Source: a virus
Lineage: Duplodnaviria; Heunggongvirae; Uroviricota; Caudoviricetes
Direction: 5' to 3' (one strand)
Virus record (IMG/VR): IMGVR_UViG_2585427763_000009
Length of the DNA stretch: 23,766 nucleotides
Shown here: positions 1 through 23,766 of the stretch, in pieces
Position numbering within the stretch: the stretch's first letter is position 1
Layout of the letters: the number at the start of each line of letters is the position of its first letter
Position numbers and translations under genes: made by a program
Notes under the pieces: generated by a model
Seen by the model: the letters and a program-made list of their open reading frames with translations, nothing else
Database searches by the model: none
Told to the model about the DNA's origin: nothing

Positions 1-1011
1 TTATAACGTCACTCCGCCTTTTAGTGGATTCAGAGCGACGGCATTTTGCAGATAGTCAGGCGCAAGGTGCGCATAGGCCATCGTCTGCTGAATGCTCGCA
101 TGTCCCAGAATCTGTTGCAGTGCGATTATATTGCCCCCATTCATCATGAAATGGCTTGCGAATGTATGCCGCAGGATGTGGGTTGCCTGATTGGGGGGTA
201 TATCAGGTTTCACTCTGCGTAAAATCCCGCAAAATTTCTCATAATCAACTTTGAATAATTTGGCGCTGGCCTCCTCTTTAACTTTTTTCTCCAGTTCCTC
301 AGAAATCGGCACGGTTCGCTTTTTACCGTTTTTGGTTTTCAGGAAGGTAACCCTGCAATTTGTAATCTGTGCTGGTTTTAGCGTGGCAACTTCCGTCCAT
401 CTTCCTCCAGTGCTCAGACATAAAAGCGCGACAAGTAAGTCATCACCAGCCAAAACATTTAACAGTTTTTCGATTTCTGCTTTTTCCAGGAACGTCATTT
501 CAGGGTTGGCTTCCGCCAGTGGCGGCAGTCCGTGAATTGGGTGTTGCCCGGAAAATTCATCCAATTGAATTAATTTTGTGAACATGCCGGATAATCGGTA
601 CATGTCACGGTTTATCGTTGCGGCACTGATACCATCACGTAGTCGCATGGAACGATAATCCATCAAAGCCCTTTTGCTCATCCTGCTCACTGGTATATCA
701 CCTATGCCGCTGATGGTTTTGAGTAGATGATTAAACTCTTTTGTTCCATGCTCGTGGTTTTGCCCGTGATATTTCCACCAGATGTCCAGCAACTCACTCA
801 AAGTCCGGCGGTCTGCTCGCTGGCCTCCCCATTCTTTCTGACTGGCATTGGCGATTGTGTATCGCTCAAATGCTAGTGCTTCAGCTTTTCTTTCGAATTT
901 CCTGCGGATGCGTTTTCCGTCGCGGCCGCGAGGTCTAATGTCCACTTCATAGCGACCATCATCGAGCTTCTTAATTGCCATAAGAAAGCCCTCCGGCGCT
1001 GTATTCACCAT
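1..1011 (-). CDS. int: Tyrosine-recombinase integrase of a P2-like prophage (336 aa); complete, stop codon at window position 1-3
   Basis: Full-length reverse-strand ORF; C-terminal region has the tyrosine-recombinase pattern (HTFASHFMMNGGNIIALQQILGHASIQQTMAYAHL); sits next to repressor C and cox as in P2. No search run. Confidence 0.88.
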   Translation of the reverse strand: MVNTAPEGFLMAIKKLDDGRYEVDIRPRGRDGKRIRRKFERKAEALAFERYTIANASQKEWGGQRADRRTLSELLDIWWKYHGQNHEHGTKEFNHLLKTISGIGDIPVSRMSKRALMDYRSMRLRDGISAATINRDMYRLSGMFTKLIQLDEFSGQHPIHGLPPLAEANPEMTFLEKAEIEKLLNVLAGDDLLVALLCLSTGGRWTEVATLKPAQITNCRVTFLKTKNGKKRTVPISEELEKKVKEEASAKLFKVDYEKFCGILRRVKPDIPPNQATHILRHTFASHFMMNGGNIIALQQILGHASIQQTMAYAHLAPDYLQNAVALNPLKGGVTL

Positions 1012-1050
1012 CTTGGTAGCAAATGGTGAAAATGTAATCTTTATATAGAG

Positions 1051-1344
1051 TTAGCCAATCCTTTTCGCGGAGTGGTTGGACTCTGTTGACTCTGGCCCAA
1101 TGTGCGCGAGAGCCGGTGCGATTTGTCCTGCGTCCGGCGCGGTTTTATCTGTCATAAGCCATAGAGCATATTTTTGGAATGTGGGATGCATAGTGATTTT
1201 TAGCAAAGCTGTGCCACCAGGTTCAAAGTTTCCTCCTTCATATTTTTTAAGTGTGCTTAGTGGTAAGTCTATGATTTCACAGAATTTTGATTGGCTTAGC
1301 CCTTCAGCCTCACGCAAGGCCTTAATCTTTTCGCTTAATTTCAT
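1051..1344 (-). CDS. C: Immunity repressor, P2 C-type (97 aa, helix-turn-helix)
   Basis: 97-aa ORF transcribed divergently from cox, directly upstream of int; size and C-terminal motif (GQIAPALAHIG) match the remembered P2 C repressor (99 aa). Confidence 0.78.
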   Translation of the reverse strand: MKLSEKIKALREAEGLSQSKFCEIIDLPLSTLKKYEGGNFEPGGTALLKITMHPTFQKYALWLMTDKTAPDAGQIAPALAHIGPESTESNHSAKRIG

Positions 1345-1465
1345 TTGACATGGTGCCTATATAGGGACTAAATTCCCTCAAAACTGGAACCTATATAGGT
1401 TCCATTGATTTGAGAATAAACCAGCGTCTAAACGGTTTTGAGTGGTTTAGAAAGGGCTGGATCCT
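1345..1465. promoter_or_regulatory. C/cox divergent promoter-operator region (lysogeny/lytic switch)
   Basis: 121-bp gap between divergent C and cox; TTGACA at 1345-1350; the palindromic 10-mer CCTATATAGG occurs twice (1356-1365, 1390-1399), the second inside a perfect 18-bp palindrome GGAACCTATATAGGTTCC (1387-1404). Confidence 0.5.
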
Positions 1466-1753
1466 ATGAGGGTACCATATATGGACGCTGAAAATTATGT
1501 GATTCAGTATCCGCTGGACGCGGTTCATGTGGATAAATTTGCTGATTTATTAGGGAAGCCAAAGACAGCCGTCAGTGAAATGGTGAAGGCAAATAAATTA
1601 CCAATTATTGAATTACGTGATCCTTGCAAACCGAAGGCTCGTGCCGGTGAAAAATGGGTTTTCATTCCTGAGTTTAATCGCGCTGTACGTGAGGCGTTTT
1701 ATAACCGACCGGTTGAACAGCGTGATGCATGGCTTTTGTGGATGGGGTTGTGA
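1466..1753 (+). CDS. cox: Cox-like excisionase / transcriptional regulator (95 aa)
   Basis: First rightward gene after the switch region; size and pattern (KLPIIEL...RAGEKWVFIPEFN...RDAWLLWMGL) resemble P2-family Cox proteins (~91 aa). Confidence 0.7.
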   Translation: MRVPYMDAENYVIQYPLDAVHVDKFADLLGKPKTAVSEMVKANKLPIIELRDPCKPKARAGEKWVFIPEFNRAVREAFYNRPVEQRDAWLLWMGL

Positions 1754-1755
1754 TT

Positions 1756-1926
1756 ATGAATGAGCCGCGTTGTATTGCTCAGTTATTGCGTAACGAAAGC
1801 CCCAGGGTGATTGACTTCACCATCACCCACGGGAAGGGACGCAAGGGAATCATTATCCGCACCAAAAAACAGAGTCCGTTAAAGAAGGCTCTGACCTTTC
1901 TGAAAAGCCGGAGGGTCTGGAAATGA
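1756..1926 (+). CDS. Small hypothetical protein in the P2 orf78 slot (56 aa from ATG 1756)
   Basis: Short ORF between cox and B; start taken at the internal ATG (MNEPRC...) because the longer frame overlaps cox. Position-based call only. Confidence 0.4.
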   Translation: MNEPRCIAQLLRNESPRVIDFTITHGKGRKGIIIRTKKQSPLKKALTFLKSRRVWK

Positions 1927-2423
1927 CAGTGATGACGCTTAATCTCGTTGAAAAACAGCCAGCAGCTATGCGCCGGATAATTGGTAAGCATCTGGCCGTC
2001 CCTCGCTGGCAGGATACATGTGATTATTATAATCAGATGATGGAACGCGAACGGCTAACAGTTTGCTTTCATGCGCAGTTAAAACAACGTCATGCAACGA
2101 TGCGTTTTGAAGAAATGAACGACGTCGAACGTGAACGGCTGGTTTGTGCAATTGATGAATTGCGTGGGGCATTCTCAAAACGCCGTCAGGTTGGCGCAAG
2201 TGAGTATGCATATATTAGTTTTTTAACAGTCAGTCAGCGTCGTACTTTATTTATGCATGCCGGATTGACTGAAAAAGAATTCAACCAGCCATACTGGCGA
2301 ATTAATGAAGAGTCATGTTACTGGCGTGATGCTTTATTCCGTGCATTACGTGAATTATTCAGCCTGTTTGAGTATGCACCGACAATTCTGACGTCGGTAA
2401 AACCAGAGCAATATCTGCATTAA
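1923..2423 (+). CDS. B: Replication protein B (166 aa)
   Basis: 166-aa ORF, same length and gene order as P2 gpB; start overlaps the preceding ORF's stop (ATGA). Confidence 0.78.
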   Translation: MTVMTLNLVEKQPAAMRRIIGKHLAVPRWQDTCDYYNQMMERERLTVCFHAQLKQRHATMRFEEMNDVERERLVCAIDELRGAFSKRRQVGASEYAYISFLTVSQRRTLFMHAGLTEKEFNQPYWRINEESCYWRDALFRALRELFSLFEYAPTILTSVKPEQYLH

Positions 2424-2486
2424 ATAATTAACCAGAGTTTTAAACGCACTTAATCGTGCGGGGCTTCTTTTTGCCTGGAGAAAGTC

Positions 2487-2711
2487 ATGCATACAGTTTC
2501 TGAAAATCAGTGCGGTAAATACGCATTACTGCTGCAACAGGCCAGAACCGAAGCACAGGCTGACGCTGCGACGCGCTTTTCTTCTCATCTTGACGCCATG
2601 ATTCGCCATATCACAAAGGCGGAGTTATCCCGCGTGGAGATAGTCGAGCTACTCAGTCAGGAGTCGGAAAAATTTCACAATATCGGATTGTCTCGCGGGG
2701 AGGTGCTTTGA
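2487..2711 (+). CDS. Hypothetical protein, P2 orf80 slot (74 aa)
   Basis: ORF in conserved position between B and A; stop overlaps next start (ATGA at 2708). Confidence 0.5.
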
Positions 2712-3010
2712 TGTCCTGTTCTCATTCAGTTGTATTACTGAATAACGCCTTAAAAATCGCCGTTATGAAAAATGGCGATTTGTCTCTTATCCAACTTTGT
2801 CTTGATAAAGAAAAACGCGACATCACTGAATCTGTTATCGCGATTTATCAGAGCGAATTAAACCTCCTGTCTGATGTGATCAATTTACTTGTGAAACGCG
2901 CTGTATTCCACAAGCAAATTTCCTCAGTGGATGAACTGACAAAATTAACGACAGAACTCGCCAGTTATTGCGCTGATGTATCCAGGAAACTTAACGATAA
3001 AAGGAGCTGA
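2708..3010 (+). CDS. Hypothetical protein, P2 orf81 slot (100 aa)
   Basis: Coupled ORF in the B-A early operon; good AAAGGAG Shine-Dalgarno precedes the next gene. Confidence 0.5.
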
Positions 3011-3012
3011 TA

Positions 3013-3237
3013 ATGCCGGACAACGTAGATTTTATTCAGGAACAACAGGCTGAATTACTGGAGCGCCAGATTAACGCGGCAAGGGTAAAACATTGCGGTG
3101 TTTCTTCGCTGGTTTGCGAAGAGTGTGACGCTCCAATACCTGCTGCCCGTCGTGCGGCTTATCCGTCAGCCACGCGTTGTGTTTCCTGTCAGTCAGTCTT
3201 TGAAGCAAAAAACAAACATTACCGGAGAACGGCATGA
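3013..3237 (+). CDS. Small C4 zinc-finger protein (TraR/DksA-like), P2 orf82 slot (74 aa)
   Basis: Two CxxC pairs (CEEC ... CVSC) spaced as in TraR/DksA-type zinc fingers; conserved position. Confidence 0.6.
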   Translation: MPDNVDFIQEQQAELLERQINAARVKHCGVSSLVCEECDAPIPAARRAAYPSATRCVSCQSVFEAKNKHYRRTA

Positions 3238-3509
3238 GTATTCGTATTGAAATTGGCGAACGTTATGTCGTTACCAGTGACAGCTTTCAGTTTATTCTCC
3301 ACGAGAAAAAGAGAGCGGAAAGCGGTAAAAACGCCGGTCAGGAATGGCTGGCGGTGGTTGGTTATTACCCGAAATTAAGCCAGCTCGTTTCCGGCCTGAT
3401 GCATCACGATATTCTGACCGGAAGCGCAAAGTCTTTTGCTGATTTAAACGGGCAGGTTGAGCAACTCAGCAAGCGTTGTTCAGAGGCTTTTGGCTCATAT
3501 GGCCGTTAA
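3234..3509 (+). CDS. Hypothetical protein, P2 orf83 slot (91 aa); 3' end overlaps A
   Basis: ORF coupled to the previous one (ATGA at 3234); its end overlaps the start of A as in P2. Confidence 0.5.
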   Translation: MSIRIEIGERYVVTSDSFQFILHEKKRAESGKNAGQEWLAVVGYYPKLSQLVSGLMHHDILTGSAKSFADLNGQVEQLSKRCSEAFGSYGR

Positions 3510-5778
3510 AGCCTCCGGGCGTTTTGTCCCTCCGTCAGCATTTGCCGCAGGCACCGGTAAGACGTTTACCGGTGCTTATGCATGGAACGCGCCACGCGAG
3601 GCCGTCGGGCGCGAAAGACCCCTTACACGTGACGAGATGCGTCAGGTGCAAGGTGTTTTATCCACGATTAACCGCCTGCCTTACTTTTTGCGTTCGCTGT
3701 TTACTTCACGCTATGACTACATCCGGCGCAATAAAAGCCCGGTGCACGGGTTTTATTTCCTCACATCCACTTTTCAGCGTCGTTTATGGCCGCGCATTGA
3801 GCGCGTGAATCAGCGCCATGAAATGAACACCGACGCGTCGTTACTGTTTCTGGCAGAGCGTGACCACTATGCGCGCCTGCCGGGAATGAATGACAAGGAG
3901 CTGAAAAAATTTGCCGCCCGTATCTCATCGCAGCTTTTCATGATGTATGAGGAACTCTGCGATGCCTGGGTGGATGCCCATGGCGAAAAAGAATCGCTGT
4001 TTACGGATGAGGCGCAGGCTCACCTGTATGGTCATGTTGCTGGCGCTGCACGTGCTTTCAATATTTCCCCGCTCTACTGGAAAAAATACCGTAAAGGACA
4101 GATGACCACGAGGCAGGCATATTCTGCCATTGCCCGCCTGTTTAACGATGAGTGGTGGACTCATCAGCTTAAAGGCCAGCGTATGCGCTGGCATGAGGCG
4201 TTACTGATTGCTGTCGGGGAGGTCAATAAAGACCGTTCTCCTTATGCCAGTAAACATGCCATTCGTGATGTGCGTGCACGCCGCCAGGCAAATCTGGAAT
4301 TTCTTAAATCGTGTGACCTTGAAAACAGGGAAACCGGCGAGCGCATCGACCTTATCAGTAAGGTGATGGGCAGTATTTCTAATCCTGAAATTCGCCGGAT
4401 GGAGCTGATGAACACCATTGCCGGTATTGAGCGTTACGCCGCAGCAGAGGGTGATGTGGGGATGTTTATCACGCTGACCGCGCCGTCAAAGTATCACCCG
4501 ACACGTCAGGTCGGAAAAGGCGAAAGTAAAACCGTCCAGCTAAATCACGGCTGGAACGATGAGGCATTTAATCCAAAGGATGCGCAGCGTTATCTCTGCC
4601 ATATCTGGAGCCTGATGCGCACGGCATTCAAGGATAATGATTTACAGGTCTACGGTTTGCGTGTCGTCGAGCCACACCACGACGGAACGCCGCACTGGCA
4701 TATGATGCTTTTTTGTAATCCACGCCAGCGTAACCAGATTATTGAAATCATGCGTCGCTATGCGCTCAAAGAGGATGGCGACGAAAGAGGAGCCGCGCGA
4801 AACCGTTTTCAGGCAAAACACCTTAACCGGGGCGGTGCTGCGGGATATATCGCGAAATACATCTCAAAAAACATCGACGGCTATGCACTGGATGGTCAGC
4901 TCGATAATGATACCGGTAGGCCGCTGAAAGACACAGCTGCGGCTGTTACCGCATGGGCGTCAACGTGGCGCATTCCGCAATTTAAAACGGTTGGTCTGCC
5001 GACAATGGGGGCTTACCGTGAACTACGCAAATTGCCTCGCGGCGTCAGCATTGCTGATGAGTTTGACGAGCGCGTCGAGGCTGCACGCGCCGCTGCAGAC
5101 AGTGGTGATTTTGCGTTGTATATCAGCGCGCAGGGCGGGGCAAATGTCCCGCGCGATTGTCAGACTGTCAGGGTCGCCCGTAGCCCGTCGGATGACGTTA
5201 ACGAGTACGAGGAAGAAGTCGAGAGAGTGGTCGGCATTTACGCGCCGCATCTCGGCGCGCGTCATATTCATATCACCAGAACGACGGACTGGCGCATTGT
5301 TCCGAAAGTGCCGGTCGTTGAGCCTTTGACTTTAAAAAGCGGCATCGCCGCGCCTCGGAGTCCTGTCAATAACTGTGGAAAGCTCACCGGTGGTGATACT
5401 TCGTTACCGGCTCCCACACCTTCTGAGCACGCCGCAGCAGTGCTTAATCTGGTTGATGACGGTGTTATTGAATGGAATGACCAGGAGGTCGTGAGGGCGC
5501 TCAGGGGCGCATTAAAACGAGGTCTGAGAAGACCAAACCGTCAGCAAAGAAACGGAAGCCCGTTAAAACAGCATGAAATGGCACCATCGGCCAGACTGAC
5601 CCGGTCAGAACGAATGCAAATTACCCGTATCCGCGTTGACCTTGCTCAGAACGGTATCAGGCCGCAGCGATGGGAGCTTGAGGCGCTGGCGCGTGGAGCA
5701 ATTGTAAATTACGACGGGAAAAAATTCACGTATCCAGTCGCTGATGAGTGGCGGGGATTCTCAGCAGTAATGGAGTGA
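3499..5778 (+). CDS. A: Rolling-circle replication initiator endonuclease gpA (759 aa from ATG 3499)
   Basis: Long ORF; from the internal ATG at 3499 (MAVKASGRF...) it matches the remembered P2 gpA N-terminus and length (~761 aa); contains HUH-type motif (PHWHMMLF) and the AGYIAKYISK tyrosine motif. Confidence 0.88.
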   Translation: MAVKASGRFVPPSAFAAGTGKTFTGAYAWNAPREAVGRERPLTRDEMRQVQGVLSTINRLPYFLRSLFTSRYDYIRRNKSPVHGFYFLTSTFQRRLWPRIERVNQRHEMNTDASLLFLAERDHYARLPGMNDKELKKFAARISSQLFMMYEELCDAWVDAHGEKESLFTDEAQAHLYGHVAGAARAFNISPLYWKKYRKGQMTTRQAYSAIARLFNDEWWTHQLKGQRMRWHEALLIAVGEVNKDRSPYASKHAIRDVRARRQANLEFLKSCDLENRETGERIDLISKVMGSISNPEIRRMELMNTIAGIERYAAAEGDVGMFITLTAPSKYHPTRQVGKGESKTVQLNHGWNDEAFNPKDAQRYLCHIWSLMRTAFKDNDLQVYGLRVVEPHHDGTPHWHMMLFCNPRQRNQIIEIMRRYALKEDGDERGAARNRFQAKHLNRGGAAGYIAKYISKNIDGYALDGQLDNDTGRPLKDTAAAVTAWASTWRIPQFKTVGLPTMGAYRELRKLPRGVSIADEFDERVEAARAAADSGDFALYISAQGGANVPRDCQTVRVARSPSDDVNEYEEEVERVVGIYAPHLGARHIHITRTTDWRIVPKVPVVEPLTLKSGIAAPRSPVNNCGKLTGGDTSLPAPTPSEHAAAVLNLVDDGVIEWNDQEVVRALRGALKRGLRRPNRQQRNGSPLKQHEMAPSARLTRSERMQITRIRVDLAQNGIRPQRWELEALARGAIVNYDGKKFTYPVADEWRGFSAVME

Positions 5779-6107
5779 ACGTCGCCAGTTGCGAAAATTA
5801 TTTACAGGGGGCAGCGTTAAGCATCTAAAGATCTTGTTCTATGATTAGAATGTTTCCTCGTTGCACTCTCGTATAGTTATTTAATGGGAAGATGTACTCT
5901 ATATGTTGTGTTTTGGTGATAAATGAAGCCAAAGGAAGGAGATTTTGCTTGATTGATGGGCGCTCTTTGCTATACACCTTGTATTGAGAAGGAGAAGTAA
6001 TCAAGGATTAAGCTGGCTTTTGTCAAAAATCTGAAAAGCTTTTTTGACTGAATACGATAGCGAGTTGTACTATTTGCGCCCTCAAAAGTAACCGGCGGCT
6101 GGGTAAA

Positions 6108-6482
6108 ATGGGGAAGCAAGGCAAAGGCAAAGGCAACAAAAATCAGGTTAAGGTTACGTGGGCTCAGGCGTGGCGGGATGTAATGATAAGAGCCATGTCT
6201 AATGGTCAGTTGATACCTATTACCATCAGTATTATTTTAATGATTGCTGCATGGAGGTTACCAAAAACAGACTTGTCCAATTTAGCCTTCTCTATTGTTG
6301 ATGGCTTTAAGGAGCATTCCTTGGTTGGTTGGGCTATCTCGGTAATAGTGGGTTTGGCTTGGTCTGCACATGCGCGAATCATGAGGCGCTGTTTTAGTTC
6401 CGAGGCACAGAGAATCGGTAACGAGAAAACAAAGTATCAACAAAGACAGACCACTCAAGCCTTGGGTACAAGTGATAAATAG
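6108..6482 (+). CDS. Small membrane protein, two predicted transmembrane helices (124 aa; true start may be the ATG at 6183)
   Basis: AT-rich ORF; hydrophobic segments LIPITISIILMIAAWRL and LVGWAISVIVGLAWSAHA; first gene after A in the cargo slot; a GGCGGGA Shine-Dalgarno-like run precedes the 6183 ATG. Confidence 0.5.
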   Translation: MGKQGKGKGNKNQVKVTWAQAWRDVMIRAMSNGQLIPITISIILMIAAWRLPKTDLSNLAFSIVDGFKEHSLVGWAISVIVGLAWSAHARIMRRCFSSEAQRIGNEKTKYQQRQTTQALGTSDK

Positions 6483-6502
6483 TTGTTTATTTAGGAGTTA
6501 TT

Positions 6503-7060
6503 ATGCTGACAGTGCTGTTTTATGTGCTGTTGGGTTTAGGCGCAGCACACTTCATTTACGAGCGAATCATTTTGCCGTCCATCCGACTTCATTATAGAAA
6601 CCAATTGTTTGCGCTTCGTGATGTCGCTAGGAGGAAAATCATTGATGGAGGTTCCGATACTTCCATGCAAGCGGCAACACTTGTGCATGACTCATTGAAT
6701 AACGCTATCAATAGATTGCATTTACTCACGTTGCCAAACAAATTTCGTGCTCAAAAGCGTATGGCAGAAAACCATGCAATAAGGCAGAAAATTCGGCGTG
6801 AGATAGATGTTTTCAAACGCTGTGATGATAGAGAAGTTGTTGATGTACTGTTTAAATCCGGTCGGATACTTGAAAATGTACTGTTATTCAATAGCTTAAT
6901 GTTATTGCTTTACATGTTTCCATTTGTCCTTGCTGTATGGTTCTGTGTTAGGGTCATAAAGACAGCAAGTAGTTTAGTACAGTGGGTCAAAGGAAGAGAT
7001 TTAGAGGAAGCTATAATGCTGCTTCCTGATACTCAGGTTGAAAAGGTTGTATACGCATAA
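6503..7060 (+). CDS. Membrane protein with N-terminal and C-terminal hydrophobic helices (185 aa)
   Basis: Starts 20 bp after the previous ORF behind an AGGAG Shine-Dalgarno; hydrophobic N-terminus (LTVLFYVLLGLGAAHFIY) and a C-proximal hydrophobic stretch (LLFNSLMLLLYMFPFVLAVWFCV); followed by a strong terminator. Confidence 0.55.
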   Translation: MLTVLFYVLLGLGAAHFIYERIILPSIRLHYRNQLFALRDVARRKIIDGGSDTSMQAATLVHDSLNNAINRLHLLTLPNKFRAQKRMAENHAIRQKIRREIDVFKRCDDREVVDVLFKSGRILENVLLFNSLMLLLYMFPFVLAVWFCVRVIKTASSLVQWVKGRDLEEAIMLLPDTQVEKVVYA

Positions 7061-7062
7061 AA

Positions 7063-7088
7063 ATCACCCCTTAGGGGGTGATTTTTTT
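7063..7088 (+). terminator. Rho-independent terminator after the two-membrane-protein operon
   Basis: Perfect hairpin ATCACCCC-TTAG-GGGGTGAT followed by TTTTTTT, immediately after the stop at 7060. Confidence 0.65.
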
Positions 7089-7299
7089 ACATGACTTTTG
7101 ATTAGCTGACATTGTAAATCCGCATGTATCAGATGCATTGTTTTGCATGTGGAAATGGGTGTTTTCACTGCCAGCTATCGCTACATGTAGCAAAAACACG
7201 GGCTTAATAAGAAATCATTCTGCCATAAGGCATAACTTCCCCGCGTGCTCAGGTATTGACGTCATAGATATGGATCTTTTTTAATCAAGGTATGGTATT

Positions 7300-8247
7300 A
7301 TGAAGATATTTATTAGTTGGTCAGGTCAGGACAGCCTGGAGATAGCAAAAGTATTACGGGATTGGATACCGAATGTTATTCAAGTAGCTGAGCCGTACGT
7401 ATCAGCGGAAGATATTGATAAAGGCACTCGCTGGGCGACTGATATATCAAAGGAACTTGATGACTCTTCTTATGGGATTATTTGCCTTACAAAAAATAAT
7501 ATTAATGCACCGTGGATAAATTTTGAGGCGGGTGCTTTAGGTAAAAAGGTTGATAAGAGCCGGGTTAGTCCTTTCTTGTTTAAAATTAAACCATCTGAGA
7601 TAACAGGCCCAATATTACAATTCCAGTATACTCGTTCGGATGATAAGAACGATATTTTGAAGTTGATGTTGTCAATAAATAATCAAGCAGGATTTTTGAC
7701 TGAAGAACGCTTAACTAAAGCTTTCGAGCAATGGTGGCCAAGTTTAGAGCGTGAGTTAGATAACATTCAAGATATTAACCCTGTAGATAAAGATTCCACT
7801 AAAAAAACAAAAGGTGATTCGACTTCTGAGATACAAAATCTTTCCAAAATTGTTGAAAGTTTGCTGGATATTAGCCGAACAAATCACCAATTATTGCGTG
7901 ATCCAGCATCATTATTGCCAGAAGAATATGTTAGCAAAATAATAAACAGGGAAGGGCGTAAAGAAACTGTTTTAAAAATTGTAGCTTCTGATTTATTATC
8001 CATGCATCATTCACTAATTCGTGTAAAAAGAAGATTTATTCGTCGTGGTATTGATGAAACATCTAGGAGCGAGTTAATTGAATCATTAAATAAAATGATA
8101 ATGGATTGTTCTAGAGTAATCGCTCACTTAGATAATTATTGTGGGGCTTCATCAAACAATATGTTCAATAGTGCGCTTAGATTGCGGACCAGAAATTTAA
8201 TTGACATGATGGATGAGGAGGATGCAGAACGGGATGAAATGGAATAA
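7300..8247 (+). CDS. TIR-domain protein (N-terminal TIR-like fold ~aa 1-150, C-terminal helical domain of unknown function; 315 aa)
   Basis: N-terminus KIFISWSGQDS (bacterial TIR beta-A strand pattern) and SYGIICLTKNNINAPWINFEAGAL (TIR S-x-W-x-x-x-E pattern, candidate catalytic Glu76 at nt 7525-7527); AT-rich; motif-level recognition only, no search. Confidence 0.6.
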   Translation: MKIFISWSGQDSLEIAKVLRDWIPNVIQVAEPYVSAEDIDKGTRWATDISKELDDSSYGIICLTKNNINAPWINFEAGALGKKVDKSRVSPFLFKIKPSEITGPILQFQYTRSDDKNDILKLMLSINNQAGFLTEERLTKAFEQWWPSLERELDNIQDINPVDKDSTKKTKGDSTSEIQNLSKIVESLLDISRTNHQLLRDPASLLPEEYVSKIINREGRKETVLKIVASDLLSMHHSLIRVKRRFIRRGIDETSRSELIESLNKMIMDCSRVIAHLDNYCGASSNNMFNSALRLRTRNLIDMMDEEDAERDEME

Positions 8248-8791
8248 TCAATTTTGACTAATCATAAATAATTTTGCATATATAAACTTATAATGCCGCA
8301 GCCGCTATTTTTCAGCGGCTGTATATCGCTTATAATGGGTATGTTATTTTTATTTTGATAAAATCATTAAAATTGTCGATGTTATATGAATGCACATGTA
8401 TTATTAATGTTAGAAGATTATGCCTGCTTACGGCTATTGTGCTGAATTCAACTATGAACGCATCAGTATTAAAATCGTTCCATGAAATGTTCTTCGTCTA
8501 CAGCAGATGATGGGCAACGAAAAAATGACGCTGAGTGAGTTGGTCGGGGAGAATTGTTAGAGGTATTTATGGAGTGGTTTAATAATATCGGTCAATCCTG
8601 AGTTGCAGCATCACATAGACGATAGGGAATCTCTCCAGTCGTTCTGGAATGGCAGCGTTGAACAACAAGCACAGCGAGGCGTTAGATGCCCATCAGATTG
8701 ACACAGAGGGTTTATGAATCGCTGGGATTTACTTAGTTTGAAAAATAATATATTTATATGTTTTTGTATTGTGTTTGTTAAGGAGTTTGGA

Positions 8792-8998
8792 TTGAAAAGA
8801 AAACTGATTTGTGTTATGGCTTTTTGGGGGGCGTTGCTGGCTGGTTGTAATGAGAGTAATAAAAAAGAAGTTGAGGGTTGTATTGAAAGAGGTGTCCAAT
8901 ATTTTATAGAGATTGGTTCTTACCCTAAATTAAGTGATGGGCGTGATGCTGTAAAAGTTGCTACTGAACGTTGTAATAGAACAATAACGGCTTTCTGA
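8792..8998 (+). CDS. Small predicted lipoprotein (69 aa from TTG 8792; longer frame opens at ATG 8714)
   Basis: AAGGAG Shine-Dalgarno 6 nt upstream of TTG 8792; N-terminus KRKLICVMAFWGALLAGC is a classic lipoprotein signal with lipobox LAGC; mature part has 3 Cys. The 8714 start would give an atypically long leader. Confidence 0.5.
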   Translation: MKRKLICVMAFWGALLAGCNESNKKEVEGCIERGVQYFIEIGSYPKLSDGRDAVKVATERCNRTITAF

Positions 8999-9000
8999 TA

Positions 9001-9918
9001 ATGGATTATACGAGCTATATAATAGGACAGCTTCAGGTTGAGGATATTATTGATGCAATTAAAGGCGTTAATAATACTAATGTCATAAAAGATTATGTGC
9101 TGCCTGTAGTATTACCAATTATATCTTCTGTGCTGAGTTACTTTATTGCAACTAGGTTGTTTTATCGGCAGGAGGACCTTAAAGCACAAAGAAGAAAGGT
9201 AAGCGTTGTAAATAAATGTATTTATGACTACTTTTCTGCAATGACAACGTTGTTGCAAATTAAAGGGAATTATTATGGTGGGGTAAGTATAAGTGAAAAT
9301 CCTATCGAGAGGGCTTTAGCTTTTCCTGTTGTGGTTTTTTCTGGTGCTCCTCTATCATCAGATTTAAGTGAGTTGGCCTGTATATTGAGTCAAAAGGGAG
9401 TAGGGAATAATAGAGAGCCAGCAAAGACTACTAACTGGGGGGATGCTTTTGCTGTTAGTGATATAGCAAGAAGGTTTAACAGCCTATTGGCTGCATTAAA
9501 TGTTAGGAATGATTTTGATGACACCTATAGAGGAATGATTATTGAATCAACAGGTTCACCTTTGCCTACGATGCGTTTTAAAAATGATGATATTGTTAAT
9601 GCTATAGGTAGTAATAAGGCAGCTTATTACATTGATATTACTGAGCAAATAATGATTATGATAGATGTTTTGTTGCTTGATATTAATCTGTTGCTCAAAG
9701 AGTTGCCATTGTATGCTGAATCGCTGTTTGACAAAAGAGTAATGCAAGAAGATTCAGGGATTCTTAAATTCAATGATTTGCACGAACGTTTTCCTCTACT
9801 TATGAAACCTGTAACGCCACCTTCGATTAAACTCATGTCTGATTATTTGGGGTACAGTGAAGATGAGATCTTACGACGCTATCCATACCCGTTCTTTAAT
9901 ATGCATGATTGTGAATGA
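9001..9918 (+). CDS. Hypothetical membrane-anchored protein (305 aa), translationally coupled to the upstream lipoprotein gene
   Basis: ATG 2 nt after the lipoprotein stop (TGATAATG); one hydrophobic helix (~aa 32-54, VLPVVLPIISSVLSYFIATRLF); AT-rich; no motif I recognise. Confidence 0.55.
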   Translation: MDYTSYIIGQLQVEDIIDAIKGVNNTNVIKDYVLPVVLPIISSVLSYFIATRLFYRQEDLKAQRRKVSVVNKCIYDYFSAMTTLLQIKGNYYGGVSISENPIERALAFPVVVFSGAPLSSDLSELACILSQKGVGNNREPAKTTNWGDAFAVSDIARRFNSLLAALNVRNDFDDTYRGMIIESTGSPLPTMRFKNDDIVNAIGSNKAAYYIDITEQIMIMIDVLLLDINLLLKELPLYAESLFDKRVMQEDSGILKFNDLHERFPLLMKPVTPPSIKLMSDYLGYSEDEILRRYPYPFFNMHDCE

Positions 9919-10022
9919 ATGTGCATATGTCAGAAGCCGTTTTTATTGTCAGTTATCGTCAGTGCTGGCGCGCTCTTGGAGTGTTCATGCAACTGCATTA
10001 AAACCGCCCCACGAAGCGGGCG

Positions 10023-10041
10023 GGCGAGGCGGGGAAAGCAC
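10023..10041. other. Candidate cos cohesive-end site (GGCGAGGCGGGGAAAGCAC)
   Basis: 19-mer matching my memory of the P2 cohesive end, in a GC-rich segment just beyond the 3' end of Q where P2 cos lies; the exact P2 sequence is recalled, not verified. Confidence 0.5.
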
Positions 10042-10171
10042 TGCGCGCTGGCGGTGGTGATGATTGTCTGAGCGCGTCGTGATGGCGTTTAGATTGTGCG
10101 CCGGGGCGTTGGTGTGTCTGCGGGGTGTTTTGTACAGTGGCGAGCGTGTGAGGGCGTGATGACGGGGGTGT

Positions 10172-10193
10172 AAAAAAGCCGCCCGCAGGCGGC
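10172..10193 (-). terminator. Candidate terminator downstream of Q (reverse strand)
   Basis: Hairpin GCCGCC-CGCA-GGCGGC preceded on the + strand by AAAAAA (a T-run on the reverse strand), 6 nt past the Q stop. Confidence 0.4.
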
Positions 10194-10198
10194 GATGT

Positions 10199-11233
10199 TC
10201 AGCCGTTGTCAGTGTCCAGTGAGTAGTTTTTAAAGCGGATGACCTCCTGACCGAGCCAGCCGTTTATTTCCCGAATCCTGTCCTGTAACGGGATAAGTTC
10301 ATTGCGGACAAAGACCTTTGCCACTTTCTCAATATCGCCCAGCGACCCGACGTTTTCCGGCTTGCCACCCATCAACTGAAAGGGGATGCGGTGCGCGTCC
10401 AGCAGGTCAGCGGCGCTGGCTTTTTTGATATTAAAAAAATCGTCCTTCGTGGCCACTTCACTGAGCGGGATAATTTTAATGCCGTCGGCTTTTCCCTGTG
10501 GGGCATAGAGAAACAGGTTTTTAAAGTTATTGCGGCCTTTCGACTTCACCATGTTTTCGCGGAGCATTTCGATATCGTTGCGATCCTGCACGGCATCAGT
10601 GACGTACATGATGTATCCGGCATGTGCGCCGTTTTCGTAATACTTGCGGCGGAACAGCGTGGCCGACTCATTCAGCCAGGCAGAGTTAAGGGCGCTGAGA
10701 TATTCCGGCAGACCGTACAGCTCCTGATTAATATCCGGCTCCAGCAGGTGAAACACGGAGCCGGGCGCGAAAGGTGTCGGCTCGTTGAAGGACGGCACCC
10801 ACCAGTAAACATCCTCCTCCACGCCACGGCGGGTATATTTTGCCGGTGAGGTTTCCAGTCTGATGACCTTACCGGTGGTGCTGTAACGCTTTTCCAGAAA
10901 CGCATTACCGAATACCAGAAAATCCAGCACAAAGCGGCTGAAATCCTGCTGAGAAAGCCACGGGTGTGGGATAAACGTTGAGGCCAGAATGTTACGTTTG
11001 ACGTAAATCGGTGAGCTGTGATGCACGGCAGCACGCAGGCTTTTTGCCAGACCGGTAAAGCTGACTGGTGGCTCATACCATCTGCCGTTACTGATGCACT
11101 CGACGTAATCCAGAATGTCACGGCGGTCGAGTACCGGCACCGGCTCACCAAAGGTGAATGCCTCCATTTTCGGGGCGCTGGCGGTCATTTTTTTTGCCGC
11201 AGGTTGCGGTGTTTTCCCTTTTTTCTTGCTCAT
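10199..11233 (-). CDS. Q: Capsid portal protein gpQ (344 aa)
   Basis: 344-aa reverse-strand ORF; N-terminus MSKKKGKTPQPAAKKMTASAPKMEAFTFGEP matches remembered P2 gpQ; correct size and position next to cos. Confidence 0.88.
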   Translation of the reverse strand: MSKKKGKTPQPAAKKMTASAPKMEAFTFGEPVPVLDRRDILDYVECISNGRWYEPPVSFTGLAKSLRAAVHHSSPIYVKRNILASTFIPHPWLSQQDFSRFVLDFLVFGNAFLEKRYSTTGKVIRLETSPAKYTRRGVEEDVYWWVPSFNEPTPFAPGSVFHLLEPDINQELYGLPEYLSALNSAWLNESATLFRRKYYENGAHAGYIMYVTDAVQDRNDIEMLRENMVKSKGRNNFKNLFLYAPQGKADGIKIIPLSEVATKDDFFNIKKASAADLLDAHRIPFQLMGGKPENVGSLGDIEKVAKVFVRNELIPLQDRIREINGWLGQEVIRFKNYSLDTDNG

Positions 11234-12042
11234 CAGTAAAACTCCAGAATGGTGGATGTCAGCGGGGTGCTGATACCGGCGGTGAGTGGCTCATTTAACA
11301 GGGCGTGCATGGTCGCCCAGGCGAGGTCGGCGTGGCTGGCTTCCTCGCTACGGCTGGCCTCATAGGTGGCGCTGCGTCCGCTGCTGGTCATGGTCTTGCG
11401 GATAGCCATGAACGAGCTGGTGATGTCGGTGGCGCTGCGTCCGCTGCTGGTCATGGTCTTGCGGATAGCCATGAACGAGCTGGTGATGTCGGTGGCGCTG
11501 CGTCCGCTGCTGGTCATGGTCTTGCGGATAGCCATGAACGAGCTGGTGATGTCGGTGGCGCTGCGTCCGCTGCTGGTCATGGTCTTGCGGATAGCCATGA
11601 ACGAGCTGGTGATGTCGGTGGCGCTGCGTCCGCTGCTGGTCATGGTCTTGCGGATAGCCATGAACGAGCTGGTGATGTCGGTGGCGCTGCGTCCGCTGCT
11701 GGTCATGGTCTTGCGGATAGCCATGAACGAGCTGGTGATGTCGGTGGCGCTGACGTCATATTCCAGACAGCCACGGCGGATGACGTCTTTTGCCTTGAGC
11801 ACCATTGCGGTTTTCATTTCCGGCGTGTAGCGGATATCGCGTGCGGCGGGATAGAACGAGCGCACGAGCTGGAACACGCCGACACCGAGGCCGGTGGCAT
11901 CAATTCCGATGTATTCGACGTTGTATTTTTCGGTGAGTTTGCGGATGGATTCCGCCTGAGTGGCAAAGTCCATGCCTTTCCACTGGTGACGCTCAAGTAT
12001 TCTGAATTTACCTCCGGCCACCACCGGCGGTGCCAGCACCAC
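11233..12042 (-). pseudogene. P: 3' remnant of terminase ATPase/nuclease subunit gene P: 5'-truncated, carrying an expanded in-frame tandem repeat
   Basis: Reverse-strand frame ends 1 nt into the Q start (P2 P-Q arrangement) and contains a terminase nuclease-like motif (YIGIDATGLGVGV), but only ~270 codons remain versus ~590 in P2 gpP; the upstream partner on the + strand is lysozyme K, not O/N/M. Confidence 0.7.
11371..11748. repeat. Perfect tandem repeat, 6 copies of a 63-bp unit (in frame; encodes SATDITSSFMAIRKTMTSSGR x6 on the reverse strand)
   Basis: Unit GCTGCGTCCGCTGCTGGTCATGGTCTTGCGGATAGCCATGAACGAGCTGGTGATGTCGGTGGC starts at 11371, 11434, 11497, 11560, 11623 and 11686 with no mismatches; phase is ambiguous by about 6 nt because the flanks share GGTGGC / GCTG. 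Confidence 0.9.
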
Positions 12043-12058
12043 GCATCCGGCGCTGGCC

Positions 12059-12502
12059 GTGTCCGAAGGGACGGCGAATCATCCGCTGACGAAAAACCGG
12101 GGCTATGACGTGATAGTCACCGGACTGGACGGAAAGCCGGAAATTTTCACCGACTACAGTGACCACCCGTTCGCACATGGTCGACCGGCGAAGGTGTTTA
12201 ACCGTCGCGGTGAAAAATCCACGGCCTCCGGTCGCTATCAGCAGCTTTACCTGTTCTGGCCGCATTACCGCAAACAGCTTGCCCTGCCGGATTTCAGTCC
12301 GTTGTCACAGGACAGGCTCGCCATTCAGTTGATCCGCGAACGCGGTGCACTGGATGACATCCGGGCGGGACGCATTGAGCGCGCCATTTCACGCTGTCGC
12401 AATATCTGGGCGTCCCTGCCGGGTGCCGGTTACGGTCAGCGTGAGCATCCACTGGAAAAACTGGTCACCGTCTGGCGTACCGCCGGCGGCGTACCGGCTT
12501 AA
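12059..12502 (+). pseudogene. K: Endolysin (lysozyme) gpK lacking its first ~18 codons; a GTG at 12059 could still start a 147-aa product
   Basis: Translation SEGTANHPLTKNRGYDVIVTGLDGKPEIFTDYSDHPFAHGRPAKVFNRRGEKSTASGRYQQLYLFWPHYRK matches remembered P2 gpK from about residue 19 to the end; no in-frame ATG upstream; holin gene Y is absent. Confidence 0.7.
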
Positions 12503-12516
12503 ACGGAGTAAACACC

Positions 12517-12942
12517 ATGAAGAAATTATCCCTTTCACTGATGCTGAATGTGCCGCTGGCGCTGATGCTGGCACTGTCCCTGATTTACCCGCAGAGCGTG
12601 GCCGTCAGTTTTGTCGCCGCCTGGGCGATTCTGGCGACGGTTATCTGTGTGGTTGCCGGTGGTGTCGGCGTGTATGCCACTGAGTATGTGCTGGAACGCT
12701 ACGGGCGGGAGCTGCCGCCGGAATCGCTGGCCGTGAAGATTGTCACGTCGCTGTTTTTGCAGCCGGTGCCGTGGCGCAGACGGGCAGTAGCTCTGGTGGT
12801 GATGGTGGCGACGTTTATCTCGCTGGTCGCTGCCGGGTGGATTTTTACCGCGCTGATTTATCTTGTGGCGTCGCTGTTTTTCCGGCTGATACGTAAAGCC
12901 TGCCGTCAGCGTTTTGAGGGGCGGGAACCATGTCAAAGCTGA
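12517..12942 (+). CDS. lysA: Lysis regulatory membrane protein LysA (141 aa)
   Basis: 141-aa multi-pass hydrophobic protein directly after K, GGAG Shine-Dalgarno; same size and position as P2 lysA. Confidence 0.78.
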   Translation: MKKLSLSLMLNVPLALMLALSLIYPQSVAVSFVAAWAILATVICVVAGGVGVYATEYVLERYGRELPPESLAVKIVTSLFLQPVPWRRRAVALVVMVATFISLVAAGWIFTALIYLVASLFFRLIRKACRQRFEGREPCQS

Positions 12943-13355
12943 TGATTGTGCTGGTTGTGCTGTTATCGCTGGCGGTGGCGGGGCTGTTTCTGGTGAAGCA
13001 TGAAAACGCCAGCCTGCGCGCCTCGCTGGACAGGGCGAACAACGTCGCCAGTGAACAGCAGACGACCATCACCATGCTGCAAAATCAGCTTCATGTTGCC
13101 ATCACCAGGGCAGACAAAAACGAGCTGGCGCAGGTGGCACTGCGTCAGGAACTGGAGAACGCCGCGAAGCGTGAAGCACAGCGCGAGAAAACCATCACGA
13201 GGTTACTTAATGAAAACGAAGATTTTCGCCGCTGGTATGGCGCTGACCTGCCTGATGCTGTGCGCCGGTTGCACCAGCGCCCCGCCTGCACCGACGCCAG
13301 TGATTGTCGCCAACGCCTGCCCGAAAGTGAGCCTTTGCCCGATGCCGGGCAGTGA
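12930..13355 (+). CDS. lysB: Inner-membrane spanin LysB (Rz-like, 141 aa)
   Basis: N-terminal membrane anchor then coiled-coil-like sequence; same size and position as P2 lysB; the lysC frame is embedded in it. Confidence 0.78.
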   Translation: MSKLMIVLVVLLSLAVAGLFLVKHENASLRASLDRANNVASEQQTTITMLQNQLHVAITRADKNELAQVALRQELENAAKREAQREKTITRLLNENEDFRRWYGADLPDAVRRLHQRPACTDASDCRQRLPESEPLPDAGQ

Positions 13356-13500
13356 CCCGGAGACGAACGGCGATTTAAGTGCCGATATCCGGCAGCTTGA
13401 GAACGCGCTGGCACGTTGTGCCAGCCAGGTAAAAATGATTAAACACTGTCAGGACGAAAACGATGCTCAAACCCGACAGCCTGCGCAGGGCGCTGACTGA
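13210..13500 (+). CDS. lysC: Outer-membrane lipoprotein spanin LysC (Rz1-like, 96 aa), embedded in the +1 frame of lysB
   Basis: ATG at 13210; lipoprotein signal MKTKIFAAGMALTCLMLCAGC (lipobox LCAGC); proline-rich mature region; embedded spanin arrangement as in P2. Confidence 0.7.
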   Translation: MKTKIFAAGMALTCLMLCAGCTSAPPAPTPVIVANACPKVSLCPMPGSDPETNGDLSADIRQLENALARCASQVKMIKHCQDENDAQTRQPAQGAD

Positions 13501-13930
13501 TGCCGTCACGGTGCTGAAAACTAACCCCGATATGCTGCGGATATTCGTGGATAACGGGAGTATTGCCTCCACACTGGCGGCGTCGTTGTCATTCGAAAAG
13601 CGTTACACGCTCAATGTCATTGTGACCGACTTTACCGGTGATTTTGACCTGCTCATCGTGCCGGTGCTGGCGTGGCTGCGGGAAAATCAGCCCGACATCA
13701 TGACCACCGACGAAGGCCAGAAAAAGGGCTTCACGTTTTATGCAGACATCAACAATGACAGCAGCTTTGATATCAGTATCAGCCTGATGCTGACCGAGCG
13801 CACGCTGGTCAGTGAGGTTGACGGTGCGCTGCATGTGAAGAATATCCCGGAACCTCCGCCGCCGGAGCCAGTCAATCGCCCGATGGAGCTTTATATCAAT
13901 GGTGAACTGGTGAGCAAGTGGGATGAATGA
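13463..13930 (+). CDS. R: Tail completion protein gpR (155 aa)
   Basis: 155 aa, same size and order as P2 gpR. Confidence 0.82.
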   Translation: MLKPDSLRRALTDAVTVLKTNPDMLRIFVDNGSIASTLAASLSFEKRYTLNVIVTDFTGDFDLLIVPVLAWLRENQPDIMTTDEGQKKGFTFYADINNDSSFDISISLMLTERTLVSEVDGALHVKNIPEPPPPEPVNRPMELYINGELVSKWDE

Positions 13931-14375
13931 GTTTAAGCGTTTTGAAGACCGACTGACCGGACTGATTGAATCGCTGTCACCGTCTGGGCGTCGGCGACTG
14001 AGTGCAGAACTGGCGAAACGTCTGCGGCAGAGTCAGCAGCGTCGGGTGATGGCACAGAAAGCTCCGGACGGCACACCCTACGCACCACGCCAGCAGCAGA
14101 GCGCCAGAAAAAAGACCGGTCGCGTTAAGCGAAAAATGTTTGCGAAACTTATCACCAGTCGTTTTTTGCATATCCGCGCCAGCCCTGAACAGGCATCAAT
14201 GGAGTTTTACGGCGGGAAGGCACCGAAAATCGCCAGTGTGCATCAGTTCGGTCTGTCGGAAGAAACCCGGAAAGACGGTAAGAAAATTGATTATCCGGCG
14301 CGTCCTCTGCTCGGCTTTACCGGTGAGGATGTGCAGATGATTGAAGAGATTATCCTGGCTCACCTTGAGCGTTAG
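13923..14375 (+). CDS. S: Tail completion protein gpS (150 aa)
   Basis: 150 aa, same size and order as P2 gpS; start overlaps the R stop. Confidence 0.82.
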   Translation: MNEFKRFEDRLTGLIESLSPSGRRRLSAELAKRLRQSQQRRVMAQKAPDGTPYAPRQQQSARKKTGRVKRKMFAKLITSRFLHIRASPEQASMEFYGGKAPKIASVHQFGLSEETRKDGKKIDYPARPLLGFTGEDVQMIEEIILAHLER

Positions 14376-14406
14376 TTTTATCCAGACAGAGGCTGATGCG
14401 CAATTA

Positions 14407-14439
14407 AACATTGAGCGGCCATGCTGGTCGCTCAATGTT
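14407..14439. terminator. Hairpin between convergent genes (S on +, cargo gene on -); candidate bidirectional terminator
   Basis: Perfect 11-bp inverted repeat AACATTGAGCG / CGCTCAATGTT around an 11-nt loop, in the 71-bp gap between two convergent stop codons; flanking T/A runs are weak. Confidence 0.4.
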
Positions 14440-14446
14440 TAGAGGT

Positions 14447-15232
14447 TTATGAGTGATTTTTATTTGATGCTTTGTATTCTAAAACCTTCTTATTGGCGTA
14501 AAAGAATTTTGTATATGACAGGAATATAACCAGACCTGAAGTGAAATAGACGAGGGATAGTATTAATAATGCTTTTTTGCGACTGTTATTATCTTTAATC
14601 TCCAGGCTTAACCATTCGGAGTCCTCCTCGTTTAGCTGTAAGAGCTTATTGCAGGCGATTTCAGGAAGTGTGTCTTTTATAAATACGTTTTGCAGTCTCT
14701 TGCAATCGGCAAGGCTATAAGTTTTATTAAATTCAACTGCTTTATTTTTGAAGGATAAAAGAACTTTGTCACTATAAACATAGTACATCATGTTTTTATA
14801 TGGTATGCCTATGGCATCCCTTACTATAACGGATTGTTCGTTGTGTATGTAACATGCGAGGAGAATGTAAAAAATACTGGCCAGAATTACAATTATTGTT
14901 TTAATTATGTGTGGTGGTTTTGTTATGTCACCCCAGATGCGAGTAAGGAAAAAATACGATGTTTTTAGTTTTCCATCAATCAGTCCCTGCTGTATCATTC
15001 TCACATTTTCAATGCCTGATACATTGATTCCGTTAATTATTTTAAATAGTTGAATGTCGCGCCACTCGCGGTCAAGTCTTTTTAATTTTTTGTCTGAATA
15101 TCCAAAATTGAAATAATGTGCAATAAGCCTCATAAGGTTACTTTTACCAAAGCTAAAAAATGCTAATACTGCAAAGCTACAAAGGAAAAAAACGATTAGC
15201 CCCCACACATTAGTCACATTATAGCTGACCAT
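14447..15232 (-). CDS. Hypothetical membrane protein (261 aa, about 3 transmembrane helices), moron in the S/V slot
   Basis: Strongly AT-rich reverse-strand ORF between S and V where P2 carries the non-essential orf30; hydrophobic helices at the N-terminus, middle (IIKTIIVILASIFYILLACYI) and C-terminus (ALLILSLVYFTSGLVIFL). Confidence 0.6.
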   Translation of the reverse strand: MVSYNVTNVWGLIVFFLCSFAVLAFFSFGKSNLMRLIAHYFNFGYSDKKLKRLDREWRDIQLFKIINGINVSGIENVRMIQQGLIDGKLKTSYFFLTRIWGDITKPPHIIKTIIVILASIFYILLACYIHNEQSVIVRDAIGIPYKNMMYYVYSDKVLLSFKNKAVEFNKTYSLADCKRLQNVFIKDTLPEIACNKLLQLNEEDSEWLSLEIKDNNSRKKALLILSLVYFTSGLVIFLSYTKFFYANKKVLEYKASNKNHS

Positions 15233-15315
15233 TACGCTCTCCTTGAATGTTGTCTGGTAGTTCTACAAATGAATCCAGATAGCATAACTTTTATATATTG
15301 TGCAATCTCACATGC

Positions 15316-15951
15316 ATGAACACTCTCGCAAATATTCAGGAACTCGCGCGCGCACTGCGCAACATGATTCGCACCGGCATTATCGTCGAAACCGACCTTA
15401 ACGCCGGTCGCTGCCGCGTGCAGACCGGCGGCATGTGCACCGACTGGCTTCAGTGGCTGACCCATCGCGCCGGTCGTTCGCGCACATGGTGGGCACCTTC
15501 CGTGGGGGAACAGGTGCTGATTCTGTCCGTGGGCGGTGAACTCGACACGGCGTTTGTTCTGCCGGGGATTTATTCCGGCGATAATCCCGCGCCGTCTGCG
15601 TCGGCGGATGCCCTGCATATCCGTTTCCCTGACGGGGCGGTGATTGAGTATGAACCCGAAACCAGTGCGCTCACGGTAAGCGGAATTAAAACGGCCAGCG
15701 TGACGGCTTCCGGTTCTGTTACTGCCACTGTGCCGGTGGTCATGGTGAAAGCGTCAACCCGCATCACCCTGGACACACCGGAGGTGGTCTGCACCAACAG
15801 GCTGATTACCGGCACGCTGGAAGTGCAGAAGGGCGGGACGATGCGCGGCAACATTGAACACACCGGCGGTGAACTCTCATCAAACGGTAAGGTACTGCAT
15901 ACCCATAAACACCCCGGCGACAGCGGCGGCACAACCGGGAGTCCTCTATGA
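15316..15951 (+). CDS. V: Baseplate spike/assembly protein gpV (211 aa from ATG 15316)
   Basis: Matches P2 gpV size and order; start set at MNTLANIQ; stop overlaps the W start. Confidence 0.85.
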   Translation: MNTLANIQELARALRNMIRTGIIVETDLNAGRCRVQTGGMCTDWLQWLTHRAGRSRTWWAPSVGEQVLILSVGGELDTAFVLPGIYSGDNPAPSASADALHIRFPDGAVIEYEPETSALTVSGIKTASVTASGSVTATVPVVMVKASTRITLDTPEVVCTNRLITGTLEVQKGGTMRGNIEHTGGELSSNGKVLHTHKHPGDSGGTTGSPL

Positions 15952-16295
15952 CAGCGCGTTATCTCGGAATGAATCGCAGTGATGGCCTGACGGTCACTGA
16001 CCTTGAGCATATCAGCCAGAGTATCGGCGATATCCTGCGCACACCGGTCGGCTCACGGGTGATGCGCCGTGATTACGGCTCGTTGCTGGCGTCAATGATT
16101 GACCAGCCGCAGACCCCGGCGCTTGAGTTGCAGATTAAGGTCGCCTGTTACATGGCGGTGCTGAAATGGGAACCCCGCGTCACCCTGTCATCCGTCACCA
16201 CGGCGCGCAGTTTTGACGGGCGAATGACGGTCACGTTAACCGGTCAGCACAACGACACCGGTCAGCCACTTTCGTTAACCATCCCTGTGAGTTGA
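15948..16295 (+). CDS. W: Baseplate wedge protein gpW (115 aa)
   Basis: 115 aa, same size and order as P2 gpW. Confidence 0.85.
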   Translation: MTARYLGMNRSDGLTVTDLEHISQSIGDILRTPVGSRVMRRDYGSLLASMIDQPQTPALELQIKVACYMAVLKWEPRVTLSSVTTARSFDGRMTVTLTGQHNDTGQPLSLTIPVS

Positions 16296-16299
16296 AACC

Positions 16300-17208
16300 A
16301 TGCCGATTATCGACCTGAACCAGCTACCCGCACCGGATGTGGTCGAGGAGCTGGACTTTGAAACCATTCTTGCCGAACGCAAGGCGACACTGATTTCCCT
16401 TTACCCGGAAGACCAGCAGGAGGTGGTCGCCCGTACCCTGACGCTGGAATCGGAGCCTCTCGTCAAACTGCTGGAAGAAAATGCTTATCGTGAGCTTATC
16501 TGGCGTCAGCGTGTGAATGAGGCCGCACGGGCGGTGATGCTGGCCTGTGCCGCCGGTAATGACCTTGATGTGATTGGTGCCAATTACAACACCACACGCC
16601 TGATTATCATCCCGGCAGATGATTCGACCATCCCGCCGACACCGGCAGTGATGGAATCTGACACCGATTATCGTCTGCGTATTCAGCAGGCGTTTGAAGG
16701 TTTAAGCGTTGCCGGGTCGGTGGGAGCCTATCAGTATCATGGTCGCAGTGCCGACGGGCGTGTCGCGGATATCTCTGTCACCAGTCCGTCTCCGGCCTGT
16801 GTCACTATCTCCGTGCTGTCCCGAGAAAATAACGGTGTCGCATCCGAAGACCTGCTGGCTGTGGTGCGTAACGCTCTTAATGGCGAGGACGTCAGGCCGG
16901 TGGCTGACCGTGTGACCGTGCAGTCTGCCGCCATTGTTGAATACCAGATAAACGCCACGCTGTATCTTTACCCTGGTCCAGAAAGCGAACCCATCCGCGC
17001 CGCCGCCGTGAAAAAACTGGAAGCGTACATCACGGCACAGCACCGGCTGGGGCGCGACATCCGTCTGTCTGCCATTTATGCCGCTTTGCATGTGGAAGGC
17101 GTGCAGCGTGTCGAACTGACTGCACCGCTGGCTGACATCGTGCTCAACAGTACGCAGGCGTCTTTCTGCACCGAATACAGCGTCGTGACCGGAGGCTCGG
17201 ATGAGTGA
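16300..17208 (+). CDS. J: Baseplate assembly protein gpJ (302 aa)
   Basis: 302 aa, same size and order as P2 gpJ. Confidence 0.85.
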   Translation: MPIIDLNQLPAPDVVEELDFETILAERKATLISLYPEDQQEVVARTLTLESEPLVKLLEENAYRELIWRQRVNEAARAVMLACAAGNDLDVIGANYNTTRLIIIPADDSTIPPTPAVMESDTDYRLRIQQAFEGLSVAGSVGAYQYHGRSADGRVADISVTSPSPACVTISVLSRENNGVASEDLLAVVRNALNGEDVRPVADRVTVQSAAIVEYQINATLYLYPGPESEPIRAAAVKKLEAYITAQHRLGRDIRLSAIYAALHVEGVQRVELTAPLADIVLNSTQASFCTEYSVVTGGSDE

Positions 17209-17731
17209 TTCGCGACTGCTGCCGACCGGCTCATCACCGCTTGAGGTCGCCGCCGCAAAAGCCTGTGCGGAAATTGAAAAAACACCGGTCAGTATTCGTG
17301 AGCTGTGGAACCCGGACTCCTGTCCGGCAAATCTGCTGCCGTGGCTGGCGTGGGCGTTTTCGGTCGACAGGTGGGATGAAAAGTGGCCGGAAGCGACAAA
17401 ACGCGCCGTTATCCGCGATGCCTATTTCATCCACTGTCATAAAGGCACTATCGGCGCAATCCGACGCGTGGTGGAGCCGCTCGGCTATCTCATCAACGTG
17501 ACGGAGTGGTGGGAAAACAGTGACCCGCCCGGCACCTTCCGGCTTGATATTGGTGTACTGGAAAGCGGTATCACAGAGGCAATGTATCAGGAAATGGAAC
17601 GGCTGATTGCCGATGCCAAACCTGCAAGCCGCCACCTTATTGGCCTGAACATTACCCGGGACATTCCCGGCTATCTGTTCGCCGGTGGTGTGGCTTACGA
17701 CGGCGATGTAATTACGGTTTACCCCGGATAA
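17201..17731 (+). CDS. I: Baseplate/tail protein gpI (176 aa)
   Basis: 176 aa, same size and order as P2 gpI; start overlaps the J stop. Confidence 0.85.
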   Translation: MSDSRLLPTGSSPLEVAAAKACAEIEKTPVSIRELWNPDSCPANLLPWLAWAFSVDRWDEKWPEATKRAVIRDAYFIHCHKGTIGAIRRVVEPLGYLINVTEWWENSDPPGTFRLDIGVLESGITEAMYQEMERLIADAKPASRHLIGLNITRDIPGYLFAGGVAYDGDVITVYPG

Positions 17732-17741
17732 GTGAGGAATA

Positions 17742-19787
17742 ATGAGCATAAAATTCAGAACCGTTATCACCACTGCCGGTGCAGCAAAGCTGGCAGCGGC
17801 AACCGCGCCGGGAGGGCGGAAGGTCAACATTACCACGATGGCCGTCGGGGATGGCGGTGGTAAATTGCCTGTCCCGGATGCCGGACAGACCGGGCTTATC
17901 CATGAAGTCTGGCGACATGCGCTGAACAAAATCAGCCAGGACAAACGAAACAGTAATTATATTATCGCCGAGCTGGTTATTCCGCCGGAGGTGGGCGGTT
18001 TCTGGATGCGTGAGCTTGGCCTGTACGATGATGCGGGAACATTAATTGCCGTGGCGAACATGGCCGAAAGTTATAAGCCAGCTCTTGCCGAAGGCTCAGG
18101 GCGTTCGCAGACCTGTCGCATGGTCATCATCGTCAGCAGTGTGGCCTCAGTGGAGCTGACCATTGACACCACAACGGTGATGGCGACTCAGGATTACGTT
18201 GATGACAAAATTGCAGAGCATGAACAGTCACGACGTCACCAGGACGCCTCGCTGACCGCAAAAGGTTTTACTCAGTTAAGCAATGCGACCAACAGCACGT
18301 CTGAAACACTGGCCGCAACGCCGAAAGCGGTTAAGGCCGCATATGACCTTGCTAACGGGAAATATACCGCACAGGACGCTACCACAGCGCGAAAAGGTCT
18401 TGTCCAGCTAAGTAGTGCGACCAACAGCATATCTGAAACGCTCGCCGCAACACCAAAAGCCGTTAAGACGGTAATGGATGAAACGAACAAGAAAGCGCCA
18501 TTAAACAGCCCTGCACTGACCGGAACGCCAACGACGCCAACTGCGCGACAGGGAACGAATAATACTCAGATCGCAAACACGGCTTTCGTTATGGCCGCGA
18601 TTGCCGCCCTTGTAGACTCGTCGCCTGACGCACTGAATACGCTGAACGAGCTGGCGGCGGCGCTGGGCAATGACCCGAATTTTGCTACCACCATGACTAA
18701 TGCGCTTGCGGGTAAGCAACCGAAAGATGCCACTTTGACGGCGCTGGCGGGGCTTGCTACTGCGGCAGACAGGTTTCCGTATTTTACGGGGAATGATGTT
18801 GCCAGCCTGGCGACCCTGACAAAAGTCGGGCGGGATATTCTGGCTAAATCGACCGTTGCCGCTGTTATCGAATATCTCGGTTTACAGGAAACGGTAAACC
18901 GAGCCGGGAACGCCGTGCAAAAAAATGGCGATACTTTGTCCGGCGGGCTTACTTTTGAAAACGACTCAATCCTTGCCTGGATTCGAAATACTGACTGGGC
19001 GAAGATTGGATTTAAAAATGATGCCGATGGTGACACTGATTCATATATGTGGTTTGAAACAGGTGACAACGGCAATGAATATTTCAAATGGAGAAGTCGC
19101 CAGAGCACCACAACAAAAGACCTGATGAATCTTAAATGGGATGCTCTGTATGTTCTTGTTAAAGCCCTTTTCAGCAGTGAAGTAAAAATATCTACAGTCA
19201 ATGCACTGAGGATATTTAATTCATCTTTTGGGGCTATTTTTCGCCGTTCTGAAGAAAACCTGTATATCATTCCTACACGAGAAAATGAGGGTGAAAATGG
19301 AGATATTGGGCCATTAAGGCCATTCGGCATCAACTTAAGAACAGGAGTTGTGTCTGTTGGTAATGGTGCCAGGATTGATGGCGGGCTGGCACTTGGCACG
19401 AATAACGCGTTGGGTGGGAACTCTATTGTTCTTGGTGATAACGACACCGGATTTAAACAAAATGGCGATGGTAATCTGGATGTTTATGCTAATAACGTCC
19501 ATGTTATGCGCTTTGTTTCCGGAAGCATTCAAAGTAATAAGACCATAAATATTACGGGGCGTGTTAATCCCTCGGATTACGGTAACTTTGATTCCCGCTA
19601 TGTGAGAGATATCAGACTTGGCACACGTGTTGTCCAGACCATGCAGAAAGGGGTGATGTATGAGAAAGCAGGGCACGTAATTACCGGGCTTGGTATTGTC
19701 GGTGAAGTCGATGGTGATGACCCCGCAGTATTCAGGCCAATACAAAAATACATCAATGGCACATGGTATAACGTCGCACAGGTGTAA
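17742..19787 (+). CDS. H: Tail fiber protein gpH (681 aa) with an internal ~25-aa repeat and a lower-GC C-terminal receptor-binding region
   Basis: N-terminus MSIKFRTVITTAGAAKLAAATAPGG matches remembered P2 gpH; tail-fiber repeat copies ...QLSNATNSTSETLAATPKAVKAAYD... and ...QLSSATNSISETLAATPKAVKTVMD... Confidence 0.85.
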   Translation: MSIKFRTVITTAGAAKLAAATAPGGRKVNITTMAVGDGGGKLPVPDAGQTGLIHEVWRHALNKISQDKRNSNYIIAELVIPPEVGGFWMRELGLYDDAGTLIAVANMAESYKPALAEGSGRSQTCRMVIIVSSVASVELTIDTTTVMATQDYVDDKIAEHEQSRRHQDASLTAKGFTQLSNATNSTSETLAATPKAVKAAYDLANGKYTAQDATTARKGLVQLSSATNSISETLAATPKAVKTVMDETNKKAPLNSPALTGTPTTPTARQGTNNTQIANTAFVMAAIAALVDSSPDALNTLNELAAALGNDPNFATTMTNALAGKQPKDATLTALAGLATAADRFPYFTGNDVASLATLTKVGRDILAKSTVAAVIEYLGLQETVNRAGNAVQKNGDTLSGGLTFENDSILAWIRNTDWAKIGFKNDADGDTDSYMWFETGDNGNEYFKWRSRQSTTTKDLMNLKWDALYVLVKALFSSEVKISTVNALRIFNSSFGAIFRRSEENLYIIPTRENEGENGDIGPLRPFGINLRTGVVSVGNGARIDGGLALGTNNALGGNSIVLGDNDTGFKQNGDGNLDVYANNVHVMRFVSGSIQSNKTINITGRVNPSDYGNFDSRYVRDIRLGTRVVQTMQKGVMYEKAGHVITGLGIVGEVDGDDPAVFRPIQKYINGTWYNVAQV

Positions 19788-19790
19788 TTT

Positions 19791-20318
19791 ATGCAGCATT
19801 TAAAAAATATTACTGCGGGTAATCCAAAAACTGTTGCCCAATATCAACTGACAAAAAATTTTGATGTTATCTGGTTATGGTCCGAAGAGGGAAAAAACTG
19901 GTATGAGGAAGTAAGTAATTTTCAGGAAGACACGATAAAGATTGTTTACGACGAGAATAATATAATTGTCGGCATCACCAGAGATGCTTCAACGCTTAAC
20001 CCTGAAGGTTTCAGCGTTGTCGAGGTTCCTGATATTACCTCCAACCGACGTGCTGATGACTCAGGTAAATGGATGTTTAAGGATGGTGCCGTGATTAAGC
20101 GGATTTATACGGCAGATGAACAGGAGCAACAGGCAGAATCACAAAAAGCAGCTTTACTTTCCGAAGCGGAAAGCGTTATTCAGCCACTGGAACGCGCTGT
20201 CAGGCTGAATATGGCGACGGATGAGGAATGCGCACGACTGGAGTCATGGGAACGCTACAGCGTTCTGATCAGCCGTGTGGATCCTGCAAATCCTGAATGG
20301 CCGGAAATGCCGCAATAA
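19791..20318 (+). CDS. G: Tail fiber assembly chaperone gpG (175 aa)
   Basis: 175 aa directly after H; same size and order as P2 gpG. Confidence 0.82.
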
Positions 20319-20539
20319 GTTGTATAAGCTCTGGTGTGAGATTACATATCTATGGCACAGAGTAAAGCCTAATCTGACAGGCCGCTCTGTGTCTGGAGTA
20401 GATTTTAGTAAAGCATTATTTTATTAGTGCAAATTCTAATCAATACATTTTATGTATATGATATCCTACGGACTTTAATGACTTGGTTTAGGCTAACCAG
20501 ATAACACTGAAGGAATATTTTTGATAATTAAGGTGCGGT

Positions 20540-21133
20540 ATGTTTACTAAGCGACGATTAAAAAATATTAACTGGGAGGCAAGTTCAGTGATTCTTGCTA
20601 TGGTTCTCTTTGTTGGAAATATATTTTATACAAATCATCGTGATGATATAAGCATGGAGGCTGAGAGGGACAGTATCAGAACAATGTTTGCATATGAAAT
20701 CGCTAATAACCATCGCGCTCTCACTTTTCTTGATAAAACGAGACATATTGGCTTTGACGAAAATTCGGAGCATTTTGTTGGCGAGCCTTTTGCCATTAAT
20801 GTCAAATCATTAGGGGGACCTCGCTTACAGATTGCATTAAACCAGACTGATAAAGTGTTTAAATCCTACTTCGGCGAATTAAGTAAGCTTGATAAAGAGG
20901 ATGTTACTCTTCTTATGGACTATTACCATGAGCAAAGCATCCTGCTGGAGCGTGTAAAATCTACGTTACAGAAGATGAAAAGTGGTAATGATATTAAAGT
21001 TGATATTGATGGTTGCTTATTAGAAGAACACTTCATGAATGAGCTTAATCTTTCTAATATTTTGCTTAAACGCTATAGCTATTTATTATCACAACACGCT
21101 AAGGAACATAAAACAAAAGATTTACATAATTGA
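20540..21133 (+). CDS. Hypothetical membrane-anchored protein (197 aa) in the Z/fun slot between G and FI
   Basis: AT-rich ORF after a 220-bp AT-rich spacer; single N-terminal hydrophobic helix (SSVILAMVLFVGNIFY) then a soluble domain; no motif I recognise. Confidence 0.55.
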   Translation: MFTKRRLKNINWEASSVILAMVLFVGNIFYTNHRDDISMEAERDSIRTMFAYEIANNHRALTFLDKTRHIGFDENSEHFVGEPFAINVKSLGGPRLQIALNQTDKVFKSYFGELSKLDKEDVTLLMDYYHEQSILLERVKSTLQKMKSGNDIKVDIDGCLLEEHFMNELNLSNILLKRYSYLLSQHAKEHKTKDLHN

Positions 21134-21340
21134 TAATCTGCTAATGGTTATTCATGGGGTAACTATGTTTTATATGTAATCCAGCCCAGATGAATTATTG
21201 ATTCTGGATAATAACCGCAGAGCGGCATATACCCTGACAGGCAAATGTCCGCTTCTTGCTCAAAGCAGACTGTCAGATTTGATAACTTTTGGGCTATGTA
21301 AACTGTCAGTCGGAAAATGAGTGTGTACAAATCAGGACAG

Positions 21341-21365
21341 GCGGGCGAATTGCCCGCATTTTCTT
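21341..21365 (+). terminator. Rho-independent terminator upstream of the FI remnant
   Basis: Hairpin GCGGGC-GAATT-GCCCGC followed by ATTTTCTTT. Confidence 0.5.
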
Positions 21366-21462
21366 TATCTGTTGTTTCATCCACTGACCAGCCAGGTCAA
21401 ATAGCGTCTCATGTACTACCCAACGGAAAATAGTTGCACCCATTAACCACGGAGTTAAACGG

Positions 21463-21576
21463 ATGAGTGACTATCATCACGGCGTGCAGGTGCTGGAGAT
21501 TAACGACGGCACCCGCGTCATTTCCACCGTATCCACAGCCATTGTCGGCATGGTCTGCACGGCTAGCCTCCCGTAA
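21463..21576 (+). pseudogene. FI: Tail sheath gene FI remnant: first ~35 codons only, then a premature stop at the deletion junction
   Basis: Translation [35 protein letters not shown] matches the remembered P2 gpFI N-terminus, then LP-stop. Confidence 0.7.
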
Positions 21577-22327
21577 CAGGCTGGAAGCCAGTGTCGCTCC
21601 GTCACTGGCCGGAATTAAAATCCCGCACATCGACCAGTCGCAGGAGTCCGATGCGAAATTCCTGACCCGTCTTGCTGAACGCAACGGCGGTGAGGTGTCG
21701 GTAAAAATGGGAAAACTGCTGTTTCTCAAAGCGGGGCAGGGGGGGACGGGCAGCGGGAAAAAAATCCCGCAGATTACCATCACCCGCAGCGACGGCGACC
21801 GTCATCATTTTGCGATTGCTGACCGTGGAGCCTACACAGGCGTAACGGCAAAGTGGTTACACACCAAAGACCCGAAGCCGCAAAAGCAGAAGGTAAAACT
21901 GAAACGCAAAAAGAAAGAGAAACACCTGCGCGCACTGGAGCACCCGAAAGCGAAACCGGTCACGCAGAAGAAAGAGCCAAAAGTACCGGAAGCGCGCGAA
22001 GGTGAATACATGGCCGGTGAGGCTGACAACGTTTTTGCCCTGACCACGGTATATGCCACGAAAGCACAGGCCATGCGCGCCGCTCAGGCGAAGTGGGATA
22101 AACTGCAACGGGGTGTTGCGGAGTTCTCCATCAGCCTGGCTACTGGTCGGGCAGATATTTACACGGAAACGCCGGTCAGAGTGTCAGGCTTTAAGCGCGT
22201 CATAGACGAGCAGGACTGGACAATCACTAAGGTGACACATTTTCTGAATAATAGCGGCTTCACGACGTCCCTGGAGCTTGAGGTCAGGCTTTCTGATGTG
22301 GAGTACGAAACAGAAGATGATGAGTGA
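21569..22327 (+). pseudogene. D: 3' portion of tail/late gene D, lacking its 5' region and native start
   Basis: Reading frame out of phase with the FI remnant; translation ...KFLTRLAERNGGEVSVKMGKLLFLKAG...VRLSDVEYETEDDE resembles the C-terminal part of P2 gpD (~387 aa); FII, E, T and U are missing between FI and D. Confidence 0.65.
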
Positions 22328-22408
22328 TGTAATTTATTTATCTGTTTGTTTTATAAGGATAAATTAACTAAAATGGCACCATCAACAAAACCGGAAGAGG
22401 TGCTCGCG

Positions 22409-22627
22409 ATGTTTCATTGTCCTTTATGCCAGCATGCCGCACATGCGCGTACAAGCCGCTATATCACTGACACGACAAAAGAGCGTTATCACCAGTGTCA
22501 GAACGTGAATTGCAGCGCCACGTTCATCACTTATGAGTCGGTACAGCGATACATCGTGAAGCCGGGAGAAGTCCATGCCGTAAGGCCGCACCCGTTGCCG
22601 TCAGGACAGCAAATTATGTGGATGTAA
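22409..22627 (+). CDS. ogr: Late-gene transcriptional activator Ogr (zinc-finger, 72 aa)
   Basis: MFHCPLCQHAAHARTSRYITDTTKERYHQCQNVNCSATF... matches remembered P2 Ogr (CxxC...CxxxxC zinc finger); last phage gene before host DNA. Confidence 0.88.
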   Translation: MFHCPLCQHAAHARTSRYITDTTKERYHQCQNVNCSATFITYESVQRYIVKPGEVHAVRPHPLPSGQQIMWM

Positions 22628-22637
22628 TCACAAAAAT

Positions 22638-22664
22638 AGCCCCTCAGTTGAGGGGCTTTATTTA
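22638..22664 (+). terminator. Rho-independent terminator after ogr
   Basis: Hairpin AGCCCCTC-AGTT-GAGGGGCT followed by a T-rich tract, 10 nt after the ogr stop. Confidence 0.6.
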
Positions 22665-22755
22665 TGGTCGATGTGGACGCTATGTGGACAGCGTTTGATA
22701 TAAATCCATTTATATCATCAGGTTAGGTGCTTTTTTGTGACACCATCCCTGTCTT

Positions 22756-22782
22756 CCCCCACATGATGTGGGGGTTTTTTTT
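22756..22782 (+). terminator. Second hairpin + T-run in the prophage-host junction
   Basis: CCCCCACAT-G-ATGTGGGGG followed by TTTTTTTT; about 80 nt upstream of fieF. Confidence 0.5.
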
Positions 22783-22863
22783 ATCCTCAATTTGCCTGCT
22801 GCTTAATGCATTGCAGATGATTTGCTTCCGTTATACTACCGTCAGTTGATAGCGGGAGTATTT

Positions 22864-23766
22864 ATGAATCAATCTTATGGACGGCTGGTCAGTCGGGCGG
22901 CGATTGCTGCGACGGCGATGGCTTCGCTGCTATTGCTGATTAAAATTTTTGCATGGTGGTATACCGGGTCGGTGAGTATTCTCGCCGCGCTGGTGGATTC
23001 GCTGGTGGATATCGGCGCGTCGTTGACGAATTTACTGGTGGTGCGATATTCCCTGCAACCTGCCGACGATAATCACTCGTTTGGTCACGGTAAAGCTGAG
23101 TCCCTCGCGGCGCTGGCGCAAAGTATGTTTATCTCCGGTTCGGCACTATTCCTGTTTTTGACGGGTATTCAACATCTGGTATCTCCAACACCGATGACAG
23201 ATCCAGGCGTCGGGGTTATCGTGACAATTGTGGCGCTAATTTGTACGATTATCCTTGTCTCGTTTCAGCGTTGGGTGGTGCGCCGGACGCAAAGCCAGGC
23301 GGTGCGGGCTGATATGCTACATTACCAGTCTGATGTTATGATGAACGGCGCAATTCTGCTGGCGCTGGGGTTGTCCTGGTACGGCTGGCATCGCGCCGAT
23401 GCTCTGTTTGCATTGGGGATCGGCATCTATATTTTATATAGCGCGTTACGCATGGGATATGAGGCGGTACAGTCATTACTGGATCGCGCATTGCCTGATG
23501 AGGAACGGCAAGAAATTATTGATATCGTGACTTCCTGGCCGGGTGTTAGCGGCGCTCACGATCTTCGCACGCGGCAGTCAGGGCCGACCCGCTTTATTCA
23601 GATTCATTTGGAAATGGAAGACTCTCTGCCTTTGGTTCAGGCACATATGGTGGCGGATCAGGTAGAGCAGGCTATTTTACGGCGTTTTCCGGGATCGGAT
23701 GTGATTATCCATCAGGACCCCTGTTCCGTCGTACCCAGGGAGGGTAAACGGTCTATGCTTTCATAA
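22864..23766 (+). CDS. fieF: Host cation-diffusion-facilitator ferrous-iron/zinc efflux transporter FieF (YiiP), 300 aa, complete
   Basis: Translation from ATG 22864 ([49 protein letters not shown]...) matches remembered E. coli FieF; the window ends on its stop codon. Confidence 0.85.

Follow-up and report, generated by a model that had tools for sequence, protein, structure and literature searches.

A probable stack of three exchangeable cassettes, including a published TIR defence locus, in the cos-proximal hotspot of a defective P2-like prophage

The gpA–gpQ hotspot of P2-like phages is exactly the slot described by Rousset et al. (2022, PMC9122126), whose tested cargo was mostly defensive, although partition systems and CDT are among the non-defence cargo that it also contains. 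The cargo of phage P2_AC1 was named "2TM + 1TM + TIR" (PMC9122126) and appears as Rst_2TM_1TM_TIR in DefenseFinder and as 2TM-TIR, 1TM-TIR and TIR-TM in PADLOC. The clone pFD240 held its three genes (here g1, g2 and g3) together, worked from their native promoters and protected E. coli C from lambda, LF82_P8 and P2 (Rousset et al., 2022, Cell Host Microbe, PMC9122126). The same authors suggested signalling from the TIR protein to the membrane proteins (PMC9122126), and a 2024 survey detected no such three-gene system among its bacterial genomes.

The window, the whole 23,766-nt stretch of DNA that was analysed, very probably carries this P2_AC1 cargo in the cos-proximal gpA–gpQ (tin/old) hotspot of a P2-like prophage, as three stacked cassettes that are separately transcribed and exchangeable, with g3 proposed to provide an NAD-linked TIR defence and g4–g5 a putative envelope module. 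The features that frame the slot, and one remnant inside it, are as follows:

3457–5778, plus strand: left conserved flank, P2 gene A (replication endonuclease), a 773-aa ORF annotated in the near-identical record L001.
8495–8548, plus strand: remnant of a 77-aa gene that follows a DUF3850 (orf91-like) gene in related prophages (87% identity to positions 5450–5503 of L005–L007, inside their 77-aa ORF).
10023–10041, unstranded: P2-type cos GGCGAGGCGGGGAAAGCAC, 19 nt, the right limit of the slot; read directly in the sequence and, from general knowledge of P2, taken by us to be its cohesive-end sequence.
10199–11233, minus strand: right conserved flank, portal gene Q, a 344-aa ORF ("phage portal protein" in L001).

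The first-pass annotation had proposed an AT-rich island in a variable accessory slot, and both parts of this proposal are borne out. The GC content is 37.6% at 5781–9950 and 50.7% in the rest of the window. In 500-bp windows it falls from 0.54–0.57 in gene A to 0.32–0.43 at 5750–10000 and then returns to 0.51–0.57, while GC3 is 0.23–0.46 for the five cargo genes versus 0.55 for A and 0.64 for the portal gene. Alignment to other P2-like prophages places the left edge exactly at 5780/5781, two bases past the A stop, and the right edge at approximately 9946–10022, with swapped cargo in between; homology of all other P2-like loci to the window ends at 5780, and the linear AC1 record stops at window position 10022. 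The flanks (A plus portal) are present in 2161 of 5426 complete E. coli genomes and the cargo in 14, so the same genes are not found in most P2-like phages. Elsewhere among P2-like phages the slot is occupied by genes for CDT toxin, Fic, retron RT and DUF3850, among others. Within the window there are five intact plus-strand ORFs (6108–6482, 6503–7060, 7300–8247, 8714–8998 and 9001–9918). As previously read, their products are all membrane-associated or TIR proteins, with TM segments in g1, g2 and g5, a lipobox in g4 and a TIR_2 domain in g3, and none of the five matched Old or Tin in PADLOC.

Window positions 5500–10022 share 99.6% DNA identity with P2_AC1. PADLOC names g1 as 2TM-TIR (2.2e-58, full length), g2 as 1TM-TIR (2.7e-75) and g3 as TIR-TM (2.3e-118). 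The pFD240 primers were placed at 5843 and 8609–8633, giving an insert of 5843–8633. Compared with the pFD240 proteins, g2 is 100% and g3 99.7% identical (A283V), and g1 is one Gly-Lys repeat apart, its AC1 counterpart having 126 aa with one additional repeat. The five-gene arrangement of the window is also listed in Table S5A of Rousset et al. (PMC9122126). The defence locus g1–g3 is already published and lab-tested, and its anti-phage activity is taken from that publication; for these genes the PADLOC models and the protective, near-identical clone uphold the initial proposal of defence cargo. What is new is the reading of the island as three cassettes, each found alone beside cos in other P2-like phages (g1–g2 without TIR, TIR alone and g4–g5 alone), the identification of g4 as a 68-aa lipoprotein, and the assignment of g5 to a family that lacks annotation, numbers about 200 clusters and is repeatedly located beside defence genes.

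The first cassette comprises the following features:

5900–7148, plus strand: cassette 1, made up of g1 and g2 with their promoter region and terminator, delimited by DNA homology with L025 and L026.
6044–6073, plus strand: predicted promoter-like site TTGACT-18-TACTAT, 5' of g1 (consensus scan, 9/12 matches).
6108–6482, plus strand: g1, a 124-aa small membrane protein with two TM ("2TM"), from PADLOC 2TM-TIR, PHROG 33772 and hydropathy.
6503–7060, plus strand: g2, a 185-aa membrane protein ("1TM"), from PADLOC 1TM-TIR, PHROG 24550 and hydropathy.
7061–7088, plus strand: intrinsic terminator right after g2, AAAUCACCCC-UUAG-GGGGUGAUUU followed by a U-run, with a 10-bp stem (RNA fold).

Two P2-like viral contigs, L025 and L026, have 77–78% DNA homology to the window from 5899/5901 to 7088/7148, after which the homology jumps to 9946 on the cos side. 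In both, the g1–g2 pair (85–88% aa) adjoins cos and there is no TIR gene. The promoter-like site lies within this shared cassette as well as within the pFD240 insert. Hydropathy indicates a TM segment at approximately residues 33–53 of g1, with a weaker stretch at about 70–88 read by eye, and in g2 an N-terminal TM at 1–20 and a long hydrophobic stretch at 122–159. The terminator fold has an energy of -21.9 kcal/mol over an 80-nt stretch (z = -3.14), and none of 200 shuffles was equally stable. On this reading, cassette 1 encodes two small inner-membrane proteins and brings with it a promoter-like site and a strong terminator.

The second cassette contains a single gene:

7277–8322, plus strand: cassette 2, g3 and a downstream hairpin (DNA homology with L028 over 7277–8101).
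7300–8247, plus strand: g3, a 315-aa TIR-domain protein with TIR at about 1–150 and a helical C-terminal region (Pfam TIR_2; PADLOC TIR-TM).

L028, a viral contig of P2-like type, has the TIR gene (75% aa identity, full length) as its sole cargo from A to cos. The hairpin 3' of g3 lies at 8298–8322 and has a 9-bp stem. The g3 protein matches Pfam TIR_2 at 4.7e-10 with 40.5 bits (cutoff 28), has no TM segment by hydropathy and belongs to a TIR family of >1500 members. Its motif APW[IL]NFEAGAL (W72-x3-E76) contains a glutamate, E76, that is invariant in 28 homologues with identities down to 42%. Since no solved TIR structure matched the domain by sequence or profile search, the catalytic role of E76 is suggested by motif position and invariance alone. 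Because this residue is invariant, g3 is a probable NAD+-cleaving enzyme. The variable helical C-terminal half, whose 165 residues match nothing known, is likely to be the infection sensor. Upon infection, the TIR protein would consume NAD+ or make an NAD-derived signal, leading to abortive infection.

The third cassette was delimited by homology with E. coli MS 16-3 (L002) and with Salmonella-type P2-like prophages (L005–L007):

8642–9946, plus strand: cassette 3, g4 and g5; the homology begins exactly at 8642.
8792–8998, plus strand: g4, a 68-aa lipoprotein precursor (MKRKLICVMAFWGALLAGC|NES...) with lipobox LLAGC (TTG start; RefSeq CDS; PHROG 32041).
8821–8831, plus strand: T5G6 homopolymer in the g4 signal peptide, with one G lost in AC1 (alignment).
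9001–9918, plus strand: g5, a 305-aa protein that spans the membrane once, at about 33–54 (31–55 by hydropathy), after a short N-terminal helix, and has a helical-bundle C-terminal domain (PHROG 21267; AlphaFold2).

The first-pass count of five ORFs stands, but the fourth encodes 68 rather than 94 aa. The longer reading from 8714 was rejected: the TTG at 8792 lies 7 nt past AAGGAG (8780–8785), the short start agrees with the RefSeq 207-nt CDS in MS 16-3, and PHROG 32041 matches residues 27–94 of the long ORF. A scan of 8642–8791 predicted no convincing sigma-70 promoter. The pair occurs without g1–g3 in L002, L004, L005–L007 and L014. It is the sole hotspot cargo in L014, and in L005–L007 its only company is a DUF3850 (orf91-like) gene, to which L007 adds a 77-aa ORF. 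The g4 homologues of L004 and L014 have the lipobox LLSGC and always lie directly 5' of a g5 homologue; altogether the pair is seen in three variants (g5 identities of 98%, 57% and 52%), each with a lipobox lipoprotein directly 5'. In AC1 (L003) and IMG/VR L011 the homopolymer is T5G5 in the alignment, a g4 frameshift, and L012 gives the same split g4 alignment (tblastn). The intact allele is carried by 13 of the 14 island-bearing E. coli genomes, M21816 having the 1-bp-shorter one. The AC1 record lacks a g4 annotation, and both g4 and g5 fall outside pFD240. No match to g5 was obtained in Pfam, NCBIfam, PADLOC or PDB sequences; its AlphaFold2 model is all-helical (pLDDT 88, pTM 0.81), and its family comprises 201 cluster representatives at E<=1e-3.

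Three transcription units, as the first-pass annotation had supposed, are structurally plausible given the gaps of 20 nt between g1 and g2 and 2 nt between g4 and g5, the terminator and the g3 hairpin. Because each cassette stands alone in the same slot elsewhere, the "three-gene system" may be non-obligate, and the balance of probability, judged from sequence, favours a TIR protein that works without g1 and g2. If so, g1–g2 would be a separate membrane-level module and not an obligate downstream effector. Membrane effectors are, however, common among signalling defence systems. It is conceivable, although doubtful, that g1–g3 form one obligate Thoeris-like system in which an NAD-derived messenger from the TIR protein activates the membrane proteins, causing membrane disruption and cell death, while g4–g5 are unrelated neighbouring cargo. 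This hypothesis of the authors who validated pFD240 (PMC9122126) agrees with the three-gene model in PADLOC and DefenseFinder, with the joint presence of the genes in the published clone, and with their co-linear occurrence, always together, in all 14 island-bearing E. coli genomes and AC1. Nevertheless, the membrane pair without TIR in L025 and L026 and the TIR gene without the pair in L028 occupy the same P2-like slot, and a strong terminator within a 239-nt gap splits g2 from g3. Moreover, neither g1 nor g2 lies within 4 kb of any of 48 other viral TIR relatives, the Burkholderia and Vibrio TIR homologues likewise occur without them, and no ligand-binding domain is recognisable in either protein (SLOG, Macro, SAVED and CARF gave no match). 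No deletion analysis of g1–g3 was found in the text or supplements of Rousset et al. (PMC9122126).

In the third cassette, g4 is read as a small lipoprotein facing the periplasm, and g5 as a protein that crosses the membrane once, with a short N-terminal helix on the periplasmic side and a helical bundle. The bundle is inferred to be cytoplasmic because relatives with an added N-terminal signal peptide or TM place it there, and the charge distribution of g5 agrees. Together they would constitute a putative envelope-spanning anti-phage or exclusion module, g4 modulating or sensing at the periplasmic face and the g5 bundle acting in the cytoplasm or on the membrane. Unlikely, by our estimate, is that g4–g5 are instead a lysogenic-conversion or envelope-fitness factor for the host, like the lambda Bor lipoprotein or the CDT toxins of the slot, and not anti-phage. 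That reading draws on the non-defence cargo of the hotspot (PMC9122126), including the CDT genes in the present slot comparison, on the absence of any match for these envelope proteins in the defence libraries searched, and on three g5 relatives located among housekeeping genes. However, other g5 relatives are located in type I R-M loci or have known or candidate defence genes directly 5' (type I R-M, PDC-S67, PDC-S58/ApeA, AriA/OLD-like ATPase and SoFic), and the surrounding 5 kb contains further defence matches, integrases and transposases, in a survey of crude ORF calls without a matched control; the tested cargo of the slot also leans to defence (PMC9122126). One g5 relative resides in another P2-like moron slot, gpR–gpS.

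Relative to the intact prophage L001, a head-gene deletion has removed approximately 5.3 kb from the window; it covers most of the terminase gene P, the genes O, N, M, L, X and Y, and the lysozyme start, and the terminase stub contains a 63-bp x 6.2 tandem repeat. The prophage is defective, so that the earlier view of cargo kept by an otherwise decayed prophage applies to the window, but its decay is incidental to the cargo island: AC1, which is viable, and intact prophages carry the same island. That the AT-rich interval is a decaying, non-functional leftover of a dead prophage, as this deletion and repeat, the gene remnant at 8495–8548 and an IS21-family insertion inside the island of one genome (H5) might suggest, is highly improbable and already contradicted by ORF integrity: the five intact ORFs have 98.5–100% protein identity to L001, g1–g3 and g5 are intact in AC1, the g4 allele of the window is the intact one, and homologues at 52–86% identity keep their reading frames.

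Among known systems, the envelope lipoproteins of phages and plasmids include T5 Llp, phi80 Cor, TP-J34 Ltp and the plasmid entry-exclusion lipoproteins. By general comparison, g4 is also a small prophage lipoprotein in an accessory slot with an inner-membrane partner. It has no significant sequence similarity to these proteins, a sub-threshold match to EexN (E = 0.083) being confined to the signal peptide, and differs in always being paired with g5, whose bulk would be cytoplasmic. Like single-gene TIR defence proteins, for example the P4-hotspot TIR-NLR, g3 combines an N-terminal TIR domain bearing an invariant Glu with a C-terminal region that varies, and close homologues occur singly in defence settings, as the sole cargo in L028 and adjoining an OLD-family nuclease in L021; in contrast, g3 lacks a STAND/NLR NTPase or repeat domain. 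The locus resembles Thoeris (ThsB TIR and ThsA effector) in that a TIR protein is encoded beside candidate effectors, with a signalling model by analogy (PMC9122126), but g1 and g2 lack a SIR2/SLOG or Macro domain, and the TIR gene and membrane pair occur independently elsewhere. The old/tin/orf91 cargo of P2 (NC_001895) occupies the same A–cos slot and is likewise swappable and excludes other phages, whereas the five window proteins have no Old, Tin or DUF3850 match and only the 54-bp remnant of the gene following the orf91-like gene is left. The closest system is P2_AC1, with the same slot between gpA and cos and the same gene order. It differs in that AC1 is viable while the prophage of the window is defective, that the window keeps an intact g4 in place of the frameshifted AC1 allele, and that the published "system" ends upstream of g4–g5.

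The window is an Escherichia coli P2-like prophage in which an AT-rich island (5781-9950) separates replication gene A from cos. The framing features and the five island genes, g1 to g5, are as follows.

1-1011, minus strand: integrase, followed by the early genes
3457-5778, plus strand: replication gene A, left flank of the slot
6108-6482, plus strand: g1
6503-7060, plus strand: g2
7300-8247, plus strand: g3, TIR protein
8792-8998, plus strand: g4
9001-9918, plus strand: g5
10023-10041: cos, the 19-nt P2 cohesive-end sequence, read directly in the window
10199-11233, minus strand: portal gene Q, right flank, with lysis and tail genes beyond
11365-11757: tandem repeat in the terminase gene (P) stub, 63-bp unit, 6.2 copies, 99% matches

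The 19-nt sequence is what we take to be the P2 cohesive end. Beyond A the GC content drops from 0.54-0.57 to 0.32-0.43, and it rises again at about 9950, ahead of Q. Over the whole island it is 37.6%, as opposed to 50.7% in the remaining window, and third-position GC is 0.23-0.46 in the island genes versus 0.55-0.64 in the flanking genes. Five ORFs fill the island, all intact and on the plus strand, and none of the five proteins has a PADLOC or Pfam match indicating homology to Old (an ATPase-TOPRIM nuclease) or Tin. The composition drop, the ORF count and the lack of a tin or old homologue had all been described in the first-pass annotation and are borne out. No Rfam family was found across the window.

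That annotation had also identified the island as the variable accessory slot of P2-like phages, and this view holds. The flanks of a 4.8-kb island-spanning query match 2161 of 5426 complete E. coli genomes, whereas the cargo is matched in only 14, at 98.6-99.7% identity. The breakpoints of the variable content lie at 5780 and about 9946-10048, and the same slot in other genomes and phages holds CDT toxin, Fic, retron-type RT, DUF3850 and further genes. Both the position between A and cos/Q of a P2-like genome and the swapping of content between conserved flanks among homologous phages place the island in the gpA-gpQ hotspot defined by Rousset et al. (2022; PMC9122126).

The locus itself is not new: a nearly identical one from this well-described hotspot has been published and tested by experiment. 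Of the phages in the collection searched, Escherichia phage P2_AC1 (AC1) alone matches across the cargo, with 99.6% identity to window positions 5500-10022 and the match stopping at the AC1 cos end. AC1 was isolated by Rousset et al. (2022), and its lysogen shields E. coli C from lambda and LF82_P8 (PMC9122126). Anti-phage activity was reported for the AC1 lysogen and for a clone, with lambda, LF82_P8 and P2 as targets (PMC9122126). Specifically, plasmid pFD240 is listed in Table S2A as "2TM + 1TM + TIR", and the fragment equivalent to 5843-8633 was protective when driven from its native promoters (PMC9122126). The pFD240 primers map to window positions 5843 and 8609-8633. Relative to the pFD240 proteins, g2 is identical, g3 is one residue off (A283V), and g1 has 124 aa instead of 126, the difference being one Gly-Lys repeat. 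The length of this repeat (6108-6150) varies, and AC1 has one extra GGCAAA unit. The PADLOC 2TM, 1TM and TIR models, which were built from this system, match g1, g2 and g3 (2.2e-58, 2.7e-75 and 2.3e-118, respectively) over near full length and in the published order, and membership in the 2TM-1TM-TIR system is given both by these three adjacent matches and by identity to the validated clone. Additionally, all five genes appear in this order in Table S5A of Rousset et al. (2022), under protein accessions that are also those of the matching RefSeq records. Literature searches on the accessions and on the 2TM-1TM-TIR mechanism returned catalogue mentions only. The earlier claim that the island is defence cargo is correct; as first put, it is a rediscovery of a published locus and by itself adds nothing.

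The prophage is otherwise decayed, as had been supposed. Compared with an intact, near-identical prophage, about 5.3 kb are gone at a junction near 12052 (positions 15254-20570 of the intact prophage). The deletion takes out most of terminase gene P together with the head genes (O, N, M, L, X and Y) and runs into the lysozyme gene, whose start is lost; the prophage is unable to make heads. This decay is incidental to the island because the island is found equally in viable AC1 and in intact prophages. The 63-bp period of the repeat in the terminase stub is in frame (21 codons), and the unit is single copy in related prophages. None of the complete E. coli genomes in the collection matched the stretch over the repeat and the deletion junction at 80% or more of its length, and strain YJR_complete may share the terminase-lysozyme junction.

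Other AT-rich stretches and cargo were observed in the window and its relatives. A second AT-rich island (minus strand; GC about 0.35), at 14447-15618, separates the tail-completion genes from baseplate gene V, presumably where P2 carries orf30. Its two minus-strand ORFs (261 and 128 aa) match nothing in Pfam or PADLOC, and it occurs in 460 of the 5426 E. coli genomes (at least 80% coverage), making it far commoner than the A-cos cargo. A third stretch at 20330-21420 (GC about 0.36-0.40), downstream of the tail-fibre genes, has a 197-aa ORF (20540-21133) with no Pfam or PADLOC match and is present in 201 genomes at 80% or more coverage; we assume that it may be the P2 Z/fun accessory position. 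One of the 14 cargo-bearing genomes, E. coli GCEC19 (NZ_CP137765.1), has an IS21-family ISEc12 element (istA/istB) inside the island. In E. coli MS 16-3, a 1.3-kb insert with a 333-aa gene lacking Pfam and PADLOC matches (3904-5205 of that locus) lies at the equivalent of 10048-10066, on the portal side of cos, and cargo can therefore also enter to the right of cos. In the P2-like prophage L010, the gpR-gpS gap is occupied by a g5 relative and the gpS-gpV gap by a YhfG/Fic pair (8687-9471). Accessory slots are therefore found at several gaps in the late region of P2-like phages. Lastly, in the locus L004 a g4-g5 pair of 57% identity is followed by a 433-aa gene (1808-3109) that matches Pfam MauJ at 28.3 bits against a cutoff of 28, with a weak DzbB match, and this gene may be another defence candidate in the slot.

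To judge from the related loci, the island is made of three cassettes, g1-g2, g3 and g4-g5, each of which circulates alone in the same slot of P2-like phages. The sites between them are listed below.

7061-7088, plus strand: terminator after g2, 10-bp stem and U-run, z = -3.1
8298-8322, plus strand: hairpin after g3, 9-bp stem
8495-8548: 54-bp remnant of the 77-aa gene that follows the DUF3850 gene, recognized by comparison with related prophages

The spacing is 20 nt between g1 and g2, 239 nt between g2 and g3, and 2 nt between g4 and g5, with a 544-nt spacer before g4. Single promoter calls are weak because the island has no more promoter-like sites than shuffled sequence (17 versus 13.7 +/- 3.5). 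Two P2-like viral contigs whose A gene is about 76-78% identical (L025 and L026) carry g1-g2 homologues at 85-88% amino acid identity, and neither has a TIR gene between A and the portal gene. Their DNA homology runs from window position 5900 to 7088 or 7148 and begins again at 9946. In another P2-like contig (L028), a full-length TIR homologue with 75% amino acid identity is the sole cargo between A and cos, and homology starts at 7277. The g4-g5 homology begins exactly at 8642 in MS 16-3 and in three Salmonella-type prophages, where the slot order is A, DUF3850, the 77-aa gene, g4, g5 and portal; in yet another locus (L014), the g4-g5 pair is the sole cargo. The 54-bp remnant suggests that in an ancestor g4-g5 was already in place when TIR-containing DNA displaced the DUF3850 region.

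Outside P2-like phages, neither g1 nor g2 was seen within 4 kb of any of 48 further viral TIR relatives (32-61% identical); a Burkholderia homologue adjoins an OLD-family nuclease, and a Vibrio homologue lies amid unknown genes. The TIR family of g3 includes more than 1500 proteins at E <= 1e-5, and the three-gene combination is confined to the AC1 lineage. A 2024 survey found 2TM-1TM-TIR to be among only two catalogued systems missing from its bacterial genome set. On comparative evidence, which speaks to linkage and not to functional independence, conserved co-occurrence of g1-g3 as one unit is contradicted by L025 and L026, L028, the 48 viral loci and the terminator after g2, and the catalogued system may be two independent neighbours. 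In the DefenseFinder and PADLOC catalogues, all three genes are obligatory parts of 2TM-1TM-TIR. In the loci compared, the two membrane-protein genes and the TIR gene travel apart from each other within the same slot, and both this definition and the TIR-to-membrane mechanism therefore call for re-examination.

That mechanism, a Thoeris-like relay from the TIR protein to the membrane proteins, was proposed by Rousset et al. (2022; PMC9122126), in whose text and supplements no gene-deletion analysis of pFD240 was found. The TIR domain of g3 is recognized by a curated profile (Pfam TIR_2, residues 3-113; 40.5 bits against a cutoff of 28), which makes the protein a candidate NAD+-cleaving TIR enzyme. 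Across 28 homologues the first 150 residues are extremely conserved and the C-terminal half is variable; the motif APW[IL]NFEAGAL, including E76, is invariant, and W72-x3-E76 is present in 28 of 28. By motif position, E76 would be the catalytic glutamate. Its role stays presumptive because sequence searches gave no alignment to a solved or characterized TIR, whether with g3 alone or with the 28-homologue profile; the only matches were spurious helical ones. The separability of the cassettes leads us to favour, by a modest preference, a self-sufficient TIR protein with g1-g2 as an independent membrane-level module. The relay is somewhat less probable, and in its supposed receivers, the small membrane proteins g1 and g2, no ligand-binding domain is recognizable. 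The TIR protein would sense infection through its variable C-terminal region, which would switch on the TIR domain; with E76 as the catalytic glutamate, loss of NAD+ or an NAD-derived product would then abort the infection.

The third cassette lies outside the pFD240 insert. For g4, the 94-aa ORF is misleading; the true start is the TTG at 8792, 7 nt after AAGGAG, because the L004 and L014 homologues, the 207-nt RefSeq CDS of MS 16-3 and a PHROG match to residues 27-94 all indicate it. The protein then begins with MKRKLICVMAFWGALLAGC followed by NES, and by sequence is a classic lipoprotein precursor: in its signal peptide the n-region is basic, the core is hydrophobic, and the lipobox has the form L-[AS]-G-C. 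This signal-peptide stretch is MKRKLICVMAFWGALLAGC in the window and ends in FLLSGC in L004 and L014. Two of the three g4 variants have Asp at position +2, which in E. coli is an inner-membrane retention signal. The intact allele is found in the window and in 13 of the 14 E. coli genomes with the island. A T5G6 tract in the signal peptide (8821-8831) has lost 1 bp in AC1, in the IMG/VR contigs L011 and L012 and in E. coli M21816, and this one-G-shorter tract shifts the g4 frame. The length change could reflect simple decay or a slippage-prone on/off switch. In MS 16-3 and the Salmonella-type loci the tract is T7G4, equal in total length to T5G6.

As single sequences, g4 and g5 match nothing above threshold in Pfam, NCBIfam, PADLOC or PDB sequences, and the same holds for a 60-member profile. 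A word-indexed search with g5 returned two close clusters only. A profile search of 1.84 billion representatives returned 201 relatives (113 at E <= 1e-10), all of about 280-300 aa and with the same N-terminal helix and one TM; none of these relatives matches a Pfam or PADLOC model or a PDB sequence. Scans of genome contigs yielded no relatives of g5 or g2 because each species is represented by a single genome in that set. From an alignment of 60 sequences, AlphaFold2 gives a confident all-helical model of g5 (pLDDT 88, pTM 0.81) whose structural neighbours are generic four-helix bundles only; a first model from 3 sequences was poor (pLDDT 55) and was dropped. The short N-terminal helix is probably periplasmic and the bundle cytoplasmic, to judge from family members whose N-terminus has gained a signal peptide or a further TM or is exchanged for a 2-TM segment, and the charge bias flanking the TM agrees with a cytoplasmic bundle. 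The lipoprotein would therefore meet g5 at the periplasmic face only. The pairing with g4 is kept across variants with g5 identities of 98, 57 and 52% and is lacking in more distant relatives. The genes upstream of some of these, encoding a DUF4124 protein and a PDC-S67-like protein, were considered as g4 counterparts and are not homologous to it.

Distant g5 relatives occur in a different P2-like accessory slot, the gpR-gpS gap, and in two type I R-M loci. Others are directly downstream of PDC-S67, PDC-S58/ApeA, an AriA/OLD-like ATPase and SoFic, and within 5 kb of g5 relatives are PDC-M70A, PDC-S20, PD-Lambda-5_B, PDC-S42, a NotI R-M pair, integrases and transposases. In this neighbourhood survey, made with crude ORF calls and without a matched control, such contexts are the signature of a defence-island resident. 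Our working model, to which we give slightly less than an even chance, is that g4-g5 is an envelope-spanning anti-phage or exclusion module. The foremost alternative is a role in host fitness or lysogenic conversion; three g5 relatives lie in housekeeping neighbourhoods. The anti-phage model can be widened into a joint reading, which we consider less likely than not, in which g4-g5 represents an unrecognized anti-phage family, widespread and of about 200 clusters, with g5 as the founding P2-borne member and the lipoprotein recruited, and, as a corollary, 2TM-1TM-TIR is two independent modules brought together by chance in one phage lineage. Members would be defence-island-associated, N-out single-pass proteins with a cytoplasmic helical bundle, which P2-like phages would have paired with a periplasmic lipoprotein to form a defence or exclusion device reading the envelope. 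The g5 family is sizeable, has no Pfam or PADLOC model and is recurrently beside defence genes, and is thus a candidate for a new envelope-level anti-phage function. Because so large a family keeps recurring in this company, g4-g5 is a cheap and well-defined candidate.

In Thoeris the TIR gene adjoins one for a ThsA-type effector that bears a SIR2/SLOG or Macro domain; g1, g2, g4 and g5 give no Pfam or PADLOC match of this kind. Entry exclusion was rejected for g4-g5 on topology, location and the lack of significant similarity. A two-component spanin fares no better. In Rz/Rz1 spanins the inner-membrane partner has a periplasmic C-terminal domain and is a lysis-cassette gene, whereas the C-terminal bundle of g5 is probably cytoplasmic and the pair sits in an accessory slot; lysB/lysC homologues are present elsewhere in the prophage (about 12930-13500), and g5 relatives occur outside phages too.

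What the first reader, a model, noticed from the sequence alone, without database searches (positions are those of the whole stretch)
6108..8247. Membrane-membrane-TIR three-gene module directly after replication gene A
Seen: two small membrane proteins (124 and 185 aa) in one operon closed by a strong terminator (7063-7088), then after 211 bp a TIR-domain protein (315 aa). Established: from memory this architecture matches a three-gene anti-phage system reported from P2/P4 hotspots and catalogued as a 2TM-1TM-TIR type; I cannot verify sequence-level identity. Inference: if it is that system, the interest is in the mechanism (TIR signalling to membrane effectors) and in it being two separate transcripts here.
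Basis: partly seen in the sequence, partly recalled or inferred. Interest (0 to 1): 0.7.

Follow-up and report, generated by a model that had tools for sequence, protein, structure and literature searches.

The report
Known AC1 TIR locus, probably two modules
These three genes are almost letter-for-letter the anti-phage "2TM + 1TM + TIR" locus already tested in phage P2_AC1, but everywhere else the membrane-protein pair and the TIR gene occur without each other, so the catalogued three-gene system is probably two independent cassettes that happen to sit side by side.

Summary

The identity is also confirmed. All three proteins match the PADLOC 2TM-TIR, 1TM-TIR and TIR-TM models over their full length. 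The hotspot DNA is 99.6% identical to phage P2_AC1. That is the phage in which Rousset et al. 2022 cloned these three genes together and showed defence against lambda, LF82_P8 and P2. The locus is therefore already known.

The part that is not in the literature I could search concerns linkage.
- The trio exists only as one allele, at least 99% identical: 14 of 5,426 complete E. coli genomes, AC1 and 2 IMG/VR contigs.
- 140 other TIR-homologue loci lack the membrane pair. They include 74-78% identical copies in the same P2 hotspot, small Klebsiella plasmids, and many phyla plus an archaeon.
- 25 other loci carry the 2TM-1TM pair without a TIR gene.
- The pair brings its own conserved promoter-like site and a terminator.
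- The TIR gene brings about 115 bp of conserved upstream sequence and about 235 bp of conserved downstream sequence.

My best reading is two autonomous cassettes stacked in the hotspot, not a TIR-to-membrane signalling pathway (confidence about 0.6). No single-gene deletions have been reported. Interest is low to moderate.

The parts
5779..6107 (+). Intergenic region after replication gene A. It holds a promoter-like site, TTGACT-18 nt-TACTAT, at 6044-6073 upstream of the 2TM gene.
   Evidence: The site was found by the consensus scan. Both hexamers and the spacing are conserved in the P2-like copies that have only the membrane pair, L092 and L093, and the last ~90 bp before the ATG are conserved (alignment A4). 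Function as a promoter is inferred.
6108..6482 (+). '2TM' gene: a 124-aa inner-membrane protein with a Gly/Lys-rich basic N-terminal tail, two hydrophobic helices and a basic C-terminal tail.
   Evidence: PADLOC 2TM-TIR 2.2e-58 over 1-124 of 124; phrog_33772; hydropathy and charge. A homologue lies directly upstream of every 1TM homologue examined.
6503..7060 (+). '1TM' gene: a 185-aa all-helical membrane protein. It has an N-terminal transmembrane helix, a conserved polar helical region (H16, Y19, E20, R28, R32, D40, R43, N66, N67, N70) and a long hydrophobic segment around the invariant Y137/P140.
   Evidence: PADLOC 1TM-TIR 2.7e-75; identical to the AC1 protein; family alignment A5; AlphaFold2 mean pLDDT 86; no significant fold match in PDB or BFVD.
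7063..7088 (+). Intrinsic terminator that closes the 2TM-1TM operon.
   Evidence: Sequence read directly. Folds at -17.8 kcal/mol, z = -5.6. The same hairpin is present in L092, L105 and L106. Unrelated GC hairpins with a T-run sit at the same position in 22 of 25 pair-only loci.
7089..7184 (.). Junction between the two cassettes. Homology to pair-only loci fades at about 7155. Homology to TIR-alone loci starts at about 7185.
   Evidence: Alignments A3 and A2. The boundaries are approximate.
7185..7299 (+). Conserved 5' region that travels with the TIR gene. It contains TTGACG at about 7255-7260 and a Shine-Dalgarno AAGG at 7287-7290. No convincing sigma-70 promoter could be assigned.
   Evidence: It aligns with the region upstream of the TIR-alone genes in the E. 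coli (L096) and Klebsiella (L086) P2-like prophages. The scan found no + strand promoter here.
7300..8247 (+). TIR gene (315 aa). It has an N-terminal TIR domain (about 1-150) with the W72-x3-E76 motif, a linker, and a C-terminal helical region with a second conserved motif (E186...R193, N195...R200, P202...P207, Y210).
   Evidence: Pfam TIR_2 4.7e-10; PADLOC TIR-TM 2.3e-118; alignment A1 with E76 invariant in 25 homologues; AlphaFold2 with block-mean pLDDT mostly 70-90 in the TIR domain, lower around residues 71-80 and 101-110; Foldseek hits to PdTIR, BtTir, AbTir and SPARTA TIR; W/E aligned to AbTIR 'WTNYE'.
8248..8484 (+). Conserved 3' region of the TIR cassette. It includes a 9-bp hairpin at about 8298-8322 that has no T-run.
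   Evidence: It aligns with the TIR-alone loci L096 and L086 up to about 8484. The hairpin folds at -15.9 kcal/mol, z = -3.1. Its function is unknown.
8485..9985 (+). Third, separate hotspot cassette that is not part of the tested system: a 68-aa lipoprotein gene (8792-8998, TTG start) and a 305-aa membrane protein gene (9001-9918).
   Evidence: It lies outside the pFD240 clone. It occurs without the TIR and TM genes in NZ_CP146667. It has no PADLOC, Pfam or NCBIfam hit.

Best explanation
**What it is.** This is the AC1-type '2TM + 1TM + TIR' anti-phage locus (DefenseFinder Rst_2TM_1TM_TIR, with matching PADLOC models). It lies in the gpA-gpQ hotspot of a P2-like prophage.

**How it is most likely built.** It is probably not one signalling pathway. 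It looks like two self-contained cassettes stacked next to each other, with a third unrelated cassette downstream.

- **Cassette 1** (about 5779-7155) is a promoter, the 2TM-1TM operon and a terminator. The two small inner-membrane proteins always occur as a pair, and all 25 pair-only copies examined are in prophage or viral contigs of Enterobacterales-type bacteria. Inferred function: a membrane-level exclusion or abortive-infection module.
- **Cassette 2** (about 7185-8484) is a stand-alone TIR gene with its own conserved flanks. Inferred function: a single-protein defence. The variable C-terminal helical region would sense infection or control oligomerisation. The highly conserved TIR domain, with catalytic E76, would then consume NAD+ or make an NAD-derived product, stopping phage growth.

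**Shown versus inferred.** Shown: the sequence identity to the tested locus, the independent distribution of the two parts, and the cassette boundaries. Inferred: the functional independence and both molecular mechanisms.
For: **Identity to the tested locus.**. The same protein accessions appear in Rousset's Table S5A.

**Independence of the TIR gene.**
- The closest TIR homologues that are not of the AC1 type are the sole hotspot cargo of P2-like prophages: 78% identity in E. coli L096 and 74% in Klebsiella L085/L086.
- Other homologues sit alone on ~4.7-kb Rep/Mob plasmids, in the Serratia chromosome, in a Providencia island, and in an Enterobacter chromosome beside a cluster of phage-like genes (AlpA, capsid, Nu1).
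- 80 genomes from many phyla and Methanosarcina carry homologues with ~42-57% identity over residues 1-~210.
- Profile searches found no 2TM or 1TM homologue in 91 genomic TIR loci or in 49 of 51 IMG/VR TIR loci. No neighbour recurs in more than 5 of the 91 genomic loci.

**Independence of the membrane pair.**
- All 25 2TM-1TM loci that are not of the AC1 type lack a TIR gene in the DNA held (up to 5 kb each side). Ten are in P2-like hotspots and 15 in other prophages.

**Rarity of the trio.**
- The trio is found only at >=99% identity: 14 of 5,426 complete E. coli genomes, AC1 alone among 50,697 phage records, and 2 IMG/VR contigs.

**Cassette anatomy.**
- The promoter-like site is conserved.
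- The terminator is maintained, with at least six unrelated hairpin sequences at the same position.
- The TIR flanks are conserved with TIR-alone loci.
- GC3 differs: 0.46 and 0.39 for the membrane genes, 0.29 for the TIR gene.

**Precedent.** Single-protein TIR systems protect E. coli on their own and need the TIR active site (PMC11350192).

**No receptor domain found.** Neither membrane protein has a recognisable nucleotide-binding domain.
Against: - The only experiment, pFD240, tested the three genes together. So the published data fit an integrated system equally well.
- The TIR C-terminal region is the most divergent part and could have adapted to the membrane pair in the AC1 lineage.
- Defence systems often swap sensors and effectors, so independent occurrence does not prove independent action in this allele.
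- The conserved polar helical region of the 1TM protein could be an unrecognised ligand-binding site.
- I could not identify a convincing promoter for the TIR gene.
- A partner encoded elsewhere in the genome cannot be excluded for the loci examined. Some of those loci also have short flanks; 80 of the 91 have at least 1.5 kb upstream.
Confidence: 0.6

Rival explanations
1. One integrated three-component system, as proposed by Rousset et al. and the first reader. On infection the TIR protein makes an NAD-derived signal that opens or activates the 2TM/1TM membrane effectors, and the cell dies before phage are released. This is the logic of Thoeris systems with a TM-macro effector.
For: The three genes cloned together reproduce the lysogen's defence (PMC9122126). 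TM effectors driven by TIR signals exist in TM-macro Thoeris (PMC11204291). The catalytic-type Glu E76 is invariant. The 14 genomes and AC1 keep the three genes together.
Against: Linkage is confined to one allele at least 99% identical. 140 TIR loci lack the pair and 25 pair loci lack TIR, including copies in the same hotspot of sister phages. A strong terminator and separate conserved flanks divide the genes. The membrane proteins show no macro, SLOG, SAVED or other ligand-binding domain. There is no ThsA or ThsB hit in PADLOC.
Confidence: 0.22
2. An integrated system with the roles reversed. The membrane pair senses an envelope event such as DNA injection or membrane perturbation and releases or activates the TIR protein, which is the NAD+-depleting effector.
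For: The TIR domain is the most conserved part, as expected of an effector. The system acts against P2 itself, which is unusual for this hotspot and would fit sensing at entry.
Against: The distribution argument is the same as above. TIR homologues work somewhere without this pair in more than 100 loci. The pair persists without TIR as the sole cargo of P2-like hotspots.
Confidence: 0.08
3. The cassettes are independent, but only one of them is an anti-phage system. The other, most likely the 2TM-1TM pair, serves the prophage or host in another way, for example lysis timing, lysogenic conversion or membrane homeostasis.
For: The pair sits at classic moron sites of lambdoid prophages next to lysis genes: between Q and the holin, or between the lysis genes and HNH/terminase. 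No test of it in isolation exists.
Against: The pair is the only cargo of a hotspot known to be rich in defence genes in the Serratia prophage L093, and cargo together with a DinI-like gene in E. coli L092. Its PADLOC and DefenseFinder status rests only on the joint clone, so this rival is not excluded.
Confidence: 0.1

Closest known systems
AC1 '2TM + 1TM + TIR' system (Rousset et al. 2022, Cell Host Microbe, PMC9122126; DefenseFinder Rst_2TM_1TM_TIR; PADLOC models 2TM-TIR, 1TM-TIR and TIR-TM)
   Same: Same genes, order, strand, hotspot and flanks. The DNA is 99.6% identical. The 1TM protein is identical and the TIR protein is 314/315 identical. The published clone maps to window 5843-8629.
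   Different: There is a two-residue (GK) indel in the N-terminal tail of 2TM and an A283V change in TIR. Here the host prophage is a deletion derivative. My analysis questions whether the three genes are one system.
Thoeris with a TM-macro ThsA effector (type II Thoeris)
   Same: A TIR protein next to a small membrane protein, which is the model invoked for AC1.
   Different: There is no macro or SLOG domain and no ThsA or ThsB model hit. The membrane genes are a separate operon with their own terminator, and linkage is not conserved.
Single-protein TIR defence systems of E. coli (TIR-V, TIR-VI, TIR-IX; Wang et al. 2024, PMC11350192) and bacterial TIR NADases such as AbTir, BtTir and PdTIR
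   Same: A stand-alone TIR protein with a helical extension. The TIR fold and the W-x3-E catalytic-type motif are present. Single TIR proteins suffice for defence in those systems.
   Different: I could not show homology of the non-TIR region to any of them. In TIR-V and TIR-IX the C-termini superimpose closely and the N-termini differ, which may mean the shared domain is C-terminal there; here the TIR domain is N-terminal. No enzymatic data exist for this family.
Prophage morons and membrane-acting exclusion genes (lambda RexAB, P22 SieA/SieB, T4 Imm/Sp; P2 old and tin in the same hotspot). These are recalled from general knowledge.
   Same: A promoter, gene(s) and terminator cassette of lower GC, inserted at variable prophage sites. 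It encodes small inner-membrane proteins and protects a lysogen against other phages, including relatives.
   Different: I found no sequence or fold similarity to any of these. The exclusion function of the 2TM-1TM pair on its own is untested.

Membership tests
Rst_2TM_1TM_TIR / PADLOC 2TM-1TM-TIR (AC1 system) | Protein 1 matches the 2TM model | tested here: met
   PDLC02978, E = 2.2e-58, residues 1-124 on profile 1-124 of 124.
Rst_2TM_1TM_TIR / PADLOC 2TM-1TM-TIR (AC1 system) | Protein 2 matches the 1TM model | tested here: met
   PDLC02977, E = 2.7e-75, residues 1-184 on profile 1-183 of 186. 185/185 identical to AC1.
Rst_2TM_1TM_TIR / PADLOC 2TM-1TM-TIR (AC1 system) | Protein 3 matches the TIR model | tested here: met
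   PDLC03016, E = 2.3e-118. 314/315 identical to AC1.
Rst_2TM_1TM_TIR / PADLOC 2TM-1TM-TIR (AC1 system) | Three genes adjacent on the same strand, in the order 2TM-1TM-TIR, in the gpA-gpQ hotspot of a P2-like phage | tested here: met
   gpA ends at 5778 and the portal gene is at 10199-11233 on the - strand.
Rst_2TM_1TM_TIR / PADLOC 2TM-1TM-TIR (AC1 system) | Anti-phage activity of the locus | not testable with these tools
   Shown for the 99.6%-identical AC1 fragment against lambda, LF82_P8 and P2 (PMC9122126). Not measured for this allele.
Rst_2TM_1TM_TIR / PADLOC 2TM-1TM-TIR (AC1 system) | All three genes required (one functional unit) | not testable with these tools
   No single-gene deletions are reported. 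The comparative data argue against it.
Thoeris-like TIR signalling system | Effector with a signal-binding domain (SLOG or macro) and matches to ThsA/ThsB models | tested here: not met
   No such hit in PADLOC or Pfam for any of the three proteins. The 1TM fold has no significant match.
Thoeris-like TIR signalling system | Conserved genomic linkage of the TIR gene with its effector across diverged homologues | tested here: not met
   No diverged trio was found. 140 TIR loci lack the pair and 25 pair loci lack TIR.
Catalytic TIR (NAD+-cleaving) domain | TIR fold and family match | tested here: met
   TIR_2 at 40.5 bits against a cut-off of 28. Foldseek top hits are TIR domains.
Catalytic TIR (NAD+-cleaving) domain | Conserved catalytic glutamate in the W-x-x-x-E motif | tested here: met
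   W72 and E76 are invariant in 25 homologues. They align with 'WTNYE' of AbTIR, although that pairwise E-value is not significant. That this Glu is the catalytic one is from general knowledge of TIR NADases.
Catalytic TIR (NAD+-cleaving) domain | NADase or cyclase activity | not testable with these tools
   Needs biochemistry.
Autonomous prophage moron cassette (applied to the 2TM-1TM operon) | Own terminator | tested here: met
   22 of 25 pair-only loci have one.
Autonomous prophage moron cassette (applied to the 2TM-1TM operon) | Own promoter | tested here: inconclusive
   TTGACT-18-TACTAT is conserved in the P2-like copies. There is no transcript data.
Autonomous prophage moron cassette (applied to the 2TM-1TM operon) | Occurs at different sites in different phages, independent of its neighbours, with deviating base composition | tested here: met
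   P2-like hotspots and two different lambdoid sites. GC is 0.40-0.44 against 0.53 in the flanking phage genes.

The most novel reading that the evidence does not exclude
The catalogued three-gene '2TM-1TM-TIR' system is an annotation artefact of one chance juxtaposition. On this reading it hides two uncharacterised systems.
- One is a very widespread, highly conserved single-gene TIR defence protein. There are at least 1,500 relatives across bacterial phyla and in Methanosarcina, on phages and on small plasmids. Its N-terminal TIR domain is followed by a conserved 'LLDxSRxNHxLLRxPxxLLPxxY' helix.
- The other is a two-gene inner-membrane module carried by enterobacterial prophages, with its own promoter and terminator.
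Each would protect against a different subset of the phages blocked by AC1.
Probability: 0.5. Interest if true: 0.5.

Novelty: already known. Interest (0 to 1): 0.3.

Why it matters
As a finding, the locus is already catalogued and was tested in a near-identical allele.

The useful outcome is a correction. DefenseFinder requires all three genes, so it detects this 'system' almost nowhere; a 2024 survey found none in its genome set. It would therefore miss the far more common TIR-alone and pair-alone cassettes.

If the two parts act independently, three things follow. The published mechanistic hypothesis of a TIR signal acting on membrane effectors is wrong. The detection models should be split. 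And a large, cross-phylum family of solo TIR proteins becomes a candidate single-gene immune system that is easy to test.

Tried and rejected
- **Direct search for the membrane proteins near distant TIR loci.** phmmer of the 2TM and 1TM proteins against ORFs of the 80 distant TIR loci found nothing. I repeated the search with family profiles on stop-to-stop ORFs so that start-codon choice and gene calling could not cause misses, and it again found nothing.
- **Search for any other recurrent partner of the TIR gene.** My first clustering was dominated by shadow ORFs overlapping the conserved TIR gene itself. After removing them, no family recurs in more than 5 of 91 loci.
- **Fold of the 1TM protein.** The model is confident (pLDDT 86), but it has no significant match in PDB or BFVD. 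The afdb50 library was unavailable.
- **Sequence search of the TIR profile against PDB.** It gave only insignificant hits. TIR assignment therefore rests on Pfam and Foldseek.
- **Promoter for the TIR gene.** The consensus scan gave nothing on the + strand in 7089-7299. By eye, TTGACG-18-TTTAAT would put the transcription start inside the Shine-Dalgarno sequence and is not conserved at the -10 position in L096 or L086. This is left unresolved.
- **Literature.** I found no mechanistic paper on this system after 2022 in the searchable library. Wang et al. 2024 could not be matched to this protein because its supplements are not held.
- **Thoeris membership.** Considered and rejected; see the membership table.
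Full report
**1. The observation**

They lie directly after the P2-type replication gene A, which ends at 5778.

Protein 1 has two hydrophobic helices (35-51, 71-87) between a Gly/Lys-rich N-terminal tail (net +6) and a basic C-terminal tail (+5). Protein 2 has an N-terminal hydrophobic helix (2-18) and a long hydrophobic stretch around 125-155. The TIR protein has no membrane segment.

Three bases after the 1TM stop codon lies ATCACCCC-TTAG-GGGGTGAT followed by a T-run (7063-7088). As RNA it folds at -17.8 kcal/mol with z = -5.6. The consensus scanner did not list it, probably because the stem can extend into the flanking A and T runs. The TIR start codon is 211 bp further on. The cargo region has 32-43% G+C, against 52-57% in the flanking phage genes.

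**2. What it is**

All three proteins match, end to end, the three PADLOC models built for the '2TM-1TM-TIR' system: 2.2e-58, 2.7e-75 and 2.3e-118. Pfam sees only TIR_2 in the third protein. PHROGs places all three in families of unknown function, and NCBIfam has nothing.

The whole hotspot cargo is 99.6% identical to Escherichia phage P2_AC1, OV192280. The 1TM proteins are identical. The TIR proteins differ at one residue (A283V). The 2TM proteins differ by a GK indel in the N-terminal tail.

AC1 is the phage in which Rousset et al. (PMC9122126) found that a lysogen resists lambda and LF82_P8. [quoted passage not shown] Their plasmid pFD240 is listed as '2TM + 1TM + TIR'. Its forward and reverse primers map to window 5843 and 8629. 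The same protein accessions appear in their hotspot table. The finding is therefore a known, experimentally supported locus.

**3. The three genes do not behave as one unit in other genomes**

*The trio is a single allele.*
- In 5,426 complete E. coli genomes the TIR gene is found 14 times, always at least 99.7% identical and always with the pair.
- Among 50,697 phage records only AC1 has either gene family at full length.
- In IMG/VR two contigs carry the trio, with 100% identical proteins.

*The TIR gene is usually alone.*
- Its family is large: 1,511 clusters at E <= 0.001 in a word-limited search.
- The closest relatives outside the AC1 allele sit alone in the same gpA-gpQ hotspot of other P2-like prophages. 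One is 78% identical in E. coli (L096) and one is 74% identical in Klebsiella (L085/L086). In both, the TIR gene is the only cargo.
- A 61% relative sits on small Rep/Mob plasmids of Klebsiella, overlapping the rep gene. A 4.7-kb Serratia plasmid carries another.
- Others are single genes in the Serratia chromosome, in a Providencia island, and in an Enterobacter chromosome beside a cluster of phage-like genes (AlpA, capsid, Nu1).
- A scan of one genome per species returned 80 loci from Anaerolineales, Bacteroidota, Clostridia, Planctomycetota, Cyanobacteria, Actinomycetota and the archaeon Methanosarcina. Identity over residues 1 to about 210 is 42-57%.
- Profiles of the 2TM and 1TM families hit none of 91 such genomic loci. 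Of these, 80 have at least 1.5 kb upstream. The profiles also hit none of 49 of the 51 viral TIR loci.
- No other neighbour family recurs in more than 5 of the 91 genomic loci.

*The 2TM-1TM pair is a tight pair that usually lacks TIR.*
- The 1TM family is small, with 49 clusters mostly named from Enterobacterales.
- In every one of 25 loci not of the AC1 type, a 2TM homologue lies immediately upstream. No TIR homologue lies in the DNA held, up to 5 kb on either side.
- Ten of these loci are P2-like hotspots. They include E. coli L092 (81% identical 1TM) and Serratia L093 (72%), where the pair is the only cargo.
- Fifteen are other prophage or viral loci. In those inspected, the pair sits between the Q antiterminator and the holin, or between the lysis genes and HNH/terminase.
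- No plasmid carries the pair.

**4. Cassette anatomy**

Upstream of the 2TM gene, TTGACT-18 nt-TACTAT (6044-6073) and the following ~90 bp are conserved in the pair-only P2-like copies.

The terminator after the 1TM gene is the same hairpin in L092, L105 and L106. At least six unrelated GC hairpins with a T-run replace it at the same position in other copies. In all, 22 of 25 pair-only loci have one. The terminator therefore belongs to the pair and predates its meeting with the TIR gene. Homology to pair-only loci fades at about 7155.

From about 7185 to the ATG, the sequence aligns with the region upstream of the TIR-alone genes in L096 and L086. After the TIR stop, about 235 bp are likewise shared with those loci, up to about 8484. 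This stretch includes a hairpin at 8298-8322 that folds at -15.9 kcal/mol and has no T-run.

Third-codon-position G+C is 0.46 and 0.39 for the membrane genes and 0.29 for the TIR gene.

The layout is therefore:
- gpA
- pair cassette
- TIR cassette
- a third cassette (8485-9985)
- the conserved cos-proximal sequence
- gpQ

Rousset et al. themselves note that many P2 hotspots hold more than one system.

**5. The proteins**

*TIR protein.* Residues 1-150 are very conserved. There are 75 invariant columns among 25 homologues that are 42-78% identical overall. They include W72 and E76 in 'APWINFEAG'. This is the W-x3-E arrangement that holds the catalytic glutamate of NAD+-cleaving TIR domains; that point is general knowledge of SARM1, plant TIRs and AbTir. 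In a weak pairwise alignment the motif lines up with 'WTNYE' of AbTIR.

The AlphaFold2 model has mean pLDDT 71. Block means in the TIR domain are mostly 70-90, lower around residues 71-80 and 101-110. Its best PDB matches are TIR domains: TLR1, RPS4, PdTIR, BtTir, SPARTA TIR-APAZ and AbTir.

After a disordered linker comes a helical region. It contains a second conserved motif (E186, L189, R193, N195, L199, R200, P202, P207, Y210) and ends in a variable tail.

*1TM protein.* The model is confident and all-helical (pLDDT 86). It has a conserved polar face (H16, Y19, E20, R28, R32, D40, R43, N66, N67, N70). It has no significant fold match.

**6. Mechanism**

Shown here:
- the identity to a tested defence locus;
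- the independent distribution of the two parts;
- the separate flanks;
- a catalytic-type TIR motif.

Inferred:
- The TIR protein works alone, as single-protein TIR systems of E. coli do (PMC11350192). Its variable C-terminal helices would sense infection or gate oligomerisation, and its TIR domain would consume NAD+ or make a product from it.
- The 2TM-1TM pair is a separate membrane-level exclusion or abortive-infection module carried by prophages.

Which cassette accounts for which of the three phages blocked by AC1 is unknown. I put about 0.6 on independence and about 0.3 on some integrated model: signal to membrane effectors, or membrane sensor to TIR effector. About 0.1 goes to the pair not being a defence module at all. 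The published data cannot distinguish these because no single-gene deletions were reported.

**7. Comparison and novelty**

Membership of the AC1 / Rst_2TM_1TM_TIR entry is met on every sequence criterion. Membership of Thoeris is not met: there are no ThsA or ThsB matches, no macro or SLOG domain, and no conserved linkage.

The locus is already known. The new element is the comparative evidence that the catalogued trio is probably two cassettes. I found no discussion of this in the searchable literature. One survey reported that Rst_2TM_1TM_TIR was undetectable in its genome set, which fits a one-allele trio.

**8. Verdict**

- Novelty: already known.
- Interest: 0.3.

Noticed in passing
window 8485-9985 (genes 8792-8998 and 9001-9918, + strand): A third, separate hotspot cassette. 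It holds a 68-aa lipoprotein (TTG start 6 nt after AAGGAG; signal peptide MKRKLICVMAFWGALLAG|C) and a 305-aa protein with hydrophobic segments. The 94-aa ATG ORF at 8714 is probably an over-extension. There is no Pfam, PADLOC or NCBIfam hit, and the PHROGs matches are of unknown function. Only 2 clusters appear in the 5.8-billion-protein search. The cassette occurs without the TIR and TM genes in E. coli MS 16-3 (NZ_CP146667). The lipoprotein gene carries a 1-bp deletion in AC1, and the cassette was not in the tested clone. It is an untested candidate exclusion or defence pair.
   Followed up: partly
window 8455-8484 and 9983-10014: Imperfect direct repeat (…GCAnCnGTATTAAAAyCGnnCCAyGAA…) flanking the third cassette. 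In the TIR-alone P2-like loci this sequence occurs once, next to the cos-proximal region. It looks like the recombination site at which cassettes are stacked.
   Followed up: partly
window 11365-11757: A 63-bp unit repeated 6.2 times in tandem (99% matches), in frame inside the remnant of the terminase gene P (ORF 11233-12042, - strand). AC1 has one copy, and so do the complete E. coli genomes whose matches I inspected. The origin is unexplained: a natural amplification, an assembly artefact, or something else.
   Followed up: partly
window ~12052-12055 and ~21564-21567: Two deletions of about 5.3-5.4 kb relative to phage AC1. The first removes the N-terminal two-thirds of terminase P, the head genes (scaffold, capsid and small terminase subunit, by P2 gene order), the holin and part of the endolysin. 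The second removes the tail sheath, tube, tape-measure and part of gpD. Each junction shows a 4-bp overlap between the flanking alignments. The prophage in this window is therefore defective but keeps all of its hotspot cargo. No complete E. coli genome spans the first junction.
   Followed up: partly
window 14447-15232 (-), 15232-15618 (-) and 20540-21133 (+): Further low-GC accessory ORFs (261, 128 and 197 aa). The first two lie between tail genes S and V; the third lies after the ORF I take to be tail-fibre assembly gene G (P2 gene order). These are the other variable loci of P2-like phages. They have no Pfam or PADLOC hits. The DNA aligns with AC1, where the 261-aa gene is annotated.
   Followed up: partly
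window 6108-6160 (N-terminus of the 2TM protein): The Gly/Lys-rich tail (MGKQGKGKGNK…) varies in length by GK units between this window and AC1, and is Lys/Gly/Ser-rich in all homologues. This points to repeat slippage in a flexible, basic, presumably cytoplasmic tail.
   Followed up: no
loci L005-L084, e.g. L010 (Methanosarcina hadiensis), L011 (Bacteroides ovatus), L014 (Sporosarcina): The TIR domain plus the following conserved helix (residues 1 to about 210) keeps 42-57% identity across distant bacterial phyla and an archaeon, while the C-terminal tail is free to vary. That is unusually strong conservation for a defence protein and suggests frequent horizontal transfer of a solo gene.
   Followed up: partly
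loci L097-L099 (Klebsiella contigs of 6.7-9.4 kb) and plasmid NZ_CP091124 (Serratia, 4.7 kb): A 55-61% identical TIR homologue is carried on small Rep/Mob (RelE-antitoxin) plasmids. In the Klebsiella contigs its start overlaps the end of the replicase gene by 4 bp. The protein is reported on hundreds of contigs.
   Followed up: no

Follow-up and report, generated by a model that had tools for sequence, protein, structure and literature searches.

In P2-like phages, the slot between gene A and cos is an anti-phage hotspot, which houses tin and old in P2 and in which many validated systems have been found (PMC9122126; PMC9519451). The closest of these to the locus examined here is the 2TM+1TM+TIR system of the P2-like phage AC1. 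It was validated as a defense system, with a three-gene clone, pFD240, reproducing the protection of an AC1 lysogen against lambda and LF82_P8 (Rousset 2022; PMC9122126). Table S5 of that study gives five genes as one locus, of which two are entered as 'hypothetical + hypothetical' (PMC9122126). It is this pair of genes, a small lipoprotein gene followed by one for a 305-aa membrane protein, that we describe here.

We analyzed the pair in a 23,766-nucleotide stretch of Caudoviricetes DNA (IMG/VR record IMGVR_UViG_2585427763_000009; hereafter, the window). It lies between gene A and cos, and an initial annotation made from the letters of the window was thus right to place it in the P2 A-cos anti-phage hotspot (PMC9122126; PMC9519451). 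The three genes directly upstream had gone unrecognized in that annotation. They are the validated 2TM+1TM+TIR system, matching the PADLOC models 2TM-TIR (2e-58), 1TM-TIR (3e-75) and TIR-TM (2e-118), and the pFD240 primers (PMC9122126, Table S2) map to 5843-5868 and 8609-8633. The cloned insert therefore corresponds to 5843-8633 of the window, and the Rousset clone does not contain the pair. Furthermore, AC1 has a frameshifted lipoprotein gene, which makes the experiment uninformative on the pair. This leaves a gap in the published work: the AC1 hotspot has five genes, three of which were tested, and one of the other two is broken. The annotation had called the pair unrecognized, which holds insofar as it matches no described system but not insofar as it was already catalogued in Table S5.

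Table 1. Features of the A-cos region of the window (positions in nucleotides).
Feature	Position	Strand	Details
2TM+1TM+TIR defense system (context only)	5843-8633	+	Genes 6108-6482, 6503-7060, 7300-8247
Upstream region moving with the cassette	8642-8791 (~150 bp)	+	Homology with MS 16-3, Salmonella and UViG starts at ~8642
Shine-Dalgarno AAGGAG	8780-8785	+	6 nt ahead of TTG 8792; direct read
Lipoprotein gene, 68 aa	8792-8998	+	Signal peptide 8792-8845; predicted lipid-modified Cys19 = 8846-8848
G6 tract in signal-peptide coding region	8826-8831	+	G5 = frameshift in AC1, E. coli M21816 and two UViGs
305-aa bitopic membrane protein gene, phrog_21267 family	9001-9918	+	ORF; profile match
P2-type cos site, right boundary of hotspot	10023-10041		Exact match to GGCGAGGCGGGGAAAGCAC

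Given this neighborhood, the pair might be an accessory of the TIR system, for example providing extra effectors activated by the TIR-made signal. The window, AC1 and 13 further complete E. coli genomes all have the two side by side in the same orientation, and their listing as one locus in Table S5 points the same way. However, the three-gene clone is fully active without the pair, the pair is found in at least four other contexts that lack the TIR genes, and the shared homology begins only at 8642. Neither protein matches a component model of the TIR system in PADLOC at E ≤ 1. Comparison of the 305-aa family with the 1TM and TIR proteins by hhalign revealed no relationship, and we reject the pair as a part of that system. 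The accessory reading is largely refuted, and we give it hardly any weight.

The two genes form a cassette of P2-like prophages that moves horizontally and independently of its neighbors. Its sequence variants number four (98%, 96%, 57% and 54% identity); every one lies in the A-cos slot, with the lipoprotein first and the membrane protein second. Besides the genomes named above, the pair accompanies the TIR system in the viral contigs L033 and L034 and the metagenome contig L036. It occurs without that system in MS 16-3, Salmonella, E. coli CP058063 and L003 (57% identity). In CP058063 and four ETEC strains (54-59% identity), it is the sole cargo, right after gene A, and in one context a 433-aa gene lies downstream. 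Gene order and adjacency were the same in every context examined, and the extent of divergence is similar for both genes (59% versus 54-57% identity). Co-occurrence of both genes across P2-like prophages, which the initial annotation had set as a check, is thus seen in all four variants, and its view of the pair as a distinct module is upheld by the occurrences with the TIR system, alone and with the 433-aa gene. The window-type cassette is carried by 15 of 5426 complete E. coli genomes and a second variant by 4 more; most P2-like phages lack the cassette. A degenerate DNA pattern for the C-terminus of the lipoprotein (VATERCNRTxTAF) recovered from metagenomes only the same two variants. Being dispensable and rare, the cassette is not a core phage function.

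GC content is 35-39% over 8400-9800 and 53-60% from 9800 on, in agreement with the annotated succession of an AT-rich pair and a GC-rich cos region, and the AT-rich composition marks the cassette as foreign cargo. On the right, the gene for the 305-aa protein ends 104 nt before cos, and the linear P2_AC1 record begins exactly at the cos junction. We take the sequence matched there to be the P2 cohesive end. On the left, an AT-rich leader of ~540 bp had been proposed. This leader is composite: 8250-8633 is the 3' flank of the TIR system, inside the Rousset clone, and only the ~150 bp from 8642 on accompany the pair in other genomes. Presumably, the pair's own promoter lies within these ~150 bp, where a sigma-70 scan gave no site. 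The same segment holds, at ~8714-8734, a remnant of 21-25 nt from the 3' end of gene A, which matches the gene A ends of L029 and L003 at 18 of 21 and 21 of 25 nt. Rfam and repeat scans of 8200-10250 gave no match.

The lipoprotein gene has the anatomy that the initial annotation had ascribed to it, with the lipoprotein signal, AAGGAG and TTG start all located as claimed, in an ORF of 68 aa (previously given as 69 aa). Read directly, the N-terminus is MKRKLICVMAFWGALLAGC, comprising a basic n-region, a 12-residue hydrophobic core and the lipobox L-A-G-C. The segment MKRK-LICVMAFWGALL-AGC joins a signal peptide to a cysteine in agreement with the lipobox rule [LVI][ASTVI][GAS]C, as in bacterial lipoproteins cleaved by signal peptidase II. 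The lipobox reads LLAGC in the window form, LLSGC in a 59%-identical homologue and LLMGC in a high-GC homologue; variants have AAGGTG at the position of the Shine-Dalgarno. The NCBI pipeline PGAP starts the gene at ATG 8714, yielding a 94-aa form, and on MS 16-3 calls the 68-aa form. At the codon corresponding to TTG 8792, E. coli MS 16-3 has ATG and Salmonella has GTG, and divergent homologues likewise begin 19-20 residues ahead of the cysteine. Together with the 68-aa call, these starts indicate that TTG 8792 is the correct start.

The mature lipoprotein is a 50-aa helix-loop-helix domain with two further cysteines, Cys30 and Cys61, which are kept along with the lipobox cysteine in all homologues (59-99% identity). 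It matches phrog_32041 (9.5e-38), and an AlphaFold2 model has helices at 15-40 and 53-66 (block-mean pLDDT 82-92, residues 21-60). Both ORFs of the pair are real genes: the mature lipoprotein has 28 invariant columns (n = 5 homologues), and close variants of the 305-aa gene show purifying selection (dN/dS 0.05-0.33). A high-GC bacterium (L031) has the lipoprotein domain without its partner, adjoining a dehydrogenase gene. The residue at +2 is Asn in the window form and Asp in L029, L003 and L031, three of the four divergent forms. In E. coli, Asp at +2 is the Lol-avoidance rule, and its presence in most of the divergent forms suggests that the lipoprotein would stay in the inner membrane.

The 305-aa protein has an acidic N-tail (residues 1-32), a transmembrane helix (33-55; nt 9097-9165) and an all-alpha C-terminal domain of ~250 aa. 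Residues 33-55 are its sole strongly hydrophobic N-proximal segment, as expected from the single N-proximal helix that had been annotated. The AlphaFold2 model is all helical (pLDDT 88.8, pTM 0.81), and its fold is a generic helical bundle without a catalytic signature. Across the family, L84, K88, P101 and R104 are invariant, and P35, N71, Y91, N158, R169, E215 and D222 are nearly so. In 44 of 57 family members, K and R are enriched C-terminal of the transmembrane helix; the tail on its other side is acidic. Four homologues have, by eye, a signal-peptide-like N-terminus and an extension of 50-80 aa before the family transmembrane helix, and two others have a two-helix hairpin instead; both arrangements imply a cytoplasmic C-terminal domain. 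It is therefore likely that a short N-tail lies in the periplasm and the helical bundle in the cytoplasm. We also considered whether the periplasmic extensions might be fused lipoprotein domains and dropped this idea after a negative hhalign comparison.

The initial annotation could name no family for the pair, and indeed no curated family or PADLOC model covers it. The 305-aa protein does, however, belong to phrog_21267 (PHROGs v4), a PHROG without functional annotation, which it matches at 6.6e-149 (residues 9-300 against positions 1-291 of a 291-position profile). All 57 aligned relatives match this profile over its full length. The family comprises at least 168 clusters (E ≤ 1e-3) of proteins of ~285 aa, with full-length matches at 22-29% identity; its extent came from a full HMMER scan, whereas a word-indexed protein search gave 2-5 clusters per protein. 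Relatives were found in genomes of Nitrosomonas, Halomonas, Acinetobacter, Vibrio, Alteromonas and Erwinia. Most members of phrog_21267 are without a lipoprotein, which makes the membrane protein the core; the lipoprotein is an addition confined to one clade.

Searches for described relatives of either protein were negative throughout. Pfam, NCBIfam and PADLOC, of which the initial annotation had called for Pfam and PADLOC, returned nothing above noise for both proteins. No model of PADLOC-DB v2.0.0 was matched by the window pair or the L003 pair. The 57 family members had no match in Pfam and only two chance-level matches in PADLOC (0.004 and 0.009). Profile searches against PDB sequences found nothing for the 305-aa family or for the lipoprotein, and Foldseek searches of PDB and the BFVD viral library gave no match at E ≤ 0.001. 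The lipoprotein met the NCBIfam model EexN at E = 0.062 and 13 bits (cut-off 33), over the signal-peptide residues 5-25 only. Its mature domain shows no similarity that would make it an EexN or Llp/Cor-type protein, and Pfam and PDB have no match to it. The 'lipoprotein' system of Vassallo 2022 is presumably modeled in PADLOC, none of whose models matched the lipoprotein described here. Literature searches on the protein accessions and on P2 hotspot lipoprotein systems returned no description of the pair and no experiment on it.

In the window, the lipoprotein stop (TGA, 8996-8998) is followed by 'TA' and the ATG at 9001, confirming the 2-nt gap that had been reported, and the 305-aa start has no Shine-Dalgarno of its own, which implies coupled translation. 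In L029 and L003, by contrast, the genes are 33-34 nt apart, with no stop-start coupling. Such spacing would suit two linked but independent cargos, namely, an exclusion lipoprotein of the Llp/Cor/Ltp type that blocks a receptor or periplasmic injection and a separate single-gene 305-aa defense or exclusion protein. The 305-aa family functions without the lipoprotein in nearly all other lineages, the lipoprotein domain stands alone in L031, and the lineage with a frameshifted lipoprotein retains an intact 305-aa gene, all of which are compatible with independence. Yet within the enterobacterial clade, the two were always seen together, in four variants that go down to 54% identity and in ~5 neighborhoods, and their divergence is matched. 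The implied coupling in the window form also argues against independence, as does Asp at +2, which predicts retention in the inner membrane and would be unusual for a receptor blocker. We therefore consider independent cargo unlikely and favor a joint function. Note that, with the lipoprotein domain found alone in L031 and the core mostly found without a lipoprotein, this functional link rests on the four co-inherited variants.

The frameshifted lineage bears on a further possibility, that the pair is a toxin-immunity or addiction module in which a toxic 305-aa protein is neutralized by the lipoprotein and the prophage thereby stabilized. A small upstream gene tightly coupled to that of a larger membrane protein on a mobile element would resemble many two-gene toxin systems. 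However, the 305-aa gene is intact beside a frameshifted lipoprotein gene in AC1, which is viable and plaque forming, in M21816 and in two viral contigs, although the toxin gene of a toxin-antitoxin pair should not be maintained intact without its partner. Furthermore, most family members have no partner at all, and the mature lipoprotein would be in the periplasm but most of the 305-aa protein, by prediction, in the cytoplasm. A toxin-immunity function is thus very unlikely. As to the origin of the frameshift, the G5 sequences all carry the SNP 9418A and form one lineage; since this derived SNP is common to them, we reject phase variation between G5 and G6 as demonstrated.

The genomic neighborhoods of phrog_21267 members are suggestive of an association with defense islands. 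One homologue, 23% identical, immediately follows gene A in another P2-like phage (L043; gene A 55% identical), and another (L042) lies near a phage cI-like repressor that we recognized by eye. Others are located within a type I restriction-modification operon or adjoin Avs2, DUF4238, or DUF3800 together with a DUF2806/Abi_alpha-like gene. The homologue in L041 adjoins umuDC, and one sits in a plasmid accessory region between resolvases. Several distant homologues have housekeeping neighbors, namely, metH, a UvrD-family helicase and, as inferred from a pooled family summary, ribF-ileS-lspA. These last neighbors would fit a function other than defense, either lysogenic conversion or envelope fitness (stress tolerance, resistance to serum or antibiotics, membrane homeostasis) or a phage function (lysis, DNA injection, packaging near cos). 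Lambda Bor and similar 'moron' lipoproteins of prophages contribute to host fitness, neither protein is homologous to any defense model, and the cassette ends close to cos. Nevertheless, family members recur beside Avs2, DUF4238, type I restriction-modification and Abi_alpha-like genes and in phage immunity-region or hotspot positions, and a phage function is at odds with how rare and dispensable the cassette is in E. coli. In addition, anti-phage cargo dominates the slot (PMC9122126; PMC9519451). We regard a non-defense role as improbable, to about the same degree as independent cargo.

The anatomy of the genes, their co-conservation and mobility, the breadth of the family and the location in the hotspot are direct observations. 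An anti-phage role for the pair is plausible, although we hold it tentatively. To call the pair a defense or exclusion system is guilt by association only. At a level of confidence somewhat short of even for the explanation as a whole, we propose that the pair builds an inner-membrane complex that excludes or aborts infection by other phages. The core 305-aa protein would span the inner membrane once, with an acidic N-terminal helix of ~30 residues in the periplasm and a helical bundle of ~250 aa in the cytoplasm. In many Proteobacteria and other temperate phages, one gene of the family would work by itself; the enterobacterial P2 clade may have added to this core a small lipoprotein, encoded upstream and either translationally coupled or closely spaced. 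This lipoprotein would present a helix-loop-helix hairpin of ~45 aa, probably closed by a disulfide, beside the periplasmic tail of the 305-aa protein and could act as a periplasmic sensor or modulator. Speculatively, the complex might block the passage of phage DNA at the inner membrane (superinfection exclusion) or respond to an infection signal, from the envelope or the cytoplasm, with membrane damage (abortive infection). A bolder version strikes us as doubtful: phrog_21267 would be the core of an unrecognized, widespread class of single-pass membrane-anchored anti-phage proteins, and the P2-type lipoprotein would sense the envelope breach at DNA injection, forming a system of two components across the envelope, for exclusion or abortive infection, without a known relative.

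Should the pair prove to be anti-phage, it would represent a new defense or exclusion family without a relative among the described systems and with a core spread over the breadth of phrog_21267. Its place would be the cell envelope, where few mechanisms are understood, and a lipoprotein with a bitopic partner would be a tractable model for how a signal or a block is set across the inner membrane at phage DNA entry. Otherwise, the pair is one more uncharacterized prophage 'moron', a non-essential cargo gene.

Among known systems, the pair shares features with other A-cos cargo, such as tin and old of P2 and the systems of Rousset 2022 and Vassallo 2022. Like these, it lies between gene A and cos/portal, is AT-rich and swappable, is expected to be expressed from the prophage and can be stacked with other cargos at one locus; it is similar to none of them in sequence or profile (PADLOC v2). 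Its immediate neighbor, 2TM+1TM+TIR, also uses small membrane proteins but is a separate module, as the clone ends at 8633, the pair exists without TIR and hhalign finds no similarity. Small phage lipoproteins that protect the host cell are likewise known from T5 (Llp), phi80/N15 (Cor) and Streptococcus phage TP-J34 (Ltp), and Llp is a disulfide-containing mini-domain, as the lipoprotein here may be. These have no sequence similarity to it (NCBIfam, Pfam, PHROG annotations, PDB), and Llp and Cor are single genes acting at outer-membrane receptors, whereas the lipoprotein here has an inner-membrane-type +2 residue in most variants and, in the enterobacterial clade, always comes with a bitopic partner. 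T4 Imm and Sp offer a functional analogy only, as a two-protein envelope block of DNA entry comprising a membrane and a periplasm-facing protein; they differ as unlinked genes of a lytic phage, are not lipoproteins and have no 250-aa cytoplasmic domain. In phrog_21267, the 305-aa protein is a full-length member of a described family; the lipoprotein that accompanies it (phrog_32041) is restricted to the enterobacterial P2 clade.

The window is a P2-like prophage, ~99% identical to a prophage beside cpxP in Escherichia coli D7. The GC content of the phage backbone is 53 to 60%, compared with 35 to 39% in the region of the lipoprotein gene and its 305-aa membrane-protein partner, which agrees with the AT-rich pair and GC-rich cos side of the initial annotation. 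The sequence GGCGAGGCGGGGAAAGCAC at 10023-10041, which we take to be the P2 cohesive end, and the linear genome record of phage P2_AC1, whose first base falls exactly at the cos junction of the window, identify the pair as the last cassette before cos, in the A-cos slot to which it had been assigned.

Coordinates of genes and open reading frames in the window
Feature	Position	Strand	Remark
Integrase	1-1011	-	
Replication gene A	3457-5778	+	
2TM-TIR	6108-6482	+	PADLOC model
1TM-TIR	6503-7060	+	PADLOC model
TIR-TM	7300-8247	+	PADLOC model
Lipoprotein ORF	8792-8998	+	TTG start, AAGGAG six nt 5' of it
305-aa membrane protein	9001-9918	+	
Portal gene	10199-11233	-	
S-V island ORF	14447-15232	-	
S-V island ORF	15232-15618	-	
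AT-rich ORF, 197 aa	20540-21133	+	region 20400-21200

Compared with the D7 prophage, the window lacks ~5.3 kb (junction ~12052; 12503-17819 of the D7 locus) encoding the remainder of terminase P, scaffold, capsid, small terminase, head completion, tail protein X, and holin. The prophage is defective because these head, tail, and lysis genes are missing; its hotspot cargo is still intact. Within the minus-strand terminase ATPase gene (P) lies a 63-bp tandem repeat (11365-11757; 6.2 copies, 99% identity), corresponding to 21 codons in frame and present as ~1 copy in the intact D7 prophage. An AT-rich island (14447-15618; 34 to 38% GC) with ORFs on the opposite strand separates tail genes S and V, presumably at the P2 orf30 position, and its 261-aa product has no Pfam match on record. 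The 197-aa ORF, 3' of the tail-fiber assembly gene, likewise has no Pfam match and may be another cargo gene, sited in the Z/fun slot, the second P2 defense hotspot (Vassallo 2022, PMC9519451).

PADLOC identified the three genes upstream of the pair (2e-58 to 2e-118) as a known defense system, which the initial annotation had not recognized, and left the pair itself unmatched. This '2TM + 1TM + TIR' system was found in the P2-like phage AC1 by Rousset et al. and protects against lambda, LF82_P8, and P2 (PMC9122126). A 99.3% identical 305-aa gene also adjoins cos in P2_AC1 (NC_070903). The primers of clone pFD240 (Table S2 of PMC9122126) map to 5843-5868 and 8609-8633 of the window, giving an insert of 5843-8633; the cloned fragment thus ends 159 nt 5' of the lipoprotein start and leaves the pair out. 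Both genes are already catalogued, as 'hypothetical' in Table S5 of PMC9122126, but lie outside the assayed clone.

We find that the two genes form a mobile cassette that is independent of its neighbors. The TIR system accompanies it in the window and also in 13 other complete E. coli genomes, in viral contigs, and in one metagenome contig. E. coli MS 16-3 and Salmonella Potsdam-type prophages have the pair without this system, 3' of a DUF3850/ASCH gene, which bears out its description as a distinct module. That it is an accessory of the TIR system is therefore largely refuted and highly improbable, as the three-gene clone is also active without the pair. A variant (lipoprotein 59%, membrane partner ~54% identity) is the sole cargo right after gene A in four ETEC genomes and E. 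coli CP058063, and in a 3.8-kb assembly the pair (57% identity) precedes a gene whose 433-aa product has a weak DzbB-like match. In all contexts found, the cassette lies between A and cos/portal with the lipoprotein gene immediately 5' of its partner; the intergenic gap is 2 nt in the window and 33 to 34 nt in divergent forms. MS 16-3 also has a 333-aa hypothetical gene between cos and portal, across cos from the pair (7646-8647 of that locus), without a match in PHROG, NCBIfam, or PADLOC.

Homology among contexts runs from ~8642 to cos. Thus, of the ~540-bp leader initially described, ~150 bp belong to the pair and ~390 bp are flank of the TIR system. Just 5' of the lipoprotein gene, at 8714-8734, is a 21- to 25-nt remnant of the gene A 3' end (D-E-W-P-G-F-T), which matches the true gene A end at 18/21 and 21/25 nt in L029 and L003, respectively, two loci with a divergent pair. 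This relic suggests that the cassette once directly adjoined gene A, the arrangement still seen in CP058063, and that recombination at the gene A end may exchange cassettes.

The lipoprotein begins MKRKLICVMAFWGALLAGC, a canonical signal with lipobox L-A-G-C, as originally read together with its AAGGAG/TTG start. PGAP (NCBI) instead places the start at ATG 8714, giving a 94-aa form; this is outweighed by the start codon kept at 8792 in variants (TTG in the window, ATG in MS 16-3, GTG in Salmonella). PGAP annotates a 68-aa form in MS 16-3, and divergent homologues start 19 to 20 residues N-terminal to the Cys. This conservation identifies codon 8792 as the true start. Only the dinucleotide 'TA' separates the stop (TGA 8996-8998) from ATG 9001 of the 305-aa ORF, the 2-nt spacing first noted. 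A G6 tract in the signal-peptide codons (8826-8831) is G5 in AC1, E. coli M21816, and two IMG/VR contigs, causing a frameshift within the signal peptide; hence the lipoprotein gene is absent from the P2_AC1 and M21816 annotations, and AC1 lysogen data are uninformative on the intact pair. All four G5 sequences share the derived SNP 9418A and thus represent one mutant lineage, so phase variation between G5 and G6 is not demonstrated.

Relatives of the lipoprotein, which matches phrog_32041, form only five clusters. The mature domain has 28 invariant positions among five homologues, and substitutions in close variants are confined almost wholly to the signal peptide. Its model is a helix-loop-helix hairpin (block-mean pLDDT 82 to 92 over residues 21-60), likely closed by a disulfide between the invariant C30 and C61. 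In E. coli, Asp at +2 after the lipidated Cys confers Lol avoidance and inner-membrane retention. Of four divergent forms, three carry Asp at this position; the window form carries Asn. This suggests that the lipoprotein is retained in the inner membrane, near the N-tail that its 305-aa partner would expose to the periplasm.

The 305-aa protein has a lone N-proximal hydrophobic segment (residues 33-55), consistent with the single transmembrane helix ascribed to it. It has no match in Pfam, NCBIfam, PADLOC, or PDB sequences, in line with the initial statement that no family could be named; however, relatives exist. A full HMMER search returned 168 clusters at E <= 1e-3, mostly 278 to 300 aa and aligning end to end at 22 to 29% identity, and the query and 57/57 aligned relatives match phrog_21267 ('unknown function'). 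The gene is under purifying selection (dN/dS 0.05 to 0.33). We infer a periplasmic N-tail and a cytoplasmic C-terminal domain: the N-tail is acidic, and K/R residues are enriched C-terminal to the helix in 44 of 57 members. Four homologues have a signal-peptide-like start (cleavable, judged by eye) and a 50- to 80-aa extension before the family helix, and two further ones have a two-helix hairpin instead; either arrangement would require the C-terminal domain to be cytoplasmic. Directly past the helix, the window encodes Asp59 (GAC, 9175; RQEDLK), and the six further near-identical copies compared all encode Tyr (RQEYLK).

The expected co-occurrence of the two genes holds in every context of the cassette listed above, but no upstream lipoprotein was found beside distant homologues of the 305-aa protein. 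Thus, the core is the membrane protein, to which one clade has added the lipoprotein. That the two are independent cargo genes linked only by position is unlikely. A toxin-immunity pair is more doubtful still, because the 305-aa gene has survived intact beside a broken lipoprotein gene and has these partnerless relatives.

Neighborhoods of distant homologues are mostly accessory. One homologue lies straight after gene A (55% identical) of another P2-like phage, L043, in a multi-cargo hotspot. Homologues also adjoin Avs2, the validated single-gene system DUF4238 (Rousset, PMC9122126), and DUF3800 with DUF2806/Abi_alpha-like genes. Others lie within a type I restriction-modification operon, close to a cI-like repressor (by eye) in a viral contig, beside umuDC in another, flanked by resolvases in the accessory region of a conjugative plasmid from Erwinia, and next to IS21 and an integrase. 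Housekeeping neighbors of other homologues include metH, a UvrD-family helicase, and ribF-ileS-lspA (the last inferred from a pooled summary). The apparent association with defense and mobile cargo is suggestive. A non-defense role (conversion, fitness, or a phage-own function) is improbable, on a par with independent cargo. The A-cos hotspot of L043 (4926-10056; IMG/VR UViG_2784746741_000003) stacks several cargos including the phrog_21267 homologue; by eye, further candidates are an Hcp-like protein, a DUF2778/Tlde1-like protein, and a small membrane protein on the minus strand, followed by a nucleotidyltransferase-like and multi-TM pair.

With its anatomy, co-conservation, mobility, and location established, we tentatively propose that the pair is an envelope-located anti-phage module, a reading we hold at somewhat below even chances and whose activity and mode are speculative. 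The bitopic 305-aa protein would be the core, stopping phage DNA from crossing the inner membrane or turning an infection cue into membrane damage, with the inner-membrane lipoprotein serving as its partner on the periplasmic side, presumably in contact with it.

Uncharacterized candidates of this sort are common in the hotspot. Regardless, the pair is well delimited, conserved, and open to testing, and the family of its core protein is broad and entirely lacks annotation. Sequence, profile, and fold tests for similarity to known families were all negative, which places the pair outside the Llp/Cor/Ltp families. It nevertheless loosely resembles the envelope exclusion proteins T5 Llp, Cor, and TP-J34 Ltp and, by functional analogy only, T4 Imm/Sp. 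In its behavior the pair matches other cargo of the P2 hotspot and, by analogy, is a candidate for the group of envelope modules in prophage hotspots that presumably exclude other phages.

Follow-up and report, generated by a model that had tools for sequence, protein, structure and literature searches.

Probable recent tandem amplification of a 63-bp segment in the terminase-gene remnant of a doubly defective P2-like prophage

How does a segment that occurs once in the large terminase gene of phage P2 come to stand six times, without a single mismatch, in a remnant of that same gene, and is six the number that the bacterium truly carries? The question is posed by a 23,766-nucleotide stretch of caudoviral DNA (IMG/VR record IMGVR_UViG_2585427763_000009), referred to here at its full length as the window. 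Both inspection of the sequence and an exact-string count place six perfect 63-bp units, head-to-tail and spacer-free, on its minus strand at 11365-11742, with unit starts at 11365, 11428, 11491, 11554, 11617 and 11680. In this register, which is set by the ancestral boundaries of the unit, the coding (minus) strand reads six times SATDITSSFMAIRKTMTSSGR; a terminal, partial seventh copy consisting of the first 10 bases of the unit, GGTGGCGCTG, occupies 11743-11752 on the same strand and brings the whole array to 388 bp. A preliminary description made from the sequence alone had reported six mismatch-free 63-bp copies at 11371-11748, which is the same array, likewise 378 bp long, with its register displaced by 6 bases. 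Tandem Repeats Finder delimits the repeat at 11365-11757 (period 63, 6.2 copies, score 777) and detects no other tandem repeat in the window. The 10-mer GGTGGCGCTG alone occurs seven times in the window against 0.05 expected, invariably at a unit start or at the array end, which rules out a chance origin of six identical 63-mers. Exact units at a spacing of 63 bp, adjoining head-to-tail without spacers, make this a tandem repeat in the sense used for variable-number tandem repeats (VNTRs). Each unit spans 21 codons, so that the array is read in frame through all six repetitions of SATDITSSFMAIRKTMTSSGR in the minus-strand open reading frame (ORF) 11233-12042, whose translation bears out the earlier remark that the reading frame is preserved and a 21-aa peptide recurs six times.

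The gene that houses the array is a 3′ remnant of the P2-type large terminase gene P (11233-12055, minus strand), of which only the RNaseH-like nuclease domain, Terminase_6C, is left. Homology to P sets in at about nt 1,265 of the gene's 1,773. In the remnant Pfam finds Terminase_6C only, with neither the N-terminal DNA-binding Terminase_5 nor the ATPase domain Terminase_6N, while intact relatives encode a 590-aa terminase with all three domains. The ORF 11233-12042 is open throughout its 269 codons (the GenBank start is the second GTG, at 12039, giving the 268-aa KEM26521.1). Within it, the Terminase_6C match covers profile positions 21-135, is interrupted by the array near position 135 of 155, and then continues with the rest of the domain (Pfam). 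P2 late promoters sit in the P/O intergenic region; this region (D7 14518-14690) was removed with the deletion described below, and no sigma-70-like promoter site was detected on either strand within 11200-14500. A functional gpP would possess the N-terminal and ATPase domains and its own late promoter, and the remnant has none of these. Because it keeps only the nuclease domain and no promoter was detected, the array sits in a pseudogene, and the preliminary supposition that its host gene is no longer under selection accords with the missing domains and promoter region.

The wider setting is that of a prophage damaged twice. Measured against the intact prophage that occupies the corresponding site in E. 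coli D7, deletion 1 takes out D7 13253-18567. Lost with this segment are the 5′ part of P, the intergenic region between P and O, genes O, N, M, L, X and Y, and ~47 bp at the start of K. The deletion junction, a 4-bp microhomology (GCTG) at 12052-12055, fuses the 3′ third of P to K, and the N-terminally truncated lysozyme gene K (12053-12502, plus strand; annotated as 149 aa, or 147 aa from a GTG at 12059) is a convenient marker of this deletion. The portal gene Q, next downstream after the P remnant in what was once the P-Q operon, is intact (10199-11233, minus strand, 344 aa). A second deletion, with its junction at 21564-21567 and again defined against the D7 prophage, removed the tail genes starting inside FI (sheath) and reaching far enough into D to take most of it. 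The two deletions together render the prophage doubly defective. It spans from the integrase gene (1-1011; beside cpxP in relatives) to fieF (22822 onward), and has lost its head and tail-core genes, with integrase, replication, lysis, baseplate and fibre genes kept.

What the locus looked like before the array arose can be read from its relatives. P2 itself has one copy of the 63-bp unit, in agreement with the preliminary description, which took the native gene to be single-copy. The unit likewise stands once in each of 82 phage records and ~1,490 E. coli genomes, where the matching stretch measures 741 bp; that of the window measures 1056 bp and is thus longer by exactly 5 × 63 bp. In P2 and the one-copy sisters, GGTGGCGCTG already brackets the unit as a 10-bp direct repeat, the two copies being 63 bp apart. 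The expanded form was sought with a 50-nt probe centred on the copy-to-copy junction, a full match to which requires a duplicated unit, so that no single-copy genome can match it fully. The probe matched 0 of 5,426 complete E. coli genomes and 0 among 50,697 phage records; a positive control, a probe for the native boundary of equal length and at the same threshold, matched 1,354 E. coli genomes. IMG/VR, the JGI metagenomes and the GTDB species genomes likewise yielded no match to a 37-nt exact junction pattern. When the six units alone were used as a protein query, two proteins stood far above the single-copy background, both from sibling colonies and each with two units. That intact terminases might carry the same array, the comparison by which the preliminary description proposed that its reading could be overturned, is rejected, as the junction is absent from all collections searched, the phage records included, and all portal-anchored loci examined encode 590-aa terminases.

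The siblings are informative as to both the age and the size of the array. Window positions 1233-22039 are 100% identical to contig JORG01000123.1 (154,488 bp; GCA_000713035.1) of the commensal ST827 isolate E. coli 6_319_05_S3_C2, where the prophage lies between cpxP and fieF and where the six-copy array is present in the deposited sequence. The isolates of this project come from Tanzanian children, with up to three colonies taken per stool sample, and were sequenced as 100-bp HiSeq 2000 reads assembled with MaSuRCA 2.3.2 (Richter et al., 2018, PMC6222053). Colonies 6_319_05_S3_C1, C2 and C3 belong without exception to ST827, phylogroup B2 and serotype O4:H40, and were obtained from one infant on 15 April 2009; 6_175_07_S3_C1 and 6_175_07_S3_C2, from another child on the same date, share this ST, phylogroup and serotype (PMC6222053, Table S1). 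Exact-unit counts on loci with the identical deletion-1 junction gave six copies in the main contig of 6_319_05_S3_C2 (the window), two in a redundant 973-bp contig of the same assembly (JORG01000033.1, running from window 12059 to 10835), five in 6_319_05_S3_C1 and two in 6_319_05_S3_C3. The other seven such loci, among them 6_175_07_S3_C1, have one copy. Three-, four- and seven-copy forms are nowhere on record. The flanks of these loci are identical to the window, bar isolated differences, and the 163-aa one-copy remnant is encoded on 69 contigs, including a 4.71-Mb chromosome. Copy number thus differs among closely related isolates, one versus two, five or six, as is typical of a VNTR, and the junction is confined to the three colonies from stool sample S3 of subject 6_319_05. 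An origin of the 973-bp contig in a second, intact P2-like prophage was considered and rejected, for the contig begins with K-side bases past the deletion-1 junction.

From these comparisons it follows that the duplication is real. Reads from a one-copy template share only the 10-bp repeat and could not build the junction; the junction is nevertheless present in three independent libraries, and the identical pipeline returned a single copy for 6_175_07_S3_C1. It is also young. Since the other carriers of deletion 1 are single-copy, the expansion postdates the inactivation of the gene; since its flanks are identical to those of the single-copy sisters and the one-copy form of the clone was circulating at the same time, in another child on the same day, the expansion must be very recent, much as had been proposed from the perfect identity of the units.

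Taken together, the data make it highly probable that the array is genuine and very recent, the product of a tandem amplification, neutral to selection, of 63 bp in a dead P remnant, begun by microhomology-seeded slippage and continued by slippage or unequal recombination, the number six being an assembler's estimate. The anatomy of the locus, namely a seed repeat at its boundaries and perfect copies between them, points to this mechanism. The seed would have been the direct repeat GGTGGCGCTG, which occurs twice in the ancestor at a distance of 63 bp; a replicating strand that slipped and misaligned from one 10-bp repeat onto the other would have given the first duplication; and the resulting perfect 63-bp repeats could then have changed in number through more slippage or through unequal sister-strand recombination. 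Such a model predicts one GGTGGCGCTG per junction, a prediction that each junction fits, and an ancestral flanking direct repeat with one copy retained at every junction is the signature expected of microhomology-seeded duplication. The preliminary description had likewise favored recent slippage or unequal recombination in an unselected gene, a view that these findings reinforce through an ancestral 10-bp direct repeat that its author had not seen. The array itself appears to be neutral. A 63-bp unit amounts to 21 codons and maintains the frame automatically, so that the intact frame implies no selection, and a remnant without ATPase half and promoter would leave the array with no functional consequence. 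Two embellishments of the slippage scheme were rejected. Hairpin assistance is unnecessary, given that neither strand of unit plus seed folds remarkably as single-stranded DNA (z = -0.98 and -0.08), and stimulation of recombination by Chi is discounted because the only Chi sites of the window, at 22989 and 23001, lie 11 kb away in fieF.

The size of the array is a separate matter from its existence. The value six is a MaSuRCA estimate from 100-bp reads, not a measured count. No read of this length spans a perfect 388-bp array, and the four reconstructions of it came out as 6, 2, 5 and 2, with 6 and 2 in one assembly and 5 and 2 in its siblings, exactly as befalls a mis-counted repeat. The assembly artefact that the preliminary description had held open is in this respect half right: the count of six is irreproducible, while a one-copy truth is contradicted by a junction recovered from three independently sequenced colonies. 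At least two copies are certain. At least five are likely, as judged from the assemblies rather than from the reads: two copies are the expected collapsed form, being the shortest layout that uses every junction-containing read, and five- and six-copy contigs are hard to obtain from a true two-copy template.

Conceivably, the discrepant counts are instead true within-host variation, the locus being an unstable, hypermutable minisatellite of which colonies 6_319_05_S3_C1, C2 and C3 really hold five, six and two copies. We regard this as a credible minority reading. Three colonies of one clone from one stool did return three counts, and, as is well established for repeat instability in E. coli, slippage and unequal exchange proceed readily between perfect 63-bp repeats. 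Yet the assembly of 6_319_05_S3_C2 alone holds both a six- and a two-copy version, which indicates assembler ambiguity, and a 100-bp read can count no further than ~2-3 units. Two copies are what a collapsed layout would give; three-, four- and seven-copy alleles are missing from the record; and three alleles in three colonies would demand an unusually high mutation rate. Were the reading correct, copy number would have diversified to 2, 5 and 6 in the gut of one infant within weeks to months of its origin from the one-copy clone circulating in the village, and the locus would document in vivo, within a bounded time, how a bacterial tandem repeat is born and first expands.

The converse, that a simple duplication of two copies is the truth and that the five- and six-copy contigs arose by over-expansion in the assembler, is improbable. 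Two of the four reconstructions do have two copies, and the local reads are noisy, with T>G changes after GGCGGG (10834-10852) in several assemblies of the project at the very place where the leftover contig ends. Against this, three or more consecutive units could be laid out only from two-junction reads or from weak false overlaps, the over-expansion would have had to occur independently in two assemblies with similar outcomes (5 and 6), and collapse, in our estimation, is the usual failure of short-read assemblers. A neutral amplification to a higher number, probably at least five, remains the preferred account of the four reconstructions.

Two blemishes in the assemblies of this clone may be recorded here. 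The T>G differences, at 10834, 10847 and 10852, just after a GGCGGG motif, occur in three HiSeq/MaSuRCA assemblies of the project (6_319_05_S3_C1 and C3, and 6_175_07_S3_C1 at 10834 only) and are absent from same-lineage assemblies of other projects; the 973-bp contig ends at 10835. They look like Illumina sequence-specific errors and not like real SNPs. In 6_319_05_S3_C3, a colony otherwise identical, the stretch matching window 21346-21375 carries dense substitutions, mostly to T, and two 1-base insertions, a cluster that is probably low-quality consensus rather than biology.

That the expansion was selected, the repeated peptide or its DNA having acquired a role, such as regulatory site, novel protein or decoy against phages, is very improbable. 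The preserved frame, the ORF open over 269 aa and the intact neighboring portal gene might be cited in its favor. A 63-bp unit, however, keeps the frame without any help from selection; the promoter region is deleted and 11200-14500 contains no promoter-like site; the array is limited to the isolates of one child while the one-copy form is widespread; and folding of the unit reveals no unusual structure. Pfam offers little more: its only above-cut-off match to the repeat region, Rep_fac_C, scored 25 against a cut-off of 23.6 bits without a discrete matched stretch and was disregarded, as was TMP_3 on the repeated peptide, which fell below the cut-off. Lastly, the proposal that the whole repeat is artefactual and the genome one-copy, which a draft assembly of 100-bp reads might invite, is effectively refuted by a junction that one-copy reads sharing only 10 bp cannot yield, that recurs in three independently prepared libraries, and that is absent from the identically processed same clone and from every other genome searched.

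How, then, should the locus be classed? With microhomology-seeded bacterial tandem duplications and amplifications it shares the 10-bp boundary repeat in the ancestor, one such repeat per junction and perfect copies; unlike in typical selected gene amplifications, the 63-bp unit is far smaller and selection is not apparent. With bacterial VNTRs or minisatellites such as MLVA loci it has in common a head-to-tail array, a unit of tens of base pairs and a copy number that differs among near-identical isolates (one versus at least two). In contrast to these, it is not a conserved polymorphic locus, being absent from 5,426 complete genomes and restricted to one sub-clone, and its allele sizes derive from assemblies. 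On this footing the locus counts both as a nascent VNTR and as a microhomology-seeded tandem duplication. It does not rank among phase-variable loci, because a 21-codon unit never shifts the frame and the gene is a promoterless remnant. Set beside intact P2 gpP (590 aa), the remnant matches the 3′ third of P almost identically at the DNA level, and the array falls inside the nuclease domain. The remnant differs in lacking the N-terminal two thirds and the promoter, and 105 extra residues interrupt its nuclease domain, as befits a pseudogene. The locus is also a case of mis-counting by a short-read assembler, having the hallmarks of an array (388 bp) longer than the reads (100 bp), clonal colonies with 5, 6 and 2 copies, and two versions in one assembly; it departs from spurious repeats in that the repeat itself is genuine and its length alone uncertain.

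The biological significance of the array is small, for this is textbook slippage at a short direct repeat in unselected DNA. Its value lies in being a clean, dated example, in which the one-copy ancestor was sampled in a second child and the expanded form in the first on the same day. It would serve as a fine marker splitting two ST827 sub-lineages in studies of household or village transmission. It also carries a caution, that copy numbers in short-read drafts are not to be taken literally, a single clone here having given 5, 6, 2 and 2.

The remainder of the prophage contains several accessory genes and comparanda that deserve brief mention. E. coli YJR (H26) was considered as a sister of the window and rejected on account of a different rearrangement with a junction of its own. 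Its P2-like remnant (NZ_CM146016.1, 4595-16059) has a 282-bp P fragment adjoining a full-length lysozyme gene, and split tail-sheath fragments on either side of an inverted block of tail and lysis genes, an arrangement that suggests an inversion plus deletion unrelated to those of the window. Between tail genes S and V, on the opposite strand, two ORFs of 261 and 128 aa are inserted (14447-15232 and 15232-15618, minus strand). The D7 prophage lacks this segment, which does occur in a relative that keeps its head genes (locus L015). Neither ORF has a Pfam or PADLOC match, and the 261-aa protein is listed in only 94 blocks of the collection. They are possibly uncharacterized moron or defence cargo, and read-through transcription of the P remnant may proceed from these minus-strand genes. 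A further ORF of 197 aa (20540-21133, plus strand), following the tail-fibre assembly gene in a region where the window diverges from the D7 prophage, matches no family in Pfam or PADLOC.

The richest cargo lies between replication gene A and the portal gene, at the position of the old/tin variable region of P2. A 305-aa ORF in this region (9001-9918, plus strand), with no Pfam or PADLOC match, is conserved beside the TIR genes described next in the D7 prophage and in sister contigs, in which a 94-aa gene is called just upstream. The TIR genes are three adjacent plus-strand ORFs, 6108-6482, 6503-7060 and 7300-8247, with PADLOC matches to 2TM-TIR (E 2e-58), 1TM-TIR (E 3e-75) and TIR-TM (E 2e-118), respectively, and the third bears a Pfam TIR_2 domain. 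By these matches, 6108-8247 appears to be a 2TM-1TM-TIR anti-phage system, complete and of a catalogued type, housed in a defective prophage.

Follow-up and report, generated by a model that had tools for sequence, protein, structure and literature searches.

Does the point at which a terminase gene and an endolysin gene meet in this viral DNA mark a deletion from a P2-like prophage, or is it the native organization of another phage lineage? Inspection of the open reading frames had placed the meeting of a minus-strand P-like frame with a plus-strand K-like frame within positions 12000-12060 of the window, i.e., the whole stretch of 23,766 nucleotides that was analyzed. We have compared the window with the genome of P2 (NC_001895) and with its closest relatives. 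The alignments indicate that a single deletion of 5,319 bp very probably produced this site, in a P2-like prophage that is integrated in the E. coli chromosome between cpxP and fieF.

The P-K junction in a P2-like prophage

The window is a piece of the draft assembly GCA_000713035.1 of E. coli 6-319-05_S3_C2 (contig JORG01000123.1); in reverse complement, locus L010 is a perfect substring match from window position 1233. Comparison with P2 by blastn reveals a P2-like prophage in the integrated permutation between cpxP and fieF. The homology is colinear at the nucleotide level across the early, late and cos regions, in blocks of 94-97% identity covering P2 26290-30315, 1-1728, 7044-14158 and 23191-24342, and this places the element among the P2-like phages (Peduovirus). 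Its int and repressor are diverged from those of P2. The early operon (window 1755-5780 = P2 26290-30315, 96.9% by blastn) is followed by non-P2 cargo, cos, Q, a partial P, the genes K to G, a second cargo region, a stump of FI, a partial D and ogr, and window 21564-22717, running from the FI/D scar through ogr, corresponds to P2 23191-24342 (blastn). The ogr gene adjoins fieF, as in other E. coli, lying just before it, and fieF forms the right end of the window (22600-23766). All 5,426 complete E. coli genomes have a match to this end, in 5,427 records altogether, and identity reaches 99% or more in 5,227 of them. The duplicated att core beside the int and ogr ends marks an integrated element: the 47-bp core (window 22739-22785) recurs with 100% identity as attL of the D7 prophage (D7 locus 338-384), and the element's own attL falls just outside the window. 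The position of cos follows from the match of window 9994-10041 to P2 33546-33593 and of the sequence from window 10023 on to that from P2 1 on, with cosL and cosR as annotated in NC_001895.

Outside its deletions the element follows the P2 gene order, with 95-97% nucleotide identity over the shared genes, and has cos and the late promoters pV and pF in common with P2. It differs from P2 in lacking P2 1729-7047 (5′ P, pP/pO, O, N, M, L, X, Y and 5′ K) and roughly P2 17757-23190 (FI, FII, E, T, U and 5′ D), in carrying other cargo at the old/tin and Z/fun hotspots, and in the expansion of a 63-bp array in the stump of P. The closest complete relative is a prophage of E. coli D7 of 34.3 kb, which occupies the same attachment site between cpxP and fieF and is 98.8% identical to the window over 1-11441 and ~97% over the rest. 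It carries the full order Q-P-O-N-M-L-X-Y-K, the order that had been cited as that of P2.

Several minor differences were noted in the remainder of the window. An Orf30-like gene of 261 amino acids (window 14447-15232, minus strand) is present as in P2 and is absent from the otherwise closer D7 prophage. Toward the 3′ end of the tail-fiber gene H (window 19166-19581) identity to P2 falls from 97% to 81% or less, and G is only 87% identical to its P2 counterpart, the 3′ end of H and G together being the usual mosaic host-range region. H encodes 681 amino acids in the window, against 669 in the prophages of D7 and GCA_036913275.1. At the Z/fun hotspot there is an ORF of 197 amino acids (window 20540-21133, plus strand) with no match in Pfam, NCBIfam or PADLOC.

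The features around the junction are as follows.

10023-10041, strand not given: cos site, the 19-nt cohesive end at the joined cosR/cosL of the integrated prophage
10199-11233, minus strand: portal gene Q, an intact ORF of 344 amino acids, Pfam Phage_portal at 5.9e-14, colinear with P2 187-1221
11233-12055, minus strand: P′, the surviving 3′ part of the terminase large-subunit gene P, corresponding to P2 1221-1728 (the C-terminal 169 codons plus the tandem array)
12052-12055, strand not given: deletion junction 1, a 4-bp microhomology GCTG in the three-way alignment with P2 and D7
12056-12502, plus strand: K′, the endolysin gene K minus its first 17 codons, RBS and promoter pO, from comparison of the translation with gpK

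Alignment with a complete P2 genome, which had been proposed as a means of mapping the breakpoint and finding any microhomology, located the breakpoint to the base. Except where a repeat within it has expanded, window 10023-12055 aligns with P2 1-1728 at 95-97% identity, with blastn matches of window 10023-11441 to P2 1-1430 and of window 11680-12055 to P2 1353-1728 (97.3%). On the other side, window 12052-19166 aligns without gaps with P2 7044-14158 at 97.2% (blastn). The tetranucleotide GCTG is present at P2 1725-1728 and at P2 7044-7047, and a single copy is left at window 12052-12055. In the three-way alignment the P side reads CATCCGGCGCTG up to the breakpoint and TCGCCACGG beyond it, the K side reads CTCGACATGCTG followed by GCCGTGTCC, and the window reads CATCCGGCGCTGGCCGTGTCC across the junction. 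P2 1728 is now joined to 7048, and the absent segment, P2 1729-7047, amounts to 5,319 bp, so that an earlier estimate of roughly 4 kb was too small. The same breakpoints are obtained against the intact D7 prophage, where D7 locus 12252 is joined to 17568.

Both breakpoints are intragenic, at codon 422 of P and codon 18 of K. The minus-strand and plus-strand frames do meet within 12000-12060, with zero spacer by blastn against P2. The two sides meet seamlessly at a short direct repeat that occurs once at each parental site, and the junction shows neither filler bases nor foreign DNA, target-site duplication or any remnant of an IS. Because each flank comprises thousands of bases at ~97% nucleotide identity, the junction is not a chance resemblance.

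Losses at the junction

Six genes have been lost whole: those for the scaffold (O), the major capsid protein (N), the small terminase subunit (M) and head completion (L), the tail gene X and the holin gene Y. Neither the ORF list nor blastn against P2 gave any homologue of O, N, M, L, X or Y anywhere in the window, in keeping with the prior suggestion that this capsid module was missing between Q/P and K. From P (P2 1221-2993) 1,265 bp have gone, comprising codons 1-421 or 71% of the gene, and with them the ATPase domain in its entirety and the nuclease domain's first strand. K (P2 6997-7494) has lost its first 51 bp. The proposed fusion of a terminase remnant to a 5′-truncated endolysin is confirmed, with the C-terminal 169 codons of P kept and 17 codons of K removed. 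pP and pO are divergent Ogr-dependent late promoters. The deleted interval includes pP, the promoter of Q (start P2 3016), the shared activator site (3057-3087) and pO (start P2 3127), as given in the P2 feature table. The sequence-only reading had thus listed the capsid, packaging and holin genes correctly, and had omitted most of P and both of these promoters.

What remains of P has neither the native start codon nor the ATPase domain. The product of P′ matches gpP 427-547 at 99% and gpP 514-590 at 90% identity; its Pfam match is to Terminase_6C only, from model position 21 on, the N-terminal edge of the nuclease domain having gone. The frame runs 9 codons past the junction to a stop, and the first possible start is a GTG at 12042. 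Read from this codon the product would have 269 amino acids, a form that is not on record, while gene callers take the second GTG to give 268 amino acids. In the public annotation P′ (window 11233-12042, minus strand) appears as a 'terminase-like family protein' (KEM26521.1) and not as a pseudogene.

K′ begins at Ala18, and its longest ORF starts at the GTG at 12059, corresponding to Val19 of gpK, and encodes 147 amino acids. In lambda lysozyme the catalytic residue is Glu19, within a WSEGT motif. Full-length gpK is homologous to this enzyme (PDB 1AM7/3D3D, E ~4e-44), and the residues lost from K′ precede the SEGT motif. By this alignment the equivalent of lambda Glu19, gpK Glu21, is kept, and the N-terminal helix (residues 1-17) is lost. 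K′ matches nothing in Pfam or NCBIfam, and its homology comes from direct alignment to gpK. On the plus strand, promoter prediction over 9900-12700 gave no sigma-70-like site, and the GTG at 12059 has no Shine-Dalgarno-like sequence ahead of it. The public annotation of K′ (window 12059-12502, plus strand) is 'lysozyme' (KEJ73954.1 and others), again not a pseudogene.

Downstream of K′ lies the rest of the former O operon.

12517-12942, plus strand: lysA, Pfam LysA, DNZ54_00345 family
12930-13355, plus strand: lysB, a gene call colinear with P2
within 13237-13500, plus strand: lysC, Pfam LysC
13463-13930, plus strand: R, Pfam P2_Phage_GpR
13923-14375, plus strand: S, Pfam Phage_tail_S

The ORFs of these five genes (12517-14375) are intact. 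Since pP and pO are deleted, Q and the K′-lysA-lysB-lysC-R-S set have lost their only known promoters. Judged from the P2 promoter map, expression of Q, lysA, lysB, lysC, R and S has probably been lost, and read-through from the upstream plus-strand cargo or early operons, across the antisense Q and P′, may take place.

The prophage has a second scar, near its right end.

21564-21567, strand not given: deletion junction 2, joining P2 17756 to 23191 (D7 27203 to 32638), with a microhomology of 3-4 bp, (T)AGC

At this junction the first 105 bp of the sheath gene FI run out of frame into the 3′ part of D. Some 5.4 kb is missing, comprising most of FI, all of FII, E, T and U, and one third of D at its 5′ end. 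The resulting region contains an ORF of 286 amino acids (21467-22327) that matches in Pfam only model positions 106-304 of Phage_GPD. Together the two deletions remove the heads, packaging, holin, endolysin function and tail shaft, and spare int, repressor, cox, B, A, cos, ogr, the pV operon (V-W-J-I-H-G) and the cargo.

For an inducible, plaque-forming P2-like prophage we took the essential head, packaging, tail and lysis functions to be Q, P, O, N, M, L, X, Y, K, R, S, V, W, J, I, H, G, FI, FII, E, T, U and D. Of these the window lacks O, N, M, L, X, Y, FII, E, T and U, and has P, K, FI and D in truncated form. Such an element would make no capsids, package no DNA and produce neither holin nor functional endolysin, i.e., it is predicted to be a grounded, non-lethal prophage. 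The inability to make capsids or package DNA, proposed earlier from the reading frames, is supported by the alignments to P2 and to the intact D7 sibling prophage. The finding serves chiefly annotation and record-keeping: the element should be classed as a defective prophage, and the records of P′ and K′ marked as pseudogenes.

Retained are the immunity, integration and replication genes, cos, the baseplate and fiber genes, and an anti-phage cargo (2TM-1TM-TIR). The cargo occupies the old/tin hotspot between A and cos, where three genes (6108-8247, plus strand) are identified by PADLOC as 2TM-TIR, 1TM-TIR and TIR-TM, with E values of 1e-58 to 1e-118. Two ORFs of 94 and 305 amino acids that follow them (8714-9918) have no family match. 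The block is also present in the intact D7 prophage. Defective P2-like elements are known to keep near-identical defense genes while their core genes decay (PMC13586616), and grounded prophages in general have been reviewed (PMC6379469). The present element resembles the grounded or cryptic P2-like prophages of this literature (PMC6379469; PMC13586616) in that core morphogenesis and mobility genes are inactivated with the defense cargo intact and almost the same as in intact elements, although its particular pair of breakpoints is undescribed as far as we have searched. The deletion is ordinary prophage decay of a well-known kind, and opens no new question. It does provide an example resolved to the base, in which two microhomology deletions excise precisely the head/lysis and tail blocks, leaving the defense cargo in place.

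Origin and inheritance of the scar

The 4-bp microhomology at junction 1, taken with the 3-4 bp at junction 2, suggests the signature of short-homology illegitimate recombination, probably through replication slippage or break-joining. By our own calculation, microhomology of at least 4 bp is expected at ~1.6% of random junctions, using the distribution (k+1)(1/4)^k(3/4)^2. We infer microhomology-mediated illegitimate recombination in a lysogen. Recombination of a RecA-independent type, or replication slippage, would have occurred between the GCTG in P and the GCTG in K, most likely in the chromosome of a lysogen, followed by vertical inheritance; the lysogen is favored because propagation as a phage requires head genes, which such a genome lacks. 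Chi sites are absent from the neighborhood of junction 1 and of the array, the only ones being at 22989 and 23001 in fieF.

A more complex history is rather unlikely, though it is the most probable of the alternatives considered. Several events might have been involved, either insertion of an IS or cargo followed by an adjacent deletion, or nested deletions, or the deletion might have been fixed by selection against lethal lysis or morphogenesis genes. Nested or successive deletions, or an IS-mediated adjacent deletion with subsequent loss of the IS, would leave the same scar, yet the seamless join at the 4-bp repeat, with none of the traces of insertion sought there, speaks for a single step. 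Selection would be in keeping with the sparing of the anti-phage cargo, immunity and integration genes by both deletions, and with the defective P2-like elements with conserved defense genes described in PMC13586616; however, the carriers of the junction are ~99.96% identical to one another, which is too little variation for testing. No carrier with just one of the two deletions was found.

The complex history also draws some support from the many P-truncating deletions and rearrangements, some with inversions, in other P2-like prophages of E. coli. P is often hit in decayed elements of this type, with left breakpoints at P2 1502, 1744, 1746 and ~1810. P2 1502 is joined to 6941 in YJR_complete and to 7492 in PEC301; other assemblies join 1746 to ~9139 and 1744 to 7797. 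Two assemblies have a P that breaks off near P2 1810 and runs into unrelated DNA, and some assemblies carry frameshifts. The prophages of YJR_complete, PEC301, GCA_036913275.1, SRR34868166 and others are like that of the window in having a 3′ stump of P beside Q, P joined to a point in the O operon, and no head module. Their breakpoints are nevertheless independent, with left ends at 1502, 1744, 1746 or ~1810 compared with 1728 and right ends at 6941, 7492, 7797 or ~9139 compared with 7048. An apparent hotspot of left breakpoints at P2 1728-1810 was discounted as an ascertainment effect of selecting for the 163-amino-acid P′ product. YJR_complete (L003 4515) and PEC301 (L004 4515) are unrelated strains with an identical left breakpoint at P2 1502, the sequence preceding it being GGCGTGTA, and in YJR_complete an inverted sheath fragment directly follows K.

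We sought other carriers of junction 1 by the 147-amino-acid K′ product together with a DNA 36-mer spanning the junction, since the 163-amino-acid form of P′ is not specific to the deletion. The K′ product is recorded on 41 contigs in 60 index blocks, the sources including E. coli 6-175-07_S3_C1 and C2. Five loci that were fetched (GCA_907163395.1, three Logan re-assemblies and one ENA metagenome scaffold) have the identical 36-mer, and over as much as 20 kb, second deletion included, they match the window at ~99.96% identity. GCA_002512175.1 agrees with them in these respects. The carriers differ by a few substitutions in 20 kb. Because the junction is identical and the identity ~99.96% in independent assemblies, the scar is a stable and vertically inherited feature of one E. 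coli clone that has been sampled repeatedly, and the 36-mer can serve as a clone-specific marker of that lineage.

The same data make it very improbable that junction 1 is an assembly artifact, whether through chimeric joining or through collapse of a region when short reads were assembled into a draft. The source (JORG01000123.1) is indeed a draft, and the assembled copy number of the neighboring array differs among sibling isolates, so that the assembly is not fully reliable here; but the identical junction occurs in at least eight independent datasets (NCBI isolates, Logan and an ENA metagenome), which various submitters produced by various pipelines, on contigs of 100-157 kb that run on into chromosomal genes.

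We also asked where the junction occurs among complete sequences, counting it as spanned where one place covered 80% of a 411-bp query centered on it. It was spanned in none of 5,426 complete E. coli genomes and in none of 50,697 phage records, and both halves of the query were present, apart, in 1,535 of the complete E. coli genomes. A search of genome_contigs with the 36-mer (no matches) was uninformative, as that set holds one genome per species and a single E. coli representative. The defective P2-related prophage of E. coli B was rejected as a source, as no complete E. coli genome spans the junction.

That the arrangement is instead the native gene order of a distinct P2-related lineage, satellite-like or tailocin-like, that never had a head module is hardly credible: the element is superficially helper-dependent-like in retaining cos, Q, int, cox, A, B, ogr, baseplate and fiber genes, but its flanks are both ~97% identical to P2 in nucleotide sequence with the breakpoints inside ORFs, its stumps have no start codons or promoters, its nearest relatives at the same attachment site carry the complete module, the join is found in no phage record, and the sheath, tube and tape-measure genes of a tailocin are missing too. 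The possibility that this was the native organization of another lineage, recognized when the deletion was first proposed, is thus not borne out, and deletion is the reading that we retain. Two particular forms of the alternative were considered and set aside. A P4-like or other helper-dependent satellite is at odds with the lack of P4-type genes, with the finding that all genes outside the hotspots are P2 orthologues at ~97%, and with the intragenic breakpoints. For an R-type tailocin, the sheath gene (all but 105 bp), the tube gene, E, T and U are deleted, the holin is absent and the endolysin is truncated.

A tandem array in the terminase stump

The internal repeat expansion seen in the alignment of P′ is a tandem array, a feature of which the earlier reading had made no mention.

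11365-11757, strand not given: tandem array of period 63, 6.2 copies, 99% matches (TRF)

It is the sole tandem repeat that TRF finds in the whole window. Six units are identical and in frame, 21 codons each, encoding SATDITSSFMAIRKTMTSSGR six times. P2 and D7 each have one 63-bp unit; in P2 a native direct repeat of 10 bp, GGTGGCGCTG, flanks it on either side, at P2 1353 and 1416. This repeat could have been the substrate for a first duplication by slippage or unequal exchange, after which the 63-bp copies would have expanded further.

Variants of P′ with 1 to 7 units were looked up by exact sequence. The 6-unit form was found only in 6-319-05_S3_C2, the source of the window, the 5-unit form only in 6-319-05_S3_C1 and the 2-unit form only in 6-319-05_S3_C3; forms with 3, 4 or 7 units are not on record by this look-up. 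P′ with one unit is common, but its 163-amino-acid product is also called in frameshifted P and in unrelated deletions. The DNA of the contigs shows 5 and 2 units, with the same junction, in 6-319-05_S3_C1 and C3, respectively. These three isolates are colonies from one stool sample, and among the fetched loci carrying junction 1 more than one unit is seen in these colonies only. Because the other fetched carriers have a single unit, the expansion of the array postdates the deletion, within the sub-lineage of the three colonies.

The differing counts of 2, 5 and 6 may reflect real instability within the host, or the uncertainty of short-read assembly. The variable array is the sole unexpected, or mildly unusual, feature of the locus, and a small curiosity if real. 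We raise tentatively a broader possibility, namely that the doubly deleted element is a stabilized, non-lethal defense island (the 2TM-1TM-TIR cargo, immunity and possibly the baseplate and fiber genes) kept under selection by a successful clone, and that the 63-bp array is a hypermutable minisatellite changing among colonies within one host. If truly unstable, the array would be a natural marker of the rate of within-host recombination in a neutral pseudogene. The array also creates a spurious antisense ORF of 267 amino acids at 11305-12108.

Follow-up and report, generated by a model that had tools for sequence, protein, structure and literature searches.

The lysis module of phage P2, Y-K-lysA-lysB-lysC (AF063097), encodes a holin, an endolysin, an antiholin, an Rz-like and an Rz1-like protein, with LysA described as the antiholin (PMC3091744), and is embedded in a late operon, O-N-M-L-X-Y-K-lysA-lysB-R-S, that is transcribed from the pO promoter (AF063097 annotation). 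In the defective prophage DLP12 of E. coli K-12, a lysis cassette (essD-ybcS-rzpD/rzoD) with a two-component spanin has survived, and this holin-endolysin-spanin operon has been reported to be domesticated for the control of vesiculation (PMC7918800). The window, by which we mean the whole stretch of 23,766 nucleotides that we analysed, is a defective P2-like prophage lying between cpxP and fieF in an E. coli lineage, as seen by blastn comparison with phage P2 (AF063097); an intact relative occupies the same site in E. coli D7. It carries the same lysA, lysB and lysC genes as P2, in the same order and with the same overlaps and lengths, and is colinear with P2 without gaps and at 97% nucleotide identity from codon 17 of K through H (Table 1). 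Unlike P2, it lacks Y, K codons 1-16 and pO, the promoter that depends on Ogr, and its module would be predicted neither to be expressed nor to work as a lysis system. It resembles DLP12 in that a lysis cassette with a two-component spanin has persisted in a defective prophage, but DLP12 keeps its holin, a full endolysin, a regulated promoter and experimentally documented phenotypes (PMC7918800), none of which the window has.

Table 1. Features of the defective P2-like prophage (positions are those of the window).
Feature	Position	Strand	Remarks
int	left edge of window		
Replication genes B to A	1755-5780		
Cargo region	6108-9918	+	
cos	near 10023-10041		
Portal gene Q	10199-11233	-	
P'	11233-12042	-	C-terminal remnant of terminase large subunit gpP; blastn to P2 1221-1728; Pfam Terminase_6C, E 3e-51
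Deletion junction P-K	12052-12055		4-bp microhomology GCTG; joins terminase gene P (P2 nt 1728) to K (P2 nt 7044 onwards)
K' to H block	12052-19166		P2 7044-14158; no gaps, 97.2% identity (blastn)
K'	12056-12502	+	5'-truncated lambda-R-type endolysin, gpK residues 17-165 (translation compared with P2 gpK)
lysA	12517-12942	+	141 aa; multi-pass membrane protein; antiholin in P2
lysB	12930-13355	+	141 aa; Rz-like inner-membrane spanin with N-terminal transmembrane segment
lysC	13210-13500	+	96 aa; Rz1-like outer-membrane lipoprotein spanin
R	13463-13930	+	tail completion; R/S match PF06891 (E 1e-45) and PF05069 (E 6e-44)
S	13923-14375	+	tail completion; colinear with P2
G, then further cargo	downstream of H		
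Second deletion junction	21564-21567		joins FI (P2 17756) to D (P2 23191)
ogr	22409-22627		protein identical to P2 Ogr
fieF	beyond ogr		chromosomal gene

The three genes that follow K' are complete, as the preliminary description had stated: lysA, lysB and lysC have no internal stops, stand in P2 order at full length, and each is preceded by a Shine-Dalgarno sequence (GGAG or GAGG), which makes their starts good ones. LysA is a multi-pass protein judging by its hydrophobic segments; it has no match in the copy of Pfam that was searched, and NCBIfam was used instead (NF038378, E 2.6e-35), with PF28015 (LysA) among the precomputed hits. LysB matches the TIGR03495 equivalog (E 1.8e-51) and is hydrophobic over residues 1-26, and LysC matches the NF038368 equivalog (E 2.9e-38) and PF23793 (E 3.6e-17). 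The hits to NF038378, TIGR03495, NF038368 and PF23793 all exceed the curated thresholds of these families. In translation, LysC opens with MKTKIFAAGMALTCLMLCAGC, a signal-like segment ending in LMLCAGC, and continues into a proline-rich stretch, and lipoprotein processing is predicted. The lysC frame was originally thought to be embedded within lysB, but although it begins inside lysB in a different frame, its last 145 nt lie past the lysB stop, and it shares 38 nt with the start of R, which is an 'overlapped' spanin arrangement; by their Rz/Rz1-like features and this architecture, LysB and LysC thus classify as a predicted two-component spanin. The exact window proteins recur on public contigs (50 for LysA, 41 for K' and 46 for LysB). 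Immediately downstream, R and S, both intact, close the orphaned pO operon to which the lysis genes belong.

Further along the prophage, the second deletion left little of the sheath gene, eliminated the tube gene, E/E', T and U, and truncated D at its 5' end. A P2-derived tailocin (R-type bacteriocin) equipped with a lysis cassette was considered and ruled out, the sheath, tube and tape-measure genes being deleted and the holin missing too. At the P2 old/tin hotspot, the prophage also keeps a 2TM-1TM-TIR defence system of three genes (PADLOC E-values from 1e-58 to 1e-118), and a system of this type on the P2-like phage AC1 has been shown to protect against lambda and LF82_P8 (PMC9122126).

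The deletion between P and K and the loss of the late promoter

The loss of the holin, already noted from the window itself, is confirmed by the comparison with P2. Position 12055 of the window corresponds to P2 1728 and position 12056 to P2 7048, so that the P2 interval 1729-7047 is missing, and with it Y (P2 6716-6997); the stretch from P' to K', upstream of the K remnant, contains no Y homologue. The same event was far larger than the loss of a holin. It took the 5' 1,265 nt of P (the N-terminal 421 codons), pP, pO and the Ogr site that they share, as well as O, N, M, L, X and codons 1-16 of K, a lesion of about 5.3 kb that measures 5,321 bp in an intact sibling prophage (L087, positions 2219-7539). 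The parental sequence reads ...CATCCGGCGCTG/TCGCC on the P side and ...GACATGCTG/GCCGTG on the K side (slashes mark the breakpoints), and the window reads CATCCGGCGCTGGCCGTG across the junction. By a single illegitimate recombination at the 4-bp microhomology, the prophage lost everything from inside P to codon 16 of K, including the divergent pP/pO late promoters with their Ogr-binding site, all the head genes, the tail gene X and the holin gene.

Two features of the window could raise the suspicion that this junction is an assembly or scaffolding artefact of one genome and that the real prophage is complete: five private T-to-G changes follow runs of G, and a private, perfect repeat array adjoins the junction. 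The latter, detected by Tandem Repeats Finder at 11365-11757, consists of 6.2 copies of a 63-bp unit and enlarges P', which lacks its promoter as well as its N-terminus; the unit is single-copy in sibling loci, and only the window has it as a perfectly repeated array. Nevertheless, the junction has a clean 4-bp microhomology, and the same junction recurs, with an identical K' product, in no fewer than 24 public contigs of independent assembly (draft or Logan assemblies from NCBI, ENA and Logan), lying at the same position in contigs of about 153 kb. The junction is therefore real, and an artefact is vanishingly unlikely. It occurs in 0 of 5,426 complete E. coli genomes, and an exact scan found none in the GTDB species-representative genomes. 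That it might be a unique event, as the first of these counts suggested, was ruled out when look-ups with exact proteins recovered the clone in draft and Logan assemblies.

The pO and pP transcription starts and their activator site (P2 3016-3127) all lie within the deleted interval, and the Ogr-dependent pO with its activator site (P2 3057-3127), which stands upstream of a functional P2-type cassette, is absent here. P' and K' now point apart with no promoter between them. No TGT-N12-ACA site of the Ogr type occurs upstream of the block (the window has just three, at 17870, 20953 and 21322), and a simple consensus scan of the plus strand from 9900 to 14541 yielded no sigma-70-like site. The possibility raised earlier that a late promoter still drives these genes thus finds no support in the sequence scan. 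On the other hand, ogr is intact and pV has an activator site (15247-15274) that matches the P2 site exactly; the promoter loss is therefore specific to the K'-lysABC-R-S operon. The late regulatory circuit thus survives, but the K'-lysABC-R-S fragment is cut off from it. The block is presumably untranscribed; weak read-through from the upstream plus-strand cargo (6108-9918), across 2 kb of antisense Q and P', is possible.

Age of the lesion and variation within the clone

The key to interpreting the intact frames is the sibling L087 (GCA_024706755.1), an intact E. coli prophage that, unlike the window, still has P (590 aa), O, N, M, L, X, Y and a full K (165 aa), and that encodes identical LysA and LysB proteins. 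It provides a picture of the prophage of the window just before the deletion. The two are identical over 12052-13500 (0 differences, 100% nucleotide identity) and differ at only 2 of 8,891 nt over 12052-20942 (99.98% identity), which places the deletion, by sequence divergence, as evolutionarily very recent. With so little divergence, 0.012 substitutions that destroy a frame would be expected in lysA-lysC, and the probability of finding the frames intact under neutrality is about 0.99; because divergence is near zero, intact frames are uninformative on selection. A check for frameshifts and premature stops had been proposed as a way to refute the integrity of the genes. None is present in lysA, lysB or lysC of the window, and the integrity of the frames thus stands, but the test cannot discriminate between drift and retention when so little time has elapsed. 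The tail genes provide a useful control in this respect: R, S, V, W, J, I, H and G are as intact as the lysis genes, and R and S can serve as an internal control since they are useless without the sheath and tube genes.

Before the sibling is taken into account, the cassette looks more isolated than it is. Its best match among the 5,426 complete E. coli genomes and 80 IMG/VR loci reaches only 97.6% identity, but nearest-neighbour distances within the panel range from 0 to 64 differences, and the 56 of the window are ordinary for mosaic P2-like phages. When private substitutions were sought by setting the window against 79 IMG/VR and reference loci, 7 of 2,324 positions were private to it. Relative to the 80-locus IMG/VR panel these include two Ser-to-Pro changes, K S131P and LysA S13P, which could have been signs of decay. 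This was ruled out, as both alleles are present in the intact L087 and therefore predate the deletion.

Variation among descendants of the deletion was also compared, as the preliminary description had proposed for related defective prophages. The clone, as we define it, comprises the window together with L086, L088-L094 and L105-L107, which have the same junction, and it was sampled by look-up with the tail-fibre H allele; the deletion was found in 24 of 24 contigs read with the clone-specific allele H Q167. (The portal protein is too widespread for clone sampling, with 7,759 blocks; the FI'-D' fusion carries three changes private to the window, and no record of that exact product exists.) The late genes of the clone show five nonsynonymous changes (lysB C120F, which is also lysC A27S, J Q130L, V A52V, S S100A and H P167Q) against one synonymous change (S D49), although S S100A is probably a sequencing error. 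This differs significantly from the 44 nonsynonymous and 146 synonymous differences between the window and P2 (Fisher p = 0.004). The lysB C120F/lysC A27S variant, carried by L089 and L091, is nonsynonymous in both genes. The pattern fits relaxed constraint, with the reservation that a count of 5:1 is small. Very young bacterial polymorphism is also generally rich in nonsynonymous changes, functional genes included. One further member, L093, has the same junction together with a 123-bp deletion in lysA and a stop at codon 76 of lysB (E76*); it is a metagenome scaffold containing Ns and may be chimeric.

Holin-less lysis genes elsewhere in E. coli

A second remnant that keeps lysA, lysB and lysC but no holin is known from the same chromosomal site. 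This type (L002, e.g. in E. coli BA22372) is present between cpxP and fieF in 70 of the 5,426 complete E. coli genomes, and like the window it retains intact lysA-lysB-lysC-R-S-orf30 and has a deletion starting in the sheath gene FI. Unlike the window, it is of independent origin, has a portal'-lysA junction and has lost K entirely; it is also more eroded, with A', V' and FI' as pseudogenes, and older. Its private changes number 7 in 1.86 kb (4 nonsynonymous and 3 synonymous), and two of them, LysA W108G and R130C, affect positions that are invariant in 83 relatives. That two independent remnants at one site both keep lysA-lysB-lysC-R-S-orf30 may point to retention, albeit on a basis of two events only. 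Across the complete genomes as a whole, Y and the 5' end of K were found in 1,484 and lysABC in 1,555 (each at a coverage of at least 80%), and the excess of about 71 is essentially the L002-type clone (70 genomes). There is thus no general enrichment of holin-less lysABC among the 5,426 complete E. coli genomes.

Neutral remnant or retained function

The anatomy of the block, its junction, the loss of its promoter, its identity to an intact sibling and its pattern of polymorphism all point to a young, silent and neutrally drifting passenger remnant of a known kind, probably lacking both transcription and function, and we consider this reading highly likely. The region is the distal half, now without a promoter, of the P2 late 'O operon' (K'-lysA-lysB-lysC-R-S), in which LysA would be an antiholin with no holin to regulate and LysB/LysC a spanin pair whose turn comes only once holin and endolysin have acted. 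With no Y, no functional K and no promoter, the three surviving proteins would be left without substrate or partner, and their frames would still be intact because the deletion is too recent for mutations to have landed. Of the two explanations first put forward for the cassette, neutral decay in progress and a host-beneficial role, the former is thus favoured, with the qualification that decay has hardly started: the cassette does not differ from that of L087, the changes within the clone are mostly nonsynonymous, and lysA and lysB are broken in L093. The latter receives no support, as intactness is uninformative, pO has been deleted without a detectable replacement, the holin partner is gone and lysABC is not enriched.

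Older gene callers label K' 'lysozyme'. From its GTG at 12059 an open frame of 147 codons extends to 12502 without an internal stop, it is nucleotide-identical to the matching part of the full-length K of L087, and it differs from P2 gpK by a single residue, the S131P shared with that sibling. K' has no match in the copy of Pfam that was searched; in a PDB sequence search used instead, P2 gpK aligns to lambda lysozyme (1am7/3d3d, E 4e-44), with 'avsegt' opposite 'awsegt', and the SEGT motif falls in the region of the lambda active site. Glu21 of gpK is retained as residue 3 of K', which keeps the (A/W)SEGT active-site motif of lambda-R-type lytic transglycosylases (GH104); we take the glutamate of this motif to be catalytic, as in lambda lysozyme. 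K' could accordingly be imagined as a working endolysin, translated from the GTG and freed by a holin that another phage, resident or incoming, supplies. We find this extremely improbable. The GTG codes for Val19, inside gpK, and is preceded by ccggcgctggccGTG with no Shine-Dalgarno sequence and no promoter, in place of the 165-aa K with its own ATG and ribosome-binding site that belongs to a functional P2-type cassette. The 16 missing codons (MPVINTHQNIAAFLDM, residues 1-16) align to lambda R 1-14, and the GH104 fold is incomplete without this segment ahead of the catalytic Glu, which in lambda lysozyme presumably forms the helix leading into it. The conservation of the sequence is explained by zero elapsed time. 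The 147-aa frame noted initially is thus present, but its GTG is not a credible gene start, and K' is a pseudogene that is unlikely to fold or act. The accompanying argument, that an endolysin without a holin cannot reach the periplasm unaided, is reasonable, since the N-terminus of gpK is not hydrophobic, but it becomes moot for a truncated K' without start signals.

Selective retention of the other genes would require that LysA and/or LysB-LysC benefit the host, either through modulation of the envelope or of vesicles or through an antiholin that disturbs the lysis timing of superinfecting P2-like phages. The three intact frames with their Shine-Dalgarno sequences, the maintenance of the same genes in the second, independently deleted cpxP-fieF remnant and the precedent of DLP12 domestication (PMC7918800) can be cited in its favour. 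However, with zero substitutions relative to the intact sibling the first of these carries no information, and the useless tail genes are equally intact. The native promoter has been deleted with no detectable replacement; one variant of the clone changes both LysB and LysC, lysA and lysB are disrupted in L093, and the LysA of the older remnant has itself changed at W108 and R130, which are otherwise invariant. The DLP12 precedent comes with a holin, with an endolysin and with a regulated promoter of its own, none of which is present here; the absence of a promoter, the 5:1 pattern, the disrupted alleles of L093 and the lack of holin-less enrichment likewise set the locus apart from a DLP12-like domestication. 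We think selective retention very unlikely. Two independent cpxP-fieF remnants lost Y and K yet kept lysA-lysB-lysC, and one can also conceive of the orphan antiholin and/or spanin being expressed at a low level by read-through, with the host gaining from a mistimed or blocked holin of superinfecting P2-like phages or from envelope modulation, a scenario that we regard as highly improbable.

Favouring the reading of a drifting remnant, we propose a pseudogene label for K', and for lysA, lysB, lysC, R and S an annotation as orphaned pO-operon remnants that lack a promoter. The object is already known in kind and matters little beyond its correct annotation. If anything favours the retention of the element, it may be the 2TM-1TM-TIR anti-phage cargo rather than the lysis leftovers, and selection may have favoured the two deletions for doing away with virion production and the lethal holin-endolysin pair. 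The case illustrates how prophages decay by large deletions. It also illustrates that no conclusion on selection can be drawn from intact ORFs in a prophage remnant as long as its lesion is undated, and here the lesion can be dated as very recent because a near-identical intact sibling exists.

Other remnants carrying the lysis genes

A second defective P2-like remnant, in E. coli BA22372 (L002), whose junction was found in 70 complete E. coli genomes, is independent of that in the window and more eroded. Here lysA adjoins a truncated portal gene at the fusion point, and K and the holin gene Y are wholly lost, while lysA-lysB-lysC-R-S-orf30 are still intact. In both remnants the head-side deletion stops at K or shortly behind it, the two endpoints being no more than ~460 bp apart. 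Among loci sharing the junction between the terminase remnant P' and the truncated endolysin gene, the metagenome scaffold L093 has lost 123 bp of lysA, the deletion lying between short direct repeats, and carries a nonsense codon (E76*) in lysB. Additional substitutions are clustered near these lesions and the scaffold contains Ns; it may be chimeric.

Coordinates of features in the window and in two related loci
Sequence	Feature	Position	Remarks
Window	Three cargo genes	6108-8247	P2 old/tin hotspot; PADLOC model matches
Window	Cargo ORF, 305 aa	9001-9918	
Window	Perfect tandem array, 63 bp x 6.2	11365-11757	inside P' (minus-strand gene)
Window	orf30 homologue	14447-15232	minus strand
Window	Cargo ORF, 197 aa	20540-21133	
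Window	FI'-D' frame	21467-22327	286 codons
Window	Second large deletion junction	21564-21567	sheath gene FI (P2 17756) joined to D (P2 23191)
Window	Private substitutions	9175, 14220, 21744, 21750, 21757; also 8043	
L002 (E. coli BA22372)	P2 remnant	6224-10259	same cpxP-fieF site as window
L093 (ENA metagenome scaffold)	P-K junction, lysA deletion and lysB E76*	8569-9429	junction identical to window's

Shared and private changes in the window

The second deletion, which removed the tube gene, E/E', the tape measure gene T and U and created the FI'-D' frame, is common to clone members L090 and L105-L107. The multi-copy array in P', on the other hand, is private to the window, its unit being single-copy in P2 and in every sibling locus (L086-L094), with a 10-nt direct repeat (GGTGGCGCTG) on either side. 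The array keeps the P' reading frame, adding 105 aa as ATDITSSFMAIRKTMTSSGRS repeats, and arose either by slipped-strand amplification within a defunct gene or as an artefact of assembly. Six substitutions are also private to the window relative to its clone; five replace T with G immediately behind a G or GG, three of them within 14 bp of a G-rich run. These T-to-G changes resemble systematic sequencing error more than genuine mutation.

Accessory genes and anti-phage cargo

Only 5 of the 786 nt of the orf30 homologue (0.6%) differ from P2, versus ~3% for the flanking genes, and the gene is missing from the otherwise colinear D7 prophage, an intact relative at the same site, suggesting that orf30 is an accessory gene that has recently spread. 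Neither it nor the two single cargo ORFs, which lie at variable sites of P2 (adjacent to cos and at the fun(Z) position, respectively), had a match in Pfam or PADLOC. The three cargo genes of the old/tin hotspot matched the PADLOC models 2TM-TIR (E 2e-58), 1TM-TIR (E 3e-75) and TIR-TM (E 2e-118), and together form the 2TM-1TM-TIR anti-phage system, a kind validated in the P2-like phage AC1 (PMC9122126). The host could plausibly retain the remnant for the sake of this cargo.

What the first reader, a model, noticed from the sequence alone, without database searches (positions are those of the whole stretch)
14447..15232. Reverse-strand 261-aa membrane protein moron between tail genes S and V
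Seen: an AT-rich ORF on the opposite strand to the whole late tail operon, with about three hydrophobic helices, bracketed by a hairpin (14407-14439) on one side and the V upstream region on the other. Established: P2 carries a non-essential foreign gene (orf30) at this position. Inference: a lysogenic-conversion, superinfection-exclusion or abortive-infection gene; its retention in a defective prophage hints at benefit to the host.
Basis: partly seen in the sequence, partly recalled or inferred. Interest (0 to 1): 0.6.

Follow-up and report, generated by a model that had tools for sequence, protein, structure and literature searches.

The report
Phage P2 orf30 membrane gene
This ORF is the already-catalogued, non-essential gene orf30 of phage P2, a predicted three-helix inner-membrane protein of unknown function; new here is that it belongs to a fast-diverging family that sits in this same tail-gene slot of P2-like prophages in several bacterial genera.

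Summary
Window 14447-15232(-) is an intact 261-aa ORF of 34% GC in 58% GC flanks. It lies opposite to tail genes S and V, next to a strong hairpin, and has three hydrophobic segments. It is P2 orf30 itself (98.9% aa identity, 'nonessential'; PHROG 2407, function unknown). PADLOC, NCBIfam, PDB and BFVD give no informative match. The window protein has no Pfam hit, but 9 of 28 relatives weakly hit DUF6216.

New here: Orf30 belongs to a deep family (44 clusters at 50% identity). Seven of nine subtypes examined lie in the same S-V slot on the opposite strand, in Escherichia/Yersinia-phage, Serratia and uncultured P2-like elements. All are AT-rich. They diverge much faster than their neighbours (46% vs 91-99% identity; dN/dS 0.44 vs 0.02-0.18). 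All 23 copies examined are intact.

Family-wide charge bias and an invariant Cys pair suggest N-out/C-in topology with a disulfide-bonded periplasmic domain. The slot is empty in about 65% of E. coli P2-like prophages, and one alternative cargo resembles a defence gene.

Superinfection exclusion at the inner membrane is my best guess (about 0.3) and is untested. The 'retained in a defective prophage' argument fails, because both deletion junctions are unique to this window.

The parts
14447..15232 (-). orf30 coding sequence, 261 aa: a predicted inner-membrane protein with three transmembrane segments (PHROG 2407)
   Evidence: ORF list. 98.9% aa identity to P2 Orf30. PHROG 2407 at E = 2.7e-147 over the full length. 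23 of 23 copies intact, dN/dS 0.44. Hydropathy and charge analysis. AlphaFold2 model with pLDDT 83.9.
14405..14441 (.). Hairpin between the stop codons of S and orf30. P2 annotates it as a rho-independent terminator of the O operon. It is plausibly bidirectional.
   Evidence: P2 annotation 9397-9433, offset +5008. RNA fold -26.8 and -21.3 kcal/mol on the two strands, z = -5.7 and -5.1.
15239..15244 (-). Shine-Dalgarno AAGGAG, 6 nt upstream of the orf30 ATG
   Evidence: Sequence. Conserved in all E. coli alleles as AAGGAG or GAGGAG. AAGGAG is also present in the Serratia homologues.
15247..15274 (+). Ogr activator-binding site of the late promoter pV (from the P2 annotation). It lies only 15 nt from the orf30 ATG, so the orf30 promoter or leader must overlap it.
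   Evidence: P2 annotation 10239-10266. Sequence.
15276..15284 (-). Best candidate for a degenerate extended -10 element of orf30 (TGCTATCTG). This is an inference only. The Serratia homologues have a clear TGCTACAAT or TGCTAATAT 25-28 nt from their ATG.
   Evidence: The consensus scan found no sigma-70 site upstream of orf30. Comparison of upstream regions.
14380..15315 (.). The whole orf30 cassette. The entire interval from the S stop to the V ATG is specific to this haplotype: terminator, orf30, Ogr site and pV. Relatives with an empty slot have an unrelated 68-bp spacer here.
   Evidence: Junction comparison with the empty-slot loci L006, L007, L013, L014 and L030.
13923..14375 (+). gpS, tail completion (left anchor of the slot)
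   Evidence: PF05069 at E = 6e-44. P2 annotation.
15316..15951 (+). gpV, baseplate spike (right anchor of the slot)
   Evidence: PF04717 and PF18715. P2 V start 10308 plus the 5008 offset.

Best explanation
Identity (near certain): this is gene orf30 of a P2_AC1-like, doubly deleted P2 prophage of E. coli. It is a dispensable accessory cassette inserted between tail genes S and V and read from the opposite strand.

Protein (inferred from sequence and model): an inner-membrane protein with three transmembrane helices. The N-terminus faces the periplasm. A conserved, basic helical domain of about 80 residues faces the cytoplasm. A domain of about 90 residues, with a four-stranded sheet and two helices, faces the periplasm and is probably locked by a C177-C194 disulfide. 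The short basic C-terminal tail is cytoplasmic.

Mechanism (my commitment, about 0.3): the protein is made from the prophage and acts at the inner membrane as a superinfection-exclusion factor. It would interfere with DNA delivery by incoming phages, most plausibly other P2-like or contractile-tailed phages. This would parallel what the three-TM inner-membrane protein SieA does for P22-like phages. No step of this mechanism was shown here.
For: Identity:
- 99.3% nucleotide and 98.9% aa identity to P2 orf30, with the same neighbours and annotated regulatory sites.

Real, selected gene:
- 23 of 23 copies are intact, in 20 alleles.
- dN/dS is 0.44 overall, 0.29 in loop 1 and 0.12 in the second half of loop 2.
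- 464 of 5426 complete E. coli genomes carry it.
- The exhaustive search found 44 family clusters at 50% identity.

Membrane topology:
- Three hydrophobic segments are conserved across the family.
- The N-terminus is acidic, with no K or R.
- Loop 1 has a mean net charge of +5.0 and loop 2 of -0.1.
- All 28 sequences have exactly two Cys in loop 2.
- The AlphaFold2 model reaches pLDDT 83.9 and pTM 0.73.

Accessory nature:
- In 83 loci with near-identical gpS, the slot is empty in 53, holds orf30 in 21 and holds other reverse-strand cargo in 8. The remaining locus (L065) had no detectable V and was not classified.
- 1024 complete E. coli genomes have the empty junction, against 461 with a near-full-length orf30 match.
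- One alternative cargo is a RelA_SpoT protein that matches the PADLOC defence candidate PDC-S33.

Exclusion-like evolutionary pattern:
- Seven of nine subtypes sit in the same slot and orientation.
- Homologues are 46-55% identical where the flanking tail genes are 77-99% identical.
- SieA is likewise a three-TM inner-membrane protein confined to its own phage group, with types under 30% identical (PMC10883804).
- The Serratia homologues carry an extended -10 (TGCTACAAT) plus a Shine-Dalgarno just upstream of their ATG, consistent with expression independent of the late operons.
Against: - No homology to any known exclusion, abortive-infection or defence family in Pfam, PHROGs, NCBIfam or PADLOC.
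- No informative structural match in the PDB or BFVD.
- No consensus sigma-70 promoter upstream of the P2-type allele. Expression in the lysogen is therefore unproven.
- The known P2 exclusion phenotypes map to old, tin and fun (P2 annotation). None has been assigned to orf30 in the papers I could search.
- From my own knowledge: P2 vir mutants plate on P2 lysogens and double lysogens can form. Orf30 therefore cannot block P2 itself efficiently.
- The highest dN/dS is in the membrane anchors (N-terminus plus TM1, 1.15) rather than in the periplasmic domain. Relaxed constraint would explain this as well as an arms race.
- Two recent hotspot papers I read (PMC9122126, bioRxiv 10.1101/2024.10.15.618418) do not list the S-V slot as a defence hotspot.
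Confidence: 0.3

Rival explanations
1. Abortive-infection or membrane-effector protein. The conserved cytoplasmic loop senses an infection cue, and the three-helix bundle then depolarises or permeabilises the inner membrane, killing the cell before the invader completes its cycle.
For: The most conserved part of the family is the predicted cytoplasmic loop, with the motif D-x-Q-L-F-[KR]-x-x-N-G-[IV]-N-V...D-A...G. G29, Q61, G68, D76 and G87 are invariant or nearly so. That loop has a low dN/dS of 0.29. The gene is a single-gene reverse-strand cargo in a slot that can also hold a RelA_SpoT/PDC-S33-type toxin-like gene. The same prophage already carries TIR plus TM effectors in another hotspot.
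Against: No PADLOC hit even at E <= 10. No enzymatic or known sensor domain. Unlike typical abortive-infection genes, the family was seen only in P2-like contexts and not in defence islands. A conserved periplasmic Cys-pair domain has no obvious role in this model.
Confidence: 0.2
2. Lysogenic-conversion or host-fitness factor unrelated to phages. The envelope protein changes membrane or periplasmic physiology, for example stress tolerance, colonisation or resistance to colicins or type VI effectors.
For: It is present in 8.5% of complete E. coli genomes from many hosts. An intact homologue persists in a remnant of a few kilobases in Serratia rubidaea, made of V, the homologue, an S fragment and ogr, surrounded by chromosomal genes. 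AT-rich prophage morons often encode such factors (my own knowledge).
Against: Its tight restriction to a single slot of one phage family argues for a phage-centred role. The rapid divergence points the same way. In the S. rubidaea remnant V is also intact, so recency explains retention equally well.
Confidence: 0.15
3. Accessory function in the P2 lytic cycle itself, for example modulating lysis timing, protecting the infected cell from lysis-from-without, or assisting tail or baseplate events at the membrane. In this case expression would be during infection rather than lysogeny.
For: The gene lies directly after the lysis and tail-completion genes. It is confined to P2-like phages. In the P2-type allele the only room for a promoter overlaps the Ogr-dependent pV control region, so late-gene regulation could impinge on it. 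The cassette carries its own O-operon terminator and pV promoter.
Against: P2 annotates it as nonessential. About two thirds of close relatives lack it entirely yet include viable phages such as Wphi. It is oriented against all late operons.
Confidence: 0.15
4. A decaying or non-functional ORF, that is, selfish filler DNA kept only by linkage.
For: No assigned function after decades. No consensus promoter in the P2-type allele. dN/dS is far higher than in the neighbours.
Against: 23 of 23 copies are intact across 20 alleles. dN/dS is well below 1 in both soluble loops. Architecture, motif and Cys pair are conserved down to about 20% identity. The chance of an open frame this long is about 2e-9. 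A consensus Shine-Dalgarno is present.
Confidence: 0.03

Closest known systems
Bacteriophage P2 Orf30 (AAD03281.1; PHROG 2407)
   Same: Same gene: 98.9% aa identity, 261 aa, same S-V slot, orientation, terminator and pV/Ogr neighbours.
   Different: Three amino-acid differences. Here it sits in a P2_AC1-like prophage with two large deletions.
P22 SieA (superinfection exclusion; PMC10883804)
   Same: A functional analogue only. It is encoded by a temperate phage and is a three-TM inner-membrane protein. It is confined to its own phage group, with sequence types under 30% identical. Orf30 shows a comparable family pattern.
   Different: No sequence or fold similarity was detected. SieA is 162 aa, without the two soluble domains of about 80-90 residues. 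SieA's block of DNA injection is shown experimentally, whereas nothing is shown for Orf30.
P2 lysogenic-conversion genes old, tin and fun(Z)
   Same: Non-essential, AT-rich, reverse-oriented cargo genes in variable slots of the same phage. The orf30 region is listed with the TO and Z regions as the three variable P2 regions (PMC3091744).
   Different: Those genes have mapped exclusion phenotypes (lambda, T-even phages, T5). Their slots hold highly diverse cargo. The S-V slot is mostly either empty or occupied by this one family.
Pfam DUF6216 (PF19723)
   Same: Similar length (model 270 positions). Nine of 28 family members give collinear hits, best E = 8.7e-7. One example is P0041 residues 43-235 against model positions 50-255.
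   Different: The window protein itself gives no hit. The three inspected hits score 17-24 bits, below the 27.3-bit cut-off. DUF6216 has no known function.
Claudin/TARP-type membrane fold

Membership tests
P2 Orf30 / PHROG 2407 | Full-length sequence match to the family profile and to P2 Orf30 | tested here: met
   phrog_2407 at E = 2.7e-147 over 1-261 of 261. 98.9% aa identity to AF063097 Orf30. All 28 aligned relatives hit phrog_2407.
P2 Orf30 / PHROG 2407 | Located between tail-completion gene S and baseplate gene V, on the opposite strand | tested here: met
   The same holds for seven of nine subtypes examined.
Moron (Hendrix-type accessory transcription unit in a prophage) | Present in some close relatives and precisely absent in others | tested here: met
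   Of 83 loci, 21 hold orf30, 53 are empty, 8 hold other cargo and one was not classified. 461 against 1024 complete E. coli genomes. Exact cassette boundaries.
Moron (Hendrix-type accessory transcription unit in a prophage) | Base composition differs from the surrounding phage genes | tested here: met
   34% against 58% GC.
Moron (Hendrix-type accessory transcription unit in a prophage) | Own terminator | tested here: met
   Hairpin immediately after the stop codon, -21.3 kcal/mol on the orf30 strand, z = -5.1. Its function as a terminator is not shown.
Moron (Hendrix-type accessory transcription unit in a prophage) | Own promoter, active in the lysogen | tested here: inconclusive
   No sigma-70 consensus upstream in the P2-type allele. 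Only a degenerate TGCTATCTG that overlaps the pV region. The Serratia homologues have a clear extended -10. Activity cannot be tested here.
Known anti-phage defence systems (PADLOC-DB v2) | Match to a defence-protein model | tested here: not met
   No hits at E <= 10.
Superinfection-exclusion proteins (SieA, Imm, Sp, gp15-type) | Sequence or fold homology to a characterised exclusion protein | tested here: not met
   Only PHROG 2407 (unknown function) was hit. No significant PDB or BFVD match.
Superinfection-exclusion proteins (SieA, Imm, Sp, gp15-type) | Integral inner-membrane location | tested here: inconclusive
   Predicted only, from three conserved hydrophobic segments, charge bias and the Cys pair and from the AlphaFold2 helices. 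No fractionation data.
Superinfection-exclusion proteins (SieA, Imm, Sp, gp15-type) | Expression from the prophage blocks DNA entry of a superinfecting phage | not testable with these tools
   Needs plating-efficiency and injection assays.
Pfam DUF6216 (PF19723) | Score at or above the gathering cut-off of 27.3 bits | tested here: not met
   The window protein has no hit at E <= 1. Relatives score 17.3-24.3 bits where inspected. One member that I did not inspect individually reaches E = 8.7e-7. Remote homology is plausible but unconfirmed.

The most novel reading that the evidence does not exclude
Orf30/PHROG 2407 is a lineage-specific exclusion module of P2-like phages, fixed in one genomic slot. 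It would be the contractile-tail counterpart of P22 SieA. Its periplasmic disulfide-bonded domain would intercept the injection machinery of rival P2-like or other myophages at the inner membrane. Its extreme allelic divergence would record an arms race between sibling prophages. This would be the first injection-blocking protein described for P2-type phages, and a new membrane-protein fold.
Probability: 0.25. Interest if true: 0.6.

Novelty: already known. Interest (0 to 1): 0.33.

Why it matters
P2 is a textbook phage. Three of its non-essential reverse-strand genes (old, tin, fun) turned out to be anti-phage systems, and orf30 is the remaining one with no known function.

It is carried by about 8.5% of complete E. 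coli genomes. As shown here, it is the E. coli branch of a fast-diverging family of three-TM proteins that keeps one slot of P2-like prophages in several genera.

If it proves to be an exclusion or defence factor, it would add a new fold and a new mechanism. It would also mark the S-V slot as a further accessory locus of P2-like phages. If it does not, it remains a widespread prophage membrane protein of unknown role. Either way, the experiment is cheap and well defined.

Tried and rejected
- Pfam, NCBIfam and PADLOC on the window protein gave nothing useful. PHROGs returned only the unannotated family 2407.
- The search for related loci with the deep alignment A2 failed because no stretch was conserved enough. 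With gpS it returned only three Escherichia species from the genome collection, so there was no broad cross-genus slot survey from that source.
- Viral-contig scans with P0017, P0008 and P0040 found no usable loci.
- I suspected that the 268-aa alternative cargo was R18C ORF16. tblastn found no match in the phage collection, so I dropped the claim.
- 'Retention in a defective prophage implies benefit' is rejected, because both deletion junctions are absent from 5426 complete genomes.
- 'Recent foreign acquisition' is rejected as the sole explanation, because distant homologues share the slot.
- 'Positive selection on the periplasmic domain' is not supported. The highest dN/dS values are in the membrane anchors.
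- Literature searches for orf30, DUF6216 and PF19723 found no functional study.

Full report

Yes. Window 14447-15232 on the minus strand is an ATG-initiated ORF of 261 codons. With the ORF's own base composition, a run of 261 sense codons has a probability of about 2e-9. The region is a sharp AT-rich island of 34-36% GC, while S, V, W and J together have 58% GC.

On the left is gpS (PF05069) at 13923-14375(+). On the right is gpV (PF04717/PF18715), whose ATG is at 15316. The hairpin is a 12-bp perfect inverted repeat. It folds at -26.8 kcal/mol on the + strand and -21.3 kcal/mol on the - strand, and no shuffled sequence folds as well. A consensus AAGGAG lies 6 nt upstream of the ATG. Three hydrophobic segments are centred near residues 18, 119 and 230.

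**2. What is it?**

It is bacteriophage P2 gene orf30 itself. The 1.1-kb region is 99.3% identical to P2 (AF063097), and the protein is 98.9% identical to Orf30, which P2 annotates as 'nonessential'.

With an offset of +5008, P2's annotation places three features in the window:
- the putative O-operon terminator at 14405-14441;
- the Ogr activator-binding site of pV at 15247-15274;
- the V start at 15316.

The protein matches PHROG 2407 (unknown function) end to end at E = 2.7e-147. It has no hit in Pfam or PADLOC, and nothing meaningful in NCBIfam.

In the papers I could search, orf30 appears only as 'unknown' and as one of the three variable regions of P2-like genomes, alongside the TO and Z regions (PMC3091744). 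Other phages carry different genes at this site (PMC6823313; PMC13366799). Two recent hotspot papers I read do not treat the S-V slot as a defence hotspot (PMC9122126; bioRxiv 10.1101/2024.10.15.618418). I found no functional study.

**3. The element around it**

The window is a P2_AC1-like prophage, 98% identical over 96% of its length. It is integrated next to E. coli fieF. Relative to P2 it lacks coordinates 1729-7043 (most of P, then O, N, M, L, X, Y and the start of K) and 17757-23190 (FI through most of D).

Neither deletion junction occurs in any of 5426 complete E. coli genomes. The defective state is unique or recent. It cannot be used to argue that orf30 has been retained by selection.

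**4. A real gene under selection**

In 83 loci with near-identical gpS, plus P2 and the window, all 23 orf30 copies are intact, and they comprise 20 different alleles. Mean dN/dS is 0.44, compared with 0.02 for S, 0.07 for W and 0.18 for V in the same loci.

Broken down by region:

| Region | dN/dS |
|---|---|
| N-terminus + TM1 | 1.15 |
| Loop 1 | 0.29 |
| TM2 | 0.49 |
| First half of loop 2 | 0.44 |
| Second half of loop 2 | 0.12 |

TM3 also appears high, but it rests on very few changes. The soluble parts are constrained and the membrane anchors are free to vary. This does not by itself show an arms race.

464 of 5426 complete E. coli genomes carry the gene, and 461 of them have a match covering at least 80% of it.

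**5. The family, and the main new observation**

A word-indexed search found only five clusters. The exhaustive HMMER search found 44 cluster representatives at 50% identity, many of them full-length at 250-270 aa. A 28-sequence alignment with identities down to 16-25% keeps the following:
- the three hydrophobic segments;
- the loop-1 motif D-x-Q-L-F-[KR]-x-x-N-G-[IV]-N-V...D-A...G;
- invariant G68, G87, C194 and I212;
- exactly two cysteines in loop 2 in every sequence.

Reciprocal tblastn with two distant members finds only P2-type orf30 in 50,697 phage records, at E = 1e-7 to 1e-14.

The distant members lie in the same place. Each of the following lies between V and S on the opposite strand:
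- four Serratia subtypes (S. ureilytica, S. nevei, S. quinivorans and a Logan assembly);
- the P0026 subtype (IMG/VR contigs L092-L095);
- the P0006 subtype (L098 and L099).

In S. rubidaea, an intact homologue survives in a remnant of a few kilobases made of V, the homologue, an S fragment and ogr, among chromosomal genes.

There are two exceptions. The P0016 subtype lies beyond R, while a 441-aa ORF fills its S-V slot. An Enterobacter copy sits at a contig end.

Every homologue has 33-38% GC inside flanks of 49-60% GC. Divergence far exceeds that of the neighbours. Between Serratia loci L004 and L089, R, S, V, W and J are 91-99% identical, but the Orf30 homologues are 46% identical. Between E. 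coli and Serratia the figures are 43-70% for the neighbours and 22-25% for Orf30.

'Foreign moron' is therefore only half right. The cassette is dispensable and compositionally alien, but the family is a long-standing tenant of this slot in P2-like phages.

**6. The slot**

The 83 surveyed loci sorted as follows:

| S-V slot content | Loci |
|---|---|
| Empty | 53 |
| orf30 | 21 |
| 357-aa protein with C-terminal hydrophobic segments | 5 |
| 268-aa protein with an Rx4H motif | 2 |
| 366-aa RelA_SpoT protein | 1 |
| Not classified (no V found) | 1 |

All the alternative cargos are on the reverse strand. The RelA_SpoT protein matches the PADLOC defence candidate PDC-S33.

In complete E. coli genomes, 1024 have the empty junction and 461 have orf30.

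The entire interval from the S stop to the V ATG differs between haplotypes. The terminator and the Ogr site with pV travel with orf30. Empty-slot phages have an unrelated 68-bp spacer containing a GC-rich hairpin.

**7. Structure and topology (inference)**

Across the family, the N-terminus is acidic and lacks K and R. Loop 1 (residues 29-107) has a mean net charge of +5.0. Loop 2 (131-220) is neutral and holds the invariant Cys pair. The C-terminal tail is basic.

This fits an N-out/C-in protein with three TM helices, loop 1 in the cytoplasm and a disulfide-bonded loop 2 in the periplasm. One caveat is a basic cluster (R218, K219, K220) just before TM3.

With the 28-sequence alignment, AlphaFold2 gives pLDDT 83.9 and pTM 0.73. 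The model has TM1, a small helical loop-1 domain, TM2, a four-stranded sheet (141-173) followed by two helices, and a long helix containing TM3.

Nine of 28 members give collinear hits to Pfam DUF6216, best E = 8.7e-7. The three hits I inspected were below the gathering cut-off. That family is uncharacterised.

**8. Expression signals**

The consensus scan finds no sigma-70 promoter upstream of the P2-type allele. Only 15 nt separate the ATG from the Ogr site, so any promoter or leader must overlap pV control. The best candidate is a degenerate TGCTATCTG at 15276-15284.

The Serratia homologues carry a clear extended -10, TGCTACAAT or TGCTAATAT, 25-28 nt from the ATG, plus AAGGAG. This supports independent transcription for the family. 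Promoter activity is not shown for any allele.

**9. How it most likely works**

Shown here: identity, accessory status, purifying selection, family architecture, slot fidelity and rapid divergence.

Inferred: inner-membrane location, topology and the disulfide.

Guessed: function. I commit to superinfection exclusion at the inner membrane, at about 0.3. The closest functional parallel is P22 SieA, a three-TM inner-membrane protein. It is restricted to P22-like phages, has types under 30% identical, and blocks DNA injection by relatives (PMC10883804).

The evidence against this is substantial:
- there is no homology to any exclusion or defence family;
- no phenotype has been mapped to orf30, although old, tin and fun were mapped;
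- P2 vir plates on P2 lysogens (my own knowledge), so any target must be heterotypic;
- the fastest-evolving parts are the membrane anchors.

The rivals are an abortive-infection membrane effector (0.2), a host-fitness envelope factor (0.15), a lytic-cycle accessory (0.15) and a non-functional ORF (0.03).

**10. Verdict**

Its function remains unknown, and the defence interpretation is plausible but untested. The added value here is the family-level picture: slot-locked, AT-rich, fast-diverging, with three TM helices and a periplasmic Cys-pair domain. The 'retention' argument also needed correcting. Interest is modest, at 0.33. It would be higher, about 0.6, if an exclusion function specific to P2-type injection were demonstrated.

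Noticed in passing
window 6108-8247 (+), with a further ORF at 9001-9918: The old/tin hotspot of this prophage carries a three-gene TIR plus transmembrane system. The PADLOC matches are 2TM-TIR, 1TM-TIR and TIR-TM, at E = 2e-58 to 2e-118. This corresponds to the P2_AC1 locus that Rousset et al. 2022 validated against lambda, LF82_P8 and P2. It is followed by a 305-aa ORF with no family hit.
   Followed up: partly
window 11365-11757: A 63-bp unit is repeated 6.2 times in tandem (99% matches) inside the truncated terminase gene P'. It corresponds to P2 coordinates about 1353-1430. Origin and significance are unknown.
   Followed up: partly
window ~12052-12055 and ~21564-21567: Two internal prophage deletions relative to P2 (P2 1729-7043 and 17757-23190) remove the head, terminase, sheath, tube and tape-measure genes. 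Neither junction is present in any of 5426 complete E. coli genomes.
   Followed up: yes
window 20540-21133 (+): An AT-rich 197-aa ORF occupies the Z/fun slot between G and the pF promoter. It has no Pfam or PADLOC hit and is a further uncharacterised cargo gene.
   Followed up: partly
window 14380-15315 compared with L006, L007, L013, L014 and L030 at 4451-4520: In P2-like phages with an empty S-V slot, the 68-bp spacer (with a GC-rich hairpin) is unrelated to P2's. The P2 O-operon terminator and the annotated Ogr-dependent pV promoter are therefore part of the orf30 cassette. How V is transcribed in empty-slot phages was not examined.
   Followed up: partly
S-V slots of L008, L027/L033/L045/L048/L081, L034/L043, and L096 1743-3068: Alternative S-V slot cargos, all on the reverse strand: a 366-aa RelA_SpoT protein (PADLOC candidate PDC-S33, resembling fused toxSAS/CapRel-type proteins), a 357-aa protein with C-terminal hydrophobic segments, a 268-aa protein with an Rx4H motif, and a 441-aa ORF. 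The 357-aa and 268-aa proteins have no Pfam or PADLOC hit. The 441-aa ORF was not scanned.
   Followed up: partly
L005 5244-8021 (Serratia rubidaea chromosome): A remnant of a few kilobases of a P2-like prophage (ogr, V, an intact 253-aa Orf30 homologue and a 49-aa S fragment) is embedded among chromosomal genes (ybjN, rimK, grxA ... UbiA family).
   Followed up: no
window 1-1755 and 22730-23766: The integrase and immunity region is only 70-80% identical to P2's, or unmatched. The right flank is E. coli fieF at 100% identity, so this P2-like element uses a different attachment site from P2's own.
   Followed up: partly

What the first reader, a model, noticed from the sequence alone, without database searches (positions are those of the whole stretch)
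20319..21133. Unrecognised 197-aa membrane-anchored protein in the Z/fun slot
Seen: after G there is a 220-bp AT-rich spacer and then an AT-rich ORF with one N-terminal transmembrane helix and a ~165-aa soluble domain. Established: in P2 this position holds Z/fun, a lysogenic-conversion gene that blocks phage T5. Inference: a functional analogue (phage exclusion) of a different family.
Basis: partly seen in the sequence, partly recalled or inferred. Interest (0 to 1): 0.6.

Follow-up and report, generated by a model that had tools for sequence, protein, structure and literature searches.

The report
Uncharacterised membrane protein in P2 hotspot
A real, well-conserved 197-residue membrane-anchored protein of unknown function fills the variable "Z/fun" slot of a decayed P2-like prophage; its surroundings here and elsewhere suggest an anti-phage role, but no experiment or homology shows one.

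Summary
A 221-bp AT-rich spacer follows gene G. An intact 197-codon ORF (20540-21133, GC 0.35) then encodes one N-terminal transmembrane helix and a ~165-residue helical domain.

The ORF lies in an 847-bp variable cassette (20392-21238) between P2-conserved flanks, where P2 carries fun(Z). It has no detectable homology to Fun(Z), and no match in Pfam, NCBIfam, PADLOC or PDB. Its only match is PHROG 3829, of unknown function. NCBI's label "lysogenic conversion protein" traced to no model or paper.

It is a real gene. dN/dS is about 0.1-0.3. The cassette occurs in 203 of 5426 complete E. coli genomes and in inducible P2-like phages.

The AlphaFold model (pLDDT 85) shows the membrane helix running into a generic four-helix bundle. 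Charge distribution predicts that the bundle faces the periplasm.

Relatives are solo cargo on P4-like satellites, conjugative elements, plasmids and islands. Four sit beside known defence genes: TIR, Lamassu, a type II R-M pair, and AbiC-like plus HD.

Best reading (about 0.4): an envelope-level phage-exclusion factor.

Counter-evidence: two published lysogens carry the gene, and no protection attributable to it was reported against eight phages. T5 was not tested.

This is an ordinary but testable hotspot candidate.

The parts
20319..20391 (.). Left P2-conserved flank after the G stop codon. It includes the left arm of an imperfect inverted repeat (20371-20389).
   Evidence: It is 94-95% identical to P2 and P2-EC58 up to 20391, and similarity stops there. 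The same place is annotated 'left inverted repeat' in AJ512683.
20392..21238 (+). Variable cargo cassette of the Z/fun hotspot: 847 bp, GC 0.345.
   Evidence: It is bounded by the P2-conserved flanks. It is present in 203 of 5426 complete E. coli genomes at 95-99% identity, full length in 201.
20434..20462 (+). Candidate sigma-70 promoter (TTCTAA, 17-nt spacer, TATGAT) in a block conserved with a Pantoea homologue. Weak and unverified.
   Evidence: The hexamer scan gives 8 of 12 matches. The surrounding block ...CTAATCAATACATTTTATGTATATGATAT... is conserved in L005, although the proteins are only 68% identical. The scan's best hit (20501-20528) lies too close to the Shine-Dalgarno sequence to serve the ORF.
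20540..21133 (+). Gene for the 197-aa bitopic membrane protein. It has a cationic N-tail (residues 1-11), a transmembrane helix (about 12-31), a four-helix bundle (about 32-178) and a C-tail.
   Evidence: ORF. PHROG 3829 matches full length at E 8e-135. dN/dS is 0.1-0.3. AlphaFold gives pLDDT 84.8.
21239..21462 (.). Right P2-conserved flank. It holds the right inverted-repeat arm (21261-21279), CTGTCAG repeats and the region of the pF activator site upstream of the FI start (21463).
   Evidence: It aligns to P2 17433-17756 and to P2-EC58 and AC1, with 92% mean column identity. The pF features are annotated in P2.
21340..21366 (+). Intrinsic terminator (GGCGGGC-GAATT-GCCCGC plus a T-run). It would end V-operon and cassette transcripts.
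   Evidence: Terminator scan. RNA fold: -15.7 kcal/mol, z = -2.6. It is conserved in P2, P2-EC58 and AC1. No terminator is predicted between G and the ORF.

Best explanation
This is a single-gene accessory ('moron') cassette in the Z/fun hotspot of a P2-like prophage. It encodes a bitopic inner-membrane protein with three parts. A short, positively charged N-tail lies in the cytoplasm. One unusually well-conserved transmembrane helix follows. That helix continues without a break into a four-helix bundle that projects about 50 A into the periplasm.

The most likely role is a prophage-encoded phage-exclusion factor acting at the cell envelope. It would do this by interfering with genome entry across the periplasm and inner membrane, either by binding part of the incoming phage's ejection machinery or by binding a host inner-membrane protein that the phage needs. 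In this it would resemble Sie-type proteins rather than cytoplasmic nucleic-acid-sensing immunity.

Shown: the gene is real, intact, under purifying selection and mobile as a unit; it has the architecture described; it is not homologous to Fun(Z) or to any characterised family; its relatives keep company with defence genes on many kinds of mobile element.

Inferred: the N-in/C-out topology, expression in the lysogen, the anti-phage role, and above all the entry-blocking mechanism.
For: Real gene:
- A 197-codon open frame in 35% GC DNA has P about 1.5e-7.
- dN/dS is 0.12-0.38 among close alleles, apart from one low-divergence pair at 0.66, and about 0.08-0.17 against Pantoea and Salmonella orthologues.
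- The cassette is full length in 201 of the 203 E. coli genomes that carry it.
- The ORF is intact although the host prophage has lost about 10.7 kb of capsid and tail genes.

Cassette nature:
- P2-conserved flanks end at 20391 and resume at 21239.
- The cassette has its own Shine-Dalgarno sequence and an upstream block conserved in a non-P2 Pantoea island.

Architecture:
- All five AlphaFold models score 82-85 pLDDT. Helix 12-66 is continuous, followed by helices 92-100, 105-116, 119-148 and 151-178.

Topology:
- Over 29 family members the N-side carries 98 K/R against 18 D/E. The first 15 residues after the helix carry 83 K/R against 99 D/E.
- Distant members end in a CxxxxC pair, which is compatible with a periplasmic disulfide.

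Membrane-level action:
- The transmembrane helix is the best conserved segment among 12 distant members, 39% against 21-32% elsewhere. This suggests a specific helix-helix contact.

Defence association:
- The slot is a known defence hotspot, holding Fun plus three PD systems (PMC9519451).
- Homologues lie in the post-primase hotspot of two P4-like satellites.
- One lies 38 nt downstream of a TIR protein, PADLOC PDC-S66 and ThsB-like.
- Others lie next to Lamassu LmuA/LmuB, a type II R-M pair, and an AbiC-like protein with an HD protein.
- Base rate: 6 of 8 randomly chosen unknown loci from P4 hotspots protected against phages (PMC13586616).
Against: - No homology or specific fold similarity to any known exclusion or defence protein was found: PADLOC, PHROGs annotated families, HK97 gp15, PDB and BFVD.
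- Indirect negative data come from PMC9122126. E. coli C lysogens of P2_AC1 and P2_SIDE7 carry this gene. Only AC1 is reported to protect, against lambda and LF82_P8, and that phenotype was reproduced by its TIR-TM system alone.
- In P2 hotspots, machine-learning predictors flag only 15-32% of unknown proteins as antiviral (PMC13586616).
- Topology rests on the positive-inside rule alone. The helix is only moderately hydrophobic (Kyte-Doolittle 1.5-1.8).
- A TIR neighbour would fit a cytoplasmic signal receiver better than a periplasmic domain.
- The promoter is weak by consensus.
- The family also sits on plasmids and conjugative elements with no defence neighbour.
Confidence: 0.4

Rival explanations
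1. It is an abortive-infection-type membrane effector or signal receiver. The helical domain would be cytoplasmic, or the protein would oligomerise through its conserved transmembrane helix. On infection it would permeabilise or depolarise the membrane. It might respond to a signal from another system, for example the TIR system in the same prophage or the TIR neighbour seen in L017.
For: - One distant homologue lies directly downstream of a TIR protein on the same strand, with a 38-nt gap.
- The window prophage itself carries a 2TM/1TM/TIR system at 6108-8247.
- Transmembrane effectors are common in TIR and CBASS-type defence (PMC9122126).
- The transmembrane helix is the most conserved segment, as expected for an oligomerising pore former.
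Against: - Charge distribution strongly predicts N-in/C-out, so only about 11 residues would face the cytoplasm.
- There is a single transmembrane helix, and no similarity to the 1TM or 2TM partners of the TIR system.
- The gene is solo in nearly every context and occurs with many different hotspot cargoes.
- The TIR neighbour is itself a PADLOC single-gene candidate, and the pairing was seen only once.
Confidence: 0.2
2. It is a lysogenic-conversion factor unrelated to phages. As an envelope protein it would change host physiology or competitiveness. Possibilities include protection from colicins, tailocins or T6SS effectors acting in the periplasm, entry exclusion of conjugative DNA, or stress or colonisation fitness.
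For: - The family occurs inside a conjugative transfer region and next to plasmid partition and resolvase genes.
- One homologue lies near antirestriction and RadC genes, and another near a polymorphic-toxin fragment.
- P2 hotspots also carry non-defence cargo such as CDT toxin and partition systems (PMC9122126).
- The lysogens that carry the gene showed no reported protection attributable to it (PMC9122126).
- Periplasm-facing, membrane-anchored proteins are typical immunity or exclusion proteins.
Against: - No similarity to any known immunity, exclusion or virulence family was found in Pfam, NCBIfam or PDB.
- No cognate toxin gene travels with it.
- Four of about ten independent non-P2 contexts are adjacent to anti-phage systems.
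Confidence: 0.2
3. It serves the phage's own cycle. It could be a spanin-like or holin-regulating lysis protein, or a factor linked to the adjacent tail-fibre genes H and G.
For: - It has the i-spanin-like architecture of an N-terminal transmembrane helix plus a periplasmic helical domain.
- It lies directly after H and G, with no predicted terminator in between, so it should be co-transcribed late.
Against: - It is absent from most P2-like phages, including P2 itself.
- It is present on plasmids, conjugative elements and satellites that have no tail or lysis genes.
- It occurs with H alleles of 657 to 764 aa.
- It has no o-spanin partner.
- It shows no similarity to the prophage's own LysB (hhalign probability 0.06).
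- The model is a compact bundle, not an extended coiled coil.
Confidence: 0.05
4. It is known biology: a diverged Fun(Z), or a member of an already characterised defence family.
For: - It occupies the same slot as fun(Z).
- NCBI calls it 'lysogenic conversion protein'.
Against: - BLASTP E 2.2 and hhalign probability 0.07 against Fun(Z).
- No PADLOC, Pfam or NCBIfam hit at E <= 10.
- An exhaustive HMMER search finds only 29 cluster representatives, all short proteins of the same architecture apart from two weak multi-stretch hits.
- No paper mentions the PHROG, FIG or WP identifiers.
Confidence: 0.02

Closest known systems
P2 Fun(Z), NP_046777, the T5-blocking lysogenic-conversion gene
   Same: It occupies the same hotspot between G and FI, bounded by the same conserved flanks. 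Like this gene, it is non-essential AT-rich cargo.
   Different: Fun(Z) is 528 aa on the opposite strand. It shows no sequence or profile similarity. This protein is a 197-aa bitopic membrane protein.
Prophage superinfection-exclusion membrane proteins (HK97 gp15, P22 SieA, T4 Imm/Sp, lactococcal Sie2009)
   Same: These are small single-gene morons, often placed among tail genes. They are anchored in the inner membrane and act on genome entry. That is the mechanism proposed here. The class comparison rests on my own knowledge and on PMC10883804.
   Different: There is no homology: HK97 gp15 gives hhalign probability 0.4 over 10 transmembrane residues, and no Sie-annotated PHROG matches. This protein is larger and has a folded four-helix bundle. 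No exclusion phenotype has been shown.
PHROG 3829 / NCBI 'lysogenic conversion protein' cluster
   Same: The window protein is a full-length member (E 8e-135). Its exact sequence is in public databases.
   Different: Nothing differs. This is the protein's own family, and the family has no known function.
Four-helix-bundle periplasmic sensor domains of chemoreceptors and histidine kinases (Tar/Tsr, PcaY, PilJ; 4HB_MCP)
P2-EC58 ORF1 (CAD54907), another Z-region cargo described by Nilsson et al.
   Same: It sits in the same slot between the same inverted-repeat flanks. It also begins with a transmembrane helix followed by a helical region.
   Different: It is 232 aa on the opposite strand, and hhalign probability is 0.09. 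At most it is an analogous architecture.

Membership tests
P2 Fun(Z) | Sequence or profile homology to NP_046777 | tested here: not met
   BLASTP best E 2.2. hhalign probability 0.07.
P2 Fun(Z) | Blocks T5 growth and confers FUdR sensitivity | not testable with these tools
   This needs plaque assays. T5 was not in the published panel used on lysogens that carry this gene (PMC9122126).
Known or candidate defence systems (PADLOC-DB v2.0.0) | HMM match to any component model | tested here: not met
   0 families at E <= 10. In the same prophage, 6108-8247 matched 2TM-TIR, 1TM-TIR and TIR-TM strongly, so the search itself works.
PHROG 3829 (unknown function) | Full-length HMM match | tested here: met
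   E 8e-135, residues 1-197 against profile positions 1-197 of 197.
Superinfection-exclusion (Sie-type) inner-membrane proteins | Homology to a characterised Sie protein | tested here: not met
   HK97 gp15: hhalign probability 0.4. No annotated PHROG besides 3829 matches. T4 Imm/Sp and P22 SieA were tested only indirectly, through PHROGs and Pfam.
Superinfection-exclusion (Sie-type) inner-membrane proteins | Inner-membrane location with a periplasm-exposed part | tested here: inconclusive
   There is one hydrophobic helix. N-side charge is 98 K/R against 18 D/E; the C-side is 83 against 99. This is a prediction only.
Superinfection-exclusion (Sie-type) inner-membrane proteins | Expressed from the prophage; blocks DNA entry without blocking adsorption | not testable with these tools
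   Only a weak promoter-like site was found. The lysogen data in PMC9122126 show no phenotype attributable to the gene.
i-spanin (Rz / P2 LysB) | Located in the lysis cassette with an o-spanin partner; homology to Rz or LysB | tested here: not met
   The gene lies outside the lysis cassette (lysB is at 12930-13355). No embedded or adjacent lipoprotein ORF is present. hhalign against the window's LysB gives probability 0.06.
4HB_MCP / TarH chemoreceptor ligand-binding domain | Pfam match; second transmembrane helix and cytoplasmic signalling domain | tested here: not met
TIR-plus-transmembrane-effector systems (Thoeris-like; 2TM-1TM-TIR) | Adjacent TIR gene in the same cassette; homology to the transmembrane partners | tested here: not met
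   The cassette holds one gene. hhalign against the prophage's 1TM and 2TM proteins gives probabilities 0.06 and 0.6. A TIR neighbour was seen only for the distant homologue P0045.

The most novel reading that the evidence does not exclude
The family would be a new kind of envelope-level immunity module, shared by phages, satellites, conjugative elements and plasmids. Its periplasm-facing four-helix bundle would detect or obstruct the genome-injection machinery of incoming phages. Its unusually conserved transmembrane helix would either block an inner-membrane entry route or carry the signal inwards. In some lineages the signal would reach a neighbouring cytoplasmic TIR effector. That would amount to an outside-in sensor for phage entry.
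Probability: 0.1. Interest if true: 0.75.

Novelty: new member of a known kind. Interest (0 to 1): 0.38.

Why it matters
The P2 Z/fun slot is a proven source of anti-phage genes. This cargo is one of its commoner occupants, found in about 3.7% of complete E. coli genomes, yet it has no assigned function and no model in the defence databases tested.

If it does exclude phages, it would add a small single-gene system that acts at the envelope. It would also give a periplasm-facing protein whose target could reveal how some phage genomes cross the inner membrane.

If it does not, it is a useful reminder that hotspot position alone does not make a defence gene. Cloning it is trivial, since the cassette is 847 bp.

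Tried and rejected
- **Family searches.** Pfam, NCBIfam and PADLOC scans found nothing. A PDB sequence-profile search gave only noise, E >= 0.13.
- **Metal-site idea.** I considered a di-metal or hemerythrin-like site because of the E53/H58, H130-E131 and E162/H164 motifs. I rejected it because H58, E131 and E162 are not conserved in distant members. Only R47, N57 and L117 are invariant.
- **Direct homology tests, all negative.** Fun(Z), P2-EC58 ORF1, HK97 gp15, the prophage's 1TM/2TM TIR partners and LysB.
- **RNA and repeats.** An Rfam scan of 20250-21500 found nothing. The long inverted repeat around the cassette reduces to an imperfect 19-nt arm pair plus short CTGACAG motifs.
- **Genome-wide locus search.** The wide alignment failed for lack of a conserved block. 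The narrow alignment found only 2 loci among species-representative genomes.
- **Literature.** No paper mentions the PHROG, FIG or WP identifiers. Nilsson et al. 2004 and Brenes & Laub 2025 are not held.
- **Promoter.** The best promoter hit from the scan (20501-20528) was rejected because its -10 element abuts the Shine-Dalgarno sequence.

Full report
**1. What is in the sequence**

The window is a P2-like (Peduovirus) prophage lying next to fieF. Tail-fibre gene H runs 17742-19787 and G runs 19791-20318. The next ORF is 20540-21133 (+, ATG, 197 aa).

The 221-bp spacer has GC 0.348. The ORF has GC 0.350 and GC3 0.32. Baseplate gene J has GC 0.574 and GC3 0.62. AAGGTG lies 4 nt upstream of the ATG.

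In DNA of this composition a 197-codon open frame has probability about 1.5e-7. The other five frames are open for at most 76 codons. The only adjustment is that 20319 is the start of the spacer, not of the gene.

**2. Limits of the unit**

BLAST against P2 (NC_001895) and against the P2-EC58 Z-region (AJ512683) shows P2-conserved sequence up to 20391 and again from 21239. The replaceable cassette is therefore 20392-21238, 847 bp.

The flanks carry an imperfect 19-nt inverted repeat (20371-20389 and 21261-21279) and several CTGACAG/CTGTCAG motifs. These coincide with the 'left/right inverted repeat' features deposited for P2-EC58.

The right flank contains an intrinsic terminator at 21340-21366 that is conserved in all the P2-likes compared. 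No terminator is predicted between G and the ORF. Late V-operon transcripts should therefore read through the gene.

A possible promoter of its own (TTCTAA-17-TATGAT, 20434-20462) lies in a block that is also conserved upstream of a Pantoea homologue only 68% identical in protein. Expression in the lysogen is plausible but not shown.

**3. It is a real, selected gene**

- Pairwise dN/dS is 0.12-0.38 among E. coli and phage alleles, apart from one low-divergence pair at 0.66 (dS 0.036). It is about 0.08-0.17 against Pantoea and Salmonella orthologues.
- The cassette is found in 203 of 5426 complete E. coli genomes at 95-99% identity, full length in 201.
- It is found in 13 phage records, including the inducible isolates P2_AC1 and P2_SIDE7.
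- The exact protein is already in public databases.
- The host prophage is badly decayed. It lacks the equivalents of P2 1729-7043 (P N-terminus to K) and 17757-23190 (FI to D) (Pfam on the fragments). The ORF is nevertheless intact.

**4. What the protein looks like**

There is one hydrophobic segment, residues about 12-31.

A first AlphaFold run with close homologues was mediocre: pLDDT 74, with one good model out of five. Adding distant relatives from the exhaustive HMMER search gave five concordant models at pLDDT 82-85.

In that model a single helix spans residues 12-66. The membrane helix therefore continues directly into helix 1 of a bundle. A loop follows at 67-91, then helices 92-100, 105-116, 119-148 and 151-178.

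*Topology.* Over 29 family members the segment before the helix carries 98 K/R against 18 D/E. The 15 residues after it carry 83 K/R against 99 D/E. By the positive-inside rule the N-tail is cytoplasmic and the bundle periplasmic. No signal-peptidase or lipobox motif follows the helix (from the sequence). Distant members end in CxxxxC, which is compatible with a periplasmic disulfide. This is an inference, not a measurement.

*Conservation.* Across the wide alignment only R47, N57 and L117 are invariant. A51, E53, I54 and Y129 are nearly so. The histidines and glutamates that looked like a metal site in the close family are not conserved, so I dropped that idea.

The transmembrane helix itself is the best conserved segment among the 12 distant members, 39% identity against 21-32% elsewhere. 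That is unusual for a mere anchor and suggests a specific helix-helix contact in the membrane.

**5. Family and homology**

- Pfam, NCBIfam and PADLOC give no hit, even at E <= 10.
- PHROGs gives one full-length hit, phrog_3829, of unknown function.
- The word-indexed search found 38 proteins, all in Enterobacterales (Escherichia, Salmonella, Pantoea, Kosakonia, Pluralibacter, Enterobacter). Many are named 'lysogenic conversion protein' by NCBI.
- That name matches no NCBIfam model. I found no paper behind it. It appears to be positional.
- The exhaustive HMMER profile search of 1.84 billion representatives found only 29 at E <= 0.001. The family is small.
- There is no similarity to Fun(Z), P2-EC58 ORF1, HK97 gp15, the 1TM/2TM partners of the TIR system in the same prophage, or LysB.

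**6. Where relatives live**

In E. coli the gene sits in the G-FI slot with H alleles of 657 to 764 aa, so it is not tied to one receptor-binding protein. Elsewhere it occurs in these contexts:

| Locus / homologue | Context |
|---|---|
| Pantoea ananatis (L006) and Kosakonia (L024) | Directly after the primase of P4-like satellites |
| P0045 (L017) | 38 nt downstream of a TIR protein beside an integrase; the TIR protein is a full-length PADLOC PDC-S66 and ThsB-like match |
| L020 | Divergent from Lamassu LmuA/LmuB on a ParA-bearing contig |
| Salmonella (L007) | Followed by a type II methylase/restriction pair in a decayed prophage at the same fieF-pfkA site |
| Proteus mirabilis (L025) | Next to an AbiC-like protein (PF16872) and an HD protein |
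| L021 | Inside a conjugative transfer region |
| L022 | Next to resolvases and ParB |
| L009 | Near antirestriction and RadC genes |
| L005 | In an AlpA island |

The gene is thus a solo cargo gene that moves between the accessory slots of phages, satellites, conjugative elements and plasmids. About four of roughly ten independent non-P2 contexts sit beside recognised defence genes, and two more are in satellite hotspots.

**7. Literature**

- The Z/fun slot is an acknowledged second defence hotspot of P2-likes. It holds Fun plus three PD systems (PMC9519451; also 10.1101/2024.10.15.618418 and PMC13586616).
- In P4 hotspots, 6 of 8 randomly chosen unknown loci protected against phages. For P2, machine-learning tools flag only 15-32% of unknown proteins (PMC13586616).
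- Rousset et al. (PMC9122126) lysogenised E. coli C with four P2-like isolates. They challenged the lysogens with lambda, T4, P1, 186, CLB_P2, LF82_P8, AL505_P2 and T7. Only AC1 is reported to protect, against lambda and LF82_P8, and its cloned 2TM-1TM-TIR system reproduced that.
- I find that both AC1 and SIDE7 carry this 197-aa gene, at 94% and 97.5% identity. The window prophage also carries the same TIR system at 6108-8247.
- In its native context, therefore, the gene gave no reported protection of its own against those eight phages. The paper does not show data for the other lysogens, and T5 was not tested. This is weak negative evidence, not a refutation.

**8. Interpretation**

The best-supported account is a single-gene hotspot moron that encodes a bitopic inner-membrane protein with a periplasm-facing helical bundle. 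It most likely acts in conflict between mobile elements at the envelope.

I favour interference with phage genome entry (Sie-like), at confidence about 0.4. Three reasons support this:
- the bulk of the protein is predicted to lie outside the cytoplasm;
- the membrane helix looks like a specific interaction surface;
- the gene works alone in very different elements.

The rivals are:
- an abortive-infection-type membrane effector, possibly signal-dependent (0.2);
- a non-phage envelope function such as immunity to periplasm-acting toxins or exclusion of conjugative DNA (0.2);
- a role in the phage's own cycle (0.05);
- hidden membership of a known family (0.02).

**9. Novelty and score**

The kind of thing is well known: accessory cargo in a P2 defence hotspot, a candidate exclusion gene. 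The family is catalogued but uncharacterised, and it is unrelated to any studied exclusion or defence protein. I file it as a new member of a known kind.

Interest is about 0.38. It is a cheap, well-defined candidate found in about 3.7% of complete E. coli genomes. It is one of many such unknowns, and it comes with some indirect negative data.

The most novel reading not excluded is an outside-in sensor or blocker of phage entry that in some lineages couples to a TIR effector. I give that a probability of about 0.1 and an interest of 0.75 if true.

Noticed in passing
window 6108-8247 (+): Three genes in the A-Q (old/tin) hotspot match PADLOC 2TM-TIR, 1TM-TIR and TIR-TM at E 2e-58 to 2e-118. 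This is the system validated from phage P2_AC1 by Rousset et al. 2022, so this prophage closely resembles AC1 in both hotspots.
   Followed up: partly
window 8714-8998 and 9001-9918 (+): Two further ORFs (94 and 305 aa) in the same A-Q hotspot have no Pfam or PADLOC hit. They are additional uncharacterised hotspot cargo.
   Followed up: no
window ~12052-12055 and ~21564-21567: The prophage is defective. Compared with P2 it lacks P2 1729-7043 (terminase N-terminus, O, N, M, L, X, Y and the start of K) and P2 17757-23190 (FI codon ~35 to D codon ~133). The 286-aa ORF at 21467-22327 is a D fragment entered from a frame other than FI's.
   Followed up: yes
window 20371-20389, 21218-21243, 21261-21279, 21303-21309: The conserved flanks of the cassette carry an imperfect 19-nt inverted repeat and repeated CTGACAG/CTGTCAG and CAGAGCGGC motifs. 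They lie at the places annotated 'left/right inverted repeat' in AJ512683. They may be recombination anchors for cargo swapping. Part of the right-hand motif block also follows the homologue in a non-P2 Pantoea island (L005).
   Followed up: partly
window 19166-19581 (H C-terminus) and G: The C-terminal part of tail fibre H, and G, diverge from P2. There is no match or only 81-87% identity, and GC drops to 0.44. This is consistent with swapping of the receptor-binding module next to the hotspot.
   Followed up: no
L017 4090-5657: A distant homologue (P0045, 28% identity) lies 38 nt downstream of a coiled-coil-TIR protein, beside an integrase. The TIR protein is a full-length match to the PADLOC single-gene candidate PDC-S66. 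They may form an unrecognised two-gene system.
   Followed up: partly
L007/L008 (Salmonella enterica), gene at 4001-4594: A 62%-identical homologue sits in a decayed prophage at the same chromosomal site as the window prophage, next to fieF-pfkA. It lies between an HTH protein and a type II methylase/restriction pair.
   Followed up: partly
L003 315-1013 (-) (P2-EC58 Z-region ORF1): Another cargo of the same slot, 232 aa on the opposite strand, also begins with a transmembrane helix followed by a helical region. It has no detectable homology (hhalign probability 0.09). This may be a recurring architecture among Z-slot cargoes.
   Followed up: partly
window 20540-21133, residues 11-31 of the protein: The transmembrane helix (NWEAxSVIxAMxLFxxNI) is the most conserved segment among distant family members, 39% identity against 21-32% elsewhere. 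This is unusual for a simple membrane anchor.
   Followed up: yes
cluster of the window protein (P0069, P0071): A few E. coli genomes carry 99-aa truncated versions of the protein, on 34 and 6 contigs. Some alleles are therefore pseudogenised, even though 201 of 203 complete-genome copies of the cassette are full length.
   Followed up: no

Follow-up and report, generated by a model that had tools for sequence, protein, structure and literature searches.

A 5,438-bp deletion in a P2-like prophage of Escherichia coli ends at a recurrent breakpoint in the hub gene D

We analysed a stretch of 23,766 nucleotides (hereafter the window) that holds a P2-like (Peduovirus) prophage in which the sheath gene FI runs into the 3' part of the hub gene D. 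Very probably, this junction goes back to a single illegitimate-recombination deletion of 5,438 bp that has been inherited since, and whose D-side end fell at a hotspot. The FI–D deletion is ordinary prophage decay of a known kind, and it helped make the prophage defective. What appears to be new beyond such decay is that the D-side end lies in a recurrent, apparently one-sided hotspot, the partner sites of which share a motif.

Anatomy and inheritance of the FI–D junction

A sequence-only reading of the window had placed the junction within 21463–21580, and these coordinates proved accurate. Three features make up the segment:

21463..21576, plus strand: FI' remnant ORF, consisting of 35 sheath codons, Leu-Pro and TAA (from the translation)
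21564..21567, plus strand: junction overlap TAGC, with the breakpoint between 21563 and 21568 (from three-way alignments)
21564..22327, plus strand: D' remnant, D nt 401–1164, with codons 135–387 complete and in the +1 frame relative to FI'

The FI' frame begins at ATG 21463, with GGAG upstream, and stops at TAA 21574–21576. Its residues 1–35 are identical to those of full or longer FI proteins (e.g. P0003), and the translation, 35 residues followed by LP and the stop, bears out the earlier description of a sheath N-terminus of 35 codons with a two-codon tail. The D-like C-terminal sequence that had been recognised in another frame is likewise real: it runs from D nt 401 to the normal D stop at 22327 and encodes the C-terminal 253 residues of the hub protein. 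As this frame is +1 to FI', the fusion is out of frame, as had been proposed. D' is 99.6% identical to D of phage P2_AC1, and its Pfam match (Phage_GPD) covers profile positions 109–304 only, of 305.

For junction mapping, the prophage of E. coli D7 (L001) and phage P2_AC1 (L002) served as intact references. BLAST against both aligns FI up to nt 105, which corresponds to window 21567, and D from nt 401, which corresponds to window 21564; window 21248–21567 is 95–97% identical to their upstream region plus FI nt 1–105. The segment present in each reference and missing from the window measures 5,438 bp, within the 5–6 kb estimated before. By the annotation of the D7 prophage, it comprises FI codons 36–396, FII, E, E', T, U and D codons 1–134; the sheath, tube and tape measure had rightly been listed as lost, and the 5' part of D is gone in addition. 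Every base at the junction can be assigned to FI or D, with nothing inserted where FI nt 105 meets D nt 401, and the alignments to the two references show no IS end, target-site duplication, filler or att-like sequence there. Alignment to intact P2-like genomes, which the sequence-only reading had suggested as a check, displays a single clean event that took out 5,438 bp between FI codon 35 and D nt 401.

Microhomology had been suspected at about 21565–21580, and TAGC at 21564–21567 matches that expectation if the parental FI allele was GCT. At the first TAGC position, FI of both references carries C (GCC), not T; the GCT allele is found in an intact FI gene (L006) whose identity to the window is 95%. 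The 4-bp TAGC microhomology therefore holds only if the parental FI read GCT, and with GCC as in the references, terminal microhomology at the junction is absent. The junction fits a microhomology-type (illegitimate) deletion, being clean and joining two collinear parental sites with 0–4 bp shared.

Identity to P2_AC1 is 97.4% to the left of the junction (12052–21567) and 99.75% to the right of it (21564–22785). This jump may reflect ordinary mosaicism, or it may hint at different histories for the two sides.

FI' can yield no more than a peptide of 37 residues, and D' lacks an evident start site of its own for translation. It could be argued that the fusion is functional, with a GTG start at 21467 or a frameshift giving a chimera that ends in the C-terminal 253 residues of D. 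Indeed, the D frame is open from that GTG, which lies 4 nt past the FI ATG and 12 nt from GGAG, and a 261-aa D' ORF has been annotated by gene callers. However, upstream of D' this frame runs through 33 codons of FI read out of frame, which lack homology; no ribosome-binding site precedes the TTG called as a start at 21542, and the exact 286-aa product started at the GTG is on no record. Furthermore, the window holds no sheath, tube or tape measure as partners for a hub fragment. We regard a functional fusion as highly improbable.

The junction is not confined to the window. The 37-aa FI' peptide is encoded on six NCBI draft contigs from separate assemblies. One of them (L004; JORG01000123.1, strain 6-319-05_S3_C2) is 100% identical to window 11463–23766. 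A second (L005; JONF01000114.1, 6-175-07 group) differs from the window by 12 substitutions, yet carries both this junction and the other deletion junction of the prophage described below; it has one copy of a 63-bp repeat, versus six in the window. An assembly or chimera artefact might be suspected, given that the window derives from a draft genome assembled from short reads and that the junction is found in 0 of 5,426 complete E. coli genomes. Such an artefact is practically ruled out because the diverged contig has both junctions. The same junction stands on six contigs of separate assemblies, one of which has diverged in substitutions and repeat number; moreover, 4-bp overlaps are not joined by short-read assemblers, and analogous junctions occur in finished chromosomes (L008, L013). 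Thus, the deletion is older than the split of strains 6-319-05 and 6-175-07 and has been vertically inherited in one E. coli lineage. Its absence from the complete E. coli genomes makes it lineage-specific, and the exact junction 30-mer is missing both from JGI metagenome contigs and from a set of GTDB genomes, one per species.

The prophage left behind

The prophage has the gene order int-C-cox-B-A...Q-P...V-W-J-I-H-G-FI...D-ogr and is inserted between cpxP and fieF, as in intact relatives. Phage P2_AC1 aligns to 96% of the window at 98.1% identity, and the intact D7 prophage to 91% at 97.6%. Beyond the FI–D junction, the landmarks are:

1..1011, minus strand: integrase
12052..12055, no strand assigned: deletion junction 1, terminase P' joined to lysozyme K', with a GCTG overlap
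15316..20318, plus strand: V, W, J, I, H and G (baseplate and fibre), of 211, 115, 302, 176, 681 and 175 aa, equal to the P2_AC1 annotation
22409..22627, plus strand: ogr, the late-gene activator, intact; collinear with ogrK of the D7 prophage, with PF04606 (Ogr_Delta) on the identical contig L004
22739..22785, plus strand: attR core, a 47-bp repeat, 100% by BLAST to 838–884 of the D7 record, its left prophage end
near 22822 (start): fieF, a host gene

Retained are int, C, cox, B, A with a P2-type ori, the accessory cargo, the baseplate and fibre genes and ogr. The morphogenetic set is incomplete on two counts. Junction 1 marks a loss of about 5.3 kb, comprising the 5' part of P, then O, N, M, L, X, the holin gene Y and the first 47 nt of K; the FI–D junction accounts for the rest of FI, for FII to U and for the 5' part of D. 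With two deletions, one in the head and holin genes and one in the tail genes, the prophage is doubly defective. The sequence-only reading was also right that the baseplate and fibre genes are kept: V to G have the ORF lengths of P2_AC1, and they now lack a sheath, a tube, a tape measure and a complete hub. Neither the window nor the source contig, up to 10 kb from the junction, contains an intact FI–U set.

Several further features of the prophage are recorded here in their own right. A cargo block with intact ORFs (6108–9918) occupies the A–Q interval, which is variable among P2-like phages; the block includes a gene for a TIR-domain protein (7300–8247; Pfam TIR_2, E = 4.7e-10), and its arrangement is identical in the D7 prophage and P2_AC1. 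Two more intact ORFs are shared with P2_AC1 and have no Pfam match, one of 261 aa between S and V (14447–15232, minus strand) and one of 197 aa between G and FI (20540–21133, plus strand). The G–FI interval is variable, with PIN and SIR2 genes in L003 and a resolvase gene in L015. The 63-bp tandem repeat lies inside P' (11365–11757), in frame, with 6.2 copies that are 99% identical; it is single-copy in intact relatives and in the sister contig L005. Its expansion in the window may be recent, or the repeat may be of variable number, or an assembly effect may be at work. Chi (GCTGGTGG or its complement) occurs 0 times in window 1–22800 and twice in fieF, at 22989 and 23001, 12 bp apart.

A recurrent breakpoint in D

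A survey with D nt 321–480 matched 1,591 E. coli records, of which a single one lacked the full match. In this lone partial record, from strain 26561, the D fragment begins exactly at nt 401 and is joined to terminase P. Many chimeric D proteins also emerged from a protein search with the 253-residue D', and their DNA was then examined. At the DNA level, D nt 400–404 is joined to nine different left partners:

FI nt 105 (codon 35)::D, this window
P::D, L008
Q::D, L010
N::D, L011
early region (beside int-C)::D, L012
V codon 120::D, L013/14, in frame
FI codon 127::D, L015/16, in frame
J codon 58::D, L019/20, in frame
FI codon ~372::D, L021/22, in frame

A tenth junction, I::D, lies at D nt 411/412 (L017). 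The deletions at the hotspot span 5 to about 31 kb. The nt 400–404 breakpoint is used at cpxP–fieF, at trhP and at the separate locus of L012, and the I::D junction at pflB. The D alleles at the hotspot differ as well (ASRN and ATRN variants, with at most 3% nucleotide divergence). Independent events, different partners, different loci and different alleles all indicate that D nt 400–404 is a mutational deletion hotspot, and the D-side end of the FI–D deletion coincides with it.

The P::D junction of strain 26561 and the window junction share ACGG-N-TAG, which raised the question of whether the former was derived from a window-type junction. This is unlikely, since the two D' alleles differ at 24 of 764 positions, spread out, and the cargo differs.

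D is truncated elsewhere too: at nt 135 (strain ZH177), at codons 43, 63 and 101, by one internal deletion, and in yegZ of K-12. Two further junctions probably lie near codons 163 and 185 (P0048, P0079), as read from protein N-termini rather than from DNA. About half of the catalogued D truncation events end within 5 nt of each other, a share inflated by the protein query, which began at D residue 135 and favoured events at or upstream of it, and by L010, found with a pattern able to detect this breakpoint alone. With the window junction taken as the given site, 8 of the 13 other events (breakpoints in D nt 1–405) fall in the same 5-nt interval, for which a hand calculation from the event counts gives a binomial probability of ~1e-12. 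Control patterns at D nt 461, 515 and 758, run against IMG/VR, returned 0 junctions versus 1 for the hotspot, a comparison of little power; they also gave one unrelated chance match (L018). The hotspot is apparently one-sided, judging by the best 120 matches listed, and deletions running rightward from D nt 400 may exist as well. Our literature search found no account of a breakpoint hotspot in D.

Some neighbouring observations concern D and its truncations more broadly. In E. coli ZH177 (L003, NZ_CM125652.1), the trhP/ogrK locus has an independent FI::D deletion at 3448–3449, where FI nt 366 is followed by D nt 135 and the overlap is 2 bp; the PIN and SIR2 cargo genes adjoin it. The prophage of E. 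coli HVH 209 at pflB (L017, KE700922.1) has four internal deletions, namely within P, within M, Y::J-I and I::D; the overlaps are 2 bp at M, Y::J-I and I::D, and longer and imperfect within P. Finally, many frameshifted D proteins in the databases, of 132–133 aa (P0125, P0126, P0131, P0135, P0141, P0163, P0199 and P0209), end in ...RSVRLLRR and a stop. Their frameshifts lie at various upstream positions, but the proteins all stop at the TAG of D nt 401–403 (window 21564–21566), the first stop in that alternative D frame; a causal link to the hotspot is not apparent.

Origin of the D-side end and comparison with known systems

The D site reads GAGGC-GATA-GCCTC (nt 394–407; breaks are marked with a slash below) and, as a single strand, is predicted to fold, in 94% of the ensemble, into a 5-bp stem that closes a loop of 4 nt, with a dG of -4.9 kcal/mol (z = -5.4). 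The commonest break, GA/TA, falls at the apex of this loop. The hairpin was considered as a sufficient cause and set aside: comparable GC-rich 5-bp stems with 4-nt loops number 14 in the prophage, and being one of these, it cannot suffice for a hotspot. The left partners, for their part, have features in common. CGG or CGGN stands directly 5' of TA in six of the seven TA-type left sites, versus 5.1% of the prophage TA sites (p about 1e-7), and several left sites match D as CG-N-TA(G), beyond the perfect overlap. The mismatched base left of the junction is the left partner's in 7/7 products and never the A of D.

We picture the event as a single illegitimate recombination in a P2-like prophage at cpxP–fieF, in which FI nt 105 was joined to D nt 401 through 0–4 bp of microhomology (TAGC), and which removed the sheath, the tube, the tail-assembly chaperones, the tape measure and U, along with one third of the hub D at its N-terminus. 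The 3' end of the top strand at the left site (...CGG(N)TA) may have paired with the bottom strand of D at about nt 398–404 and then been extended or ligated. We infer such priming or template switching, as opposed to the annealing of two processed ends, because it is invariably the left partner that supplies the base before the junction, and because the left sites share more with D than the perfect overlap.

Why the D-side end recurs invites a stronger proposal, namely that a previously undescribed one-sided hotspot in D (nt 400–404, GCGA/TAGCC) reflects a specific DNA-processing activity that would generate or capture a strand end at this place and join it to upstream CGG(N)TA sites, a quasi-programmed route of gene loss. 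We offer this tentatively, as a possibility and not as the expected outcome. On a rival view, the D end would be set by a sequence-specific enzyme (an HUH replication protein, a relaxase, a transposase-like or another enzyme) and not by generic microhomology; the enzyme would cut at GCGA/TAGCC, hold or protect the right 5' end and link 3' ends at CGG(N)/ sites to it. Such a model would accommodate one end fixed within 5 nt while the others spread over 31 kb, the shared left motif CGG(N)TA and the constant origin of the -1 base. In addition, D nt 382–406 (GGTGCG-ATTGT-TGAGGCG-ATAGCC) recalls the nic region of the R388 oriT, GGTGCGTATTGTCT/ATAGCC: compared with the R388/TrwC nic site, GGTGCG-ATTGT and ATAGCC occur in the same order in D, 7 nt apart versus 2, and the break lies 1 nt rightward. 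The resemblance counts as a lead only; against it stand that 5-nt difference in spacing and the 1-nt offset of the break, and the left sites are unlike the R388 upstream arm. The breakpoints, moreover, scatter over nt 400–404 and 411 rather than marking one phosphodiester bond, and the window ORFs scanned show no sign of a relaxase or transposase. The nick site of the P2 A protein resembles the D site in no meaningful way, with a local score of 5 that 57% of the prophage windows reach. We hold an enzyme-set end to be rather doubtful. The R388-like stretch corresponds to 33119–33143 of the D7 record, and its last 6 nt alone remain in the window.

Other readings of the clustering fare worse. Selection could favour D kept from about residue 135, at a domain boundary or for an element needed by ogr or the host; four of the nine hotspot fusions are in frame (V120::D, J58::D, FI127::D and FI372::D), and in several remnants what is left of P2 is D'-ogr. 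Selection is nevertheless unable to yield 5-nt precision. At least five junctions further upstream in D persist (e.g. nt 135 and codons 43, 63 and 101), which argues that a start at residue 135 is not required; no D fusion comes from the window, P, Q or N junction, each being either out of frame or antisense; and K-12 retains the last 219 nt of D alone. We consider selection unlikely to be the cause. A deletion by an IS, by integrase at a secondary att site, by RecBCD stopping at Chi or by CRISPR self-targeting would invoke known causes of prophage deletion, and is scarcely credible here. The junction bases, all from FI or D, include no IS sequence or target duplication. The D site does not resemble the 47-bp att core (GACACCATCCCTGTCTTCCCCC...), and prophages that differ in integrase and occupy at least three att sites share the hotspot. 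Chi is absent from the prophage in either orientation. As for CRISPR, strain 26561 has a single match to the site, hence no spacer, and the best match in no genome is spacer-sized.

A number of narrower candidates were compared with the site and rejected. The A gene of the window carries the P2 A nick site, GCGCCTCGGAGTCCTGTCAA, near 5354–5385; as a rolling-circle pseudo-origin of the P2 A protein (GCGCCTCG/GAGTCCTGTCAA, P2 nt 29892), the D site scores 5 and the true ori 24. A Chi-like 5/8 match beside the D site is too common to mean anything. A serine invertase was considered in view of the resolvase gene upstream of FI in L015, but the 197-aa ORF at that place in the window (20540–21133) has no Pfam match. 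Compared with the sites by eye, att/Int, Xer/dif, Ter and the gyrase consensus, as well as IS5 and IS10 target sites and restriction-type TA overhangs, include none that fits all of them.

By itself, the FI–D junction marks a lineage in which a prophage has decayed in routine fashion, and it accounts for the inability to make tails and for the orphan baseplate and fibre genes. Prophage domestication is usually seen as random deletion followed by a selection filter. A site in D with half of the catalogued truncations and a shared partner motif suggests a mechanistic bias in the inactivation of P2-like prophages. If true, activity at the hotspot would mean the recurrent loss of structural genes while int, immunity, cargo and ogr stay. 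The hotspot would also provide a natural substrate, reproducible at the nucleotide level, for studies of long-range illegitimate recombination in E. coli.

Bierne, Michel and Ehrlich (1986–1997) reportedly described hotspots at which one end of the deletions is fixed, namely Ter/Tus arrest sites and rolling-circle nick sites (M13, pC194). The D hotspot resembles these in having one end fixed to a few nt and the other variable, with few bases of homology; unlike them, no Ter-like sequence, origin nick or known arrest site is recognised at nt 400–404. Glickman and Ripley (1984) are said to have associated deletion endpoints in E. coli with hairpins or quasi-palindromes, and the D breakpoint likewise falls within a short GC-rich inverted repeat, in its loop. 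Their structures, however, bring both endpoints together, whereas the partners of D are 5–31 kb away, and the 14 similar hairpins of the prophage are not known as hotspots.

Defective P2-like elements have been reported to lose mobility and structural genes while defence cargo in their variable regions stays intact (NAR 2026, PMC13586616). In contrast to the hotspot case, no recurrent nucleotide-level breakpoint in D is described there; like those elements, the window keeps its TIR-domain gene and the neighbours of that gene. The cryptic P2 remnant PR-X of K-12, which holds yegZ (a D' fragment) and ogrK, is alike in that the right end is kept (the 3' part of D, ogr and attR), and ogrK is annotated identically in it. 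The two differ in extent and place: in PR-X, at the trhP locus, D is reduced to its last 219 nt and nothing else of the phage is kept, whereas in the window 22.8 kb of prophage are left at cpxP–fieF and D is cut at nt 401.
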